NCBI GenBank assembly: GCA_049322915.1
Contig: JBMOPW010000007.1
Location: 244,246 to 308,245, forward strand
Reading direction: 5' to 3'
Source: Candidatus Zhuqueibacterota bacterium
GTDB lineage: Bacteria > Zhuqueibacterota > Zhuqueibacteria > Thermofontimicrobiales > Thermofontimicrobiaceae
Length of the DNA: 64,000 bases
Shown in pieces: positions 1-64,000 of the stretch. Numbering within the stretch: the stretch's first letter is position 1; every line of letters begins with the position of its first letter. The translations under genes were made by a program, and so were the position numbers. The notes under the pieces were generated by a model. It did not search any database. It had not been told where the DNA came from and saw only the letters and a program-made list of their open reading frames with translations.

Positions 1-9
1 AAAAAAATA

Positions 10-38
10 TTGCTATTTAAAAATATATTCTTTATATT
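10..38 (+). promoter_or_regulatory. Putative sigma70 promoter of the str operon
   Basis: TTGCTA-17 bp-TATATT in AT-rich DNA, about 30 bp upstream of rpsL. Confidence 0.5.
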
Positions 39-68
39 TAGCGCTTTGTATAAAAACGGAGATCGACA

Positions 69-443
69 TTGCCAACGATTAATCAATTAATTCGTAAAGG
101 AAGAATCCAGGCTAAGCGAAAAACATCTGCGCCTGCATTAGCGGGTTCGCCACAAAAACGTGGAGTGTGCACGCGCGTTTACACGACGACGCCGAAGAAA
201 CCGAACTCAGCATTGAGAAAAGTAGCCAGAGTTCGATTATCGAATCAGATTGAAGTGACCGCTTACATCCCTGGAGAAGGCCATAACCTTCAGGAACACT
301 CCATCGTACTGATTCGCGGTGGTCGCGTTAAAGACCTCCCTGGTGTACGTTATCATATAATTCGTGGAGTATTAGATACCGCTGGTGTCCAGGACCGATC
401 CCAGGGGCGGTCCAAATACGGTACTAAACGGAAGAAAAGCTAA
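69..443 (+). CDS. rpsL: 30S ribosomal protein S12 (TTG start)
   Basis: [17 protein letters not shown] and GGRVKDLPG motifs. Confidence 0.99.
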
Positions 444-476
444 TTTTATTGAGTAATAAAAAATCTGACTAACTCT

Positions 477-947
477 ATGCCAAGAAGAAAAAGAGTAGTA
501 GCTCGAGAAATTTTACCGGATCCTAAGTACAACAGCATCGTCATTACGAAGTTTATTAATGGCTTAATGAGTTGTGGGAAAAAAAGCACGGCAGAGAAAA
601 TTCTGTACGATGCAATTGAAATTATGGAATCGAAATCCGGGAAAAAAGGATTGGATGTCTTTCAGAAAGCCCTGGATAATGTGAAACCAATTCTTGAAGT
701 GAAATCACGACGAGTGGGTGGCGCAACATACCAGGTTCCTGTTGAAGTAAAAGAGAGTCGACGACAGGCTTTGGCAATCAGGTGGATCATTAGTTACGCG
801 AGCGCCCGAAACGAGAAATCGATGGCCGAAAAGCTGGCCTCTGAATTGATTTCTGCATCGAAAAGTGAAGGTCCGTCCATAAAAAAGCGTGAAGATACGC
901 ACAAAATGGCCGAGGCCAACAGGGCATTTGCACACTTTAGATGGTAA
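477..947 (+). CDS. rpsG: 30S ribosomal protein S7
   Basis: [12 protein letters not shown] and [13 protein letters not shown] motifs. Confidence 0.99.
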
Positions 948-1071
948 TCAATTTGCCGTAATCATGTTCATTTTTCGTGTCACCTGAAAAATCAATGGCT
1001 ATTCTTCTCCACTGCTTTAGGGAGGAATAAGGATAAGTTGATTCTCTCTAATTTGTTCGGTGGAGTTTTTT

Positions 1072-3159
1072 ATGTCAAAAAAGGTTCAGCTTGAGCAGAT
1101 ACGCAATATCGGCATAATGGCTCACATTGACGCGGGAAAGACAACATCCACTGAACGGATTCTGTATTACACAGGCAAAGTCCACAGGATCGGAGAAGTG
1201 GATGACGGTACCGCGACAATGGACTGGATGGAGCAGGAGAAAGAGCGCGGAATTACAATCACGGCCGCAGCAATTAGTTGTAGCTGGAAAAAAACTCAAA
1301 TCAATATCATTGATACTCCTGGCCATGTCGATTTTACAGTTGAAGTTGAAAGATCATTACGAGTATTGGATGGCGCAGTTGCCATATTTTGCGCTGTAGG
1401 CGGTGTGGAGCCGCAATCGGAGACTGTCTGGCGACAGGCAGATCGTTACAAAATTCCGAGAATCTCGTTCATTAATAAAATGGATAGAATTGGGGCTGAT
1501 TTTTATAATGCAGTCAATATGATGAAAACTCATCTTGCTGCACGCCCGATTCCAATTCAAATCCCGGCAGGAAGTGGCGACCAGTTTAAGGGCGTCATTG
1601 ATCTCATCAAAATGAAGTTGCTGACATTTGATGCGACCACGCTCGGCGCTCAAATCGAAGTAACTGAAATCCCCGAAGATCACCGCGAAAGTGCAGAAAC
1701 CTATCGGGGGCAATTGATCGAAATCCTGTCAGAATTTGATGATGCAATCATCGAAAAATATATCGATGGTGTCGCCATCGAAGAGAGTGAAATTCACGAT
1801 GCGTTACGCAAGGCAACGCTGAGTGTGAAAGCAACACCTGTTCTTTGTGGTTCGGCTTTTAAAAATAAGGGAATCCAACCCTTATTGGATGCGATCAAAG
1901 ACTATCTGCCCTCGCCTCTGGATGTTCCTCCCATCAAAGGAATTAATCCGAAAACAGGTCGGGAGGAAACGAGGAAAACCTCAGACGAGGAGCACTTCTG
2001 CGCGCTGGCATTCAAAATCGCGGCGGATCAGTTTATCGATAAACTGACCTACATTCGTATCTACTCTGGTGTGATCAAATTGGGGCAGAGTATCTATAAT
2101 GCCAACACTGGCAAGCATGAACGAATCAACCGAATTTTACAAATGTCTTCGAATAAGCGGGAAGATTTAAAAGAAGTCGGTTCAGGAGAAATCGTCGCTG
2201 TTGTTGGATTCAGGATGACCAGAACAGGACATACCTTGTGTGTGGATAAACACCCTATAGTTCTGGAAAGTATGGAATTCCCGGAACCGGTGGTTTCAAT
2301 AGCGATTGAGCCCAAGACAAAAGCTGACCAGGAAAAATTGAATGATTCATTAAATCGACTTTCCGATGAAGATCCGACTTTTATTGTCAAACAGGACGAG
2401 GAGACGGGACAGACAATCATCTCAGGAATGGGGGAGTTGCATCTGGAAATTCTGGTCGATCGGCTGACGCGGGAGTTCCGAGTTCGCGCTAATGTCGGCA
2501 AGCCTCAGGTTGCGTATAAAGAGTCTATCACCAGAGGGGTGCGCGCTGAAGGTCGATTTACGAAGCAGATCGCAGGCAAGAATCAGTATGCAGTGGTGAT
2601 GCTGGAAATTGAGCCAAATGGTGTTGGTAAGGGATTTGAATTTGTGAATCGAGCGACAGAGGATAAGATTCCAAAACTTTATATCGAGCCAATCGCCAGG
2701 GGTGTCAAAGAGGCAATGCTGGGCGGTGTTCTTCTAGGGTATCCGGTGATCGATGTGAAAGCGACGCTTGTCGGTGGGGAATATGTCGAAGAGGAAGCGA
2801 CTGAAGTCGCATTCAAAATTGCAAGTTCCATTGCGTTTCGAAATGCGGCTGAAAAAGCCGGACCCATTCTCCTGGAACCTATCATGAAGGTCGAAATAAC
2901 CGTACCTGAAGAATACCTGGGAGAGGTTGTAAATTTCTTGAATTCGAAACGCGGAAAAATAAAAAACATAGTCGCACGAACGAATCTGCAAGTAGTCAAT
3001 GCGACGGTTCCCCTGAGTCAGATGTTTGGCTACACAACGACGCTGCGGTCGTTAACCCAGGGACGAGCGACACATTCAATGCAATTTCTACATTATGAAC
3101 AGCTTCCTGATGAAATTACAAACCAGATGTTCGCTGGAAGCTATATGACTAGTCACTGA
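1072..3159 (+). CDS. fusA: Elongation factor G (divergent domain IV)
   Basis: AHIDAGKTT, RGITI, DTPGHVDF, NKMD, GMGELHLE; located between rpsG and tuf; ATG 1072 follows GGAG. Confidence 0.97.
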   Translation: MSKKVQLEQIRNIGIMAHIDAGKTTSTERILYYTGKVHRIGEVDDGTATMDWMEQEKERGITITAAAISCSWKKTQINIIDTPGHVDFTVEVERSLRVLDGAVAIFCAVGGVEPQSETVWRQADRYKIPRISFINKMDRIGADFYNAVNMMKTHLAARPIPIQIPAGSGDQFKGVIDLIKMKLLTFDATTLGAQIEVTEIPEDHRESAETYRGQLIEILSEFDDAIIEKYIDGVAIEESEIHDALRKATLSVKATPVLCGSAFKNKGIQPLLDAIKDYLPSPLDVPPIKGINPKTGREETRKTSDEEHFCALAFKIAADQFIDKLTYIRIYSGVIKLGQSIYNANTGKHERINRILQMSSNKREDLKEVGSGEIVAVVGFRMTRTGHTLCVDKHPIVLESMEFPEPVVSIAIEPKTKADQEKLNDSLNRLSDEDPTFIVKQDEETGQTIISGMGELHLEILVDRLTREFRVRANVGKPQVAYKESITRGVRAEGRFTKQIAGKNQYAVVMLEIEPNGVGKGFEFVNRATEDKIPKLYIEPIARGVKEAMLGGVLLGYPVIDVKATLVGGEYVEEEATEVAFKIASSIAFRNAAEKAGPILLEPIMKVEITVPEEYLGEVVNFLNSKRGKIKNIVARTNLQVVNATVPLSQMFGYTTTLRSLTQGRATHSMQFLHYEQLPDEITNQMFAGSYMTSH

Positions 3160-3201
3160 AAATAGAATTAAAAAAGGCCCAAATGACGGAGGTACGAAAT
3201 C

Positions 3202-4404
<1,203 letters not shown>

Positions 4405-4463
4405 TACGAACGACTAATTTAATCATACGTTTTGAAAGCAACTGTTAATGCTGGAGTTTTAGA

Positions 4464-4772
4464 ATGGCTGGACAAAAAATTCGCATAAAATTGAAAGCCT
4501 ATGATCATCGATTGATTGATAAGTCCACTGATAAAATCATTAAAACGGCAAAAGCAACCGGCGCAAATATTTCGGGTCCAATACCATTACCAACCCGAAG
4601 AAGTATTTACACGGTATTGCGTTCGCCGCATGTGGATAAAAAATCACGCGAACAGTTTGAGACGCGAATTCATAAGCGATTGATTGACATACTCAATTCG
4701 AATCCGAAAACTGTGGATGCGCTGATGAAATTGGAATTACCGGCTGGGGTTGATGTAGAAATCAAAGTATGA
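4464..4772 (+). CDS. rpsJ: 30S ribosomal protein S10
   Basis: [11 protein letters not shown] and [13 protein letters not shown] motifs. Confidence 0.99.
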
Positions 4773-4885
4773 TCGCTCGACGCTATTATGTTAGAATTTA
4801 GTCGGCCATTTACTAATTCGAGGGAAAACAAACTCGAACGATTTCCCAAAAGTAAGTTCTGAATAAAAAAAATGATGAAGAGAAA

Positions 4886-5518
4886 ATGAACGGTTTAATA
4901 GGCAAGAAATTGGGAATGACCAGGCTGTTTGATGAGACTGGGCATAATACTGTCGTCACAATAATTGAAGCTGGCCCATGCTATGTGACTGAAATCAGAA
5001 CCAAAGATAAACATGGGTATAATGCGATTCAGTTGGGATTTGAAGAGAAACGCGAGAAAGTCGTTGCAAAGCCCCAGTTGGGTCATTTTAAAAAAGCGGG
5101 TGTAAATGCCATGCGCGTCATCAGAGAGTTTCGCGGATCGGCATCCGATGTATCGCTGAAGTTAGGCTCCGAGGTGAAGGTTGATATTTTTGCTCAGGGC
5201 GAGTCGGTTCGAATCACCGGTGTTTCGAAAGGAAAAGGATTCGCCGGCGTTATTCGACGCCACAATTTTAGCGGTGGACCGCGAACTCACGGACAGAGCG
5301 ATAGGCATCGCGCGCCAGGTTCGATTGGCTCTTCTTCCTATCCATCTCGAGTCTATAAAGGAACGCGAATGGCCGGTCGATTGGGAGGGAATCACGTGAC
5401 CATGAAAAGCGTGAAAGTCGTAAAAGTCGACAGCGAGAGAAATTTGTTATTGGTACGAGGATCCGTTCCCGGTTCTGTGAAGAGCATTGTTTTTATAAAA
5501 AAACAGGCACAGTCGTAG
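4886..5518 (+). CDS. rplC: 50S ribosomal protein L3
   Basis: GKKLGMT, SKGKGFAG, RAPGSIG motifs; S10 operon order. Confidence 0.98.
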   Translation: MNGLIGKKLGMTRLFDETGHNTVVTIIEAGPCYVTEIRTKDKHGYNAIQLGFEEKREKVVAKPQLGHFKKAGVNAMRVIREFRGSASDVSLKLGSEVKVDIFAQGESVRITGVSKGKGFAGVIRRHNFSGGPRTHGQSDRHRAPGSIGSSSYPSRVYKGTRMAGRLGGNHVTMKSVKVVKVDSERNLLLVRGSVPGSVKSIVFIKKQAQS

Positions 5519-5547
5519 AAACTTTTTAGCATAAATGGAATTAGACA

Positions 5548-6177
5548 ATGGAACTAGAAGTATTTAAAATTGATGGCGTTTCTTCAGGAAAATCCGTCGA
5601 GCTTCCCAAAGAAGTTTTCGATATTGAGCCGAACGATCACTTAATCTATCAAGATGTTCGTTGTTATATGACGAATAAACGGCAAGGCAATGTGGCGACT
5701 AAAAACCGCGCATTGGTCAGTGGTGGTGGAAAGAAACCCTGGCGGCAAAAAGGGAGAGGCACGGCGCGTTCTGGAAGTAGTCGTTCCCCCATTTGGGTCG
5801 GTGGTGGACGCGTTTTTGGCCCTGAACCCCGCTATTTCAATATGACGATAACCAAGAAAATGAGACGCCTTGCAAAAAGCTCTGCTTATACGTACAAGGC
5901 TCGGCAGGAAGAAGTGGTGCTGGTTGAGGACTTCAGCATTGAAAGCGCCAAAACAAAAGAGATGTTTCAGATTTTGAAAAATCTAAAAATCAATGAGAAA
6001 AAAGTACTTCTGCTCACCACGGTTCATGACTCAACGACGCTGCGAGCTGGTAATAACATTCCGAACCTGATCATTCGTCAGGCGACAGATGCATCGACAT
6101 ATGATATTCTAAACTGTAATGTGCTCTTGATTCAACAAAACGCACTTGAAAAAATTTCAGAGGTTTGTGTTCTATGA
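5548..6177 (+). CDS. rplD: 50S ribosomal protein L4
   Basis: GGGKKPWRQKG-G-AR and GGGRVFGP motifs. Confidence 0.98.
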   Translation: MELEVFKIDGVSSGKSVELPKEVFDIEPNDHLIYQDVRCYMTNKRQGNVATKNRALVSGGGKKPWRQKGRGTARSGSSRSPIWVGGGRVFGPEPRYFNMTITKKMRRLAKSSAYTYKARQEEVVLVEDFSIESAKTKEMFQILKNLKINEKKVLLLTTVHDSTTLRAGNNIPNLIIRQATDASTYDILNCNVLLIQQNALEKISEVCVL

Positions 6178-6476
6178 TTAAAGGACAGAATATATTGCTT
6201 CGTCCCATCCTGACAGAGAAGATACTGAAGCTTCAGGAAAAAGTTGGGAAGTATGCCTTCAAAGTTCATAAAGATGCTAATAAAATCGAAGTAAAAAAGG
6301 CAGTGCAGGATCGCTTTGACGTGACAGTGGAAAATGTTCGCATCCTGAATGTGAAAGGAAAGTCGAAGCAACGAAATACTCGACGTGGCATTACCCGCGG
6401 TAAACGCGCTGACTGGAAAAAAGCGATCGTCACGTTGCGCGAAGGCGATACAATTAATTACTTTGAAGGTGCTTAA
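6174..6476 (+). CDS. rplW: 50S ribosomal protein L23
   Basis: PILTEK, ANKIEVK, WKKAIVTL motifs; ATGA overlap with the rplD stop. Confidence 0.97.
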   Translation: MIKGQNILLRPILTEKILKLQEKVGKYAFKVHKDANKIEVKKAVQDRFDVTVENVRILNVKGKSKQRNTRRGITRGKRADWKKAIVTLREGDTINYFEGA

Positions 6477-6511
6477 TCAGATTTTAGTGTTTATGGTTGT
6501 GGAGAATTGAA

Positions 6512-7342
6512 ATGCCAGTAAAATCATTTAAACCAACGACTCCTTCGTTGCGGTTCAAGACGATCTCTACTTTTGAAGAAGTGACCAAAAGCAAACCGGA
6601 GAGGTCGCTGATTGTGTCGCATAAGAAGACCGGAGGACGAAATAATTTAGGTCGGGTGACCTGTCGCCATCGTGGCGGCGGACATAAACGCGCTTACCGA
6701 ATTATCGATTTCAAGAGAAACAAGTACGATATCCCGGCGCGCGTCGCTGCCATTGAATATGATCCGAATCGCTCATCGCGAATTGCATTGCTGAATTATG
6801 CCGATGGTGAGAAGCGTTACATCCTGGCCCCGGTCGGATTGAAAGTTGATGACTCGATTATTTCGAGTGAACGAACAGAAATAAAAGTTGGCAATCACTT
6901 GCCGCTCAAAAACATTCCGCTGGGCTCGACCATTCATAATATCGAGATGAAGATAGGTAAGGGAGGCCAGTTAGCGCGCAGCGCCGGGTCCTACGCTCAG
7001 TTAGTTGCCAAAGAAGGTAGGTACGCGCAGATCAAACTGCCGTCTGGTGAAGTACGAATGATATTGCTGAACTGCCGGGCGACGCTGGGACAGGTGGGCA
7101 ACACCGAATATGAAAACATCAATATCGGCAAAGCAGGAAAAAGCCGATGGTTGGGCAGACGACCGAAAGTTCGCGGTGTGGCGATGAATCCTATCGACCA
7201 TCCCATGGGCGGTGGTGAAGGAAAATCCTCTGGTGGTCGGCATCCGTGTTCGCCATGGGGGCAATTGTCCAAAGGAAAAAAGACGCGCGGGAAGAAGAAG
7301 AGTTCTGATTCTTTAATAATTAAAAAACGAAAGACAAAATAG
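6512..7342 (+). CDS. rplB: 50S ribosomal protein L2
   Basis: [29 protein letters not shown] motifs; ATG 6512 follows GGAG. Confidence 0.99.
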
Positions 7343-7353
7343 GTTAAGAAATT

Positions 7354-7638
7354 ATGGCAAGATCAGTTAAAAAGGGCCCGTATATTGATGAAAAACTATT
7401 CACAAAAATTACGGCGCTGAATGACACGAATCAGAAAAAAGTCATCAAAACCTGGGCAAGACGATCGACAATAACGCCGGACTTTGTTGGTCATACACTG
7501 GCAATTCATAATGGTAATAAATTTATCCCGGTTTTCATTTCCGAAAACATGGTAGGGCATAAATTGGGAGAGTTTGCATTAACCAGGACTTTTCGTGGTC
7601 ATGCTGGCAAAGGTGACAAGAAGACCAAAGTGAAGTAA
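7354..7638 (+). CDS. rpsS: 30S ribosomal protein S19
   Basis: RSVKKGP and MVGHKLGEF motifs. Confidence 0.99.
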
Positions 7639-7688
7639 AAACGAGAAATCTGGAAATAAGAAATCATTGCCCTTAATGGAGAATTGTG

Positions 7689-8042
7689 ATGGAATCGAAA
7701 GCGGTAGCAAAATATATTCACATGTCCCCTCAGAAAATACGGCGGGTAGCCGATTTGATTCGCGGGAAAAACGTCGTTCAAGCGTTGGACATCCTGCATT
7801 TCACCCGAAAATCAGCCTGTCTCCCACTGGAAAAGACGTTGCGTTCAGCCATTTCCAATATATTGAATCTGGAGGGGAGTTCAAAAGTTGATCCTGATGG
7901 ATTGTTTGTGAAAGAAGTACGGATTGATGGCGGCGTCACATTGCGCAGGTTTCGTGCTGCTTCGATGGGGCGTGCGGTGAGAATTCGTAAACGTACCAGT
8001 CATGTCACCATTAAAGTTGCAGAGTTGGTGGACAAAGCTTAG
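7689..8042 (+). CDS. rplV: 50S ribosomal protein L22
   Basis: SPQKIRRVADLIRG and GRA-IRKRTSH motifs. Confidence 0.98.
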   Translation: MESKAVAKYIHMSPQKIRRVADLIRGKNVVQALDILHFTRKSACLPLEKTLRSAISNILNLEGSSKVDPDGLFVKEVRIDGGVTLRRFRAASMGRAVRIRKRTSHVTIKVAELVDKA

Positions 8043-8057
8043 AATGAGGAGGAGCAT

Positions 8058-8693
8058 TTGGGACAGAAAGTAAATCCCGTTGGTCTTAGATTAGGCATCA
8101 ATCGAACCTGGGATTCAAACTGGTTTGATGAGAGAAATTTCGCTGAGAAATTGAGTGAAGATCTTAAGATCAGAAAGTATGTGCGAGCGCGCCTGGAGCA
8201 TGCAGGAATTTCGACAATTGGTATCGAACGAACAGCGAAAAAAATCACTCTGACCATTTATACAGCCAGACCAGGCATCGTCATCGGACGAAAAGGGGCC
8301 GAAGTTGATAAGCTGAAAGTTGAATTGCAGCGTATCACAAATAAGGATGTTCAGTTGAATATCGAAGAGATCAAGCGCCCTGAGTTGGATGCCTATTTAG
8401 TTGCCCGCAATGTTGCCAACCAATTGGAGTCAAAAATAAGTTTCAGACGGGCGATGAAGAAAGCCATTATGTCGTCCATGAGAATGGGAGCGGAAGGCGT
8501 GAAAATTTGTTGTGCCGGTCGACTTGGCGGTGCTGAAATGGCCAGAACGGAACAGTACAAAGAAGGACGTATCCCGCTTCATACTTTGCGAGCGAATATC
8601 GATTACGCCAACACAGTAGCAAAAACATCCTATGGTATCATTGGTGTAAAGGTGTGGATTTGTAAAGGCGAAAAATTCGATACGTCGAATTAA
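8058..8693 (+). CDS. rpsC: 30S ribosomal protein S3 (TTG start)
   Basis: [29 protein letters not shown] motifs. Confidence 0.99.
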
Positions 8694-8719
8694 CGGTTTT
8701 TTGCTGGAGAAGAATGACT

Positions 8720-9139
8720 ATGTTAATGCCGAAGAGAACAAAATATCGTAAACAACAACGCGGTCGGATGCGGGGGAAAGCCTTCCGTGGCTCGAAAGTA
8801 TTGTTCGGTGAATACGGTTTAAAAGCATTGGAACCGGCCTGGATCACCAGCCGACAGATAGAGGCCGCCAGAATTGCCATGACGCGCTATATCAAGCGCG
8901 GCGGGCGCGTATGGATTCGCATTTTCCCGGACAAACCTGTAACAGCTAAACCCGCTGAAACTCGAATGGGAAAAGGAAAAGGCGCACCGGAATTTTGGGT
9001 CGCAGTAGTAAAACCGGGTCGAATAATGTTTGAAATTGAAGGTGTCACACTTGATCAGGCGCAGGAAGCAATTCGTTTGGCTTCGCACAAGCTGCCAATA
9101 AAGACTAAATTTGTATCGAGATCTGATTTTGGAGTATAA
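8720..9139 (+). CDS. rplP: 50S ribosomal protein L16
   Basis: [14 protein letters not shown] and RMGKGKG motifs. Confidence 0.99.
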
Positions 9140-9142
9140 ATC

Positions 9143-9352
9143 ATGAAAGTCGATGAGATCGTTCAGCTATCGGAGGCGGAAATAAAACAGCGCCTTGAAG
9201 ATACACAGGAAGAGTTGGAAAATTTGAAATTTCAGCATGCAACCCATCGGTTAGATAACCCACTTCGCCTTCGCATGTTGCGCAAAGATATCGCCCGGCT
9301 GAAGACAGTGCTGCATGAATTTCAATTGGGAATTAGAAAGTCTCGAAGTTAA
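9143..9352 (+). CDS. rpmC: 50S ribosomal protein L29
   Basis: [18 protein letters not shown] motif; operon position. Confidence 0.96.
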
Positions 9353-9378
9353 ACATTTTTTATTCGGAGATAAAATCT

Positions 9379-9636
9379 ATGACTACGCGAGGAAATCGCA
9401 AGGTTAAAATCGGTCATGTTTTAAGTGACAAAATGAGCAAGAGTCGTGTCGTTATCGTTGAACGCTTAGTTCGACATGCTCTGTACGGGAAATTCATAAA
9501 AAAGACGAGCAAATTCATGGCTCATGACGAGACCAATGATAGCCATGTGGGCGACACTGTGATGATCATGGAAACCCGTCCCCTGAGCCGTAGGAAACGA
9601 TGGCGATTGGTTGAAATAATCGAAAGAGCTAAATAA
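9379..9636 (+). CDS. rpsQ: 30S ribosomal protein S17
   Basis: SDKM, AHDE, ETRPLS-KRW motifs. Confidence 0.98.
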
Positions 9637-9688
9637 TAATCACACGATCAGTACGGATGATAGAATTTTAAGGAGCATTAGTTTAGCG

Positions 9689-10057
9689 ATGATTCAGGAA
9701 TATACAAGATTGAATGTGGCTGACAATACCGGTGCTAAGAAAGTGATGTGCATACGAGTTATGGGCAGCTCGAAACGACGGTATGCACGCGTTGGCGATA
9801 TTATCGTAGTCAGTGTGAAATCGGCCATCCCCGGCGGCTCTGTGAAAAAAGGCGATGTCAGCAAGGCAGTTGTCGTGCGTACGAAAAAAGAAATCGGACG
9901 TAATGACGGCACCTATATTCGTTTCGATGAAAATGCTGCAGTGCTGATCAATGAACAAAAGGAACCAAAAGGGACGCGCATTTTCGGGCCGGTGGCCAGG
10001 GAATTGCGCGAGCAACAATTCATGAAAATCGTATCATTGGCACCAGAAGTGTTATAA
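9689..10057 (+). CDS. rplN: 50S ribosomal protein L14
   Basis: [27 protein letters not shown] motifs. Confidence 0.99.
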
Positions 10058-10075
10058 AAATTTGGTGGAGTAATC

Positions 10076-10411
10076 ATGCATATTAAGAAAGACGACATTA
10101 TCCAGGTTATATCCGGCGATGATAAGGGAAAACAGGGGCGAGTCCTCAAAGTTTACCCGGAGAAGGGGCAAATCATTGTTGAAGGTGTGAACTTTGTCAA
10201 ACATCACACCCGGCCGAATCAGAAAATGCCTCAGGGAGGGATCATCGAGAGAGAGGCGCCCATAAATGCGTCCAAAGCGATGGTGTTATGCCCCAAATGC
10301 AATAGTTTAACCAAGACCGGAATGAAAGCAGTCAAAGACGAATCCAAACAGAGTACAAAGAGATTTCGTTACTGCAAGAAATGCGGTGAAATGCTGGTTC
10401 CCAAATCGTAG
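10076..10411 (+). CDS. rplX: 50S ribosomal protein L24 (with CxxC/CxxC zinc ribbon)
   Basis: KOW motif [19 protein letters not shown] and CKKC. Confidence 0.97.
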
Positions 10412-10446
10412 CAATCATAATTTAATTTAGTCAGATAGGCATAAAA

Positions 10447-11016
10447 ATGGAATACTTTCCTAATTTATTGAAATCGTATCGCGAAGAAATTATTCCCCAC
10501 CTCACAAAAAAATTTAGTTATAAAAATGTCATGCAGGTTCCTCGCCTGGAAAAAATAGTCATTAATATGGGGATAGGCGAAGCCATTGAAAACAGCAAGA
10601 TGTTGGAGACGGCTGTGGAAGAGCTGACGGTAATTTCAGGACAGCGTCCCTCCATCACCAAAGCTAAAAAAGCGATCTCAAATTTTAAACTGCGAGCCGG
10701 CATGCCGATCGGCTGTTTTGTGACACTTCGCGGATGGCGCATGTATGAATTTTTAGAACGACTGATAACTATTGCCATCCCACGAGTTCGCGATTTTCGC
10801 GGTCTTTCTGATCGTTCGATGGATGGCCGGGGAAATTATAATCTGGGATTGAAGGAACAGATTGTGTTTCCAGAAATCGACTATGATAAAATTGAAAAAA
10901 TAAGAGGGATGAATATTACTATTGTGACCACAGCCAAGTCCGATGAAGAGGGGAAAGAACTGTTGGCGCAATTTGGAATGCCTTTTGTTAAACGAAGTGA
11001 TGAACAAATTCAATAA
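10447..11016 (+). CDS. rplE: 50S ribosomal protein L5
   Basis: [26 protein letters not shown] motifs. Confidence 0.99.
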
Positions 11017-11036
11017 TTATTGAAGGAGATGTCAGC

Positions 11037-11222
11037 TTGGCAAAGAAAGCGCTCATAGCAAAGGCCAAAAGCAAGAAAAAGTACCAGGTAAGAGATTACA
11101 ACCGGTGCTCCCGATGCGGACGTCCTCGTGGGTACTATCGAAAATTTGGATTGTGCCGTATTTGTTTTAGAGAATTAGCACTTGAAGGGCAAATTCCTGG
11201 TGTTGTAAAATCGAGTTGGTAA
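11037..11222 (+). CDS. rpsN: 30S ribosomal protein S14, zinc-binding type Z (TTG start)
   Basis: 61 aa; CSRCGRPR and LCRICFR motifs. Confidence 0.98.
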
Positions 11223-11254
11223 TTTGAATCATAAAATTAATGGAGAATGAATCA

Positions 11255-11653
11255 ATGTCAATGACTGATCCAGTTGCCGATTATTTAACCAGGATTCGTA
11301 ATGCGATTTCGGCAAAACACGCGAAAGTCGATATCCCTTTTTCACGCCTGAAAGAGGAGATAACCAGGCTTTTATTGGATTATCGATATATAAAAAGTTA
11401 TATCAAAATTGACGATGGCAAACAAGGTCTTATTCGGATTTATCTGAAATACGATGAGAATGAAAAGAGCGTCATCAGTGAATTGAGAAAAGTGAGCAAG
11501 CCAGGACTGCGGCAATATGTGAAAGCCAGTGAGGTACCCCGCGTTTTGAATAATCTTGGTATTGCTGTCCTTTCCACATCAAAAGGTGTTGTGACAGATA
11601 GAGAAGCCCGCCAACATAATGTGGGCGGTGAAGTTTTGTGCTATATCTGGTAA
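11255..11653 (+). CDS. rpsH: 30S ribosomal protein S8
   Basis: MTDPVADYLTRIRN, SKPGLR, VGGEVLC motifs. Confidence 0.99.
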   Translation: MSMTDPVADYLTRIRNAISAKHAKVDIPFSRLKEEITRLLLDYRYIKSYIKIDDGKQGLIRIYLKYDENEKSVISELRKVSKPGLRQYVKASEVPRVLNNLGIAVLSTSKGVVTDREARQHNVGGEVLCYIW

Positions 11654-11677
11654 CAAACAAGTATAAGGAGTATAAAA

Positions 11678-12220
11678 TTGTCACGAGTTGGGAAAAAACC
11701 GATTAACATCCCGCAGGGTGTTGATATTAAAATCGAACATAACGTGATTCAAGTTTCCAAAGGTCAATTTGTGTTGGAACAAGAATTCGACACAGCGATT
11801 ACGGTTGAATACAACGCGGAAAGCAAGAGCGTCCAGGTAAGCCGACCCACAAACAATAAAAACCATCGCGCCCTTCATGGATTATATCGTTCCTTGATTC
11901 AGAATATGGTGGATGGGGTTACAAAGGGGTTTGAGAAAAAATTGCAAATCGTTGGCGTTGGATATCGCGCAGAACTCAAGGGAAAAAATTTGCAATTAGC
12001 GTTGGGATATTCCCATCCAATCTTGTTCAAACCGCCCAGTGGGATTGAGATTAAGTTGGAAAATCCCACAACCATCGTAATTAAAGGAATTGACAAGCAG
12101 CTCGTCGGCCAGGTTTCCGCTAAAATTCGTTCGTTCCGACCTCCTGAACCCTACAAGGGCAAGGGAATCAAATACGACAGCGAACATATCCGACGTAAGG
12201 CTGGAAAGACCGCTGGTTAA
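11678..12220 (+). CDS. rplF: 50S ribosomal protein L6 (TTG start)
   Basis: SRVGK, GVGYRA, PEPYKGKG motifs. Confidence 0.99.
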   Translation: MSRVGKKPINIPQGVDIKIEHNVIQVSKGQFVLEQEFDTAITVEYNAESKSVQVSRPTNNKNHRALHGLYRSLIQNMVDGVTKGFEKKLQIVGVGYRAELKGKNLQLALGYSHPILFKPPSGIEIKLENPTTIVIKGIDKQLVGQVSAKIRSFRPPEPYKGKGIKYDSEHIRRKAGKTAG

Positions 12221-12259
12221 AAGTTTGAATGAATTTAATTATAAAGGGACGTGTGCTTT

Positions 12260-12634
12260 ATGAGCAGCAAAGGAATAAAAAAACTGGTAGTTCGAATCCG
12301 AAAGAAAAAGAGCATTCGGAAAAAAATTCATGGCACTCCGCAACGCCCTCGTCTGGTTGTGTTTAAAAGTTTGAACCACATTTATGCGCAGTTAGTTGAC
12401 GATTCGAACCAGAAGACGATAACTGGCGTATCGAGCCTGACCAAAGAGCTCAAAGAGAAAGTTGAGAAAGCCAAGACGAATATTGAAGTTGCAGGGCTGG
12501 TCGGTGAAGGTATCGCTAAGAAAGCTCTGGAGATGAAATTTGAGAATGTCGTCTTCGATCGTAATGGTTATTTGTACCACGGTCGTGTCAAAGCCGTTGC
12601 AGAAGGCGCGCGTAAAGGCGGACTGAAATTTTAA
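12260..12634 (+). CDS. rplR: 50S ribosomal protein L18
   Basis: RPRL, VVFDRNGYLYHGRV motifs. Confidence 0.98.
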   Translation: MSSKGIKKLVVRIRKKKSIRKKIHGTPQRPRLVVFKSLNHIYAQLVDDSNQKTITGVSSLTKELKEKVEKAKTNIEVAGLVGEGIAKKALEMKFENVVFDRNGYLYHGRVKAVAEGARKGGLKF

Positions 12635-12655
12635 CGATAAAGTTGGAGAAAACCT

Positions 12656-13177
12656 GTGAAGAAGGTCGATCGTATAAGCCCCAATGAACTTGATTTGAAA
12701 GAACGAGTTGTTCAGATAAATCGCGTTGCGAAGGTCGTAAAAGGTGGCCGGCGATTTAGTTTCAATGCAATAGTCGTAGTGGGTGATGGAAATGGACATG
12801 TGGGTATTGGCCTCGGAAAAGCGAATGAAGTGACCGATGCGATCACCAAAGGGGCTGATAGTGCTAAGAAAAATTTGGTTCGAATTCCAGTCATTAAAGG
12901 GACTATTCCGCATGAAATCACTGCGAAATTTGGCGGTGCGCGAGTATTTTTGAAACCAGCTTCACCAGGAACAGGCGTCATCGCTGGTGGTGGCGTGCGT
13001 GCGGTGCTTGAGTCGGCCGGGATTCAAAATATTCTCACGAAATCGATTGGATCCTCCAATCCGCACAATGTTGTAAAAGCCACGATAGTTGCGCTGGAGA
13101 GCCTGTTAGATGTCTCCTACGTGGCCAGAAAGAAAGGCGTTTCCTATCAGGAAGTTTTTACAAAACCAATTTCCTGA
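12656..13177 (+). CDS. rpsE: 30S ribosomal protein S5 (GTG start)
   Basis: [16 protein letters not shown] and GTGVIAGG motifs. Confidence 0.99.
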
Positions 13178-13227
13178 AAATGGCTTTTGTCAGAAAATTC
13201 AAAGAGATAAATTGATAGAGAAGAATA

Positions 13228-13425
13228 ATGACCAAAGAAAAAACTAAAACATTGAAGATTACGCTGAAACGAAGTGTGATCGGCTATAATATCAAGCAGA
13301 AGCAGACCGTTCGGGCTTTGGGATTGCGTAGAATTCACCACACGGTTGAGAAAACAGATTCGCCGCAAATTCGTGGAATGATCAATAAAGTGATTCATTT
13401 AGTTGATGTAGAAGAATTGGCCTAA
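13228..13425 (+). CDS. rpmD: 50S ribosomal protein L30
   Basis: ALGLRRI and IRGMINKV motifs. Confidence 0.97.
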
Positions 13426-13441
13426 CCAGATAGAGGAATAT

Positions 13442-13882
13442 ATGAATTTAGGTAGTTTAAAGTACGCTCCCGGATCAAGAAAAAAACGCAAACGAGTCGG
13501 ACGAGGCCCTGGGTCAGGTCATGGCGGCACCAGTTGTCGCGGTGAAAAAGGTGCTGGATCGCGTGCAGGATTCAAAAGAAAAGCCGGTTTTGAAGGTGGA
13601 CAGACCACATTGCAGCGACGTTTGCCCAAACGGGGATTCTTCAATCGATTCAAAAAGGAATTTCAGGTCATCAATCTGAAAGACCTAGAACGGATCAGCG
13701 ATGTTTCCAAAATTGATCCTCAGATTTTATTCGAGAGAGGGATCATTCGAAAAAAAGATATTCCTGTGAAAGTGCTGGGTGACGGAGAGATAACTAGAGA
13801 AATCGAGATTTCGGCACATGCGTTCAGCCAGTCTGCGAAAGAGAAGATCGCGGCTGCCCAAGGGAGGATATCCGTCTTATGA
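13442..13882 (+). CDS. rplO: 50S ribosomal protein L15
   Basis: RVGRGPGSG and FEGGQ-RRLPKRGF motifs. Confidence 0.99.
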   Translation: MNLGSLKYAPGSRKKRKRVGRGPGSGHGGTSCRGEKGAGSRAGFKRKAGFEGGQTTLQRRLPKRGFFNRFKKEFQVINLKDLERISDVSKIDPQILFERGIIRKKDIPVKVLGDGEITREIEISAHAFSQSAKEKIAAAQGRISVL

Positions 13883-15213
13883 TTAAAAGTATTCAGAGCA
13901 TTTTTCGAATACCGGATCTGAAAAAGCGCATTATTTTTACATTATTAATTCTGGTTGTAAATCGCATTGGCAGCCACATCCCCGTTCCCGGAATCAATGG
14001 AAAAGCCCTGTTCGAATTTTTCCAGCAAATGGGAGGTGGCGGAATTTTCAGCCTTTATGATATGTTCGCGGGTGGCGCTCTCATGCAGGCGACTGTATTC
14101 GCCCTGGGAATTATGCCATACATTTCAGCTTCCATTATCCTTCAACTGCTGGGCGCCGTGGTCCCATATTTCCAGAAGCTCCAGAAGGAAGGGGAAGAGG
14201 GTCGCAAAAAAATTACTCAGTACACCCGCTACGGGACGGTACTGATTTCTGCGTTACAGTCGTATGGATTGGCCGTCTTCATCGAAAGCATAGGAACAAC
14301 GCAGTCGGGACTAGCTGTTGTGCCGGATCCCGGATTTGCCTTCCGGATTTTCACCATGTTTACGATGACCGCCGGCTGTGTTCTCATCATGTGGCTGGGC
14401 GAGCAGATAACGGAGCGCGGCATTGGAAACGGTATTTCATTAATCATTTTCATTGGCATCATTGCGCGGTTTCCAAACGCAATTGCCACGGAAATCACCC
14501 AGGTATTGGGTGGCAACAGAGCCATTTTGACTGAAGCGTTTTTATTATTAACGATGATTGGAACTATCGCCGCTGTCGTCATTTTGACACAGGGAACGCG
14601 CAAGATCCCTGTTCAATATGCGCAACGCGTTGTGGGAAGAAAAGTGTACGGTGGGCAGAGCACTCATATTCCGCTACGTGTCAACACAGCGGGCGTAATG
14701 CCTATCATCTTTGCCCAGGCAATCATGTTCGTCCCCAATACGATAAAGACATTCTTCCCCGGAAGTGAATTTGTCGCCACTGTCGCTAATTATTTTGAGG
14801 CGACATCTATTATCTACTGGTTGATTTATGGCGGCATGATTGTATTCTTCACCTATTTTTACACAGCCATCGCTTTCAATCCAATTGACGTGGCTGATAA
14901 TATGAAAAAATCCGGCGGATTCATTCCCGGTGTTCGGCCAGGTAAAAAGACATCGGAATTTGTCGATAACATACTGACTCGAATCACATTGCCGGGATCG
15001 GTTTTTCTGGCGATCATTGCTATCTTCCCATATTTCATCACCAAGTTCACGAATGTCTCATTCACATTCGCTTCCTTTTTCGGTGGGACTTCGTTGCTGA
15101 TTATTGTGGGTGTGGCTCTGGATACATTGCAGCAGATTGAATCTCATTTGCTCATGCGTCACTATGACGGATTTTTAAAAACCGGCAGACTCAAAGGAAG
15201 ACGGCGCGCTTAA
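13879..15213 (+). CDS. secY: Preprotein translocase subunit SecY
   Basis: ALGIMPYISASII, GIGNGISL, FIPGVRPG, GGTSLLI motifs; multi-TM. Confidence 0.99.
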   Translation: MIKSIQSIFRIPDLKKRIIFTLLILVVNRIGSHIPVPGINGKALFEFFQQMGGGGIFSLYDMFAGGALMQATVFALGIMPYISASIILQLLGAVVPYFQKLQKEGEEGRKKITQYTRYGTVLISALQSYGLAVFIESIGTTQSGLAVVPDPGFAFRIFTMFTMTAGCVLIMWLGEQITERGIGNGISLIIFIGIIARFPNAIATEITQVLGGNRAILTEAFLLLTMIGTIAAVVILTQGTRKIPVQYAQRVVGRKVYGGQSTHIPLRVNTAGVMPIIFAQAIMFVPNTIKTFFPGSEFVATVANYFEATSIIYWLIYGGMIVFFTYFYTAIAFNPIDVADNMKKSGGFIPGVRPGKKTSEFVDNILTRITLPGSVFLAIIAIFPYFITKFTNVSFTFASFFGGTSLLIIVGVALDTLQQIESHLLMRHYDGFLKTGRLKGRRRA

Positions 15214-15252
15214 ACAGCTAAATTAAAACGCTCTCCGCTGAGGAATGGAATT

Positions 15253-15906
15253 ATGATATTGATCATGCTGGGGGCTCCTGGGACAGGGAAAGGCACCCAG
15301 GGGAAGATTTTGGGATCTCATTATCGCATACCAAACATTTCAACCGGGGATATTTTAAGAACTGCTATTGAAAACGACACCGACCTGGGCAAGCAGGCAA
15401 AGCAATTTATGGACAAGGGCGAACTTGTGCCGGACGATGTGATGATTGGAATGATTGACGAGCGCTTGCTGGAACCGGATTGTAAAAATGGATTTATTTT
15501 GGATGGATTTCCGCGAACTGTCGCCCAGGCCCAGGCGCTGGATAAATATTTTCAAAGAAGCGGCAAAAAACTGGATGCCGTAATCGGCCTGGAACTATCC
15601 GAAGACAAAATCGTTGCTCGACTGACGAGCCGGCGAGTTTGTCGCAAATGCGGAAAAGACTATAATGTGGTCACCGATCCTCCACCAGCCAATAACAGAT
15701 GTATCATGTGCGGTGGCGTTGTGATTCAACGGGCGGATGATAATGAGAAGACAGTGCGCAACCGGCTGAATGTTTATTACGAAAAGACGAGACCGCTGCA
15801 AGACTACTATCAGAAAATTAATAAATTGCATCTGTTTCATTCTGATGGAGCGATCGAAGACATCCAGCGAGACATTCGAATGTTTCTTGATAACGCTGTA
15901 AAATAA
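15253..15906 (+). CDS. adk: Adenylate kinase (zinc-LID type)
   Basis: GAPGTGKGT, LDGFPRT; LID with CRKC and CIMC. Confidence 0.98.
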   Translation: MILIMLGAPGTGKGTQGKILGSHYRIPNISTGDILRTAIENDTDLGKQAKQFMDKGELVPDDVMIGMIDERLLEPDCKNGFILDGFPRTVAQAQALDKYFQRSGKKLDAVIGLELSEDKIVARLTSRRVCRKCGKDYNVVTDPPPANNRCIMCGGVVIQRADDNEKTVRNRLNVYYEKTRPLQDYYQKINKLHLFHSDGAIEDIQRDIRMFLDNAVK

Positions 15907-16656
15907 ATGATTCAACGACGAAGCCCGCGCGAGATCGATGCCATAAGAGAGAGCTGTAAAATACTCGTGAACACGTTTCATATCATCGAACAGATGATCG
16001 AAATCGGGATGACAACGCGGGCAATAGACACAGAGGCAGAAAAATATATACTTTCCATGGGAGCCCGACCGGCATTCAAAGGGTTTAGCGGCTATCCTGC
16101 TTCAACGTGCATATCCATAGATGATCAGGTTGTTCACGGAATTCCCGGGGACGCACGACTTGAAGCCGGGAGCATCGTAAGCGTCGATGTAGGTGTGAAA
16201 TACAAAGGGTACTTTGGTGATGCTGCAAAAACCTACCCGGTGGGACATGTTGATTCTGCGCGAGTCAAACTGGTCGAGGTTACGCGTCAGGCGCTCGAAA
16301 AAGGGATAAGCATCATTAAGCCTGGAATTCGGCTTTCGGATATCTCCCATGTAATTCAAACACATGTGGAATCTGCGGGATTCTCAGTTGTGAGAGATCT
16401 GGTCGGGCATGGCATCGGACGTAAGCTTCACGAAGAACCACAAATTCCAAATTATGGTCCATCGAATCAGGGACCCGTGGTAAGGGAAGGCATGGTTTTC
16501 GCCATCGAGCCGATGGTCAACATGGGCAGCTATCACGTTTTCGTTGGTAAGGATAATTGGACTGTAAAGACTCGAGATGGACGCCCGTCAGCACATTTTG
16601 AACATACCGTAGCGGTAACTGCACAGGGCGCCGATATATTAACGAATGGATTGTAA
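15907..16656 (+). CDS. map: Methionine aminopeptidase type I
   Basis: VVHGIP, GHGIG, AIEPM, SAHFEHT motifs. Confidence 0.98.
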
Positions 16657-16673
16657 AACCAGGGAGTTCATTT

Positions 16674-16892
16674 ATGCCAAAGGAAGAACCAATAAAAGTT
16701 GATGGAACGATTATTGAGACTCTTCCCAATGCATCGTTTAAAGTCGAATTAGAAAGTGGTCACCAGGTACTGGCGCATATATCGGGCAAGATGCGAATGC
16801 ATTTCATAAAAATTCTTCCTGGGGATAAAGTCACTGTAGAATTATCGCCTTACGATCTTACGCGGGGAAGAATCACATATCGATATAAATAA
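16674..16892 (+). CDS. infA: Translation initiation factor IF-1
   Basis: [21 protein letters not shown] motifs. Confidence 0.99.
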
Positions 16893-16953
16893 CGCATCCA
16901 TATTGCTACTCAATTAGCACAAGAGTTTCACGATATTTCAAGGTGGTGATAAC

Positions 16954-17067
16954 ATGAAAGTACGCTCTTCAGTAAAAAAAATCTGTGATAATTGCAAAAT
17001 CATAAAGCGAGGAGGAAAAATCCGGGTTATCTGTAAAAATCCTCGCCATAAACAAAGACAAGGTTAG
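16954..17067 (+). CDS. rpmJ: 50S ribosomal protein L36 (absent from the ORF track)
   Basis: Manual translation [37 protein letters not shown], 37 aa. Confidence 0.98.
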
Positions 17068-17095
17068 AACTTAACATTATTAGCAGGAGGAAATC

Positions 17096-17467
17096 TTGGC
17101 TCGAATAGCAGGAATAGATCTTCCCAAAGAAAAAAGGGTTGAAGTTGCATTGACATATATTTTTGGTATTGGTCAATCATTATCAAAAGAGATAATTGCC
17201 AAAGCAAAAATAAATCCTGATACGCGTGTGAAAAACCTATCGAACGATGAAGTCGGAAAAATTCGGACCGTTCTGGCCGAATATAAAGTCGAAGGCGCGC
17301 TGCGTGCTGAATTGTCGATGAATATTAAGCGCTTGATGGACATCGGGTGTTACCGCGGAATCAGACATCGTCGTGGTTTGCCGGTACGCGGGCAGCGTAC
17401 ACACACAAATGCTCGAACACGCTCCGGGCGAAGGAAGTCGGGCGTTCTTAAGAAGAAAGCAAAATAG
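17096..17467 (+). CDS. rpsM: 30S ribosomal protein S13 (TTG start)
   Basis: ARIAG and [13 protein letters not shown] motifs. Confidence 0.99.
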
Positions 17468-17516
17468 CAATTCATAATTCTTTAGTAATCCAGAGTCATT
17501 TTCTTGGAGGTTAACT

Positions 17517-17906
17517 TTGGCAAATCCGAAAGCAAAACGAGGAAAGAAGCGCGAAAAGGTTGAAGCAACCGGCGTTGCCCATATACAAGCAACATTCAAT
17601 AATACAATAATTTCGTTAACAGACAACTATGGCAATGTCATTTCCTGGGCCTCGGCAGGAAGAGTTGGTTTTAAAGGTTCGCGAAAAAGTACGCCATTCG
17701 CCGCACAGTCAGCGGCAGAAACGGCTGTGAAAGAAGCAAAAGAACTTGGGCTGCAACGAGTTGAAGTGCTGGTCAAGGGACCAGGCAGCGGTCGTGAGGC
17801 GGCTGTTCGCTCGATTCAGGCTGCTGGACTTGAAATAACGGCCATTAAGGACGTCACACCCATTCCCCATAATGGATGTCGACCCCCCAAAAGGCGTCGT
17901 GTCTAA
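17517..17906 (+). CDS. rpsK: 30S ribosomal protein S11 (TTG start)
   Basis: TFNNT and [12 protein letters not shown] motifs. Confidence 0.99.
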
Positions 17907-17952
17907 TAAAATGAAAATTGGGATAAAAGCAATTTCTGGAGGCTTTAAATAG

Positions 17953-18582
17953 ATGGCAAGATATAAAGGACCTGATTGTAAATTATGTCGCAGGGAAAAC
18001 CAGAAGCTATTTCTTAAAGGGACCAAATGCAATACAAATAAATGTCCCTTTGAAAAGAAAGGGTATGCCCCAGGGCAGCACGGCAGGAATCGACGTGTCA
18101 AACATTCGGAATATGGTGTTCAACTTCGAGAAAAACAGAAAGTCCGTCGCATCTACGGAATCCTGGAAAATCAGTTCAGCAATTATTTCGAGAGAGCGGA
18201 ACGGATGAAAGGAATTACAGGCTCGAATTTGCTGCAACTTCTTGAAAGCCGGCTGGATAATGTCGTGTTTCGGTTGGGATTCGCCCCGTCACGAAAAACA
18301 GCCAGGCAGTTGGTGCGGCATCGCCATTTTCTGGTGAATGATAAATTGGTTGATATTCCTTCCTACATTGTGCACGTGGGGGATGTCGTACAGGTTAAAG
18401 AGAAAAGCAAAAAAATGGCTGTAGTCCACTCTTCGCTGAGAAAGATAAAAGACGACCGGCAATATCCCTGGTTGAGTTTGAACAAGGCAAATTTGAGCGG
18501 CACGTACTTGAATTTGCCGGAACGAACGGATATTCCGGAATCGATCACAGAATCTTTAATCGTTGAGTTATATTCAAAATAG
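17953..18582 (+). CDS. rpsD: 30S ribosomal protein S4 (Cys/zinc type)
   Basis: CKLCRRE, PGQHG, LESRLDN, IVELYSK motifs. Confidence 0.99.
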
Positions 18583-18672
18583 TCGTTAATAATCCTTGTA
18601 ATAATTTCCGAAAATTTGTAGACAGGATTATTCATAGGGTTTGGAAACCTCTATTCATGAGGAGTGAGTGTG

Positions 18673-19659
18673 ATGAATTGGCCAAATTTTCGCATGCCAG
18701 ATGGCATTGAGATTGACGAATTAACATATACAAATAATTATGGTAAGTTTGCTGTCCAACCTCTAGAGCGCGGTTTTGGCGTGACCATAGGAAATGCCCT
18801 GCGGCGAGTGCTGTTGTCCTCATTGCCAGGGGCGGCTATCACTTCCATTCGGATCGAAAATGTACTGCATGAATTTTCTACAATACCTGGCGTGGTTGAA
18901 GATGTTGCTGAAGTTATCCTGAATTTGAAACAGGTGCGAATTAAATTGATCAACAAAAGGCCGGATAAAGTGACGCTGGATCTCGCAGGACCAAAGGACT
19001 TTAAAGCGGGAAATATTTTAGATAGTACAAGCGATTTTGAAGTGTTAAACCCTGACCTTCACATTGCTTCATTGAATGCCGATGCCAAGTTTCGGTTGGA
19101 ATTGAAGGTCGGACGGGGCAAAGGTTATGTGCCGGCAGAAGAAAATAAAATGCCGGATCAGCCAATCGGCACAATTCCTATCGATTCAATTTTTTCACCC
19201 GTAAAAAACGTGGCATTCAAAATCGAAAACACCCGGGTGGGGCAGAAAGTTGATTACGAAAAGCTGATTCTTGAAATTACCACGGATGGCAGTATTACTC
19301 CAGACGATGCTTTGACTATTGCAGCCAAGATTCTAAAAGATCATATTGAATTGTTCATCAATATCGATATTGAACCGGAGCAGGAGGAGAGCCCTGAAAT
19401 TGATGAAGAAGCATTGCGGATCCGCAAGCTGCTGAAGATGAGCGTCGATGAACTCGAACTTTCTGTTCGGTCCCACAATTGTCTGATGGCAGCGAACATT
19501 AAAACCATCGGTGACCTCGTCCGCCGCGACGAACCGGAAATGCTCAAATTCAGAAACTTTGGAAGAAAGTCATTGTCCGAATTGAATAAAATTCTTGAAG
19601 AAAAAGGATTGCATTTCGGAATGGACGTGGATAAATATTTGAAATCTGAAGGCTATTGA
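18673..19659 (+). CDS. rpoA: RNA polymerase alpha subunit
   Basis: PLERGFG-TIGNALRR, LELSVRS-NCL, NFGRKS motifs; start could instead be GTG 18664. Confidence 0.99.
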   Translation: MNWPNFRMPDGIEIDELTYTNNYGKFAVQPLERGFGVTIGNALRRVLLSSLPGAAITSIRIENVLHEFSTIPGVVEDVAEVILNLKQVRIKLINKRPDKVTLDLAGPKDFKAGNILDSTSDFEVLNPDLHIASLNADAKFRLELKVGRGKGYVPAEENKMPDQPIGTIPIDSIFSPVKNVAFKIENTRVGQKVDYEKLILEITTDGSITPDDALTIAAKILKDHIELFINIDIEPEQEESPEIDEEALRIRKLLKMSVDELELSVRSHNCLMAANIKTIGDLVRRDEPEMLKFRNFGRKSLSELNKILEEKGLHFGMDVDKYLKSEGY

Positions 19660-19678
19660 TTCTGAGAGGATTAATTTC

Positions 19679-20146
19679 ATGAGACATAGAAAGTCATTTA
19701 GCAAGTTAAGTCGAAATACCAGCCATCGCAAAGCGATGTTATCGAACATGGCCACGGATGTGCTTCTCCACAAGAAAATCAAAACGACCACAGCACGCGC
19801 AAAGGCTGTACGTCCAATGGTGGAACGTTTGATCACCTTCGCCAAGAAAAATACATTGGGCGCGCGACGACATGTTCTCAGAACAGTCCGAAATAAAAAC
19901 GTTGTCAAAGAATTGTTCAATGAAATCGGACCTGTGTTCGTCAGCAGAAATGGTGGCTACACCCGAATTATCAAATTAGGTCGTCGGCAAGGCGATGGTG
20001 CAGAAGTCTCCTATATCGAACTGGTCGGGTTCGAAAATGTTCGCAAGCCGAAGAAAGAGAAAAAAGAGGCTGAGAAAACTGAAAAGGCTGAGAAGCCCAA
20101 GGAAGTTGAAAAAGCTGAGACCCCCGCAGTCCAGGAAAATGAATAG
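19679..20146 (+). CDS. rplQ: 50S ribosomal protein L17 with K/E/A-rich tail
   Basis: MRHRK, RNGGYTRI, R-GDGAE motifs. Confidence 0.99.
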   Translation: MRHRKSFSKLSRNTSHRKAMLSNMATDVLLHKKIKTTTARAKAVRPMVERLITFAKKNTLGARRHVLRTVRNKNVVKELFNEIGPVFVSRNGGYTRIIKLGRRQGDGAEVSYIELVGFENVRKPKKEKKEAEKTEKAEKPKEVEKAETPAVQENE

Positions 20147-20173
20147 TACTTTCAGCAGTTTATTGAGTTTAAA

Positions 20174-20199
20174 GGCAGTCATGCGTGACTGCCTTTTTT
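20174..20199 (+). terminator. Rho-independent terminator of the ribosomal superoperon
   Basis: GGCAGTCA-tgcg-TGACTGCC stem followed by TTTTTT. Confidence 0.9.
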
Positions 20200-20698
20200 A
20201 TTACTCCGGACTGGCACGCCTGCTTGAAAAATAGTTAAAAATCTGGCATTCGTGCCAGACCTTCCCGCACATTTCAGTCTTGCTAACGCTGATGCCAATC
20301 GGACCAGACCAGTCCCCAATCTCGTCAGAATGAACATTGCCACTATGCTTTCGTCAGACCTCGTTTATGCTCCATCCTTCCATGAAGTGTAAACACAATT
20401 CCGCTCCATTGCAATTTCTTCCCATTGTTTTTTCCCGAAACGGTTAAGGCAAATAATAACATTTCGCCATACTTCACCGATGTGTTTAAATTCCATAAAG
20501 TGTTCAGGATGAGCTTCCGATAACTTGACAGGAGAACTATGTGCTCGCCACTATTTTGGGGCGATATTCAATGATCGGCTCTTGTGACGGGGCTCGGTCT
20601 CGATTCGAGCGTCTCTACCGCTTGGGCGATAAAATTTCAGGAATTCACAGGAGTTGCGCCTGGAAAATATTAGCAATAAAAGGAAAGGAAAAAGACAA

Positions 20699-21874
20699 AT
20701 GATAAAAGCGAGCAGTGCTGTCAGTTCAAACCCGAATGCGTTTGAAGCAGGCAAAGAAGTCGCTCAGGAAGTGAAATCGCGCCTCGGGAGAATGCCCGCC
20801 ATGGTCTGGGTATTCGGAGCAATTCACTACAACCAACAGGAAGTAATCGACGGCATCAGATCAATTTTGCCGGACGCATCGCTCATTGGCTGTACGACGG
20901 ACGGGGAAATATCGCACAAAGGCTTGAGCGTAAATTCGGTTGTAATGTTAGGACTTGTCTCGGATGAAATCACATTTCGTCTATCCGTGGTAACGGAAAT
21001 TGGCCGGAACTCATTTCTCGCCGGGGCGCAGTTAGCGGAACAGTTCAAGGATTTACCTACCGGATACATTCAAATCTTTTCGGATGGTCTCACCGGAAAC
21101 GGCACTGAAATCATTCAAGGCATTCAGTCCGTGCTGGGCAAAGATGTGAAAATAGCCGGGGGCACTGCCGGCGATGGCAGCCTGTTCAAACAGACGTTTC
21201 AATATTTTGATGGGCAGGTGCTGACGGATGCGCTGGTCGGCGTTGCTTTTTTGGGAGACTTCAAATTAGGGACCGGAGTGCAAAGCGGCTGGACGACCAT
21301 CGGGGTGTCCAAGCAGGTGACGAAGTCGATCAGGAATGTCGTGTACGAACTGGATGGAAAGCCGGCGCTGGAGGTGTATGAAAAATTCCTCGGACGCCAT
21401 GCAGCGATGCTGCCGGCAGTCGGTGTTGAATATCCGTTGGGACTGTTGGGCCCTTGCGGCGATGTTCACGAGGATGGCTATTATCTCTGCCGCGCTACCA
21501 TGGGAGTCGATCGTGACAAGGGCACGGTGACATTTGCCGGCGATATTCCCCAGGGCGCTTTCGTGAAAATGACGATGGGCAGCGAGTCCGATATTCTCGA
21601 CGCTGCGAAAAAAGCAGCAACTCAGGCATTGAGCCGGCTGCGGAATGGCTCTGCGAACGTGAAACCGGCGGTCGTCTTTTTCTATTCGTGCATGGCGCGT
21701 AAAATCGTGCTTGGCTCCCGAACAGATGAAGAGATTTCCATGATCAGGGAGACAGTCGGAACGGACATCCCCATCATTGGTTTTTACACCTATGGCGAAT
21801 ACGCGCCGGTCGGCAAAGAGCTGATTTCACATCTTCACAATGAGACGGCAACATTGACAATTCTTGGGGAATAA
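20699..21874 (+). CDS. FIST N/C-domain sensory protein (NosP-like)
   Basis: IGCTTDGEI, GGTAGD, ELDGKPA, SCMARK, GFYTYGE, LHNET motifs; likely start ATG 20699. Confidence 0.9.
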   Translation: MIKASSAVSSNPNAFEAGKEVAQEVKSRLGRMPAMVWVFGAIHYNQQEVIDGIRSILPDASLIGCTTDGEISHKGLSVNSVVMLGLVSDEITFRLSVVTEIGRNSFLAGAQLAEQFKDLPTGYIQIFSDGLTGNGTEIIQGIQSVLGKDVKIAGGTAGDGSLFKQTFQYFDGQVLTDALVGVAFLGDFKLGTGVQSGWTTIGVSKQVTKSIRNVVYELDGKPALEVYEKFLGRHAAMLPAVGVEYPLGLLGPCGDVHEDGYYLCRATMGVDRDKGTVTFAGDIPQGAFVKMTMGSESDILDAAKKAATQALSRLRNGSANVKPAVVFFYSCMARKIVLGSRTDEEISMIRETVGTDIPIIGFYTYGEYAPVGKELISHLHNETATLTILGE

Positions 21875-21889
21875 CACGGGAATTTCAGA

Positions 21890-23608
21890 ATGGATGAAAT
21901 GGTGAAACGACTGCAATACGAACTGCAACTCTCTGAGAGAAAAGCAGAAGTATTGAGTAACATGCTCAAGGAAGCTGCCAATGAGTATGAAAAGTCGATG
22001 GTCGAATTGAATAAAGAAAAGGTACGAGCCGAAACTGCAAGCCGGGCGAAATCGGAATTTTTGGCCAATATGAGCCATGAAATCAGAACGCCCATGAATG
22101 GCATCATCGGGATGTGCGATTTGTTGGGTGATACTGCCCTGAATGAAAATCAGCGGCAATACCTGGATATGCTGAAAAACAGCGCGGATCAACTGCTGGG
22201 GCTGCTCAATGACATTCTTGATTTTTCGAAAATCGAAGCCGGGCAATTGAACCTGGAGCAGATTGAATTCAACATGCGAAGCATCATCGAAAATGCCACG
22301 GATATTGTCGTGCATAAACTGGAGCAGAAAGGAGTGGATCTATTTTTATCCATTGACAAAAATGTGCCCAATTCCCTCGTCGGCGATCCCATGCGCATCC
22401 GGCAGATTTTAGTGAATCTGCTGGGCAATGCCATCAAGTTCACAGAGGTGGGCAGTATCACCGTGATGGCGCAGATGCAGGAGCAAACGGCTGGTCTCGC
22501 TAAGATTCACATTTCAGTGAAGGATACGGGCATTGGCATCGCTCCGGATCGACAGGCAGTTATCTTTGAGAGCTTCACTCAGGCGGATAATTCCACATCG
22601 CGAAAATTTGGCGGTTCAGGACTGGGACTGACCATCTCGCGCCAGCTCGTGGAGATGATGAATGGGAGAATCTGGTTGGAGAGTGCAGTCGGCAATGGGA
22701 GCACGTTTCATTTTACCGTGAAGCTCCCGATTGGGACAGCGACTCCAACGAACGAAGAACATGGGGAAGGTGACCTGTCGAATCTGAATATTCTGGTGGT
22801 GGATGACAACGAGACTAACCGGATCATTCTGAATGAGACGCTTAAGTCGTTCAAATGCCAGGTCGATGTCGCGGAAAGCGGAGCAGCCGGGTTGATAAAA
22901 TTAAACCAAAAGATGAAATACGATATTGTCATCTCTGATTATCACATGCCGGATATGGATGGTCGGGAATTCATCATGAATCTGAGGAAAATGAAGATGT
23001 ATGAATTTACTCCGGTGCTGCTGCTCACGTCGATTGGGAAATATAAAAATCTGTTGGATGGGAGTCTGTTTTCCTGCGTTTGGACCCTGACCAAACCTGT
23101 CAAACAGAGCCAATTGTACAACATGCTGATTCAAATAAGTGGAAAGCTGATCAATTCCTTTGTCAAGCCGGCTGCTTCGAAGCAGGATGAGAAGACAAGG
23201 CAATGGATAGCCCAACTGGCAGCGTCGAAAGACCGCTTCACCATCCTGCTTGCTGAGGATAACATCATTAACCAGAAAGTGGCCATAGCGTTGATTTCAA
23301 AGACCGGTATTCCGACAGTGGTCGCGGGTGACGGAAAAAGCGCAGTGGATAGGCTGAGTCAGGGACATTTCGATCTTGTCCTCATGGATGTGCAAATGCC
23401 CACGATGGACGGATTTGCAGCGACACAATTCATTCGCAATGAGTTGAAAATGCGCCATATTCCCATCATCGCCATGACTGCTCATGCGATGAAGGGCGAT
23501 AAGGAGCGATGCCTGGAGGTAGGCATGAATGATTATCTCTCCAAGCCGATTCAGCCGACGGAGCTCTATTCGATGCTCAGCAAGTGGCTTTTCAAAAATG
23601 AGAACTGA
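21890..23608 (+). CDS. Hybrid histidine kinase without its own sensor (coiled coil-HisKA-HATPase-REC-REC)
   Basis: [29 protein letters not shown]; two receivers with intact Asp. Confidence 0.93.
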
Positions 23609-23660
23609 CGGCGCCTGACGGCAACAAAGTCGCCGTCGTGTCAAGCAGCACTGACGAGTA

Positions 23661-25913
23661 ATGAAAATATTGAGGAAAAATGAGATGTTTAACACAAGGA
23701 CGCAACTGGCCCCGGTCGACCCTGAATTGCGCGTCGAATTGAAAACGCGGGCCGACCTCGATCTGGGGCGACGCTCTGTGTATAGCCCGCTCGTTCATCT
23801 TTTGCTCTACGGCATTATTTTGACTACAACGAGCTACCTCTATGATCATAAAGCTGTCATCCTGGGACATGGCGTTTTCATTTTAATTTTTGCCGGCGTG
23901 CGATTTGTGCTGGCAGTATACCGCGAACAGCTCTATCTCAGGAATCCGCAGGTTTGGAAGCGATTATTCTTCATTGGAACCATCGGACTGGCGGCGACCT
24001 GGGGCGGATTTACCGGCCATACAGTTGCAGTCTACGGACTAACCTGGACGTCGCTGCTGGTGCTGTTGGCAACGAGTGGTATTAGTTCCGCGGTAGTGAC
24101 ATCCCTTTCACCGACGCTCAAGCTCCTTCAGGTGTTTTTAGCGTTGATCATTTCACCGACGCTTGTATTCTGTATTTTCAATGGAGGTCAGGAGGAACTC
24201 GGGCTGGCGTTTTTTGCATTGTTTTTCTTGTTGTTCCTGTTAGAGCAGGGAAAGATTCAGCATCACGAATACTGGAACGCGCTTCGAGACAATGCCATGT
24301 TGCGGCTGAAGACCAAAGAATTGGAGAAAGAGAAACAAGTCAGCGAAGCAGCCAATCGGGCGAAGAGTGAATTTCTGGCCAATATGAGCCATGAAATCCG
24401 AACTCCCATGAATGGGGTGATAGGTCTGACGGATTTGCTGCTGGAGACGCGGCTGACCGGTCAGCAGGAGCAGTATTTGAGAATGGTGAAAGCGAGCGCA
24501 GACCAACTGCTGACCATTTTGAATGACATTCTCGATTTTTCGAAAATCGAGGCCGGCAAACTGACGCTGGAATCGATTGAATTTGACCTGCGCCAGGTAC
24601 TTGAAAATGTGATGGATATATTCGTTCCCAAAATCGAGGAGAAAGGGCTGGAGCTCAATCTGCTCATCAATAACGATGTGCCGACTGTGCTTGCAGGCGA
24701 TCCGGTTCGACTGACCCAGGTGATCATCAACCTCGTGGGCAATGCGGTGAAGTTTACTGAAAAGGGTGAAATTACAATAAAAGTGGAAATGGAGCATTGC
24801 AAAGATAGCGGCGTGGAATTGTGTTTCGCTGTCTCGGATACAGGGATCGGCATTCCCATCGCGAGGCAGCAGGTTATTTTCGAGAGCTTCACGCAGGCCG
24901 ATTCCACAATGTCGCGACGATATGGCGGGACTGGTCTGGGACTGTCCATCAGTAAGCATCTGGTTAAATTGATGAAGGGCGATATCTGGCTGGACAGCAC
25001 CGTGGGGAAAGGCAGTCAGTTCTATTTCACTGCCAAATTTCAGTACATGAAAACAGACTTGAAATTGGTGAAGGAGTTGCCGGATGATTTGAAAGGGCTG
25101 CATGTGCTGGTGGTGGATGATAACCAGACCAATCGAATCATCCTGCAGGAAATGCTGAAATCATTTGATCTCATTCCGATCCCTGTGGAGGACGGGAATG
25201 ACGCCCTGGACAAATTGACTACACATCAGGCCTTCAAGTTGATCATCACTGATTATCAGATGCCGGGGATGAACGGCGTGGAACTCATTGATCGCATTCG
25301 GCAGATGGAGAATCACGCTCAAACGCCGATTATCCTTCTGAGCTCGGTCAGCGACAATGATGAGGTCAATTCCATCAAGGCTGTAAATAATGTCTCTTCG
25401 CTCGTGAAACCGGTGAAAAAGCGACAGCTTTTCAGAAAGATACTCGTCGCTGTTTCGGAAAAAAACCACAAAGCCAGGCAACCAGCGTCCCGGTTGGAGG
25501 CGACTCATTCGGAAAAGAGGATTCAGGAATTGTCCGCGTTGAGAGGTACAAAAAGTCTGCTGCTGGCAGAAGATAATTACATCAACCAAAGGGTCGCTCT
25601 CGCCTTGTTAGCGAAGACCAGCATCCCGGTGGATGTTGTCCCGGACGGGGAACTTGCGCTGATTTCGCTCAGGCAAAAGAAATATGACCTGGTGTTGATG
25701 GATGTACAGATGCCGAAAATGGATGGCCTGAAGGCGACGGAGAAAATCAGGAATGACCTGAATTTGAAATCGCTGCCCATCATTGCCATGACGGCCAACG
25801 CTATGAAGGGGGACAAGGAAAAGTACCTGGCCTCCGGGATGGATGATTATATTTCCAAACCGATTGATCCTGAAAAATTATACGATCTGCTCCACAAATG
25901 GCTGGTCAATTGA
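23661..25913 (+). CDS. Membrane hybrid histidine kinase (about 6 TM helices, HisKA-HATPase-REC-REC)
   Basis: Hydrophobic N-terminal region, H/N/G boxes, two REC domains; start may be ATG 23685. Confidence 0.93.
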
Positions 25914-26114
25914 GAGGGGGACGCAACAGCGCGAAATGAGGGGTGAATTCTTTCCTCCGCCAGATGATTTCTGGCGCAACAGGATGTAATTGTAGGGTTA
26001 ATCAACCAATGAAATCGTTAACCGAATGATCCAGTCATGGAGAATAGAGACGGGTCCCCGGGAATGTTCGCATGTGCTTTTCAAATAGAATAAGCAGGGG
26101 TATCGAGGTAAAAC

Positions 26115-29100
26115 ATGTCAGATAAAACAGAAGTCGCAGTCGCAAAATTGGACGCAGGAAGTCTCGCCTTGTTTGACGGCTCTCCCACTGCATCGGTACT
26201 TTTTCGGATTATTGAAGCAGAAAATCAGAAATTGGATTTTGAGTGTCTGGACGCCAATACTGCGTTCATCCGGATGATTGGCAGGGATAAGGCGCAGATC
26301 ATTGGGCGAAAACCGGACGAGCTGTTTATAGAGAGCGCGAGGGAAAATTTGTCCCTCAATTTCGGACAGGCAAAGCGCACGGCCGCGCCGGTCAATTTTG
26401 AACAATACTGTCCCCCGGTGAAAACCTGGTTCGAGATAACAGCCAGCATGGTAGATGAAACGATGCTGTTGGCTCTGTTCGTGGATATCACCCGTCGAAA
26501 GCAGGTCGAGATGAAAGAACAGCATCTGAAAACAATTCTGAAATCCATTCGCGCGGTCAATCTGCTGGTCAATCGGGAGACAGACAGGGTGAAACTCCTG
26601 ACCGCAATTTGCGAGACGCTTGTGGCATCGCGGGGATATTCCAGCGCATGGATCGTTCTGATTCGGAACGGACAGGATTTTGTGTCTCTGTGCCAGGCCG
26701 GTCTAGGCGCAATGGCGGCAGGGCTCGAAAAGCGTTTCACTCAGCGGAATTTTCCGGAATGCACGCGGCGGGTTCTGGAGAAATCGGGGGTTCTTCGTAT
26801 TCAAGATACGCGCGATGCCTGCGGGGACTGCCCATTAATTGAAATGTATGAAAATCGCGGCGCGATGGTGGCGCGATTGGGGCACGAACAGGAAATCTTC
26901 GGTGTATTCTCTGTTTCTATTAAAGATGAACTGCTCAATGATCCCGAGGAAGTTGTGCTGTTCGAAGAAATTGCCCAGGACATCGGATATGCTTTGTACA
27001 ATTTACAGTTACGGGAGGGTCAAAAAGAAATTGAGCGATCCTTGGCAGAGAGCGAATTGAAATTCAGGATGATTACGACATCGGCCAAGGATGCGATCAT
27101 CATGATGGATAATGAAGGACGGATCACATACTGGAACGATGCGGCGCAGCGCGTTTTCGGCTATTCGCGGGAAAGTGTGCTGGGTAAAAATCTTCATGAG
27201 ACGATTGCGCCGGAGCGATTCCGTGCTGCCCATTCCACTATGTTCGAGATTTTCAAAACGACGGGCGCCGGCGGAGCTGTTGGAAAGACTGTAGAATTGT
27301 CCGCGCTGAGAGCCGATGGGGGTGAATTTCCCATCGAACTTTCACTATCCTCGGTTCAGATTCAGGGACAGTGGTGCGCCATTGGAATACTGAGGGATAT
27401 AACCGACAGAAAGAGGACGGAGCAGGAAATTATTCAGGAAAAAGAACGCGCTCAGCAGCTTTATCGGGTTGTGCCCGACGCTATTTTCACCGTTGATACC
27501 AATAAAATCATCACCAGCGTCAACGATAAAACGACGCAAATTCTCGGCTATGATAAATCTGAATTGATCGGCCAGCCGTGCACATTGTTCGCCATAAAGC
27601 CGTGCAATACCAAATGTGGTTTATTTGCCGATGACGTCGTCAAACCCAAGTTCAACAATGAGTGCGTCATTTTAACCCGAGATGGTCGCGAACGGATCGT
27701 CTCCAAGAATATCGATTATCTCAAGGACATGAATGGGGCGATAATCGGCGGTGTTGAAAGCTTCGAGGATATTACGGAACGCAAACAGCAGGAGGCGCTG
27801 ATCCGAATGCAGCGCGATCTGGCAGTGGGATTGAATTCAATCGATTGCATGAACGATGCTTTGAATGGACTCCTCCGCCACATCACCACGATTGAAGGAA
27901 TCGACGGCGCCGGTGTGTACATATTTAATAAGTCCTCCAATGAGTTTCGCATGGTTGCATCGAAAAATCTGCCTGCTGAATTATTGAAACGTACCGCCGT
28001 ACTGGATGCCCGGTCAACGCAGTACCAGATGATCATGAAACGCGAATCGTTGTATTTGTCCTATAACCGGGACCATCCGGCAATCGATGTGACGACGGAT
28101 AAATCCCGTTTGTCAATGGGGATCAAGAGCGGGGGGGTGCTTCCAATCATTTCCAATGATGAAGTGATTGCCGCGTTGAATGTGGCGTCGTACGAGATGA
28201 GCGAAATACCCGTGCATATTCGATCCACGATTGAAACCATTTCGGTGTATTTCGGGAGCGTTATCACCCGGATTCAGGCGATCAGCGATCTGAGGACCAG
28301 CCAGCAGGACTACAAACTGCTGATCGAAAATCTGCGCGATGTTGTGATTCGGGTGTCCGCGACAGGGATTCTGCAATATTGCAGTCCGGCAGTCAGAGAA
28401 TTCGGCGGCTACGATGCCGATGAGGAGATCGGCAGTCATGTTTCCAAATACTTTGCTAAAAAGAGCGAATTGCTGAAAGCATTGAAGCTGCTGAAAAAAA
28501 CATTTGTAGACAAGCAACCGGCATCGATGGAATTCTTCTACAAAACAAAAGATCAGATTGTTTTCCCAGTCGAAATCACGGGGCGGCCGTTACTTAAGGA
28601 CGGCAAGGTGCTGACGCTGCAATGCGTGATGCGGGATATTTCAGCCAGGAAAAAAGCGGAGAAGGAGATACAGAAATTCAAAACCATCATCGATGAGGCG
28701 AATTACGGCGCCCTCATCACGGATATGGATGGGAATATGATCTACGTGAATGAGGCCTTCGCTCAGATGCATGGTTACAAGACCGATGAAATTTTAACCA
28801 GGAACGAAGAAATTTTCCATTCGCCGGAACAGCTCGCCGGGCTCTCGGAACCGTACATCGGATTGATTCAAACAGGGAATTTGAAGGCCAAAGAGATGTG
28901 GCGCTTGCGCAAGGACGGCACAGTGTTTCCGACATTGACCAATTCCTCGGTCATCAGGGACGAACATGATCGACCGATGTTCATTTCATCCACTCTGATT
29001 GATATCACCAGCCGAAAGCAGTACGAAGAGGAATTGCGACAGGCGAAAATCGCGGCTGAATCGGCCAACATGGCCAAGTCCAAATTCCTGGCCAATATGA

Positions 29101-30632
29101 GCCACGAAATTCGGACGCCCATGAATGGCGTGCTGGGCATGGCGGATTTGATGATGGACACGGAGATCACGCCGCAGCAGCGACAATACATGAAAATCCT
29201 GAAGAACAGCGCAGTCCAACTGTTGCAATTATTGAATGATATTCTTGACTTTTCGAAAATCGAAGCTGGCCAGTTGAATCTGGAATCGATTGAATTCAAC
29301 CTGCATTCGGTTGTGGAGGGCATTTCGGACATCGTCATCCAGCAGGTGGAGCGGAAAAAGCTGGAATTGAATCTGCTGGTTGACGCCCAGGTTCCCAGAT
29401 TCGTCATAGGCGATCCTATGCGGTTGCGCCAGATTTTAGTGAACCTGATCAGCAATGCCATCAAGTTCACAGAACAGGGCGAGATATTCATCAAGGTCGA
29501 ATTGAAGGAACGGATCGGAAATGAGTTGTTCCTCTATTTTTCCGTGAAGGATACCGGCCTCGGGATCGCCAAAGACAGGCAGAAAGAAATATTTGAAAGC
29601 TTCACTCAGGCCGATAGTTCGACCACGAGGAAATTCGGAGGCACCGGTCTGGGGCTGAGCATTTCCCGCCAGTTGGTGGAAATGATGAAAGGCCAAATCT
29701 GGGTGGAGAGCGCGCCGGGCAATGGCAGCAATTTTCAGTTCACAATTTGGCTGACCATCAGCGACCGTGCGAAAGAGAACAGGGTCAGCGCGCCGGCAGA
29801 AATTGCCGGCCGGAAGGTTCTGGCTGTGGACGACAACGGCACCAATCGGCTGATTCTGCGCGAGTCATTAAAATCGTTCCGCTGCAATGCCATCGTTGTC
29901 GAAAGCGCTAAAAAGGCGCTGGAGATTCTGCGCAGTGAGGACGGCATCGAATTGGTGATCACCGATTTTCAGATGCCTGAAATGGATGGAGCGACGCTGA
30001 TCAAAACCATTCGCAACTCAGAGAATTTAAAAATGATACCCATCATTCTCCTGTCTTCGGTCGAAGGGAACAGACGTATCCGCGAGGCGGCGCTCCTGTC
30101 AGGCGTCTGGACGCTGACCAAGCCCATTAAGCAGAGCCAACTGCTGCATGTGATTCTCACGGCGTTTGGATCCATGTCTCAGGAGAAGTCCCCTGAATTC
30201 TCAGGCCGGTTCGGGGAGAACGGGAGGATGAATGAAATTGAAAAGTTGATATCCCTCAACGGGACCGCGCAGATTTTGTTGACTGAAGATAACGCCATCA
30301 ATCAGAAAGTCGCGCTGGCCCTGCTGAAAAAGGCGAAGCTCACAGCCGATTTGGCTGAAGATGGGCAGCAGGCGTTGGAGGCATTGAAGAAGAAACACTA
30401 CGACCTGATCCTGATGGACGTACAGATGCCGAACATGGACGGTCTCTCCGCGAGCAAAATAATTCGGGATGAGTTGCATCTGCACGACGTACCCATTATC
30501 GCCATGACCGCGCATGCCATGAAAGGCGACAAGGAAAGATGTCTCGATGCCGGCATGAACGATTATATTTCAAAACCGATTGAACCGGAAGAGTTGTATA
30601 AAACATTGAATACCTGGCTTCAAAAAAAGTAG
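26115..30632 (+). CDS. Cytoplasmic multi-PAS/GAF hybrid histidine kinase
   Basis: Repeated PAC endings (DITRRK, DITDRK, DITERK, DISARK, DITSRK), two GAF-like segments, HisKA-HATPase-REC-REC. Confidence 0.93.
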
Positions 30633-30655
30633 CTGCAATCTGCCGAGGTCATGCT

Positions 30656-33600
30656 ATGAAACATTGGAAAATCTACCTGATGCTGCTCATCAGTTGCATC
30701 CTGAATCCATGGGGGGCTGCTCTGGCTCAGGAGTTGTCTTTCGAACTGTATAATGTGAACGACGGATTGGCCAATTCTGAGGTCACGGCAATTTTTCAGG
30801 ATGCCAAAGGCTATCTCTGGTTCGGGACCAACGGCGGGATAAGCTGTTTTGATGGTGTGTCGTTTAAAACCCTGTCCATTCGGGATGGCCTGGTTTACAA
30901 CGCCGTCCTGGATATTACGGAGGATAACCAGGGAAATCTCTGGATCGCCACCCGGGATGGCATCAGCAAGCTGACCTACGCCAATGACGAGCGCTTCTCA
31001 TTTCAGAATTTCACCCGGGCCGATGGCTTTCCCGAATCGACCTTTATCAATGAAATTCTGATTGACAAACGTGGCCATATTTTTTGTACGGCCGGAAACC
31101 TGTTGGCCTATTTCGCAGATGATAATTTTCACATCCTGGATGAACTGCCCGCGCTTCAACATGCCGTGGTCATCAGCCTGTTCATCGACAAAGATAACTA
31201 TCTCTGGGTTGGTACAAAAACGGGTGTGCTGCAAATGGAAATTCTGGAAGAGCCTCTCCGGGCGCGGGTGATTCGGGAATTCACGGAAGAAAATCTGCCG
31301 GTTGGGGAGGGCATCCTCGCCATTACGCAGGATTCGGCCGGCCATTTCTGGTTCAGCGTCCGGGGTGTTGGCGTTACGAAATACGATGGCGCTTCGTTCC
31401 AAACGTTCACTGGCAGAGACGGTCTCGGCAGCAATCGCGTGTCCGGATTTGTCGCGGATAAAAAGAATCGCGTGTGGATGAAGTCGCTCGAAGGAGTTAT
31501 TTTATTCGATGGCGAACGATTCACCAACTACCGCAAAGAGAATGGATTGCCGCACAATTTTTTGACAGCCATTTTTCTGGATCGGGAGCAAAATCTATGG
31601 ATCGGGACCTACGGCAAAGGCGCCGCCAGGCTCAAGTCCGAGTATTTTATCAATTATTCAAAAATCAGCGGCATGAAGGAGACGTCCGTCTTTTCGATTC
31701 TGGAAACGGCCAATGGCGAAATCTGGGCCGGAACCAGCGGTGGTGGAATCTATGCCATCAGGAACGGTCAACTCACCTGTCCCGAAGCGCTCAAGCCCCT
31801 GGCTCACGAATACATCTACACCATGGTGGGTGATAAAAATGGCCAGGTCTGGATTGGGACGCGGAACAAAGGCATTTTCATCTGGACGGGGAAGCAATTG
31901 CAGAAAACGCCGCAACGGTGGAACCTGCCGGAATCAGGCATTTTTTCATTGTGCAAAGACGCCAGGGACCGGCTCTGGATCGGCACCGAAGGCAATGGGC
32001 TCTTCTGTTTCGACGGTAAAGGGACTCGCAAAATTGTTGAGATGGACAGTCTGAAATGCCATTATGTAACGGATATCAGTCAGCAACCGGATGGGACGCT
32101 CTGGTTTGCCACCAATGTCGGACTGGTGCGATACGATACGCGGGGTATGCGGCTGTTCACTGAAAAAGATGGCCTGCCTGATCACTATATTTTCAGCGTT
32201 CGTCCCGATTCCGCCGGCCAGGTGTGGATTGCCACCCGAAAAGGATTCAGCATTTACAGCGAAAGCCAGGGCATCCGTAACTTCGATTATTCCAACGGTC
32301 TGTCCGATGACAACGTGTATTTCCTTCAGCACGATGGCAGGGGCAATTCATGGATAGGCACTGGCAAAGGAATTGATGTGTTCAGGGATGAAAAAATTGC
32401 CAGTTTTACTATGGATCATGGACTGGTTGAAAACGAGACAAATGGCCGCGCCAGCCTGTTGGATTCCAAAGGCCGGCTGTGGTTCGGAACCGTGGAAGGC
32501 CTTTCCTGTTATATCGCAGAGCATTATTTCCCGGTCCAGACGCAGCCTTTCGTTCATCTCGAAAAAGTGTGGATAGGCGACAGCCTGTTCGCCGGGGAAT
32601 CGGCAGAAAATTTGCGCCACACATCCAATGAACTCACGTTTCAATTTAAAGGATTGTTTTTCAATAAAACTGCGAAAGTAAAATACACGTATCGACTGCT
32701 GGGATTTCAGAGTGAGTGGTCCGAATTAACCTCGTATTCACGGACGCATTACACAAATCTATACCCCGGCAGCTACCGCTTCGAAGTGAAAGCCGTGACC
32801 AGTACCGGCCTGGAGAGCGCCATGCCGGCTGCTTTTAATTTTGATATTTTGCAGCCATTCTGGAAGAAAATCTGGTTTGTGTTATTGATGATTTTTCTTG
32901 GCGGTGTGTTACTTCACTTTTTATACCAATTGCGAGTGATCCAGATGAAGAAAAATCAGGAGCGACTTGAGTCAGAAGTGGCCAGGCGAACCGCCGAACT
33001 GGAAAATCAAAAGTCGCATCTGGAAATGACGCTGAATGAACTTCATCAAACCAAAGACAATCTGGAATCGGCCAATGAGAAATTGAAACAAGCGAACAAG
33101 TTCAAGAGCGAATTTCTGGCGAACATGAGCCACGAGATACGCACTCCTATGAACGGGGTGATTGGATTGACCGAGATTTTGATGGATACACCGCTCACGG
33201 ATCAGCAGCATCAATTTTTAGAAATGGTGAAGAGCAGCTCGGCGCAGCTTCTGACACTTCTCAATGACATCCTGGATTTATCGAAGATCGAAGCCGGCCA
33301 GGTGTTCCTCGAAAAAATCGAGTTCAGCTTGCGGCCAACCGTCGAAAATATTTCGGATGTGGTCATCAAACGGCTCGAAGATAAAAATATCGAGATGAAT
33401 GTGTTCATCCACAGCGATGTGCCAAATTACCTCATCGGCGATCCGGCGCGATTGAAACAGGTGCTGGTGAATCTAGTTGGGAATGCCATTAAATTCACGG
33501 AGAGCGGTGAGATCACGATTCAGGTGGCCCTGGAACTATTTCAGAAAGATGCCGCGATACTGCATTTTTCAGTGAAGGATTCGGGCATTGGAATTCCACC

Positions 33601-34660
33601 GGAGCGCCAGACCATGATTTTTGAGGCGTTCACCCAGGCAGACGCCTCGACGTCACGAAAATTTGGCGGCACCGGATTGGGTTTGACCATTTCGCGACAG
33701 TTGGTGAAAATGATGGGCGGTGACATCTGGCTGGATAGCGTGCCCGGGAAGGGAAGCACGTTTCATTTCACCGCGCAATTTTCAGTCCAGGTCGGCAACA
33801 TCGCCAGAGAAGAAGTGCTGCCCACGGACTTGCGTGGCCTGAAAGTCCTGGCCGTGGATGACAACGCCATGAACCGGGTTATCCTGGAAGAAATGCTCAC
33901 GTCATTCAAAGGTCTGCCCCGCATCGCGGAGAGTGGTCGCCAGGCGTTGAGTCTGCTGGATGAAATCGATGATTTTGAGCTGATCATTTCAGATTATTTC
34001 ATGCCTGAAATGGATGGCAGTGATCTGGTGAAAGAAATCCGCAGCCGGGAATCCTATCGACGAACACCGATCATCATGCTGACCTCTGTTGGAAAAAATC
34101 GCTGCCTCAAAGACCTCGAGAAGCTGGGAAATAGCTGGACAATCACCAAGCCGGTGAAAAAAAGTCAGTTGTTCGACGCAATGATGACAGCGCTTGGCGC
34201 GATGTTTCAGACAAAGACCATGAAACTGGAACGAACGAAACCGGAGAGCCTCAGCGAGAAGGTATTGAAGGTCGATAAAAAAGGCCGGATTTTACTGGCC
34301 GAGGATAACCTGGTCAATCAGCAGGTGACGCTGGAGTTTTTGAATCGCGTCGGCATGGTTACAGATATTGCTGAAAATGGAGAAAAGGCCATTGATGCGC
34401 TGAAGCGCCAGGCGTACGATCTGGTTTTGATGGATGTGCAAATGCCTGTGATGGATGGCTTCACCGCCACGCAGAAGATACGCGCGGAACTGGGCATGAC
34501 GCATATTCCCATCATTGCGTTGACAGCGCATGCGATGAAAGGCGACAAAGAGAAATGCTTCGACGCCGGGATGAATGACTATCTTGCCAAACCCATTGAG
34601 CCGAACGAACTGTATCGCGTGCTGCAAAAGTGGCTTGAAAGCAATGCGAATACCAATTAA
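30656..34660 (+). CDS. Hybrid histidine kinase with periplasmic beta-propeller (Reg_prop) and Y_Y_Y sensor
   Basis: Signal peptide; many D-x-x-G-x-LW-x-GT repeats; YTYRL/YTNL-PGSY; TM; HisKA-HATPase-REC-REC. Confidence 0.93.
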
Positions 34661-34929
34661 CCCTACTACGACACATAGATTTTTTATCGTTCAATTTTGT
34701 ATTTTTGATAGCCTGCATTATTCATAGTATTTTTAGAGGAGGCTGGCTAACCTGAATGGTGCTCTTTTTGGAATAAACGTATAAAAACTGAGTTTCAAAA
34801 TAGCTTAGCCTTTAGCTAATTGAAAATCTCAATGTTGACTCAAATTCTGAGCAAGTTCATGAATAATTCAGGATAGATGAAAAACTCAACATAGTGTGAT
34901 AAATTTACTAAATGACGTTGTAGGGTTAA
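34657..34929. repeat. 16-bp imperfect inverted repeat pair enclosing MITE copy 1
   Basis: TTAACCCTACTACGAC (34657-34672) versus GACGTTGTAGGGTTAA (34914-34929), 14/16 complementary. Confidence 0.6.
34712..34872. mobile_element. 161-bp MITE, copy 1
   Basis: TIRs CCTGCATTATTCAT / ATGAATAATTCAGG (13/14); ATAG direct repeat on both sides; 149/161 identical to the copy at 39728. Confidence 0.88.
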
Positions 34930-35177
34930 GTATTTCTTCGTTTCAGGTGACGGAGCGTCCACCTTTCAAAGTCTGGCGTGAATACCATTTTTTTATCCGC
35001 AAGAAAAGGGTATCCTTTCTTCGAACAGACAGGGGCGCTGTTGCCGGATAATTTCACTCCGGGAGTTACCTTCAAAACACCTTCCTGTAGAAACGCTCTC
35101 CCACCTAACCACTACCTACTCCAATACCCATTGGAAAAGAGCCGTCCGGCGAGATGCTTCCAGGATGCATGATCGCG

Positions 35178-35382
35178 CTGGATATTTATCCAGTGGGGGT
35201 AATAGATTGGAACGTATGTTCCCGAATAAATGAATTTATCGGGATGAATATCCCGAGCGATCGGTTGCTAGTCTTCGTGTCATGCACTTGACTTGACAGT
35301 TACCTTGTATGAGTCCACTTTGAAAAGGGGCGGAAGCCCAAAAATCAAAGGTAAATTTCTGTTCCCCGACTTAAAAGTCGGG
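35178..35382. repeat. Cluster of short REP-like palindromes
   Basis: CTGGATA-tt-TATCCAG, TCGGGAT-gaat-ATCCCGA, CCCGACTT-aa-AAGTCGGG. Confidence 0.5.
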
Positions 35383-35734
35383 GCTATTCAGGGTAGCTGT
35401 TCACAGGTTCCGGGTTCAGCGTTCCCTGTTGGGGTTTTGGATATGGTTGCGTGAAAGTCTTTTTCGCTCAAATAGTCCGTCATCAACTGTACGTTATTAT
35501 AGCCCCGAATAATGTAACTATGAACAGTTACTATTCAGGTTATCAAACTTTCAAATTCAATAGTCATGTCATTTATAACGCGGAAAAAATATTATACCCA
35601 GCGTCTCAAAGCCTTTTAAGGTTTGTCATTATCAACCCGTGTATAAAATTTAATATATTAAAACTAATGATCTTTGGCCGATGTGCGATACAATACATAG
35701 AGTCATCTAGTCAAAATTAAGTTGGACTGTATTG

Positions 35735-37417
35735 ATGAAAATGTCAATTGATAAACTCGGTAATTTGCTGCTGGAAGAAAATCGAATCAGTCGCAGTCAG
35801 CTCAATCTGGCGCTGGATATTCAGAAACAGACCGGCGAGGATCTGAGCGATGTGCTGATTAAAAAGAACTGGATCACAGAGGAAGCACTGTTCACCCTGA
35901 TCGGCAAATCGCTGAACATTCCCTTCACGCGGCTTTCGACCACGCCGATTGATAAAGCCATCATCGATACCATTCCGCTGTCTATGGCGCGAAAATACAA
36001 AGTTATTCCCATCATCAAAATCGAGAATGAGCTGGTGGTGGCTATGGCCGATCCTCTGAATTTGCCGGCCATTGATGCGATTAAATACTATACCGGCTGC
36101 AAGCTACTCCTTTCCATCGCCCGACCGAAAGAGATCGAGGAGGCGATCAACAGATATTACAGCCTGAAGGATTCCATGACAAAAGTCGTGGAGGACATGA
36201 AGGAGCCGGAGCGCGACCTTCATGAGATCGAAGATGTGAATATCAGTGAGGATTCCGACGAGACGTCTGTGATTAAATTGGTGAATCTCGTCATGTTGCA
36301 GGCGATCCGCGATCGGTCGAGCGATATCCATTTCGAGCCGGACGAAGGTGTGTTCCGAATCCGCTTCCGAACCGATGGCTTGCTTCACGAAGTCTTCACC
36401 CCGCCGAAAAATCTACAGGCTATGATCATTTCCCGAATAAAAATAATGGCGGACATGGATGTCTCTGAGCGACGCATCCCCCAGGATGGGCGATTCAGTC
36501 TGAGAGTGGACGGCAAAGAAATCGATATTCGCGCATCGGTCCTGCCCACGGTGGAGGGCGAAAAAGCAGTGCTGCGCATATTGGACAAAGCGAGTTCCCT
36601 TTTGAAATTGAGCGATATGGGATTCAATCCTGCCATTTTGAAGACATGGGAAGAGGCGATTAAAAAAACCGAGGGGATTTTGCTCATCACCGGGCCCACC
36701 GGCAGCGGTAAATCGACCACGCTGTACGCCGTGCTGAACGCCATTAATTCCAAAGACAAAAACATCGTCACGGTGGAAAATCCGGTGGAGTACCGGCTGC
36801 CGATCATCAACCAGGTGCATGTGAATACAAAAGCCGGCATGACCTTTGCCAACGCGCTGCGCTCCATTCTGCGCCAGGACCCGGATGTCATCATGATCGG
36901 TGAAATCCGCGATCAGGAAACTGCTGAGATTGCGATCCGTTCCGCGCTGACCGGCCACCTCGTTTTTTCCACGCTGCACACCAATGACGCGCCCGGCGCC
37001 ATCGCCCGGTTGATCGACATGGGATTGGAGCCATTCCTTGTAGAATCATCGCTCATTGCGGTACTGGCCCAACGCCTTGTCCGGCGCATTTGTCCCAACT
37101 GCAAGATCGAAATAAAAATCGAAGAAGAAGCATTGAAGAAATTAAAGGCGCCGGATTTCATTGATCTGAGCAAAGTGTACAGGGGCAGTGGTTGCGCCGA
37201 ATGCAACTACTCCGGCTATCGTAAGCGGAGCGCCATCCATGAATTGCTGGTGGCTGACGAGACCATTCGCCGGCAGATTATCACCGGCGCTTCGACCGAT
37301 GATATCCGAAAAAGGGCGCGTGAAAATGGAATGCTGACGCTGAAAGAGGATGGCTTGCTGAAAGTGTCGCAGGGCATTACAACCATCGAGGAAGTCCTCC
37401 GGGTCACGTCGATTTAG
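35735..37417 (+). CDS. pilB: Type IV pilus/T2SS assembly ATPase (PilB/GspE family)
   Basis: N-terminal MshEN-like region, GPTGSGKSTT, LRQDPDVIMIGEIRD, TGH/STLHTN, CxxC-CxxC. Confidence 0.92.
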   Translation: MKMSIDKLGNLLLEENRISRSQLNLALDIQKQTGEDLSDVLIKKNWITEEALFTLIGKSLNIPFTRLSTTPIDKAIIDTIPLSMARKYKVIPIIKIENELVVAMADPLNLPAIDAIKYYTGCKLLLSIARPKEIEEAINRYYSLKDSMTKVVEDMKEPERDLHEIEDVNISEDSDETSVIKLVNLVMLQAIRDRSSDIHFEPDEGVFRIRFRTDGLLHEVFTPPKNLQAMIISRIKIMADMDVSERRIPQDGRFSLRVDGKEIDIRASVLPTVEGEKAVLRILDKASSLLKLSDMGFNPAILKTWEEAIKKTEGILLITGPTGSGKSTTLYAVLNAINSKDKNIVTVENPVEYRLPIINQVHVNTKAGMTFANALRSILRQDPDVIMIGEIRDQETAEIAIRSALTGHLVFSTLHTNDAPGAIARLIDMGLEPFLVESSLIAVLAQRLVRRICPNCKIEIKIEEEALKKLKAPDFIDLSKVYRGSGCAECNYSGYRKRSAIHELLVADETIRRQIITGASTDDIRKRARENGMLTLKEDGLLKVSQGITTIEEVLRVTSI

Positions 37418-37453
37418 ACCGGTCGCGTCCGGGGAAGACGGGTGTAACTGAGT

Positions 37454-38665
37454 ATGGAAAAATATTCGTATATCGCCGCCGACGTCAATGGCCGCGAAGT
37501 GAAAGGTGTGGTCGAGGCAAAAACCCGGCAGGATGTGCTGATAAAAATCAAGGACCAGGGACATTTCCCGCTTGAAGTGGCGCTCGTCCGAAACAGGCAG
37601 AGTTCACTCAGCCGCCTGCGGATTTTTCGTCACGTCAGCCAGAAAGAAATTCTCGTCTTTGTCATGCAGCTTTCCACCATAGTAAAAGCCGGCATGTCGC
37701 TGATATTTGGTTTAAATGTCATCATCAATCAGGTCAAAAATAAAGAGTTCAAAAAAATATTGCAGGACATCCGTTCTGAGGTGGCCAAAGGCCGCAACTT
37801 TTCCGATGTCTGCACGCGGTATCCTAAAATATTTCCGACGCTGTTTTCCAATATCATCAAAGCCGGCGAAGAGAGCGGTAAACTGGAACTCGTGCTGGAT
37901 CGCTATGCTGCCTATGTGAAGAACAATCAAAAAATTCAGGCCGAGGTAAAAGGCGCGCTGGCGTATCCTGCCATTCTGATGGTTCTCAGCGTCGTCGTGA
38001 TGGTGTTTCTCACGACGTTCATTGTGCCGAAATTCGCTGAAATTTTAAAATCATCAGGAACCGAATTGCCGACAACGACCCGATTGCTACTGGATTTCAG
38101 CGCGTTCATGCAGGCAAATATTCTCTATGTTGTGGTTGGCCTGGCGGCGCTCTTTGTGGCCATCGTCAAATACGTGCATACCAACTCCGGCAGTTATTAC
38201 TTCGATGTCCTGAAATTAAAAATTCCTGTTCTGGGTGAATTGATTTATAAGACAACCGTGTCGCGGTTCGTGAGAACAATGGGGACGTTGTTGTCCAGCG
38301 GGATCCCGTTTTTAAAGAATTTGAAATTAGCGACAGATGTGTTAAATAACAAAGCTATGGCTAATAAATTTGAGAAGATGTACGATAATATTGCTATGGG
38401 TGAAAAAATCGGTGAGCAATTCGACCGCACTAAGTTGTTTTCACCCATGGTGATACAGTTGATCACCATCGGCGAAAACTCCGGCACCCTGGATAAGATG
38501 TTCGATGAAATATCGGAGATATACGATCGCGAGATAGAGAGCAGCGTGAAGAATCTCACCACATCGTTGGAGCCTATCGTGCTGATCATTGTGGCGACCG
38601 GGATTGGCTTTATTGCCGTGTCGTTAATTTCTGCCGTCATGAAAGCTGTGAGCAGCTTCAAATAG
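37454..38665 (+). CDS. pilC: Inner-membrane platform protein (PilC/GspF family)
   Basis: AGEESGKL, ALAYP, GENSGTLD, LEP motifs; three TM helices. Confidence 0.92.
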   Translation: MEKYSYIAADVNGREVKGVVEAKTRQDVLIKIKDQGHFPLEVALVRNRQSSLSRLRIFRHVSQKEILVFVMQLSTIVKAGMSLIFGLNVIINQVKNKEFKKILQDIRSEVAKGRNFSDVCTRYPKIFPTLFSNIIKAGEESGKLELVLDRYAAYVKNNQKIQAEVKGALAYPAILMVLSVVVMVFLTTFIVPKFAEILKSSGTELPTTTRLLLDFSAFMQANILYVVVGLAALFVAIVKYVHTNSGSYYFDVLKLKIPVLGELIYKTTVSRFVRTMGTLLSSGIPFLKNLKLATDVLNNKAMANKFEKMYDNIAMGEKIGEQFDRTKLFSPMVIQLITIGENSGTLDKMFDEISEIYDREIESSVKNLTTSLEPIVLIIVATGIGFIAVSLISAVMKAVSSFK

Positions 38666-38848
38666 AGAACAAGGCCTTCCTGTGGATTTCCAATGGCAAT
38701 GAGGCGCGGCAGGATGCCCGAAGTTTCAATGCATAGTCAGATTCCGGCAGAATGGTTGTGGCCTTGTCTCTCAAGCGATCGAGGTTTTGAACCGGTATCG
38801 TTTTTTAATTAACCACTTTTTCATTCACCAAATTAAGGAGTAACGACA

Positions 38849-39400
38849 ATGAGAAGACGATTTTTCAGAAGTGAAAAAGGTTTTTCATTGGTTGAACTGT
38901 TGATAGTCATTGGGATTATCGGAATCCTGGCGACCATTGTGATTATGAACATGAGAGGCTCAGAGACAGGGGCCAAAGAGACAAAGCTCAAGGCCAACCT
39001 GAATATTCTGAGACAGGCGCTGGTTGCTTATCACTCGGATCACGGTTTTTTTCCGTGCACCACGAATGATCATAACAGCAGTGGCAGTGAATTCACGTTT
39101 GTGCATCAGTTGACCTGGTATACCAATGCTGAAGGAAAACCCTCGCAGACAAAAGATGAGGAATATCGCTTCGGGCCGTACATTCAGGAATTCCCGGCCA
39201 ACCCATTCTTTGAAGGCGCGGATACAGATGTCGCAACCAAAGTGCAAATTGATGTCAAAGGCGAAGACATTCTGGAGGCCTTGAAAAAGAAAGTGGCCAG
39301 CGGAAACGGCAAGTCTGGCTGGTATTTTCAGGCAAGGAGCGGCAACGTCGTAGCAAATCTCGGCAGTGATGAATTCTCCGATAAATATGTCTACTTTTAA
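38849..39400 (+). CDS. Major type IV pilin/pseudopilin (GspG-like)
   Basis: Class III signal EKG/FSLVELLIVIGIIGILA; strong SD AAGGAG; FGPYI-EFPANPF. Confidence 0.9.
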   Translation: MRRRFFRSEKGFSLVELLIVIGIIGILATIVIMNMRGSETGAKETKLKANLNILRQALVAYHSDHGFFPCTTNDHNSSGSEFTFVHQLTWYTNAEGKPSQTKDEEYRFGPYIQEFPANPFFEGADTDVATKVQIDVKGEDILEALKKKVASGNGKSGWYFQARSGNVVANLGSDEFSDKYVYF

Positions 39401-39727
39401 TATGAGCAAAAAAGTTTGACACTACGAACGAAGTCAAAATCGGGAATAGTCCAATTTGGGTATTTCACCTTCAGTGAAAAGAGAGTCATCATTTCAAGTA
39501 CCATCATTGCTATTCCCGATTTTGCTATTTGGAGTATCTGCTCAGGTTCCAGGTTTCAAGGATTCTGGTTCCGGGTTAATAATAATTTTCGTCGCTATTC
39601 AGGCAGGTAGTCTTGCCACGAAGTCGCCAAACTACAAGGCTACACGAAGATACCATTTTATTCATTCATATTTTGTGAGATTCAATTTTTTTAAATGAAG
39701 TACAGCTTTTCTGAATCGATAATTTAG

Positions 39728-39888
39728 CCTGCATTATTCATAGTATTTTTAAAGGAGGCTGGCTAACTTGAATGGTGCTCTTATTAGAATAAACGTACAA
39801 AAACCGAGTTTCAAAATAGCTTAGCCTTTAGCGAATTGAAAATCTGAATGTCGACTCAAATTCTGACCAAGTTCGTGAATGATTCAGG
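39728..39888. mobile_element. 161-bp MITE, copy 2
   Basis: Same element as 34712; TTAG direct repeat on both sides; CCTG...CAGG termini. Confidence 0.88.
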
Positions 39889-40024
39889 TTAGATATATTT
39901 TTTTCTTCGTGCCTTTGAGGCTTTGTGGCTCGCCAGTTACGAATATTCATTTAAAAATATTCATAATGAAATGATTCTAACCTTGAACCCTGAACCAGCC
40001 AACCTGAGTAGTTGCTATCTGGAT

Positions 40025-40453
40025 ATGATAAGACAATATTTAAATAATTCGCGCCGGTTCAGCCATCATCAGGGAGCGATAGCGATCCGGCAAAGCGAGG
40101 CCGGATTTACGCTGGTTGAGGTGCTGGTGACCCTGGTCGTATTCGGGGTGCTGGCCGCGTCTGTCCTGTCGCTGTTCAAAGAGAGCTCCGTGAAACAGCG
40201 GCATGTTATGCACAAAGTGGTGGCCCTGAATTTTGCTCAGGCAGGGATGGAGGGAGTGTTCGCCGATAAATTTTCGCTGGGATTCGATGCGCTGAAAACG
40301 AATCGCTACACGACAGACAGATTCAATGGAGTGATGCGCGTGATTCACATCGATTCGCTGAGTCAGAACATGAAGAAAGTATGCGTCATGGTGGAATGGT
40401 TCGATCAGCGGGACAGCCTTGTGGCGTTAGTCGGGAGATATCAGGGTATATGA
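40025..40453 (+). CDS. Minor pilin (PilV/GspI-like)
   Basis: EAG/FTLVEVLV N-methylation motif; ATG 40025 preferred over the ORF-track start. Confidence 0.8.
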   Translation: MIRQYLNNSRRFSHHQGAIAIRQSEAGFTLVEVLVTLVVFGVLAASVLSLFKESSVKQRHVMHKVVALNFAQAGMEGVFADKFSLGFDALKTNRYTTDRFNGVMRVIHIDSLSQNMKKVCVMVEWFDQRDSLVALVGRYQGI

Positions 40454-40944
40454 AAAAGGCACGTGATCAGCGCGGTGTAACGCTCATCGAATTGCTCATC
40501 GCAGTGGCGCTCTTCGGAATCATATCGGTGGCCCTGGTTCAGTTATACCAGTCAGCGATGATGAACTGGGCCAGAACGACGTCGCAAGCGCAGTTGGCAG
40601 AAAATATCCTACGCCTGTCGCAATCCCTGAACGCCGACGTCCACGAGGCCAGTCGCTTCGTGCAGGTGGAAAAGAACGTCCTTGTGCTCGCGCGCGGAAG
40701 CGACCGCATCCGGTATTCTGTTGAGAACACGAAACAGGGGTTACAGATTGTCCGGGAAGTGCGAATGGAGGACTCGAAGTGGCGCCGGGAGCCCGGCTAT
40801 CCCGTGGCAGATTTTCAAACCGATCGTCAGGGCGGTGCGCCCGTTGTTCAATGGCAAAAGAGAGCTGCGCACTGTATCGATGTGGAGGTTTCCCAACCCG
40901 GTTTCCGATTTCAAACCACGATCACGAAAAGAAGCGCGCTGTGA
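40450..40944 (+). CDS. Minor pilin (PilW/GspJ-like)
   Basis: QRG/VTLIELLIAV; ATGA coupling to the upstream gene. Confidence 0.82.
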   Translation: MKKARDQRGVTLIELLIAVALFGIISVALVQLYQSAMMNWARTTSQAQLAENILRLSQSLNADVHEASRFVQVEKNVLVLARGSDRIRYSVENTKQGLQIVREVRMEDSKWRREPGYPVADFQTDRQGGAPVVQWQKRAAHCIDVEVSQPGFRFQTTITKRSAL

Positions 40945-41414
40945 ATCGAAGAATATTACCTGATAAAAAACAGGATCAACGCGGCGGGATATTAATACTC
41001 ACACTGATCCTCATGTCACTTTTAATGGTCTTTGGGATTTCCCTCGTCTCGATTTTGTCAGGCGAATATCGCCTGGCTTCTTCTGTGGAAGGTTCCATGA
41101 AAGCGTTCTACCTGGCGCAATCCGGCATCGACCGGGCGATTGTGAATTATCTGGCGCTGGACGAAAATGGCGCCTGGACAGATGATCAGAATCAGGAGTT
41201 GATTGTGAATGAAGAATTTGGCGATGGCCGCTACAGTGTTGTCTCGAAACAAGGACTGGAAAATGTGATAATTCTGAAAGCAGTGGGACGCTTTCGCGCC
41301 GTTGAAAAAACGGTGGAAGTGCTGGTTCATATCGATCGAACGAAGCAGCCTGCCGCCATCTCAATTTTAAAATGGCGCGAGCAGAAAACAGATTCACTCA
41401 CTATTGTTCCATAA
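40941..41414 (+). CDS. Minor pilin (PilX/GspK-like, lacks Glu5)
   Basis: QRG/GILILTL and AFYLAQSGI; GTGA coupling to the upstream gene. Confidence 0.82.
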   Translation: MNRRILPDKKQDQRGGILILTLILMSLLMVFGISLVSILSGEYRLASSVEGSMKAFYLAQSGIDRAIVNYLALDENGAWTDDQNQELIVNEEFGDGRYSVVSKQGLENVIILKAVGRFRAVEKTVEVLVHIDRTKQPAAISILKWREQKTDSLTIVP

Positions 41415-41429
41415 ACCGGTGGGATTTGA

Positions 41430-44400
41430 ATGCATGACCTGGATTTGAAAACAGCCGAGAAAGCTGCCTCAGCCGCAGAGGGCATTCGCTACTTCATTTT
41501 GAAGATTTCGGAATTGCTGCGGCGCTCAGCGGACGAGAAAGAATCCCTGAAAGTCAACCGTTTGATTTATGAAAGAATAAAACGGATCGAACTGTTAGGC
41601 GCGGTGCAGGGCAATCCGCAGATCGAAAATCTGGCTGTCAATACGTCCATTGCGCTGCAAAATATTTTCAAATATTCAAAGAATCTCCGTCGGGAATTTT
41701 TTTTGGAAGTCAAATATTTCCTCGCTGCAGTGCATGCGCTCATGCCGGATGCCGGTGATGGCGCAGAACCTGAATTACCGGATGAAAGTGACTTTTGTGA
41801 CCAGCCTTCAGATGGCGCGGCCGAAGCGTCTGCCATGCGCATTGACCCTGAGGGCCAGGTCCATGCCGATGTCAATTTTGATGATATTGAGATACTTGCT
41901 GCCACCGGCAGCGATGAAAATCGGCAGAATACCAGCGCTGAAATGGCGCGCAGCCCGGAAGTGAGATTGGCCGAAACGGATGCGGATTTGCCGGGCGATT
42001 CCGCAGCGGACGGTCGGGAAATGGCCGGAGGGCCGAAGGACAGTTCGCAATCGAAGTTAGCCAGTCAAATTCAGGAAATACCACAGAATGCCTCTCCTGC
42101 GTCAACGGACGAGCCGCCCGATGGTCAGGAAAAATTAAAGAATTCGCCTCAGACTGAAATTGAATATGGAACCCACCTCATTGAAAACAGAGTGGAGCCG
42201 GAACTGGATTCGATACTCAATGAGGTGAACTCATTTTTTACCGAACCGGGCCAGAGCGATTCAGAACTTCATCGATGCCACCCCGGGTCGGAGACAGAGA
42301 AATTGCCGGATCTGACCGACAGGGAGATGACGGAAGAAGAAGCCAATTGGTACGAGGCGTTGTTCAGCGGCGAGCCAGTCCCTGAACAGACGCAGCCCGG
42401 GGAGTTGAATCGGTCGGACGTCGATGCATCGGTTGATGAAATATTACAATCCGAATTGCTCTTTTCGGAACTGGATGAAATCGATGCCGGGTATGGCGAC
42501 GAGGAATCTGCCACGCCGGAGAAGGAACAAGGTGCTGTCCGAACGACCAGGCCGGCGGACGATGCGCTTTCTTGTCTCGACGGTCGAATCGTCGCTGCGC
42601 CGGCGGAAGAGGAACTGGTCCGAAAAGAGGCCGGGCCAGTCGGGATCGATGCTGCGTCTGAAGAAAAGGCGGCAAAGGCGGCGGATTGGCAGGAGGAGCT
42701 CGATGACCTCGAATTCCAGTTGTTGACGGTCGTTCAGCAGGGCGTCCCTGCACGGAGCGAATCGGCAGAGGCGATCAGCGGACGCTCGCCGGGACCGGAC
42801 ACGACCGATAGGGATGGGCGGCCGAACCGAAATGCTGCTGTGGTGGCAACGGCGCTGGCGGATGGTTCCGACGAAAAAAATGCCCACGAAGCCAGGCATG
42901 AACCTGGTGAGGCAGTGGTCAGGGAAGAAGCATCCGAACAGGTGCGGGAACGAAACCTGTCAGGGACCGATGCCGACGAAGCGCCGTCCTTTGCATTTGA
43001 TGAAGACCTGCGCCCTGATAATGCGGCCATCGGTCTCGACATCAGCACGGCGGCGCTCAAGATCGTCGTTCTGAAACATGAAAATGATGCGGTTGAACTG
43101 GTGCACTGGCGTATTTACGATCTGGATCCGGATGAATCGGACGACGAACGTCAGAAAAATATCAAGCACATCTGGGCCAGTTTTTTGACCAGCTACAGGC
43201 AACTCAGGAAACTGCCGGTCATTGCTTCGCTGATCAACAATTCCGTTCTCATTCGCTACCTGACTTTGCCGAATATGTCGGACGCCAATTTCATGAAATC
43301 GGCCACGCTGGAAATTCAATCGGAGCTGTTTTTCCCGGAAGATCAGGTTAAGATTTTCAGCTACCCGTATCGCGTCGCCGAAGGGAAGAAAAGCAAGCAC
43401 AAGACTGGAATTTTGTTGGCCATTGAACATCGGATTTTGGACGAGATAATGAATCTCATTAAAACCGCGAATATCAGGGTTGCCAGGCTTTGTATCGATT
43501 CATTGGCATTGACTCAATATTGCGCCGATGACTCGGCTGCTGCGCGCGCTATTATCGATCTCGGCGCGGAAAAGGTGAAGCTGGTGATTGTGCAGAACAA
43601 TGAGATACGGCTGGCGCGAAATATTGATAGCTATGAAAAAAGCATCACTACAGAAATCGCTGAGTTCATGGGCATCGACCTGAACGAGGCCGAGGCAGTG
43701 AAACGGAACCTGTGTTTTGTCGCAAGCGGGAGTGCCGGTAAAAAATACCAATTGGAATTGTCCACCGGAGAGGACATCAACATACAAAATGTCGTGTATC
43801 CGCTTTACAGCAAATTGGCCGATGAAATTCAACTGACTCTTCAATACTTCAATTCCAACAATGAGGAAAAGGTTGGGAGTGTGCAACTCACCGGCGGTGG
43901 GGCGCTCCTGCAGGGCATCGATGCTTACCTTGCTTACATTTTAAACCTGCCGGTGACTATTGCCGATATTAAAAGCAGCGTGCGGGTATCGGAACAGGCC
44001 TGGGCTTCGAACCTGTTGCGGCGTGTTTCGCCCAGATTGGCTGTGGCTGTGGGACTGGCTTTGTCCCACTTTCGACCGATAGATTTCTTGACAGATATCG
44101 ATCTTCGAAAAAATGTCAAAATCAAAAAGCCGGCAATCAAATTCGGGTCTGCCAGATGGCTCCTGCCCATTGCTGCATGCCTCCTTCTGCTCACGGCCAG
44201 TCCATTGACTTTTTTTAAAATTCAGACGATGAAATATCAGAAAAAGCTGGAAATGAAAAAGGCGATGGTCGGGGAAATGACGAGGGCGGTTGAATCGCTG
44301 AAAAGTTACGAAGGGATGAAGGAAAGGCTGGATACGCAGATTCAGAATATTCAATTGTTGAAAAAACAGCAGCCGCGCTGGTCCAATGTGCTGAAAATTT

Positions 44401-44738
44401 TGAGCCGGCATAGTCCCAATTCTCTCTGGCTCAATCTGTTCAATGGTCGTTACGAAATGATCGATGTGGAAATTGAAAAAAGCGAACTGGCACCTGGCGA
44501 AGATGCGCCGGTGGATTCCGATGAATCGCCCAAGCAAAAACTGCCCGTATTGAATCTGACATTGAAAGGTCTGACTCTCGATCAGTACCAAATTCAGGAT
44601 TTCATTTCCCGGGTCGAAAAAGATGATAGTTACCAGCCCATTCAATTCAGCAAAATAATAACCCGCGAAATTCCGGCTAGCAAGGTCACGCAGTTTGATG
44701 CAGACGGTCGGGTCAACATTTCTGGACATGGGAGATAA
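41430..44738 (+). CDS. PilM-PilN fusion with N-terminal HPt-like helical bundle and long acidic linker
   Basis: PilM motifs IGLDIS, IIDLGA, LTGGGA, AVAVGLAL; then TM, coiled coil and WSNVL...LWL (PilN); residues ~105-520 D/E/P/A-rich. Confidence 0.85.
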   Translation: MHDLDLKTAEKAASAAEGIRYFILKISELLRRSADEKESLKVNRLIYERIKRIELLGAVQGNPQIENLAVNTSIALQNIFKYSKNLRREFFLEVKYFLAAVHALMPDAGDGAEPELPDESDFCDQPSDGAAEASAMRIDPEGQVHADVNFDDIEILAATGSDENRQNTSAEMARSPEVRLAETDADLPGDSAADGREMAGGPKDSSQSKLASQIQEIPQNASPASTDEPPDGQEKLKNSPQTEIEYGTHLIENRVEPELDSILNEVNSFFTEPGQSDSELHRCHPGSETEKLPDLTDREMTEEEANWYEALFSGEPVPEQTQPGELNRSDVDASVDEILQSELLFSELDEIDAGYGDEESATPEKEQGAVRTTRPADDALSCLDGRIVAAPAEEELVRKEAGPVGIDAASEEKAAKAADWQEELDDLEFQLLTVVQQGVPARSESAEAISGRSPGPDTTDRDGRPNRNAAVVATALADGSDEKNAHEARHEPGEAVVREEASEQVRERNLSGTDADEAPSFAFDEDLRPDNAAIGLDISTAALKIVVLKHENDAVELVHWRIYDLDPDESDDERQKNIKHIWASFLTSYRQLRKLPVIASLINNSVLIRYLTLPNMSDANFMKSATLEIQSELFFPEDQVKIFSYPYRVAEGKKSKHKTGILLAIEHRILDEIMNLIKTANIRVARLCIDSLALTQYCADDSAAARAIIDLGAEKVKLVIVQNNEIRLARNIDSYEKSITTEIAEFMGIDLNEAEAVKRNLCFVASGSAGKKYQLELSTGEDINIQNVVYPLYSKLADEIQLTLQYFNSNNEEKVGSVQLTGGGALLQGIDAYLAYILNLPVTIADIKSSVRVSEQAWASNLLRRVSPRLAVAVGLALSHFRPIDFLTDIDLRKNVKIKKPAIKFGSARWLLPIAACLLLLTASPLTFFKIQTMKYQKKLEMKKAMVGEMTRAVESLKSYEGMKERLDTQIQNIQLLKKQQPRWSNVLKILSRHSPNSLWLNLFNGRYEMIDVEIEKSELAPGEDAPVDSDESPKQKLPVLNLTLKGLTLDQYQIQDFISRVEKDDSYQPIQFSKIITREIPASKVTQFDADGRVNISGHGR

Positions 44739-45289
44739 TGGCGTCTGAATTTTTTAAATTGAATGCAACGAAAGAGCAAAAGATACTTCTGGCGATTTTG
44801 GGCAGTCTTATCATCGGCGTATTGGTGTTTCAGTTCCTGCTATTGCCGCCGTATCAGAATTACCGGCGCGTGCGGGCGGCGAATGCGGAGATGGATGACA
44901 AGCTCAATCATTATTACGGGCAGATCGTGCAAATGAAGCGCCTGCAGCGGCAGTATCAGGAAAGCGCCATATTCCTGGCAGGCACTAAATCTGAAATGTC
45001 AATGGACGGGTCCCAATTGTTGACCATGTTGACGAAAAATTCACCGGTTGAGAAGTTTTCGTACTCGTCAATCGAGATAAAAAATCCGGAAGTCCGCGCG
45101 GATAGTATTGTTCAATATCCCTTCGAGATTGGATTCGAGGATGATTACAGGGGCATTGTGCAGTATTTGCTCTACCAGGAATCGTGTCTGCCCATTTCGT
45201 TTATCAATGAAATTGAAATAAAAAATGACAAGAATGATCCTTCCAAATTAGAGACAAAAATTACCGGCGTTATTTACAAAGTGAATTGA
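44738..45289 (+). CDS. PilO/GspM-like protein
   Basis: N-terminal TM, coiled coil, YPFEIGFEDDY; follows the PilN portion. Confidence 0.75.
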   Translation: MASEFFKLNATKEQKILLAILGSLIIGVLVFQFLLLPPYQNYRRVRAANAEMDDKLNHYYGQIVQMKRLQRQYQESAIFLAGTKSEMSMDGSQLLTMLTKNSPVEKFSYSSIEIKNPEVRADSIVQYPFEIGFEDDYRGIVQYLLYQESCLPISFINEIEIKNDKNDPSKLETKITGVIYKVN

Positions 45290-45292
45290 ATT

Positions 45293-45772
45293 ATGTTGCT
45301 TGTACGTATGATACTGGCAGGTCTTTGCGGGTGCCTCTGCTGCACTCAGTCTGAAAAAGAGCATGATGCGGAATTGGCCCGCTATAGCGCTTTGCTGAAC
45401 TCAGTCAATGACTCGACTCAGGTGATTCAGACTGACTCGGTGAAAGCGAATCCAATTTTGGCCAGCATCCGGGAGGGCAGCCCCGGAATTGGGGAAAATG
45501 AGGCTGTGGGACGTAATCCCTTTTCGCCGGCTCGCGCTGAAGTCCGCGTCGAAAAAGTGCGGGTCGAAGCGCCCAGGCCAGTCAGTGAAATTCGCGGATT
45601 GAAATTGACCGGAATCATTCACGCCGATGGCCGAAAGAAAGCGCTGGTCAATGGACTTTTGTATGAAGAGGGAGATCGGATTGGGGCGCTGGTGATTTCT
45701 TCCATTCGCACCGGCGAGATCACATTGACAGGTAAGACAGATGTGTACACACTTCACTTAAAAGAAAACTAA
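45293..45772 (+). CDS. PilP/GspC-like putative lipoprotein
   Basis: GRNPF, LKLTGII, ALVNG-Y-EGD; Cys-containing signal peptide. Confidence 0.75.
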   Translation: MLLVRMILAGLCGCLCCTQSEKEHDAELARYSALLNSVNDSTQVIQTDSVKANPILASIREGSPGIGENEAVGRNPFSPARAEVRVEKVRVEAPRPVSEIRGLKLTGIIHADGRKKALVNGLLYEEGDRIGALVISSIRTGEITLTGKTDVYTLHLKEN

Positions 45773-45774
45773 TT

Positions 45775-47148
45775 ATGCCGAAATCTGATTGCACAATTTA
45801 CAACATACGACACGTGCGCGTCGCTGCGTTGGCGTTTATTGTCGCGATACTCCTCACGGCTTGCAGCCATCAGGCCACGAACTCTCGCCGAAGCACAGCG
45901 CTGGAGGAGAGCTACAGCCTTACCAGCCAGGCAGTGAATAAGCGCATTGACAAAGAAAATAACATTCAGGCGGACGATCCTTTCGACGATCTGAAAGTGA
46001 CCATGACGTTCAACAATGCGCGGCTGACAGATGTCCTTAGAATTGTCGCCCGTGAATTTAAGGCGAATCTGGCGATCCCCAGCGATGAGAATAGCAAAGT
46101 GACAGTCGCATTGCAGAATGCGAATCTCTACGAAGCGCTAGCAATGATCCTTTCTGCGACCGATTATGCCTATGTTAAAAAAGGACAGGTGTTCGTCATT
46201 AAAAAAAATACAGAGAAAATATCAAGTGTCTATGCATTGAAATTTGTCAAGGCTGGAAGCATTGCAGAGATACTGGCCGGCATTACTGAAACGGCGAAGA
46301 TCAGCGCCGACGAATTGACGAATTCGCTTCTCGTTACCGATGAAATTGTGAACATGGCCACCTTTGATGAGATCATCGATGAGTTGGACAAATTCCAGCC
46401 AGCGGTTTTGATCGAGGCGGATATTTTCGAGATTTCACTGGAGAACCTGAGAACCCTGGGTATCGAATGGGGGATTCATTATTTTCAAGATCCCAACGCG
46501 ATGGGCGCAGCTAGTCCAAAGGCGTTATCCGCGGAGGGGTTGGTCTTCAGCTACAGCAATTTAAAGGCGCCGCAGATCGAGTTGATGCTCAGAGCGTTGC
46601 GAGGCAGCAGCTATTCCGAATTGCTGTCCAAACCGCGAATCGTCACATTGAACGGCGAGGAAGCGAAGATGCTTGTGGGTGAACGCGTGCCGTACGTTAA
46701 AGCCTCGACAGCCACGGCAACCGGGAATGTGTTGCAGGAAGTGGAATTTGTCGATGTAGGCATTCTGCTGAAAGTGACGCCCAGGATCATTGCAGAGGAA
46801 AACATGGTCATCATTGATGTGCAGCCAGAAGTCAGCGAAGTGCTGGATAAAACCATCCAGGGCGTTCCGCGAATTGGCACCCGGGAAGCTAAAACGCGTG
46901 TGGCAGTTAAAAATGGCGAGACAGTTATTATTGGGGGACTGATAAAAAAGGATAAACTGTGGGCAGATTCGGGTACCCCTTTGTTAGAAAAAATACCACT
47001 GATCAACCTGTTTTTTAAAAACAGGACAGATAGTAAATCCGAACGGGAATTGATCGTTTTTATCACCCCGCACATTTTAACAAAGGAGCATTATGACATC
47101 ATGAAAGTTGAGCACAAAAGCGCCAAAAGCACTCATGATAACCGATGA
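45775..47148 (+). CDS. Secretin (PilQ/GspD family) with lipobox
   Basis: LSKPRIVTLNG, VGILLKVTP, NGETVIIGGL, ELIVFITPHI; LLTAC lipobox. Confidence 0.92.
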   Translation: MPKSDCTIYNIRHVRVAALAFIVAILLTACSHQATNSRRSTALEESYSLTSQAVNKRIDKENNIQADDPFDDLKVTMTFNNARLTDVLRIVAREFKANLAIPSDENSKVTVALQNANLYEALAMILSATDYAYVKKGQVFVIKKNTEKISSVYALKFVKAGSIAEILAGITETAKISADELTNSLLVTDEIVNMATFDEIIDELDKFQPAVLIEADIFEISLENLRTLGIEWGIHYFQDPNAMGAASPKALSAEGLVFSYSNLKAPQIELMLRALRGSSYSELLSKPRIVTLNGEEAKMLVGERVPYVKASTATATGNVLQEVEFVDVGILLKVTPRIIAEENMVIIDVQPEVSEVLDKTIQGVPRIGTREAKTRVAVKNGETVIIGGLIKKDKLWADSGTPLLEKIPLINLFFKNRTDSKSERELIVFITPHILTKEHYDIMKVEHKSAKSTHDNR

Positions 47149-47830
47149 CCGCGACGAATCCCGCATGTTATCCGCCTGAACTTCACTCTGAGAGTTGCTC
47201 TTTTCTGCCGTCCATGTGAAACTGAATCGATGATATGAGACCAATTTGCTACGGATTTTTGGACAATATCTGGTCAGTTCATAGCAAAAATTAGCCCAGC
47301 CTCGGTCGGGTGCGGCTTCATTACCAAACTGTAATCCGATTATGTCTCTGAAATGTAATTTTTGCTGAAAGTTAAGCAATAAATCTGTGAAATCAATAGC
47401 AACACTCATGAATTCAAAAAGATAAAATGAAAAGTAGAAATACTGTTTCAAATATAAATAGTTATATGCAAATCGCATTTCGAAAAAGTAATTGCAGATA
47501 GAGTTAAATCTTTGAGTTACTTCAAAAAGTGCTTGATTGTTTTTTACTTGTTTTTTATTATATAATCGTTTTATGATGCATGTCTTATGTATTTATGAAG
47601 AATGCGTCCATCGAAATGCAGACCATCCATTGCTCAGGGGGAAAACCTGTCGGAACGATCTATCTTAGAAGATTGATTTTACGCTAAATACAGGTACTCT
47701 AATTTAACGGATGTCAGAGAGCTATTAGCGTGTCTCACGAGCAGTGTCCCGTTTCACAGTGATTTTCGCCCATTTCTGATCTTGATTATTAAAGGCATAG
47801 CCTGTTTTTCAAAAATGATAACGAGAATTT

Positions 47831-47845
47831 TGGAATGATAATTGC
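47831..47845 (+). promoter_or_regulatory. Candidate sigma54 (-24/-12) promoter
   Basis: TGGAATGATAATTGC (GG-N10-GC), about 120 bp upstream of the 1527-aa surface protein. Confidence 0.4.
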
Positions 47846-47965
47846 GTTCTATTTGGTTGTGTTGATTTTGAAGTAAGTTTTGCAATTCGCTAATTTAATG
47901 AAGTCCATTGAGCTACTTTCTTATTTTTTTAATTGACAACTTAGGTCTACAACTGCAGGTGATGC

Positions 47966-50900
47966 ATGAACTGGCAACGGACAAAAAGATTATCTTATTT
48001 ATTTTTCCTCGGATTTATCCTTTCTATTCGACCCTCTGTCGCTTTGCTATTCGGCCAGCAAGCTGGAACCAGCAGAATATCCGGTTATATTTTCAATAAA
48101 TTTGGTCAGCCGCTTTCCGGCGTAGAAGTGCGGGCAATCATCTCCAGCGGCTCCTACTACGACCGCATTGTTTACTCATCCGCCGACGGTAGTTTTGACA
48201 TTCAGTCCCTGCCAGTCGGGCAATATTATCTCCGAATTTTCAACAAGCTGGGGTATTTAGATGTCTATTATGAAAATGCCCTCAATAAAGAAGACGCCAC
48301 GCTCATCAAGTTGAATTATGATCAGCATGTTCAGGATGTCAATTTCTACCTTGAAAGCGGCGGATTTATCAGCGGCACGATTTTCGATGAAGCGGGGGCG
48401 CCCATTACGTCGAGCAGTTCAATCGTTTTTTTCGAGGCGGAAAACAACAATCCCCGGGGTGTCATTAACAGTATGAAAGATGGCAGTTATGTCAGCCCTG
48501 CGCTTCCAAGCGGACCTCATATTTTAAAAGCCTCTTCATTCCCGTCAGGTTATATTTTGACATATTATCAAAACGTCAGCACTCAGGATAGCGCGACGGT
48601 CGTCCATGTGACCCAGGGAGATACCGTGAAAAACATCGATTTCTACCTGCGAAAAGGCGGTGCAATTTCCGGTTTCGTGAGAGGCGATACCCCGGAAAAT
48701 GAGCCGGTATTCAATGCCTGGGTTGTGGTGACTGACTGGGATAATGGTGAATGGAGCTCGGAATGCAAGACGGACTCGGACGGATATTACCGCGCCGCTG
48801 GTCTCAGGCCGGGAAATTACCGGGTCCTGGTTTACAGCGTTGATCCATTGCTATATCACACTGAATTTTATCGTGATACGCCGCAGCGGGAAAATGCAAT
48901 ACCGGTCACTGTGATCGGGGAGGAAACGACCAGCGACATCAATTTCAATCTTCAGCCGGTGAGAAGGCTGGTGACCGGGAACGAGTTCATTGAGTTTTGC
49001 GTCAGCGACCGTTACCCTGGAACCAATCTCTCCTTATGGATTACCGGCGGGCTGCCGGAAAGTAACACCGATAACGACAAGCCGCTTCTATTCGGCCATC
49101 CCTACCCGTACACGTCGTTCACGACCGTTCGGATCGATGGCGAGGATATCATTTTTGGATCCGAGAAGGGCGACATGGTCGGCAACGTTTACATCAAACC
49201 GGATGGAAAAAGTATTGAACGTACCTGGAAGTATAAGAAAATCTCCATTGTGCAGAAAATAACGTTGACGGTGAGCGAATGGTCCGAGACGAAATATGAA
49301 GACACCGCCCAGATCCAATACGTCATCACCAATGACGACGGGATAAGTCATCAGGTTGGGTTGCGCATTTTGCTTGATACCATGCTGGGGGATAATGACG
49401 CTGCTCCGATTCGTACTTCGGATTTTACTTATTCGAATTACGAGCGCTCGTTCAATTCGCACAATATGCCTGACTGGTGGGCTGCGATGGAGGGCGACAA
49501 AAGGAAGACGATTTTTTCCGCCCAGGGCACTTTGGTCGGTTACGGAGCGACGGCGCCGAATCAATTCTCAACCGTCAATTGGAGCAATGCGTTCAAAACG
49601 CTGTGGGATTATCGGACCAGCGGCGATGTCGGCGTGATTTACGACAGCGGTGTGGCCATGTGGTGGAACCCGGAACCCATTGCGCCGGGCAACACAAAGA
49701 TCGTCTGTACCTATCTGGGATTGGGAGAGATGTTCCCTGATAATTCACCCCCGTATACCGCGCACCACAGCCCGGCCAGGGACAGCAGCTATGTGGCGCT
49801 TCATTCGAATATTCAGGTGGATATTCTGGACGATTACATGGGCGTGGATTCGACGACAATCGTCATGACCGTGAATGGGCAGGTAGTAAATCCTACCATC
49901 AGCGGCAGCCTGTCTCAGTTCACGGTCAGTTTTGATCCGGAAGAGAATTTTAACTACAATGACACGGTGCGGATTAAAATCGATGCTTCCGATTTGGCTA
50001 TTGAGCCCAATATTATGCCGACCGACGAGTACGTCTTTTACGCAGTCAGGGATACGCTCCCTCCCTACGTGAAAGATGTATATCCGCTTGCCGGACTATC
50101 CCGGGTGAAATCCGATACCAGCCTGTCCCTTACCATTTGTGATGACCATTCCGGCGTGGATTCTGCCTCGATAGAAATCCGAATGGACGGCGAGGTCATT
50201 CGTCCGAACATTACAGGCTCTCCGCAGCAGTATTTCATTCGCCATCCGTTTGAACCTCCTTTTGGCGAAATGGACACGGTCATGGTCTTCATCCGGGCGA
50301 AAGATAGAGTGGCGCCGGCAAATCCGGTCACCATGCAATATCTGTTTGTGACGGAAAGGGATTCCCTGTCGCCGCGGATCACTTTTACCTATCCGTCAAA
50401 TAACCAGGTGCATATCCCACGCGATACCACGATCACAATTCGTTTGGAGGATGATTACACCGGCATTGACCTGCAATCGATTCGCATGATGGTGAACGGA
50501 ACGTTGGTTGAACATGAATTGCGCGTTTCAGATTCGCGACATGTAGAGATTGCTTATAGACCGGACCACGGGTTTCGATTTAACGATCGGATTTCAGTGC
50601 AGATCGAGGCGCGCGATCTGGCGCGGCACCCAAACGCAATGCCGCCGTTCGGATTTAACTTCAGCGTGGTGACTGATGTGGAGCCGCCATTCATTACCAG
50701 CCAGACGCCGGTTCCGAATGATACGACTGTTGTGCCCAGCCCTCAAATCGTGATCGGGATAGCGGATGAAAAAGCCGGGGTGGATTCTCTTTCCATCCGG
50801 CTATGGCTGAATGAAAATTCTGTCCCATTTCAACTGACCGGAAATAAATTTCAGTATCTGGTAAATTACCAGATCCCATCTCCATTGAATTATCTCGAGT

Positions 50901-52549
50901 GGGTGCAGGTGACTTTTGTCGCTGCCGATTTAAGCAGTCCGGCCAACGCAATGGATACGCTCCGCTATCAATTCCGAATCACGCGCGAGAAAGATGTCAC
51001 GTCGCCCTATGTGGTGCAATGGCAGCCAGTTCCTGATGCGGATGATGTTTTACCAGATTGTATTATTTCTTTCCATATCAGGGATGACATGGCCGGAGTG
51101 GATAGTAGTTCGGTTATATTAAAAATTAATAATAAATTGACAACGACGCGGCCAAAAATTACCGGTGGTTTACATGATTATCTGGTTCAATATCAGCCAC
51201 CTGAGCCATTTCAGTATGGACAAAGCATTGTGCTGCATGTCGATGCTCAGGATCTGGCGGTTGATGCACCAAACAAAATGAAAACAGACAGTTGTCATTT
51301 TTCAGTGCTGCCCGATATCGCGCCGCCAAAAGTGGAGTGGATTTCACCGGGCCTGCCTGGCACGCATATTGCATTAAATTCACATTTTACTTTCGAAATT
51401 TTCGATGAGCTGACTGGCGTCGATATTCGGTCCCTTCGATTTACGTTTCAGGATGAAGAAGTAGAGCCTGACCTGTCGGGCGAGCGTGGCCGAATTCGCG
51501 TGGAGTTCACTCCGGAAAGCCCATTGAATTACAATCAGCAGATTAAATGGGTCGTTACGGGGCGCGATCTTGCTTCGCCATCCAACCGGATGACGGATAC
51601 ATTGTTTTATTTCTATTCATTGGAAGATCACGACGCGCCGTATACGATGAACCATCAACCGGCAAAAAATCAACCCGACGTCAGATTTGATAGTGGAATA
51701 CGCGTTGATGTCTGCGATGATATTGCCGGTGTGAATTTAAGCTCGATTCGGATGACTGTAGAGGGGGATACAGTTCCTCCTCTCATTACAGGAACGTCCC
51801 AGTGTTACCAGCTCTTCTTTCAGCCTGAGCCACCTGGCTTCCGGCCGGGTCAGCGCGTGCGGGTAACTCTTGGCTGTTCCGACCTATCCAATCCACCGCT
51901 TAAAATGGACACAGACAGCTATGAGTTTTTCATTAAAGATGTCTATCCTGATTTTTATTTCGATTCCTTCAATTCAGATAATGCAAAAATATTGGTTCAT
52001 CAACCGATAACATTCTCAGGGGTCTTCCGGGTTGCAGTGGCTCCGACATTTGATTCGGTCATTGTTAAAGTCTGGGACAATAATCGGCCCGTTTTATCCG
52101 AGGCTTTTCCTCCGCTCCCGATTGATGCGGAGATGGAGATCGCCGGCAATGTCGCTTTTCAAACCAGTGGCTCGCATCGGTTACGAGTGACAGTGGATCC
52201 GGATAACAAGATAAGAGAGGCGGATGAAAGTAATAACAGCGCTGAAATCGTGATCAATGTAATTGAAGGGGAACTCATCGTCCGGTCCAATCCGTTTACT
52301 CCGAACGGCGACGGCATAAATGACGAGGTGGCATTCAATTTCGAAAAAATCGCGGTGACGAAACCATCGCTGACATTGTTCGATGTTTCCGGCCGATCGA
52401 TAACGGCGCTGACAGAATACCACAGCTATAAATTTACCTGGGACGGCAGAGATCGGTACGGCAACCAGACGCAACCTGGTGTTTACTTATACCTGCTCAA
52501 AGACGGCGAAAAAGTCGTGGCTAACGGCTACGTCGTGATTGCACGCTAA
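47966..52549 (+). CDS. Large surface protein: carboxypeptidase-regulatory-like repeats, 7 Ig-like repeats, CARDB, type-B T9SS (gliding-motility) C-terminal domain
   Basis: Signal peptide; seven D-x-x-x-P...P repeat heads of ~105 aa; DPDNKIREADESNN; C-terminal NPFTPNGDGIND...GVYLY...VVIAR. Confidence 0.82.
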   Translation: MNWQRTKRLSYLFFLGFILSIRPSVALLFGQQAGTSRISGYIFNKFGQPLSGVEVRAIISSGSYYDRIVYSSADGSFDIQSLPVGQYYLRIFNKLGYLDVYYENALNKEDATLIKLNYDQHVQDVNFYLESGGFISGTIFDEAGAPITSSSSIVFFEAENNNPRGVINSMKDGSYVSPALPSGPHILKASSFPSGYILTYYQNVSTQDSATVVHVTQGDTVKNIDFYLRKGGAISGFVRGDTPENEPVFNAWVVVTDWDNGEWSSECKTDSDGYYRAAGLRPGNYRVLVYSVDPLLYHTEFYRDTPQRENAIPVTVIGEETTSDINFNLQPVRRLVTGNEFIEFCVSDRYPGTNLSLWITGGLPESNTDNDKPLLFGHPYPYTSFTTVRIDGEDIIFGSEKGDMVGNVYIKPDGKSIERTWKYKKISIVQKITLTVSEWSETKYEDTAQIQYVITNDDGISHQVGLRILLDTMLGDNDAAPIRTSDFTYSNYERSFNSHNMPDWWAAMEGDKRKTIFSAQGTLVGYGATAPNQFSTVNWSNAFKTLWDYRTSGDVGVIYDSGVAMWWNPEPIAPGNTKIVCTYLGLGEMFPDNSPPYTAHHSPARDSSYVALHSNIQVDILDDYMGVDSTTIVMTVNGQVVNPTISGSLSQFTVSFDPEENFNYNDTVRIKIDASDLAIEPNIMPTDEYVFYAVRDTLPPYVKDVYPLAGLSRVKSDTSLSLTICDDHSGVDSASIEIRMDGEVIRPNITGSPQQYFIRHPFEPPFGEMDTVMVFIRAKDRVAPANPVTMQYLFVTERDSLSPRITFTYPSNNQVHIPRDTTITIRLEDDYTGIDLQSIRMMVNGTLVEHELRVSDSRHVEIAYRPDHGFRFNDRISVQIEARDLARHPNAMPPFGFNFSVVTDVEPPFITSQTPVPNDTTVVPSPQIVIGIADEKAGVDSLSIRLWLNENSVPFQLTGNKFQYLVNYQIPSPLNYLEWVQVTFVAADLSSPANAMDTLRYQFRITREKDVTSPYVVQWQPVPDADDVLPDCIISFHIRDDMAGVDSSSVILKINNKLTTTRPKITGGLHDYLVQYQPPEPFQYGQSIVLHVDAQDLAVDAPNKMKTDSCHFSVLPDIAPPKVEWISPGLPGTHIALNSHFTFEIFDELTGVDIRSLRFTFQDEEVEPDLSGERGRIRVEFTPESPLNYNQQIKWVVTGRDLASPSNRMTDTLFYFYSLEDHDAPYTMNHQPAKNQPDVRFDSGIRVDVCDDIAGVNLSSIRMTVEGDTVPPLITGTSQCYQLFFQPEPPGFRPGQRVRVTLGCSDLSNPPLKMDTDSYEFFIKDVYPDFYFDSFNSDNAKILVHQPITFSGVFRVAVAPTFDSVIVKVWDNNRPVLSEAFPPLPIDAEMEIAGNVAFQTSGSHRLRVTVDPDNKIREADESNNSAEIVINVIEGELIVRSNPFTPNGDGINDEVAFNFEKIAVTKPSLTLFDVSGRSITALTEYHSYKFTWDGRDRYGNQTQPGVYLYLLKDGEKVVANGYVVIAR

Positions 52550-52560
52550 ATGGAAAAATT

Positions 52561-54333
52561 ATGATCGCCTGGAAAAAAATACTGATCGGGATTGTCATTA
52601 TTTCCGGAATTCTGGACGGCGGGAATCCTCGTTCCTGCGTCTCGCAGAATATTCTCACAGCCGACCCTGCCGATATCTTTGATTCAAAAGCGATTTTTTT
52701 GAACTCGGCTGTGATTCCTTTTCAGAGACGCCATGTTGCGCTGGGAATGCAAGTGTATCAGATGGGTTTTATGAAAAGCAATGAATTGGGTTTGAATACC
52801 GGCTATTTCAGTCTTTCCCTGGCTGAGTCGCTTCCGTTGTATCTGAATTTCGGATTGTCCGGACAAAATTTTTCAACGCCGTTGTACGATCAGACAAATT
52901 TTTCATTACATTTCGCCGCCAGGCCAATGGAGCGGATATCCGTAGGGATTAAGTACAATGTGTTCACCAAATCGTATCACCAGAGGTATTTCGACCTGGT
53001 GGATATCAACGATCCTGTCTTTGCGAATGGCACGACCAAGTTTGCCCAGAGTATCGGCGCCGGGGTGCTGTTTTTCCCGCTGTCTGAGCTTGCGCTGGGT
53101 CTGGCAGTTGATCATATCAATCGGCCGGATGTTTCTCTTTCCGATGACGTGTTCCGGCAACCTCTGGCGTACGACATGGGGATTCGGTATTCGTACAGAC
53201 ACTTTAGTAGTTCCATTCATCTGAATTATATGCAGGAACACTGGCAGTTCAATTGGATGCTGGAAACGCGGCCGACGTCCATAAGCTCATTCAGGCTGGG
53301 CTTGATTCAGAAGGCTGCGGATTTTCAGGTCGAGTTGAGCGTGCTGGATGGTTTTTCAATCAACTATGTTTTTAATTACCCGCTTTACGAGGTAAGCCAG
53401 ATTAGCAGTGGCAGTCATCAGATTAACTTCATTTATGAGTTGGGACGGAGAACTCCGCTGGATGAGTTTCAATACACCAGGTATGATGAAGGCAAATCAC
53501 CCATTTTCGACCTGCCGTCTCAATTCTTTGTTGAACTGAATGATGCGACCCTTGAAGTTCAGTCACAAAAAATTCTTCGCCGGATTGAAAATGATGTGCC
53601 CGGTAATGCGCTTGCAAATCTGACTGAAATGGAATTGGCTCTCAATGATTCCATCAGCCATCCGCAGGATTTTTTTCAGCACGGACAGGTGGAAGAGCCG
53701 TTGGATCGTTTGAGCGGGAAGCCAAAATATTCGACTAAGTATGATAATTATTTAGCAGAATTGGCCGATATTTTTTCCGGAGATGGGGATGAGTCCATCA
53801 AAATCCTGACCGAAACTGCATCTCGAACACGAGCGGAAGATTTGCTTCGGGACAAAATCTACAATGCGACCAAATTGGCGGCCACAGAAAAGGTTGTCCA
53901 GTTAAATGAAACCGAAGCCACCCGCAAAGTGAAACCGGGCGATGTACCAAAAAGCAGCTATGCCTCGGCGATTGAACTCAATCCGGAAAAGGCTGTCTTT
54001 TCTGTCACATCGCTCAAAATGAGGGCGTATCGGCGAGAATGGCGGCTTGTCATACTGGACGGAGATGAAAAGGAAGTCAAAAACTTTTCCGGAAAAAACG
54101 ATGTTCCGGAAACAATTGAGTGGGATTGGAGGAACCAAAACGGCAGGTTGCTTCAGCCGGGCGTCTATGTGTACCGCCTCGAATGGTTCGATAACGAGGG
54201 CAAGTTGCGACAATCGCGAGCGGCGTCGTTCAGCGTTGAAAAGCGCTCGCGCACATTTTACATTGATGTGTGCGCATCGCCCAGGAAAATCGAGCCCGAA
54301 GGAACCCACGTTGAAATTAAACTGACGCAATAG
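52561..54333 (+). CDS. PorP/SprF-family outer-membrane beta-barrel with C-terminal FlgD-Ig-like domain
   Basis: GLAVDHINRPDVS and SGSHQINFIY (PorP-like); EWDWRNQNG-PGVYVY; adjacent to the type-B CTD protein. Confidence 0.72.
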   Translation: MIAWKKILIGIVIISGILDGGNPRSCVSQNILTADPADIFDSKAIFLNSAVIPFQRRHVALGMQVYQMGFMKSNELGLNTGYFSLSLAESLPLYLNFGLSGQNFSTPLYDQTNFSLHFAARPMERISVGIKYNVFTKSYHQRYFDLVDINDPVFANGTTKFAQSIGAGVLFFPLSELALGLAVDHINRPDVSLSDDVFRQPLAYDMGIRYSYRHFSSSIHLNYMQEHWQFNWMLETRPTSISSFRLGLIQKAADFQVELSVLDGFSINYVFNYPLYEVSQISSGSHQINFIYELGRRTPLDEFQYTRYDEGKSPIFDLPSQFFVELNDATLEVQSQKILRRIENDVPGNALANLTEMELALNDSISHPQDFFQHGQVEEPLDRLSGKPKYSTKYDNYLAELADIFSGDGDESIKILTETASRTRAEDLLRDKIYNATKLAATEKVVQLNETEATRKVKPGDVPKSSYASAIELNPEKAVFSVTSLKMRAYRREWRLVILDGDEKEVKNFSGKNDVPETIEWDWRNQNGRLLQPGVYVYRLEWFDNEGKLRQSRAASFSVEKRSRTFYIDVCASPRKIEPEGTHVEIKLTQ

Positions 54334-54455
54334 CGTTGCTCGTCTGGTTGATGAAACTCATTCAAAAACCATTAGGTAACAGAAAATAGTCCTCGACACA
54401 AGAGGCGATTTCGATGAGAGGGAAGTTCATGATGTAGCGAACGTGCGCTGAAGGT

Positions 54456-54470
54456 CGGAACACGTTTTGC
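54456..54470 (+). promoter_or_regulatory. Candidate sigma54 (-24/-12) promoter
   Basis: CGGAACACGTTTTGC (GG-N10-GC), about 75 bp upstream of the exbB-like gene. Confidence 0.4.
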
Positions 54471-54545
54471 CCGTCCGAAACGGAGACGGACAATACACTA
54501 CACGGGTAACAGGAGTTTTAATGCGATAGTTGAAGGAGCATTCCG

Positions 54546-56123
54546 ATGTTTTTAAAGAAGAAAACAATTTTGTTGATGCTGATTTTTTTGTTATTGCCGG
54601 GCGCGGAATTCATCTGGGCCGTTCCGCAGACGGCGCAGCCAGATTCAATAATGAACAGTAATGCCAATACTGCGTTAGATCCAGCAACTCTGACGCAGAT
54701 CAATGGCCTGCAATCCCTCTGGGATATAACGCTCCTGGCTGGATTCTTTCGTTGGTTTATCAACGGGACATTTATTATTGGTATGCTTCTCATTATGTAT
54801 AAAGTCTCGGAGTTGGTCCTGGATTCCAGGCATTCCCGTGATCTGGAGAAATTGAATTTGCGCCGGGCATCGCTGGTAGATGTGATGCGTGTTATTAAGA
54901 ATAACAAGCAAAGTATGTTGAGTCAATTGTTCAAATATATGATGGACCTGTATCAGACCAGACGATCGGCTGAGGGATTCAATAGTGAGATCAGCGATTT
55001 TGTCCAGATCCAGCAGGAGCGATTTCAGGCAGTGCAAACAAAAGTGGCTTTTTTCTCGGAGGCAGCCGGGGCGCTGGGATTGTTAGGTACGGTATGGGGG
55101 ATGTTCATCACCTTCTTTGGCGGGGATCTGGAAAAGCAGAAAATCCTGAGCGGAATGGGTGTGGCCCTGGTTACCACCATTATGGGATTGATTGTGAGCC
55201 TTATTCTCAATTTATTCATGATGCAAACCTTTAGCTATTTCAGAAGACGGATCGATAAAGTTTCGGATCTGGGAAATCAATTCCGGCTGAGATTGCATCA
55301 GTTGGAACAGACCCTGGACAATTCCATTCCTGATAATGGCGAAGATTCCGATAATGGTGATTCAATCAACAAGTCCAATTATGAAATTTCAAAAGCTGTA
55401 ATTGATGCAGTGGATCGACAGCTTAAAAGACCGGATCCAATTTTCGATTTTGTGAGCGATGCGGGCGCGAAGACGGCTGCCGAAAATGGCGGATTTAAAA
55501 TCGTTCCGATTTCAGGTGATAATCAGTCGGTGCGCGTGAATTCACGTCTGGAAAAACCGTTTGTTGTACAAATTTCATCCAACAACGGGAATGGATTATC
55601 GGACCAACCAATCCTTTTTGAAGTCGTGGAAGGTAATGGTAAATTTAGCTCTGGCCGAAAGCAGGAGGAGGTCCTCAGCGATGCCAGTGGATTGGCCCAG
55701 TCGCATCTCATCCTGGGCAGCTTGTCTGGTGAAAATAAAGTGAAAGTGAAAGTGAAAGGCAGTTCCAATTCGGACTTTTATTTCAAGGCATGGGGAGAAC
55801 CAACGGAGCCGGATCAATTGGTCTATGTGTCCGGCAATCATCAAAACGGACCGTGCGGCGCTGAGTTGAAAGAACCTTTTGCGGTGAAAGTCATTGACAA
55901 ATTCAATAATCCGATTCCGGATTGGATCGTATCGTTCAAGGTCGAGGACGGCAAGGGATTTTTCCCTGAGAAAAAGAGCGAGTTTCAGACCCGCACCGAT
56001 CAGAATGGGCTTGCAGAAGTCTACTTTACATTGGGTAAAAAGCCCGGGTTCAATTCGGTGAAGGCATCATTGAAAGGACTGAAGAAATCCAAAATTTATT
56101 TTGAAGCTCTTGGACAGGGATGA
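54546..56123 (+). CDS. MotA/TolQ/ExbB proton-channel protein fused to two C-terminal Ig-like (Big_1-like) repeats
   Basis: LGLLGTVWGM and GMGVALVTT-GL; repeats ISGDNQ...EKPFVV and VSGNHQ...KEPFAV. Confidence 0.85.
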   Translation: MFLKKKTILLMLIFLLLPGAEFIWAVPQTAQPDSIMNSNANTALDPATLTQINGLQSLWDITLLAGFFRWFINGTFIIGMLLIMYKVSELVLDSRHSRDLEKLNLRRASLVDVMRVIKNNKQSMLSQLFKYMMDLYQTRRSAEGFNSEISDFVQIQQERFQAVQTKVAFFSEAAGALGLLGTVWGMFITFFGGDLEKQKILSGMGVALVTTIMGLIVSLILNLFMMQTFSYFRRRIDKVSDLGNQFRLRLHQLEQTLDNSIPDNGEDSDNGDSINKSNYEISKAVIDAVDRQLKRPDPIFDFVSDAGAKTAAENGGFKIVPISGDNQSVRVNSRLEKPFVVQISSNNGNGLSDQPILFEVVEGNGKFSSGRKQEEVLSDASGLAQSHLILGSLSGENKVKVKVKGSSNSDFYFKAWGEPTEPDQLVYVSGNHQNGPCGAELKEPFAVKVIDKFNNPIPDWIVSFKVEDGKGFFPEKKSEFQTRTDQNGLAEVYFTLGKKPGFNSVKASLKGLKKSKIYFEALGQG

Positions 56124-56146
56124 GAGCGCGGGAGAAATACTAATTT

Positions 56147-56560
56147 ATGATGAACCAGGGTGGAGTAATACTTCGACTCATCGATGTCACGCTTCTTTTG
56201 TTGTTCAGTTTTATTTCGGTCAGTGAAATAAGTGAGAGAAGTTTCATTAAACTACCGAAAAGCACTCAGACGTTGCCAACCCTTCCCGATAAAGAGGATC
56301 TATTGGTTGTTGGGATAACGCCGCAGGGGACATTTCTTGTCGAGGACGAAACCCGGGTGCTCAATAATTTTCAGGCTTTGGAAGAGTATATTATCAATAA
56401 GAACAATAAAAATTTACGCGAAAATATTGCAACCCGTGTTCGCATTCGCGCTAACTGGAACACTCACATGAAATACGTGGTCGCGCTGGTCAATTTGTGC
56501 GATAGTCTGAAAATACCCAAAGGTCTGGATGTCGTTCTCAAGGAAGGCAATACATTATAA
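56147..56560 (+). CDS. ExbD/TolR-family protein 1
   Basis: RLIDVTLLLLFSF (conserved TM Asp) and IKLP. Confidence 0.85.
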   Translation: MMNQGGVILRLIDVTLLLLFSFISVSEISERSFIKLPKSTQTLPTLPDKEDLLVVGITPQGTFLVEDETRVLNNFQALEEYIINKNNKNLRENIATRVRIRANWNTHMKYVVALVNLCDSLKIPKGLDVVLKEGNTL

Positions 56561-56576
56561 TGTGTGAGTTATTATC

Positions 56577-56987
56577 ATGGTAAAAGGTGGTTTAATCATT
56601 CGCCTTATTGATGTGGTGTTAATTGTCTTATTCAGTTTTTTGAACATCACTGATATTGACCGTAAAGGTCAAATTAAATTACCGTCGATTGGACCGAGCA
56701 AAAGTCAGAAAGTAGCACAGCAACTTCTGTTTCTCACCATTGAAAACGGGAATACGTTTGTATTAACGGACGGCCAGCAAGCCATTGCCCAATTGGACAG
56801 TCTCCCAAAGCTGGAGCGAATGATAGCAAATCTGAATGACCAGTATAAACTGGAACAACGGCGGATGGTTCTGGTGATTGAGCCAGCTATGGAATCAATC
56901 ATACAGTCCACGATCGACGTCATGGATATCTGTGAGAAATACAATATCCCAAAAAGTGTATCCTATTCAAAAATTGAACTCAATTAG
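56577..56987 (+). CDS. ExbD/TolR-family protein 2
   Basis: RLIDVVLIVLFSF, IKLPS, IDVMD. Confidence 0.85.
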   Translation: MVKGGLIIRLIDVVLIVLFSFLNITDIDRKGQIKLPSIGPSKSQKVAQQLLFLTIENGNTFVLTDGQQAIAQLDSLPKLERMIANLNDQYKLEQRRMVLVIEPAMESIIQSTIDVMDICEKYNIPKSVSYSKIELN

Positions 56988-56999
56988 GTCAGGACGCTC

Positions 57000-58208
57000 A
57001 TGGATTGGATTCTGGAAAAAAGTAGTGAGTTTAATTTCAGAGCAAAGCTCTTGAATTATCGTCGAGTGAGCGAATTGCTCGTTATTATATTCTTGATTGG
57101 AATGTACGTCTATCTGGAACATGCCGCTGTCCCTAATTTTGGGTATCAATTTGCCAGAGCTTATAAAGAGATCGATTGGGTCAAGTTTTCAGAGGATGTG
57201 ATGCCACCGGTGCAGCGACAGATCATCCCAATCCCGACAACTCCCGGCGAAACGACTCTCATGACACCTGAGCTTTCAACTACTCTGACCAAATCGGAGT
57301 GGTCGGAGATATCGGATTTATTAAAAAATGATATCAGTAGTGTTTTGAATTCAAAGGAATCAGCTTCGTTGGTGCAACCGCCTGATGAGAAGTTTGAGTA
57401 TTCTCAACTGAAAAATCTGTATGCGGATCCGTCGATGAAAGAAGGACAAACGAGGGTTCAGGACAATCAGGCAGAATTGCATAAAATCAGTTCTCCGATT
57501 TCACTGCTTTCATCAGTAAAGACGAACGCGAGTCAGGCGAATGAATTACCAATCGACGATTATGATATTGCCATTCCGGTTGATCGGGATCGCTACAGTG
57601 AATCGGATAGACCCCAAATTCTTACAACGACCACCACAGCAGCGACGATTGGAATTCCCTCGACTGGCGCTCCGGGTGTGACAATTGGGAAGTCAGCATT
57701 CGCGTCTAATAGACGTTCGACGATTGGAACGGACAAAGTGATACCTGAGACAGGTCCGGGGGGCGGCCAGGTCAGCAGCAAATACACCACATACGTCAAG
57801 CAAAATATGGCCATCATTATCGACGATCTGATGAAGTGGATGAACAGCAACAAGGGATCATTTAACCGGGTGACTGAAAGTTTTATGATGTATGAAAGCG
57901 GTGACCTCACATCGAAAACTGATTATGTTTATAATGGCCGTAAATTTGAGTTATACTTGCTGTACAAGCCCAATGTGAAAGAGATTCGAATTTGTATGGT
58001 GGAGGGAAATCGTTCTACCATGCTCATAGATGATGGGTTCAAAAAGCAAAGCAATTATCTCAGAACTGGCGATGTCTCACGTGATGGAAATGATTCCATT
58101 GTTTTGTTCAGCACCAGTCAGCATCCGGCCTCCGAACAGATGACAAATGAATTTTATCAGATCTTTCTAATGTGGTGGGAAAAAGCAAAGAAATCCATTG
58201 GCTTGTAA
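57000..58208 (+). CDS. Single-TM protein with long S/T/P-rich linker and C-terminal globular domain (TonB/TolA-like architecture)
   Basis: TM LLVIIFLIGMYVYL, low-complexity middle region, position after the two exbD genes; no recognisable TonB_C motif. Confidence 0.55.
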   Translation: MDWILEKSSEFNFRAKLLNYRRVSELLVIIFLIGMYVYLEHAAVPNFGYQFARAYKEIDWVKFSEDVMPPVQRQIIPIPTTPGETTLMTPELSTTLTKSEWSEISDLLKNDISSVLNSKESASLVQPPDEKFEYSQLKNLYADPSMKEGQTRVQDNQAELHKISSPISLLSSVKTNASQANELPIDDYDIAIPVDRDRYSESDRPQILTTTTTAATIGIPSTGAPGVTIGKSAFASNRRSTIGTDKVIPETGPGGGQVSSKYTTYVKQNMAIIIDDLMKWMNSNKGSFNRVTESFMMYESGDLTSKTDYVYNGRKFELYLLYKPNVKEIRICMVEGNRSTMLIDDGFKKQSNYLRTGDVSRDGNDSIVLFSTSQHPASEQMTNEFYQIFLMWWEKAKKSIGL

Positions 58209-58285
58209 TTGCGTCGGCAATAATTTGGCTTCAGTATGATGTTCCATTTCGTATCGAACGATTCATACAGGATTGCACGAAAATT

Positions 58286-58963
58286 ATGAAATTAAAATTT
58301 CTCATATTTCTATTATGTTTCTGGGCGATGTATGCGTCAGGGCAGAGCGTCGATAATGGCCAGGGCAAAGTGTCCCAAATTTCTGTGCCGGTTATGAGCA
58401 TCACAGATACTAAATTGATGACCATGTTGATGGATGAATTTTTCATCCCGGAAACATTGGTGACCCGGATGGAGATAATCGATGTGGGGCTCAACGGATT
58501 TGGCGCGCGAGATCTGGTTAAAGTCTACCCTTCAGCCGAAATTTATTTCATCGAATTCATCTCCAATAAAGCCCAGCAAGTAATGAACGACTGGAAGTTT
58601 CGAGCTAATTTTCAAATAGTCACCCAAAATGCGGACGCCAGCGTTTTGTCCAACTACGGCGAAAACAAACCGGCATACAATATTTTCATCTCGTTGCTGA
58701 GGAGCATGGAGCGAAATTACAGTGATTATCCCATCAAAATTAAATTGGAGCGGGATTCTTCCACTGTTAAATTCGAGATGTGGGAATATAACGAAACAAA
58801 GCTGAAGTTCGATCCCCGGTCTACACCCCTGGAGAATGATATTTTGACCAGGCAAGCCAAATCCATTGTCGATAGTACCTACTATGACTGCATTTTTATA
58901 TACAAAACAGTTGTCGATACTGTATACCTACCACAACGCAGATTAGAAACCGTTGCCAAGTGA
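58286..58963 (+). CDS. Exported hypothetical protein
   Basis: MKLKFLIFLLCFWAMYASG signal peptide at ATG 58286. Confidence 0.7.
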   Translation: MKLKFLIFLLCFWAMYASGQSVDNGQGKVSQISVPVMSITDTKLMTMLMDEFFIPETLVTRMEIIDVGLNGFGARDLVKVYPSAEIYFIEFISNKAQQVMNDWKFRANFQIVTQNADASVLSNYGENKPAYNIFISLLRSMERNYSDYPIKIKLERDSSTVKFEMWEYNETKLKFDPRSTPLENDILTRQAKSIVDSTYYDCIFIYKTVVDTVYLPQRRLETVAK

Positions 58964-59529
58964 CGGAGAAAATTTTAGAGCCAAATGAATTGCATCAAAG
59001 GAAGAGCAGGGTGTGATTAAAAACACCCCGAATCAACTGGTGCGATTGTATTTTTAATGAGATACAACTGTCATTTTTAAAGTGCTCAGTTGGAGCGAAA
59101 TTCAGGCGTGTTTGCCAATTGTATTTCGCTATCCAGGGTTCTGTCTGCAAATGACCAATGTAGAAAAGATCGGCTATTATTAAAATCCATGAAACAAACA
59201 TTGTGATTTCGTTGTTTATATTGTACCAAATTCATTGCATGTCAGGCCGAATTGAACGCTGGCAGTGACTCTGTATTTTCGATGCTATCGCATGAAAGAG
59301 AACAGCGCACAGCCATCCATCGAAAGGAGGCGTATCGAGTCTATTTTGGATAGCGAGCCTGGATAGGGACATCAGCGAATTGAGTCGAGATTGCTGATGA
59401 GGTATTCTTTCTGCAAATTTTACTTTGACTTAATTTATCTCGTAGTTGTTAAAGTTATTTAATCAAAGTGACGATTAATAAAATAGGCAACTTGATTGTA
59501 AATAATCTTTAACAAACAATGAGAAAAAT

Positions 59530-60171
59530 ATGGTAGTCATTGAATCCCAATACGCGCTATTCCAGGAAATCGATCATCTCAATACGAACTTCATTCCCGG
59601 AATACATAAAATGAGGCTGACGATTGATACCATATCGTCGGAGGATAATTACAGACGGGCTTATCCAGCCATTGTGAAACAGTTTGTCCACCTTTTCCCT
59701 AGACTGAAGCAACATTCCTGCTGCTATTCGAAAATCGGCCAGAGTGATCTGATTCATGGCGATTTGATTCCCATGATCAACGAAGGAAATTGTATCTTGG
59801 ATATCATCCATATTGTGGAACATGTCATTATTGATTTGCAGTGCTCGTTATCCGGAATGAAAATATGCAGTGGTATTACATGCAATTATAAAGAGCCGAG
59901 AACTCGCTACGATATTTTTGTAGAATGTATCGATCAAAAAGTGGGATTGAGCGCTGCGCTTACGGCAGTGGAAATGGTCCAAAAAATTCTGGCGTGCGAT
60001 TATTTGAAATACCCATTTGACGAATTCATTTCGGTCAATGACCTTCTGCGAGATCAGAGCCCGGAGCAGATTCAACTGAATTCCATCGTGGAAAGCTGTG
60101 AGCCATATATCTTTGATTTTGGTAAAGATTTAATCAGACGAGTGTTAAATTTCTCCATGTCTAAAAATTGA
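59530..60171 (+). CDS. Stand-alone cyanophycin synthetase N-terminal-domain-like protein (HxxEH)
   Basis: FPRLKQHSC...HIVEHVIIDLQ...SG-T...RYDIFVE...VG-AA-AV pattern follows the CphA N-domain. Confidence 0.6.
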   Translation: MVVIESQYALFQEIDHLNTNFIPGIHKMRLTIDTISSEDNYRRAYPAIVKQFVHLFPRLKQHSCCYSKIGQSDLIHGDLIPMINEGNCILDIIHIVEHVIIDLQCSLSGMKICSGITCNYKEPRTRYDIFVECIDQKVGLSAALTAVEMVQKILACDYLKYPFDEFISVNDLLRDQSPEQIQLNSIVESCEPYIFDFGKDLIRRVLNFSMSKN

Positions 60172-60262
60172 CACAAATTTAATATTCAGCTACTGGTGTA
60201 AATAACAAAATTATCCACGCCATAATCTAATATTTTTCATACATAAAAGGTTAAAAAAAACC

Positions 60263-60291
60263 TTGACATACTTTTAAAATATGATTATATT
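60263..60291 (+). promoter_or_regulatory. Putative sigma70 promoter
   Basis: TTGACA-17 bp-TATATT, about 60 bp upstream of ATG 60354. Confidence 0.65.
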
Positions 60292-60353
60292 GGAAATATC
60301 TAAATTTGTAAAGAGTAAAAACCAGATCAGTTGCGATATTGAGAGAAGACTGT

Positions 60354-62420
60354 ATGAGTAATCCATTAGTTTTGGTGGCCGATGGAGACCCCAAAAACCT
60401 CCAGATTCTGAAAGAGAATCTTGAAGCGTCTGGATTCATTGTCATCACTGTTTCCACCGGAAATCGAGCCTGGGAAGAAATACAGCGCACTCCGCCTAAG
60501 CTTATCCTGAGTGAGTTGAATCTTCCTGGCATGACCGGCTATCAATTACTCGAACGGTTACAGGCCGATCCCAATACTGCATCCATTCCTTTGATTTTTT
60601 TAACCAACCAGCGTGAAATTCAGCAGCGAGTCCGCAGTTTCGAATTGGGCGCCAAGGACTATCTCGTAAAACCCCTCCATGTGAAAGAAGTGATCGCTCA
60701 CATCCGAATGGTGTTGCGCCGACTGGAACGCCGCAAGGTAGAACAATTAGAGACATACATGAAATTTTCCGGTCGTCTCGATCAGTTGAATCTCGCCGAT
60801 CTGATTGAGAGTTTCGGCGTGGAGCGAAAGACTGGTGTTTTGACGTTGAGTAATGGACGCCGGACAGGCCAGGTGTATTTCCGCGAAGGAACGGTTGTAA
60901 ACGCCAGCCTCGGTGATGTGAAACTGGAACAAGCTGTCTACCAAATGTTTTCCTGGAAACATGGATTTTTTAACATGGTTTTTCGCGATGTCGATGTGCC
61001 GGACGGCATCTCAATCAGCAACCTGGGCCTGCTGCTTCAAGGCATGAAGCGGATGGAAACCCGCGAAAATTTGATTGCTCAACTCTCTTCGCCGAAAACA
61101 GCTTTTATCATCACTCCGACATTTAAGAACATTGTCGAACGCAAGAAAGTCGGCGATGCAGTCTCCTCATTCATCCAATTGCTGGATGGTAAACGGGATG
61201 TGGAACAAATAATCGACGATAGCGGTGCAGATGACCTGGTGACGCTCAAGAGAATTATACGACTGTATCAACAGGGATTCATCAAAGCGACGATCCCGCC
61301 GGCGAAAAAAGAGGTGACGCAGCAGCAGCCCGTTATTGAGCCGAAGAAAATTGAGCCTCGAAAACCTGTCGAGACCGCTGAGGAGATACTGCGTCGAATG
61401 GAAAAACCTGTAGCGCCTGATGAGGCCACCCCGGCCATTCCGGACGACAACGTGTTTGAAGTCGCTCCTCGCAAAGAGCGTAAAAATTTAGAGGACGAGA
61501 TCAAGCCGATTGTGGAGCGAATTCAGGCGGAGCGCCGGGAAGTCTACATTCCAGAGACTGAAGAAGAATCAGAAGAACAGTTGATTCAGCAGGATGAGCC
61601 ACCGACAACCGGATACGCTCGGTTTGCAGAGGAAGACGTGCAGGACTCATTCCCTGTTTCCCATACAGAAGATGTTCATGCACCTGTAGCCGAAGTCGAA
61701 GAAGAAATTCTGGCCAAGGCTGAAAAGCAGGAAACGTTTGTCGATGAAGAATTGCTGCAACAGCCGATCGAGGAGAATATTGAGGCAGAGCCTGTTGTTA
61801 ATCTTCCAAAGAAAGAAAAAATCCCGGTTGCCATGTCAGATACCAGCCGAACGGTGGCTTCCCGAGCACCTACTGACAGGAATAATATCATGCTCATCAG
61901 CGTCGATGAGGATTGCAAAGATGAGTTGATGGATGTTCTCACCGGGAATAAATTCCAGTCGAAGTCCATCAAAGAGCTGGAAGATTTACGGCTGGAAATT
62001 GGCAAGATTAATTTTGAAAAATTCCCGGCCTATAATCTGATCGCTATTTCTTTGGATAAACAATTTAATATATTCCTGGAGTCGGTTAAAAACAGCATCA
62101 TTGGCAATGTTTTCACATTCGATTGCTCCCGTCAGGAAACCTGGGAATACACAAATTATCTGATCCATTCGATCTGGCATAAATTTAAAATTCCCTATGT
62201 GATTGCAGTCATCAATCTGCATGAGCACAATTCTATTTCCATGGACGTAATTCGGTATCAATTGAATCTCGATATGGATGTGGCGCTCATCGCATGGGAC
62301 CCTGTGGATAAATCCTCGATTCGGAAAGTGATGTCCACAGTGATAAAAGGCGACCTGCGAAAGGAACAAAATAAAACAGCAGTCATGTTGGATTCTTTGG
62401 TAGAAAAAATGATGATGTAA
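60354..62420 (+). CDS. Atypical receiver + DUF4388 (PATAN) + acidic linker + degenerate small-GTPase-like domain
   Basis: LILSELNLP (D to E), GAKDYLVKP, FSGRL-LADLIE-KTGVL, C-terminal IIGNVFTFD/IPYVIAV. Confidence 0.8.
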   Translation: MSNPLVLVADGDPKNLQILKENLEASGFIVITVSTGNRAWEEIQRTPPKLILSELNLPGMTGYQLLERLQADPNTASIPLIFLTNQREIQQRVRSFELGAKDYLVKPLHVKEVIAHIRMVLRRLERRKVEQLETYMKFSGRLDQLNLADLIESFGVERKTGVLTLSNGRRTGQVYFREGTVVNASLGDVKLEQAVYQMFSWKHGFFNMVFRDVDVPDGISISNLGLLLQGMKRMETRENLIAQLSSPKTAFIITPTFKNIVERKKVGDAVSSFIQLLDGKRDVEQIIDDSGADDLVTLKRIIRLYQQGFIKATIPPAKKEVTQQQPVIEPKKIEPRKPVETAEEILRRMEKPVAPDEATPAIPDDNVFEVAPRKERKNLEDEIKPIVERIQAERREVYIPETEEESEEQLIQQDEPPTTGYARFAEEDVQDSFPVSHTEDVHAPVAEVEEEILAKAEKQETFVDEELLQQPIEENIEAEPVVNLPKKEKIPVAMSDTSRTVASRAPTDRNNIMLISVDEDCKDELMDVLTGNKFQSKSIKELEDLRLEIGKINFEKFPAYNLIAISLDKQFNIFLESVKNSIIGNVFTFDCSRQETWEYTNYLIHSIWHKFKIPYVIAVINLHEHNSISMDVIRYQLNLDMDVALIAWDPVDKSSIRKVMSTVIKGDLRKEQNKTAVMLDSLVEKMMM

Positions 62421-62516
62421 TTGCAGCACCTGCTGGCATTGTCTCAGCAGTTAGAAACAGAGAGAGCGCCTTGCGATGCAATTTTCGAATCGCAAGGTTT
62501 TTTACTCAATCAGGTG

Positions 62517-63728
62517 ATGATGAAAAAGACGAGAAAAATTCTGATTGTTGATAGCGACACAAACTACATAATCCCTTTGCGCAACTCGCTATCAAAAGTC
62601 GGTTATGAGGTAGTCTGTTGGGATGACGGACAAAAGGCATTGGAACTGGCGAAGAGTTTTCAGGCGGATATGATTATTTCTGAAGTGGAATTGCCCAAAG
62701 TTTCTGGCCATGTATTATTCAAGGAGTTGCGATCAGTGCCGGCGTGCAAAACTACGCCTTTCATTTTTCTGAGTAGTCAGAAGCGCGTGGATGACCGCAT
62801 TAAAAGTATGGAATTGGGCGTGGACGATTATATCACCAAACCGTTTTACGTGGAAGAAGTGGTCGCTCGCGTCGAAGCCCTGTTCAAGGAAGTGTCGAAA
62901 TTGAATGACGGACACGGTCCATCCGAGAAAGGCTTTTCCGGAAATTTATCCGAAATGAATCTGGTCGATCTGATACAGACGCTGGAACTGGGCAAAAAAT
63001 CGGCAATTTTAAAATTGAAACATAATGCTGCTGTCGGTCTTGTGTATGTCAAAGACGGGGAAGTGATTGATGCATCCTTAGCTGACCTTTCACCGGACAT
63101 GGCGCTGCTGCGCATGTTCACCTGGACGATTGGCAATTTTTTAGTGGACATCGCACCTGTCGAACGCGAAAAACGGGTTCAAACCTCGAATAAGGAACTG
63201 GTCAATATGGGTTTGCGACGCATCAATGAATGGAATCAGATAAAAGAAGGGCTGCCCCCGATCAATTCAGCGGTGATGAAAACTCAGATTAACAGCTACG
63301 ATGAGCTCAGCAACGAAGAACGCGCCATGATTACCAATATCAATGAGAAGAAATTCATTTATGAGATCATCGAAAAGAGTGAATTAGACGATTTAAAGGC
63401 TCTGGAAGTGATGCGGAGCCTGTATCAAAAAGGATATTTGCAGGAGATAGAAGATAGCTCCGTCCCTTATATGGATGACTATGTGACCAAGCTAAAGCAG
63501 AACGTTTCAACCACTCGTTCGACCACAGAGCGCGTGCTTTCCATTGTATCCAACGTTTTCAAAAAGCAGGAGGAGGACAGAGAGGAACAGTTGGATCCGC
63601 AAAATGATAGAAGGCAAATTCCGGATCGCCGGAAAGGAGATCGCCGACGCTTTGATCGCCTGCGGGGAGCGAACCAGATTTATCTGACAAAAACTGAACT
63701 GTTGATGATTCGAGAGCGATTGTCCTGA
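62517..63728 (+). CDS. Atypical receiver + DUF4388 protein with C-terminal DRR repeats
   Basis: MIISEVELP (D to E), GVDDYITKP, FSGNLSEMNLVDLIQ, DRRQIPDRRKGDRRR; likely start ATG 62517 or 62520. Confidence 0.82.
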   Translation: MMKKTRKILIVDSDTNYIIPLRNSLSKVGYEVVCWDDGQKALELAKSFQADMIISEVELPKVSGHVLFKELRSVPACKTTPFIFLSSQKRVDDRIKSMELGVDDYITKPFYVEEVVARVEALFKEVSKLNDGHGPSEKGFSGNLSEMNLVDLIQTLELGKKSAILKLKHNAAVGLVYVKDGEVIDASLADLSPDMALLRMFTWTIGNFLVDIAPVEREKRVQTSNKELVNMGLRRINEWNQIKEGLPPINSAVMKTQINSYDELSNEERAMITNINEKKFIYEIIEKSELDDLKALEVMRSLYQKGYLQEIEDSSVPYMDDYVTKLKQNVSTTRSTTERVLSIVSNVFKKQEEDREEQLDPQNDRRQIPDRRKGDRRRFDRLRGANQIYLTKTELLMIRERLS

Positions 63729-63788
63729 TTGAAGAATGAAAGGTACACGAGTGAGTTGGATTGTTTCTGAAGCAGGGAGGTGTTGCTG

Positions 63789-64000
63789 GTGAGAATTGGT
63801 GAAGTGGCTGTTATCAGTCAAGATGGATATGAGAAAGAGACGTTTATCCGTTCCATCTGCGCAAAAATCGATATTAAAAATGAGACCATTAGTTTCGGCC
63901 GATTCGAAGTGAACGACCAGCTATCGCTTCATTTGTATGGTATCAGCGTGCAGAATGGCGAGAGCACAATGTCGTGGGACCTCATATCCCACAAAGCCCT
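63789..64000 (+). CDS. Partial gene (runs off the window): degenerate MglA/CvnD-like small GTPase
   Basis: Manual translation from GTG after GGAGG: MRIGEVAVISQDGYEKETFIRSI...SFGRFEVNDQLSLHLYGISVQ...WDLISHKA. Confidence 0.65.
   Translation, partial: MRIGEVAVISQDGYEKETFIRSICAKIDIKNETISFGRFEVNDQLSLHLYGISVQNGESTMSWDLISHKA

Follow-up and report, generated by a model that had tools for sequence, protein, structure and literature searches.

What would a motor of the ExbB/ExbD type be doing beside a type IX secretion system (T9SS) cargo protein and its outer membrane carrier? The question is raised by a run of seven genes in a 64,000-nucleotide stretch of a Candidatus Zhuqueibacterota genome (contig JBMOPW010000007.1), to which we refer as the window. 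An earlier note, made from the sequence alone, had described the run as a type-B cargo and a PorP/SprF-like partner linked to an Exb-like motor, and had suggested that an Agl/Exb-type proton motor may energize a T9SS-like adhesin system in place of GldLM. The seven open reading frames lie at the positions given there, all on the + strand, separated in gene order by 11, 212, 23, 16, 12, and 77 bases, and Pfam assigns CHU_C, PorP_SprF, MotA_ExbB plus Big_1, and ExbD twice to the first five of them.

The first gene (47966..52549) encodes a 1,527-residue protein with a signal peptide, CarboxypepD-like Ig domains, CARDB, about seven Big_5-type repeats of ~105 residues each, and a type-B C-terminal signal, from which we consider it a likely stalked adhesin. 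Its carrier (52561..54333, 590 residues) starts 11 bases farther on. The proposed pairing of a type-B cargo with a PorP/SprF-like protein is borne out, in that these adjacent genes exceed the cut-offs of CHU_C (40.4 bits against 27) and PF11751 (PorP_SprF; 30.7 bits against 22.3). The expected match to TIGR04131 does not extend to the window cargo (25.2 bits, below the cut-off of 35), although it does to the paralogous cargo and to a Balneolaceae cargo (35.6), and the carrier reaches only 29 bits with TIGR03519, far below 90.55; matches beneath the NCBIfam cut-offs mark both cargo and carrier as divergent members of their families. Profiles built from related loci detect two type-B cargoes in the genome (121 and 116 bits; next 53) and two PorP-like proteins (644 and 630 bits; next 51), and these only two cargoes and only two PorP-like genes reside in the genome's two copies of the gene set, or cassettes.

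The carrier consists of a PorV/FadL-fold barrel (residues ~29-295), whose model aligns with PorV (6h3i_F; Z 26.3, rmsd 2.6, 260 residues aligned), and a tail of ~300 residues that is predicted to be periplasmic. In this tail, a degenerate OmpA-like domain that retains an RA motif sits inside a CTD-like Ig domain, the model of which resembles PorU's C-terminal domain (Z 13.2, rmsd 2.3, 98 residues aligned).

The motor genes follow. The ExbB/TolQ-type subunit (54546..56123, 525 residues) has a signal peptide, three transmembrane (TM) helices, and, past the last of these, two C-terminal Big_1 Ig domains, which would be cytoplasmic if the ExbB topology holds. The two ExbD/TolR-type subunits (56147..56560 and 56577..56987) each carry the TM aspartate in the context RLIDV. 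Across cassettes, residues T182, T210, and T211 of ExbB are invariant (37/37 aligned), the ExbD aspartate is found by pattern in 56 of 57 proteins (the remaining one has Asp in a variant context), and 44 of 63 ExbBs exceed 400 residues, consistent with an Ig tail in the alignment, which is missing from one whole subfamily. We infer that ExbB and the two ExbDs constitute a proton-driven motor. In a quick tree of 121 rows, which is without AglR of Myxococcus xanthus, the 51 ExbBs from cassettes fall together in a single clade with a long branch (SH-aLRT 99), separate from Escherichia coli ExbB and TolQ and from six of the seven ExbBs encoded outside the window cassette in the same genome (the seventh, on contig C32, was removed by a motif filter). 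As the cassette label came from our own clustering, this clade shows coherence rather than independent proof; motor subunits that stand apart from E. coli ExbB and TolQ are nonetheless in line with the interpretation of the earlier note.

The last two genes have little resemblance to known families. The putative connector (57000..58208, 402 residues) has a TM anchor (residues 23-41), a disordered linker of ~220 residues, and a folded end domain, modeled confidently (pLDDT about 90) as three helices, a six-stranded meander, and a helix. No Pfam or NCBIfam family matches it, including the VWA models of Pfam and the TonB C-terminal domain (PF03544, TIGR01352), and Foldseek returned no match at an E value of 0.001. 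Its best fold match (Z 7.4, rmsd 4.5, 120 residues aligned) is within the range of chance arrangements; the end domains of TonB and TolA are outside the best 50 VIA rows for the connector model, and fold kinship with them is possible. The exported protein was listed as 58172-58963, but the ATG at 58286 aligns with homologues and is the likelier start, giving 225 residues (58286..58963) with a conserved DxxxxGFGxxD motif and no Pfam family. Searched against the Atlas, neither the exported protein nor the connector domain gave more than leads under 0.9; those connector homologues that bear a name belong to candidate division KSB1.

The genome (6.25 Mb, 96% complete) encodes SprA (712.8 bits; cut-off 200), 19 matches to the PorV family, 16 of them above cut-off, and 185 open reading frames that fit a permissive C-terminal-signal pattern, in a few cases spuriously. 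Searches found no match to gldL, gldM, or gldN (the gldM search being without a positive control), and the best gldK match reaches 128 bits, below the cut-off of 350; the combination anticipated by the earlier note, SprA and PorV in a genome devoid of recognizable Gld motor genes, is thus what we found. Other motors are present, among them an ordinary exbB-exbD-exbD-tonB operon, two loci in which large TPR genes accompany GltG-like AgmX/PglI proteins, and exbB-exbD-tonB genes located directly after sprA. Contig C32 carries the second cassette, which has a TPR lipoprotein and two cargoes, one of type A and one a VWA protein of type B. A TPR gene, usual in the cassette, is absent from the window copy; three TPR-family genes occur on contig C20 of the same genome.

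To place the cassette in a wider context, we used the connector domain as a marker, which occurs in 64 of 167 KSB1 genomes (117 matches; no genome has more than three paralogues). Sixty of the 117 loci were fetched, the first 40 picked by connector alone, for long contigs and family spread. In these 40 loci, six families are conserved (ExbD, TPR, connector, PorP, ExbB, and the exported protein), with PorP in 38, ExbB in 36, ExbD in 36, type-B cargo in 36, TPR in 35, and the exported protein in 38; neither TolB nor Pal is among the six. The predicted synteny of the motor with CTD/porP genes in relatives therefore holds, at 36 to 38 of 40 loci for each gene (35 for TPR), and together with the second copy on contig C32 it indicates that the grouping of these genes is not due to chance. 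A PorP-like match is present in all 64 connector genomes, with weaker matches in 9 more. Full or near-full cassettes were also recovered from Calditrichota, Balneolaceae (Balneolales), Rhodothermaceae (Rhodothermales), and two genomes of a Gemmatimonadota sample (3 of 151). The conserved cassette comprises a type-B cargo, a PorP-like barrel, ExbB, two ExbDs, the connector, in most cases a TPR lipoprotein, and an exported protein. Cargoes vary among cassettes and include Big_5 stalks, FG-GAP propellers, VWA proteins, cohesin/dockerin proteins, and ASH-type Ig arrays.

The same survey bears on what powers secretion. SprA was detected in 163 of the 167 KSB1 genomes, GldL_N in only 1 (on a 2.3-kb contig, from a family without the cassette), and GldN in none; as controls, GldL_N was detected in 50 of 201 Bacteroidota genomes and GldN in both of two GldL-positive ones. 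The connector occurs in 2 of these 201 genomes, neither of which has GldL. Given that 103 KSB1 genomes have no connector, most members of this group possess SprA and lack both motors, and the cassette is not a general power supply of secretion. The suggestion of an Exb motor in place of GldLM is thus upheld insofar as a motor is linked to type IX genes in a GldLM-less genome, but fails as a general replacement in secretion.

The assignment of the connector to the motor draws strong comparative support from its TM anchor. Among 77 connectors compared, 10 are encoded directly after porP, without intervening exbB or exbD. In all 10 of these cassettes, the N-terminal anchor is homologous to that of the genome's ordinary TonB, an anchor found in none of the 65 connectors accompanied by their own motor (2 of the 77 fall in neither class), and the TM histidine of ordinary TonB is kept in the three swapped anchors that we read. 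Seven of the 10 motor-less loci had been chosen for closeness of porP and connector, that is, by loss of the motor and not by anchor. The swaps have at least two origins on the tree (a single clade is rejected, p-AU 1.5e-44) and, since the swapped anchors are all from one KSB1 family, represent few events rather than ten. A TonB anchor that appears only where the cassette's own exbBD has been lost argues that the connector cannot do without a seat on some ExbBD motor and falls back on the housekeeping one. We therefore consider the connector to be a TonB-like transducer that probably docks on the motor by its TM anchor; cross-use of motors is known for TonB and TolA (in the accessible text of PMC12204202).

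Comparison with a sister family points to what the motor may act upon. KSB1 genomes also encode PorP-OmpA fusions, in which a pair of OmpA-type domains follows the barrel and the final domain has GHTD-like and NRRVE motifs in intact form. Profile comparison aligns the motor-type PorP with these fusions over 552 columns (probability 100%) and stops before the last OmpA domain, and neither a GHTD-like nor an NRRV motif was found in 35 motor-type PorPs (one Rhodothermia motor-type PorP, L216, has an NRRV string somewhere in its sequence). Judged by these alignments, the motor-linked PorP is the PorP-OmpA type minus the intact peptidoglycan-binding domain. No motor gene lies within 14-16 kb of the five fusions examined, four of which adjoin a type-B cargo. 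The motor thus accompanies a carrier that lacks a wall anchor, and a carrier without an intact wall-binding OmpA domain would be free to move. A parallel is available in Flavobacterium johnsoniae, in which the type-B cargo of PorE operons is static and the moving cargo is without PorE (accessible portions of PMC12618676); by analogy, the motor-less KSB1 fusions look like a counterpart of static PorE-type anchors.

PorP is not, however, a constant companion of the motor. Three Gemmatimonadota genomes with the motor gene (Longimicrobiales-type loci) have no PorP-like gene, two of them have SprA, and their exported protein, where seen, is extended to about 700 residues. In Rhodothermia, the class of the Balneolaceae genome, the connector occurs in 28 of 151 genomes (47 matches), and the 16 loci fetched comprise 2 full cassettes and 14 without PorP and type-B cargo within 20 kb. 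At least nine Rhodothermia loci have, between the exported protein and exbB, a series of small exported proteins together with partners of 260 and 750 residues; DUF4402, which we take to be fimbria-like, was confirmed in four loci, and two others adjoin large surface-type proteins, one a 3,128-residue PKD/Ig protein. With the exported protein accompanying the motor core in nearly all arrangements, these PorP-less loci define a stable core of motor, connector, TPR, and exported protein whose partner surface structures vary. It follows that the motor does not have to act on PorP directly, and PorP plus type-B cargo is the commonest output of the core, not the sole one.

By sequence criteria, the cassette fails membership in the Ton, Tol-Pal, Agl-Glt (as defined by a GltG-type transducer), and Gld systems, each of which it resembles in part. 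Like SprB-SprF of F. johnsoniae, which runs on a GldLM-driven GldJKN track, it places the type-B cargo gene immediately ahead of one for a PorP/SprF-like carrier, with SprA and PorV in the genome, and the periplasmic tail of the carrier is the proposed site of action of a proton motor; it differs in the lack of gldL, gldM, and gldN matches, its ExbB/ExbD-type motor, and its ~300-residue carrier tail. SprF is disulfide-linked to GldK (according to the accessible text of PMC12635249), whereas a Cys-X-Cys motif occurs in none of 35 motor-type carriers. We identified no protein that forms a track, and what a pull of the TonB kind would deliver is short strokes, not travel. With the static PorE anchors (PG1035-PorP-PorE of Porphyromonas gingivalis and those of F. 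johnsoniae), the cassette shares a cargo-carrier pair, a nearby TPR lipoprotein, and an OmpA-like domain, but there is no PorE, the OmpA-like domain is degenerate and fused to the carrier, and a motor is added.

Among motor systems, Agl-Glt of M. xanthus and its ancestral core have one TolQ-like and two TolR-like subunits, a TonB-like transducer, and TPR proteins, as does the cassette, some copies of which also have VWA-type cargo. The cassette connector is, however, without FHA, TonB_C, or AgmX/PglI domains, and the outer membrane partner is a T9SS carrier. Models of the GltG type (FHA, AgmX/PglI) match neither the window connector nor five others and yet detect the two GltG-like loci elsewhere in the genome, so the link to Agl suggested previously survives as an analogy. 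The ExbB of one of these loci (C4:36924) falls outside the cassette clade. The Ton system has the same motor family, three-part transducer layout, and exchangeable TM anchor, but a different end domain; the cassette has no receptor, most of its anchors lack the TonB histidine, and its ExbBs, many with an Ig tail, form a distinct clade. The vWA force transducers (Williams-Jones et al. [quoted passage not shown] The tolB and pal genes of Tol-Pal are not in the conserved gene set.

The reading that we favor, with a probability of about 0.58, is a dedicated motor cassette that applies force through a TonB-like connector to a surface appendage after its export, in this case an Ig-stalk adhesin on a PorP carrier. 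To this reading point the anchor swaps, the missing intact wall-binding domain of the motor-linked PorP, and the pairing of the motor core with other surface-type genes in Rhodothermia. The cargo would be exported by Sec and the SprA translocon, whose genes are observed, and would remain bound to the PorP-like barrel in the manner of Bacteroidota SprB/SprF pairs. ExbB and two ExbDs, in which the key Thr and Asp residues are observed, would form a proton-conducting motor, and the connector, docked on it by the TM anchor and spanning the periplasm, would have its end domain work on the periplasmic tail of the carrier, with the TPR lipoprotein and exported protein as intermediaries. The domain difference from the motor-less sister family suggests that the carrier is free to move, in which case the adhesin would be pulled or repositioned and not fixed in place, although the retained RA motif tells against this, as the degenerate OmpA-like domain might still touch the wall. 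A complex prediction for PorP, the exported protein, and the connector end domain, run without controls, gave a median score of 0.03, which speaks neither for nor against such contacts. Possible, but doubtful, is the broader proposal that the cassette, alongside Gld and Agl-Glt and independently of both, represents a third type of machine for surface motility or retraction based on adhesins, in which the Exb-type core moves interchangeable appendages, be they fimbria-like DUF4402 structures or type-B adhesins of the T9SS whose PorP carrier is released from the wall; true gliding, a sub-case of force on an appendage, we hold to be similarly doubtful.

Alternatively, the motor could be a private energizer of secretion that ejects loaded PorP-cargo complexes from SprA, or assembles the structure, once, after which the adhesin is static. 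In type IX transport, the step that needs energy is that in which carrier-substrate complexes are ejected (accessible text of PMC12635249), gldL or gldN is missing from the cassette-bearing genomes tested, and very large cargoes could need extra force. We nevertheless regard this as unlikely, given that PorP-OmpA fusions with type-B cargo occur without an adjacent motor, even in connector-less genomes such as G092, that SprA is far more widespread in KSB1 than the cassette (163 genomes with SprA, 103 without the cassette), and that the core is also found without PorP or type-B cargo nearby. The carrier's OmpA-like domain and the TPR lipoprotein, reminiscent of Pal and CpoB, evoke a different role, one of Tol-Pal-like positioning, in which the motor makes and breaks a tether between carrier and wall and so gathers adhesins at the pole or septum or stabilizes the outer membrane; for PorE itself, a role as a compact tether resembling Tol-Pal, possibly with use of a TolA/TonB-like protein, has been proposed (accessible text of PMC12204202). 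The missing wall-binding motifs of the motor type, the lack of a TolB-like gene in the conserved set, and a patchy spread in which a genome may have as many as three paralogues, a poor fit to housekeeping, make such positioning improbable.

Slightly less probable again is a surface sensor, in which adhesin load passed inward gates the motor and the ExbB Ig tail signals to the cytoplasm. The length of 44 of 63 cassette ExbBs (over 400 residues) is consistent with such a tail, and two receiver-DUF4388 genes are found downstream of the cassette both here and in three same-family relatives, but these regulators are unlinked outside the family, one ExbB subfamily is without the tail, and in motor-less copies with a borrowed TonB anchor the cassette itself encodes no tail of this kind. 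That an ordinary Ton uptake motor came to lie beside the adhesin pair by accident is suggested by little beyond ExbB/ExbD family membership and is highly implausible when set against a connector without the TonB C-terminal domain, the separate ExbB clade, gene order conserved across phyla, and ordinary exbBD-tonB loci elsewhere in the genome. In keeping with the earlier note, the synteny holds, no canonical gldLM is present, and the cassette motors do not group with ordinary TonB systems.

We found no description of this cassette in the literature, which was searched mostly in the main text of open-access papers (supplements may list such loci), nor any work on KSB1 together with T9SS. The cassette is a real, conserved, and undescribed envelope machine assembled from parts of known families; it would give the Exb/Tol motor family a new output and has a transducer domain without a clear known fold. 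It also belongs to a type IX system that extends across a whole phylum (SprA, PorV, type-B carriers, and about 180 cargo proteins) without GldLM, which bears on the proposal, in the accessible text of PMC12635249, that T9SS arose within the gliding machinery of Bacteroidota, and raises the question of what powers export in KSB1 genomes with neither motor. Were the cassette indeed a third machine, it would belong to phyla whose type IX system is without GldLM, and the translocon and carriers could be argued to be older than the Gld motor. These claims are testable, as a cultured carrier of the cassette exists (Balneolales strain ANBcel3, whose cells are reported to be curved, motile rods; PMC11700989).

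In the surroundings of the cassette, a type IV pilus/T2SS cluster lies upstream (35732-47148) and was set aside, as it shows no linkage to the cassette in relatives. A scan for promoters and terminators returned 35 and 16 sites, compared with 25 and 13 by chance.

In the genome under study, a peptidase-like gene and then an exbB-exbD-tonB set of the ordinary type follow sprA on the same strand (locus L003, G000:C4:92550-101576). If this linkage is conserved, the exbB-exbD-tonB set is a candidate energiser of the translocon in GldLM-less genomes. Among 167 KSB1 genomes, a gldK-gldL-gldM-like run was detected in a single case (L075, the 2.3-kb contig C585 of G089), in which the GldL-like protein is short (128 aa), and this run may be a rare transfer or bin contamination.

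Two additional loci of G000 (L199:10496-19586 on contig C4 and L200:1-9907 on contig C32) are Agl-Glt-like: both contain exbB, two exbD genes, a gene for a GltG-like AgmX/PglI protein, one for a small exported protein, and large TPR genes, and they resemble the Agl-Glt core complex. Three TPR genes of the cassette family lie in tandem at G000:C20:238908-243349, distant from any motor, and may serve the TPR-less window cassette.

Beyond this genome, a Rhodothermia lineage (L202-L215) pairs the motor core (ExbB/ExbD motor, connector, TPR and exported protein) with clusters of DUF4402 genes or with PKD/Ig proteins of very large size, and a genome often carries several such copies. In five other loci (L168, L170, L171, L174, and L175), two OmpA-type domains are fused to the PorP barrel, with type-B cargo mostly adjoining; these fusions look like a single-protein counterpart of the PorP-PorE wall anchor. 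At L169:5409-7865, a PorP barrel carries a fused caspase-like domain; its neighbours are sigma-factor-like genes and the genes for a TPR protein and a small type-B cargo.

Within the window, a type IV pilus/T2SS cluster (35732-47148) includes a PilM-like protein with an additional acidic N-terminal part of 530 residues, and at 21890-34660 four tandem hybrid histidine kinases, preceded by a FIST-like sensor gene, directly follow the ribosomal protein operons. The 213-aa protein encoded at 59530-60171 is an N-terminal domain of cyanophycin synthetase standing on its own. Two receiver-DUF4388 proteins are encoded at 60339-63728, and the tail of the first looks like a putative degenerate small GTPase; a small protein of similar appearance follows the pair (G000:C7:308025-308522). 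Receiver-DUF4388 genes are linked to the cassette solely within the host genome's own family.
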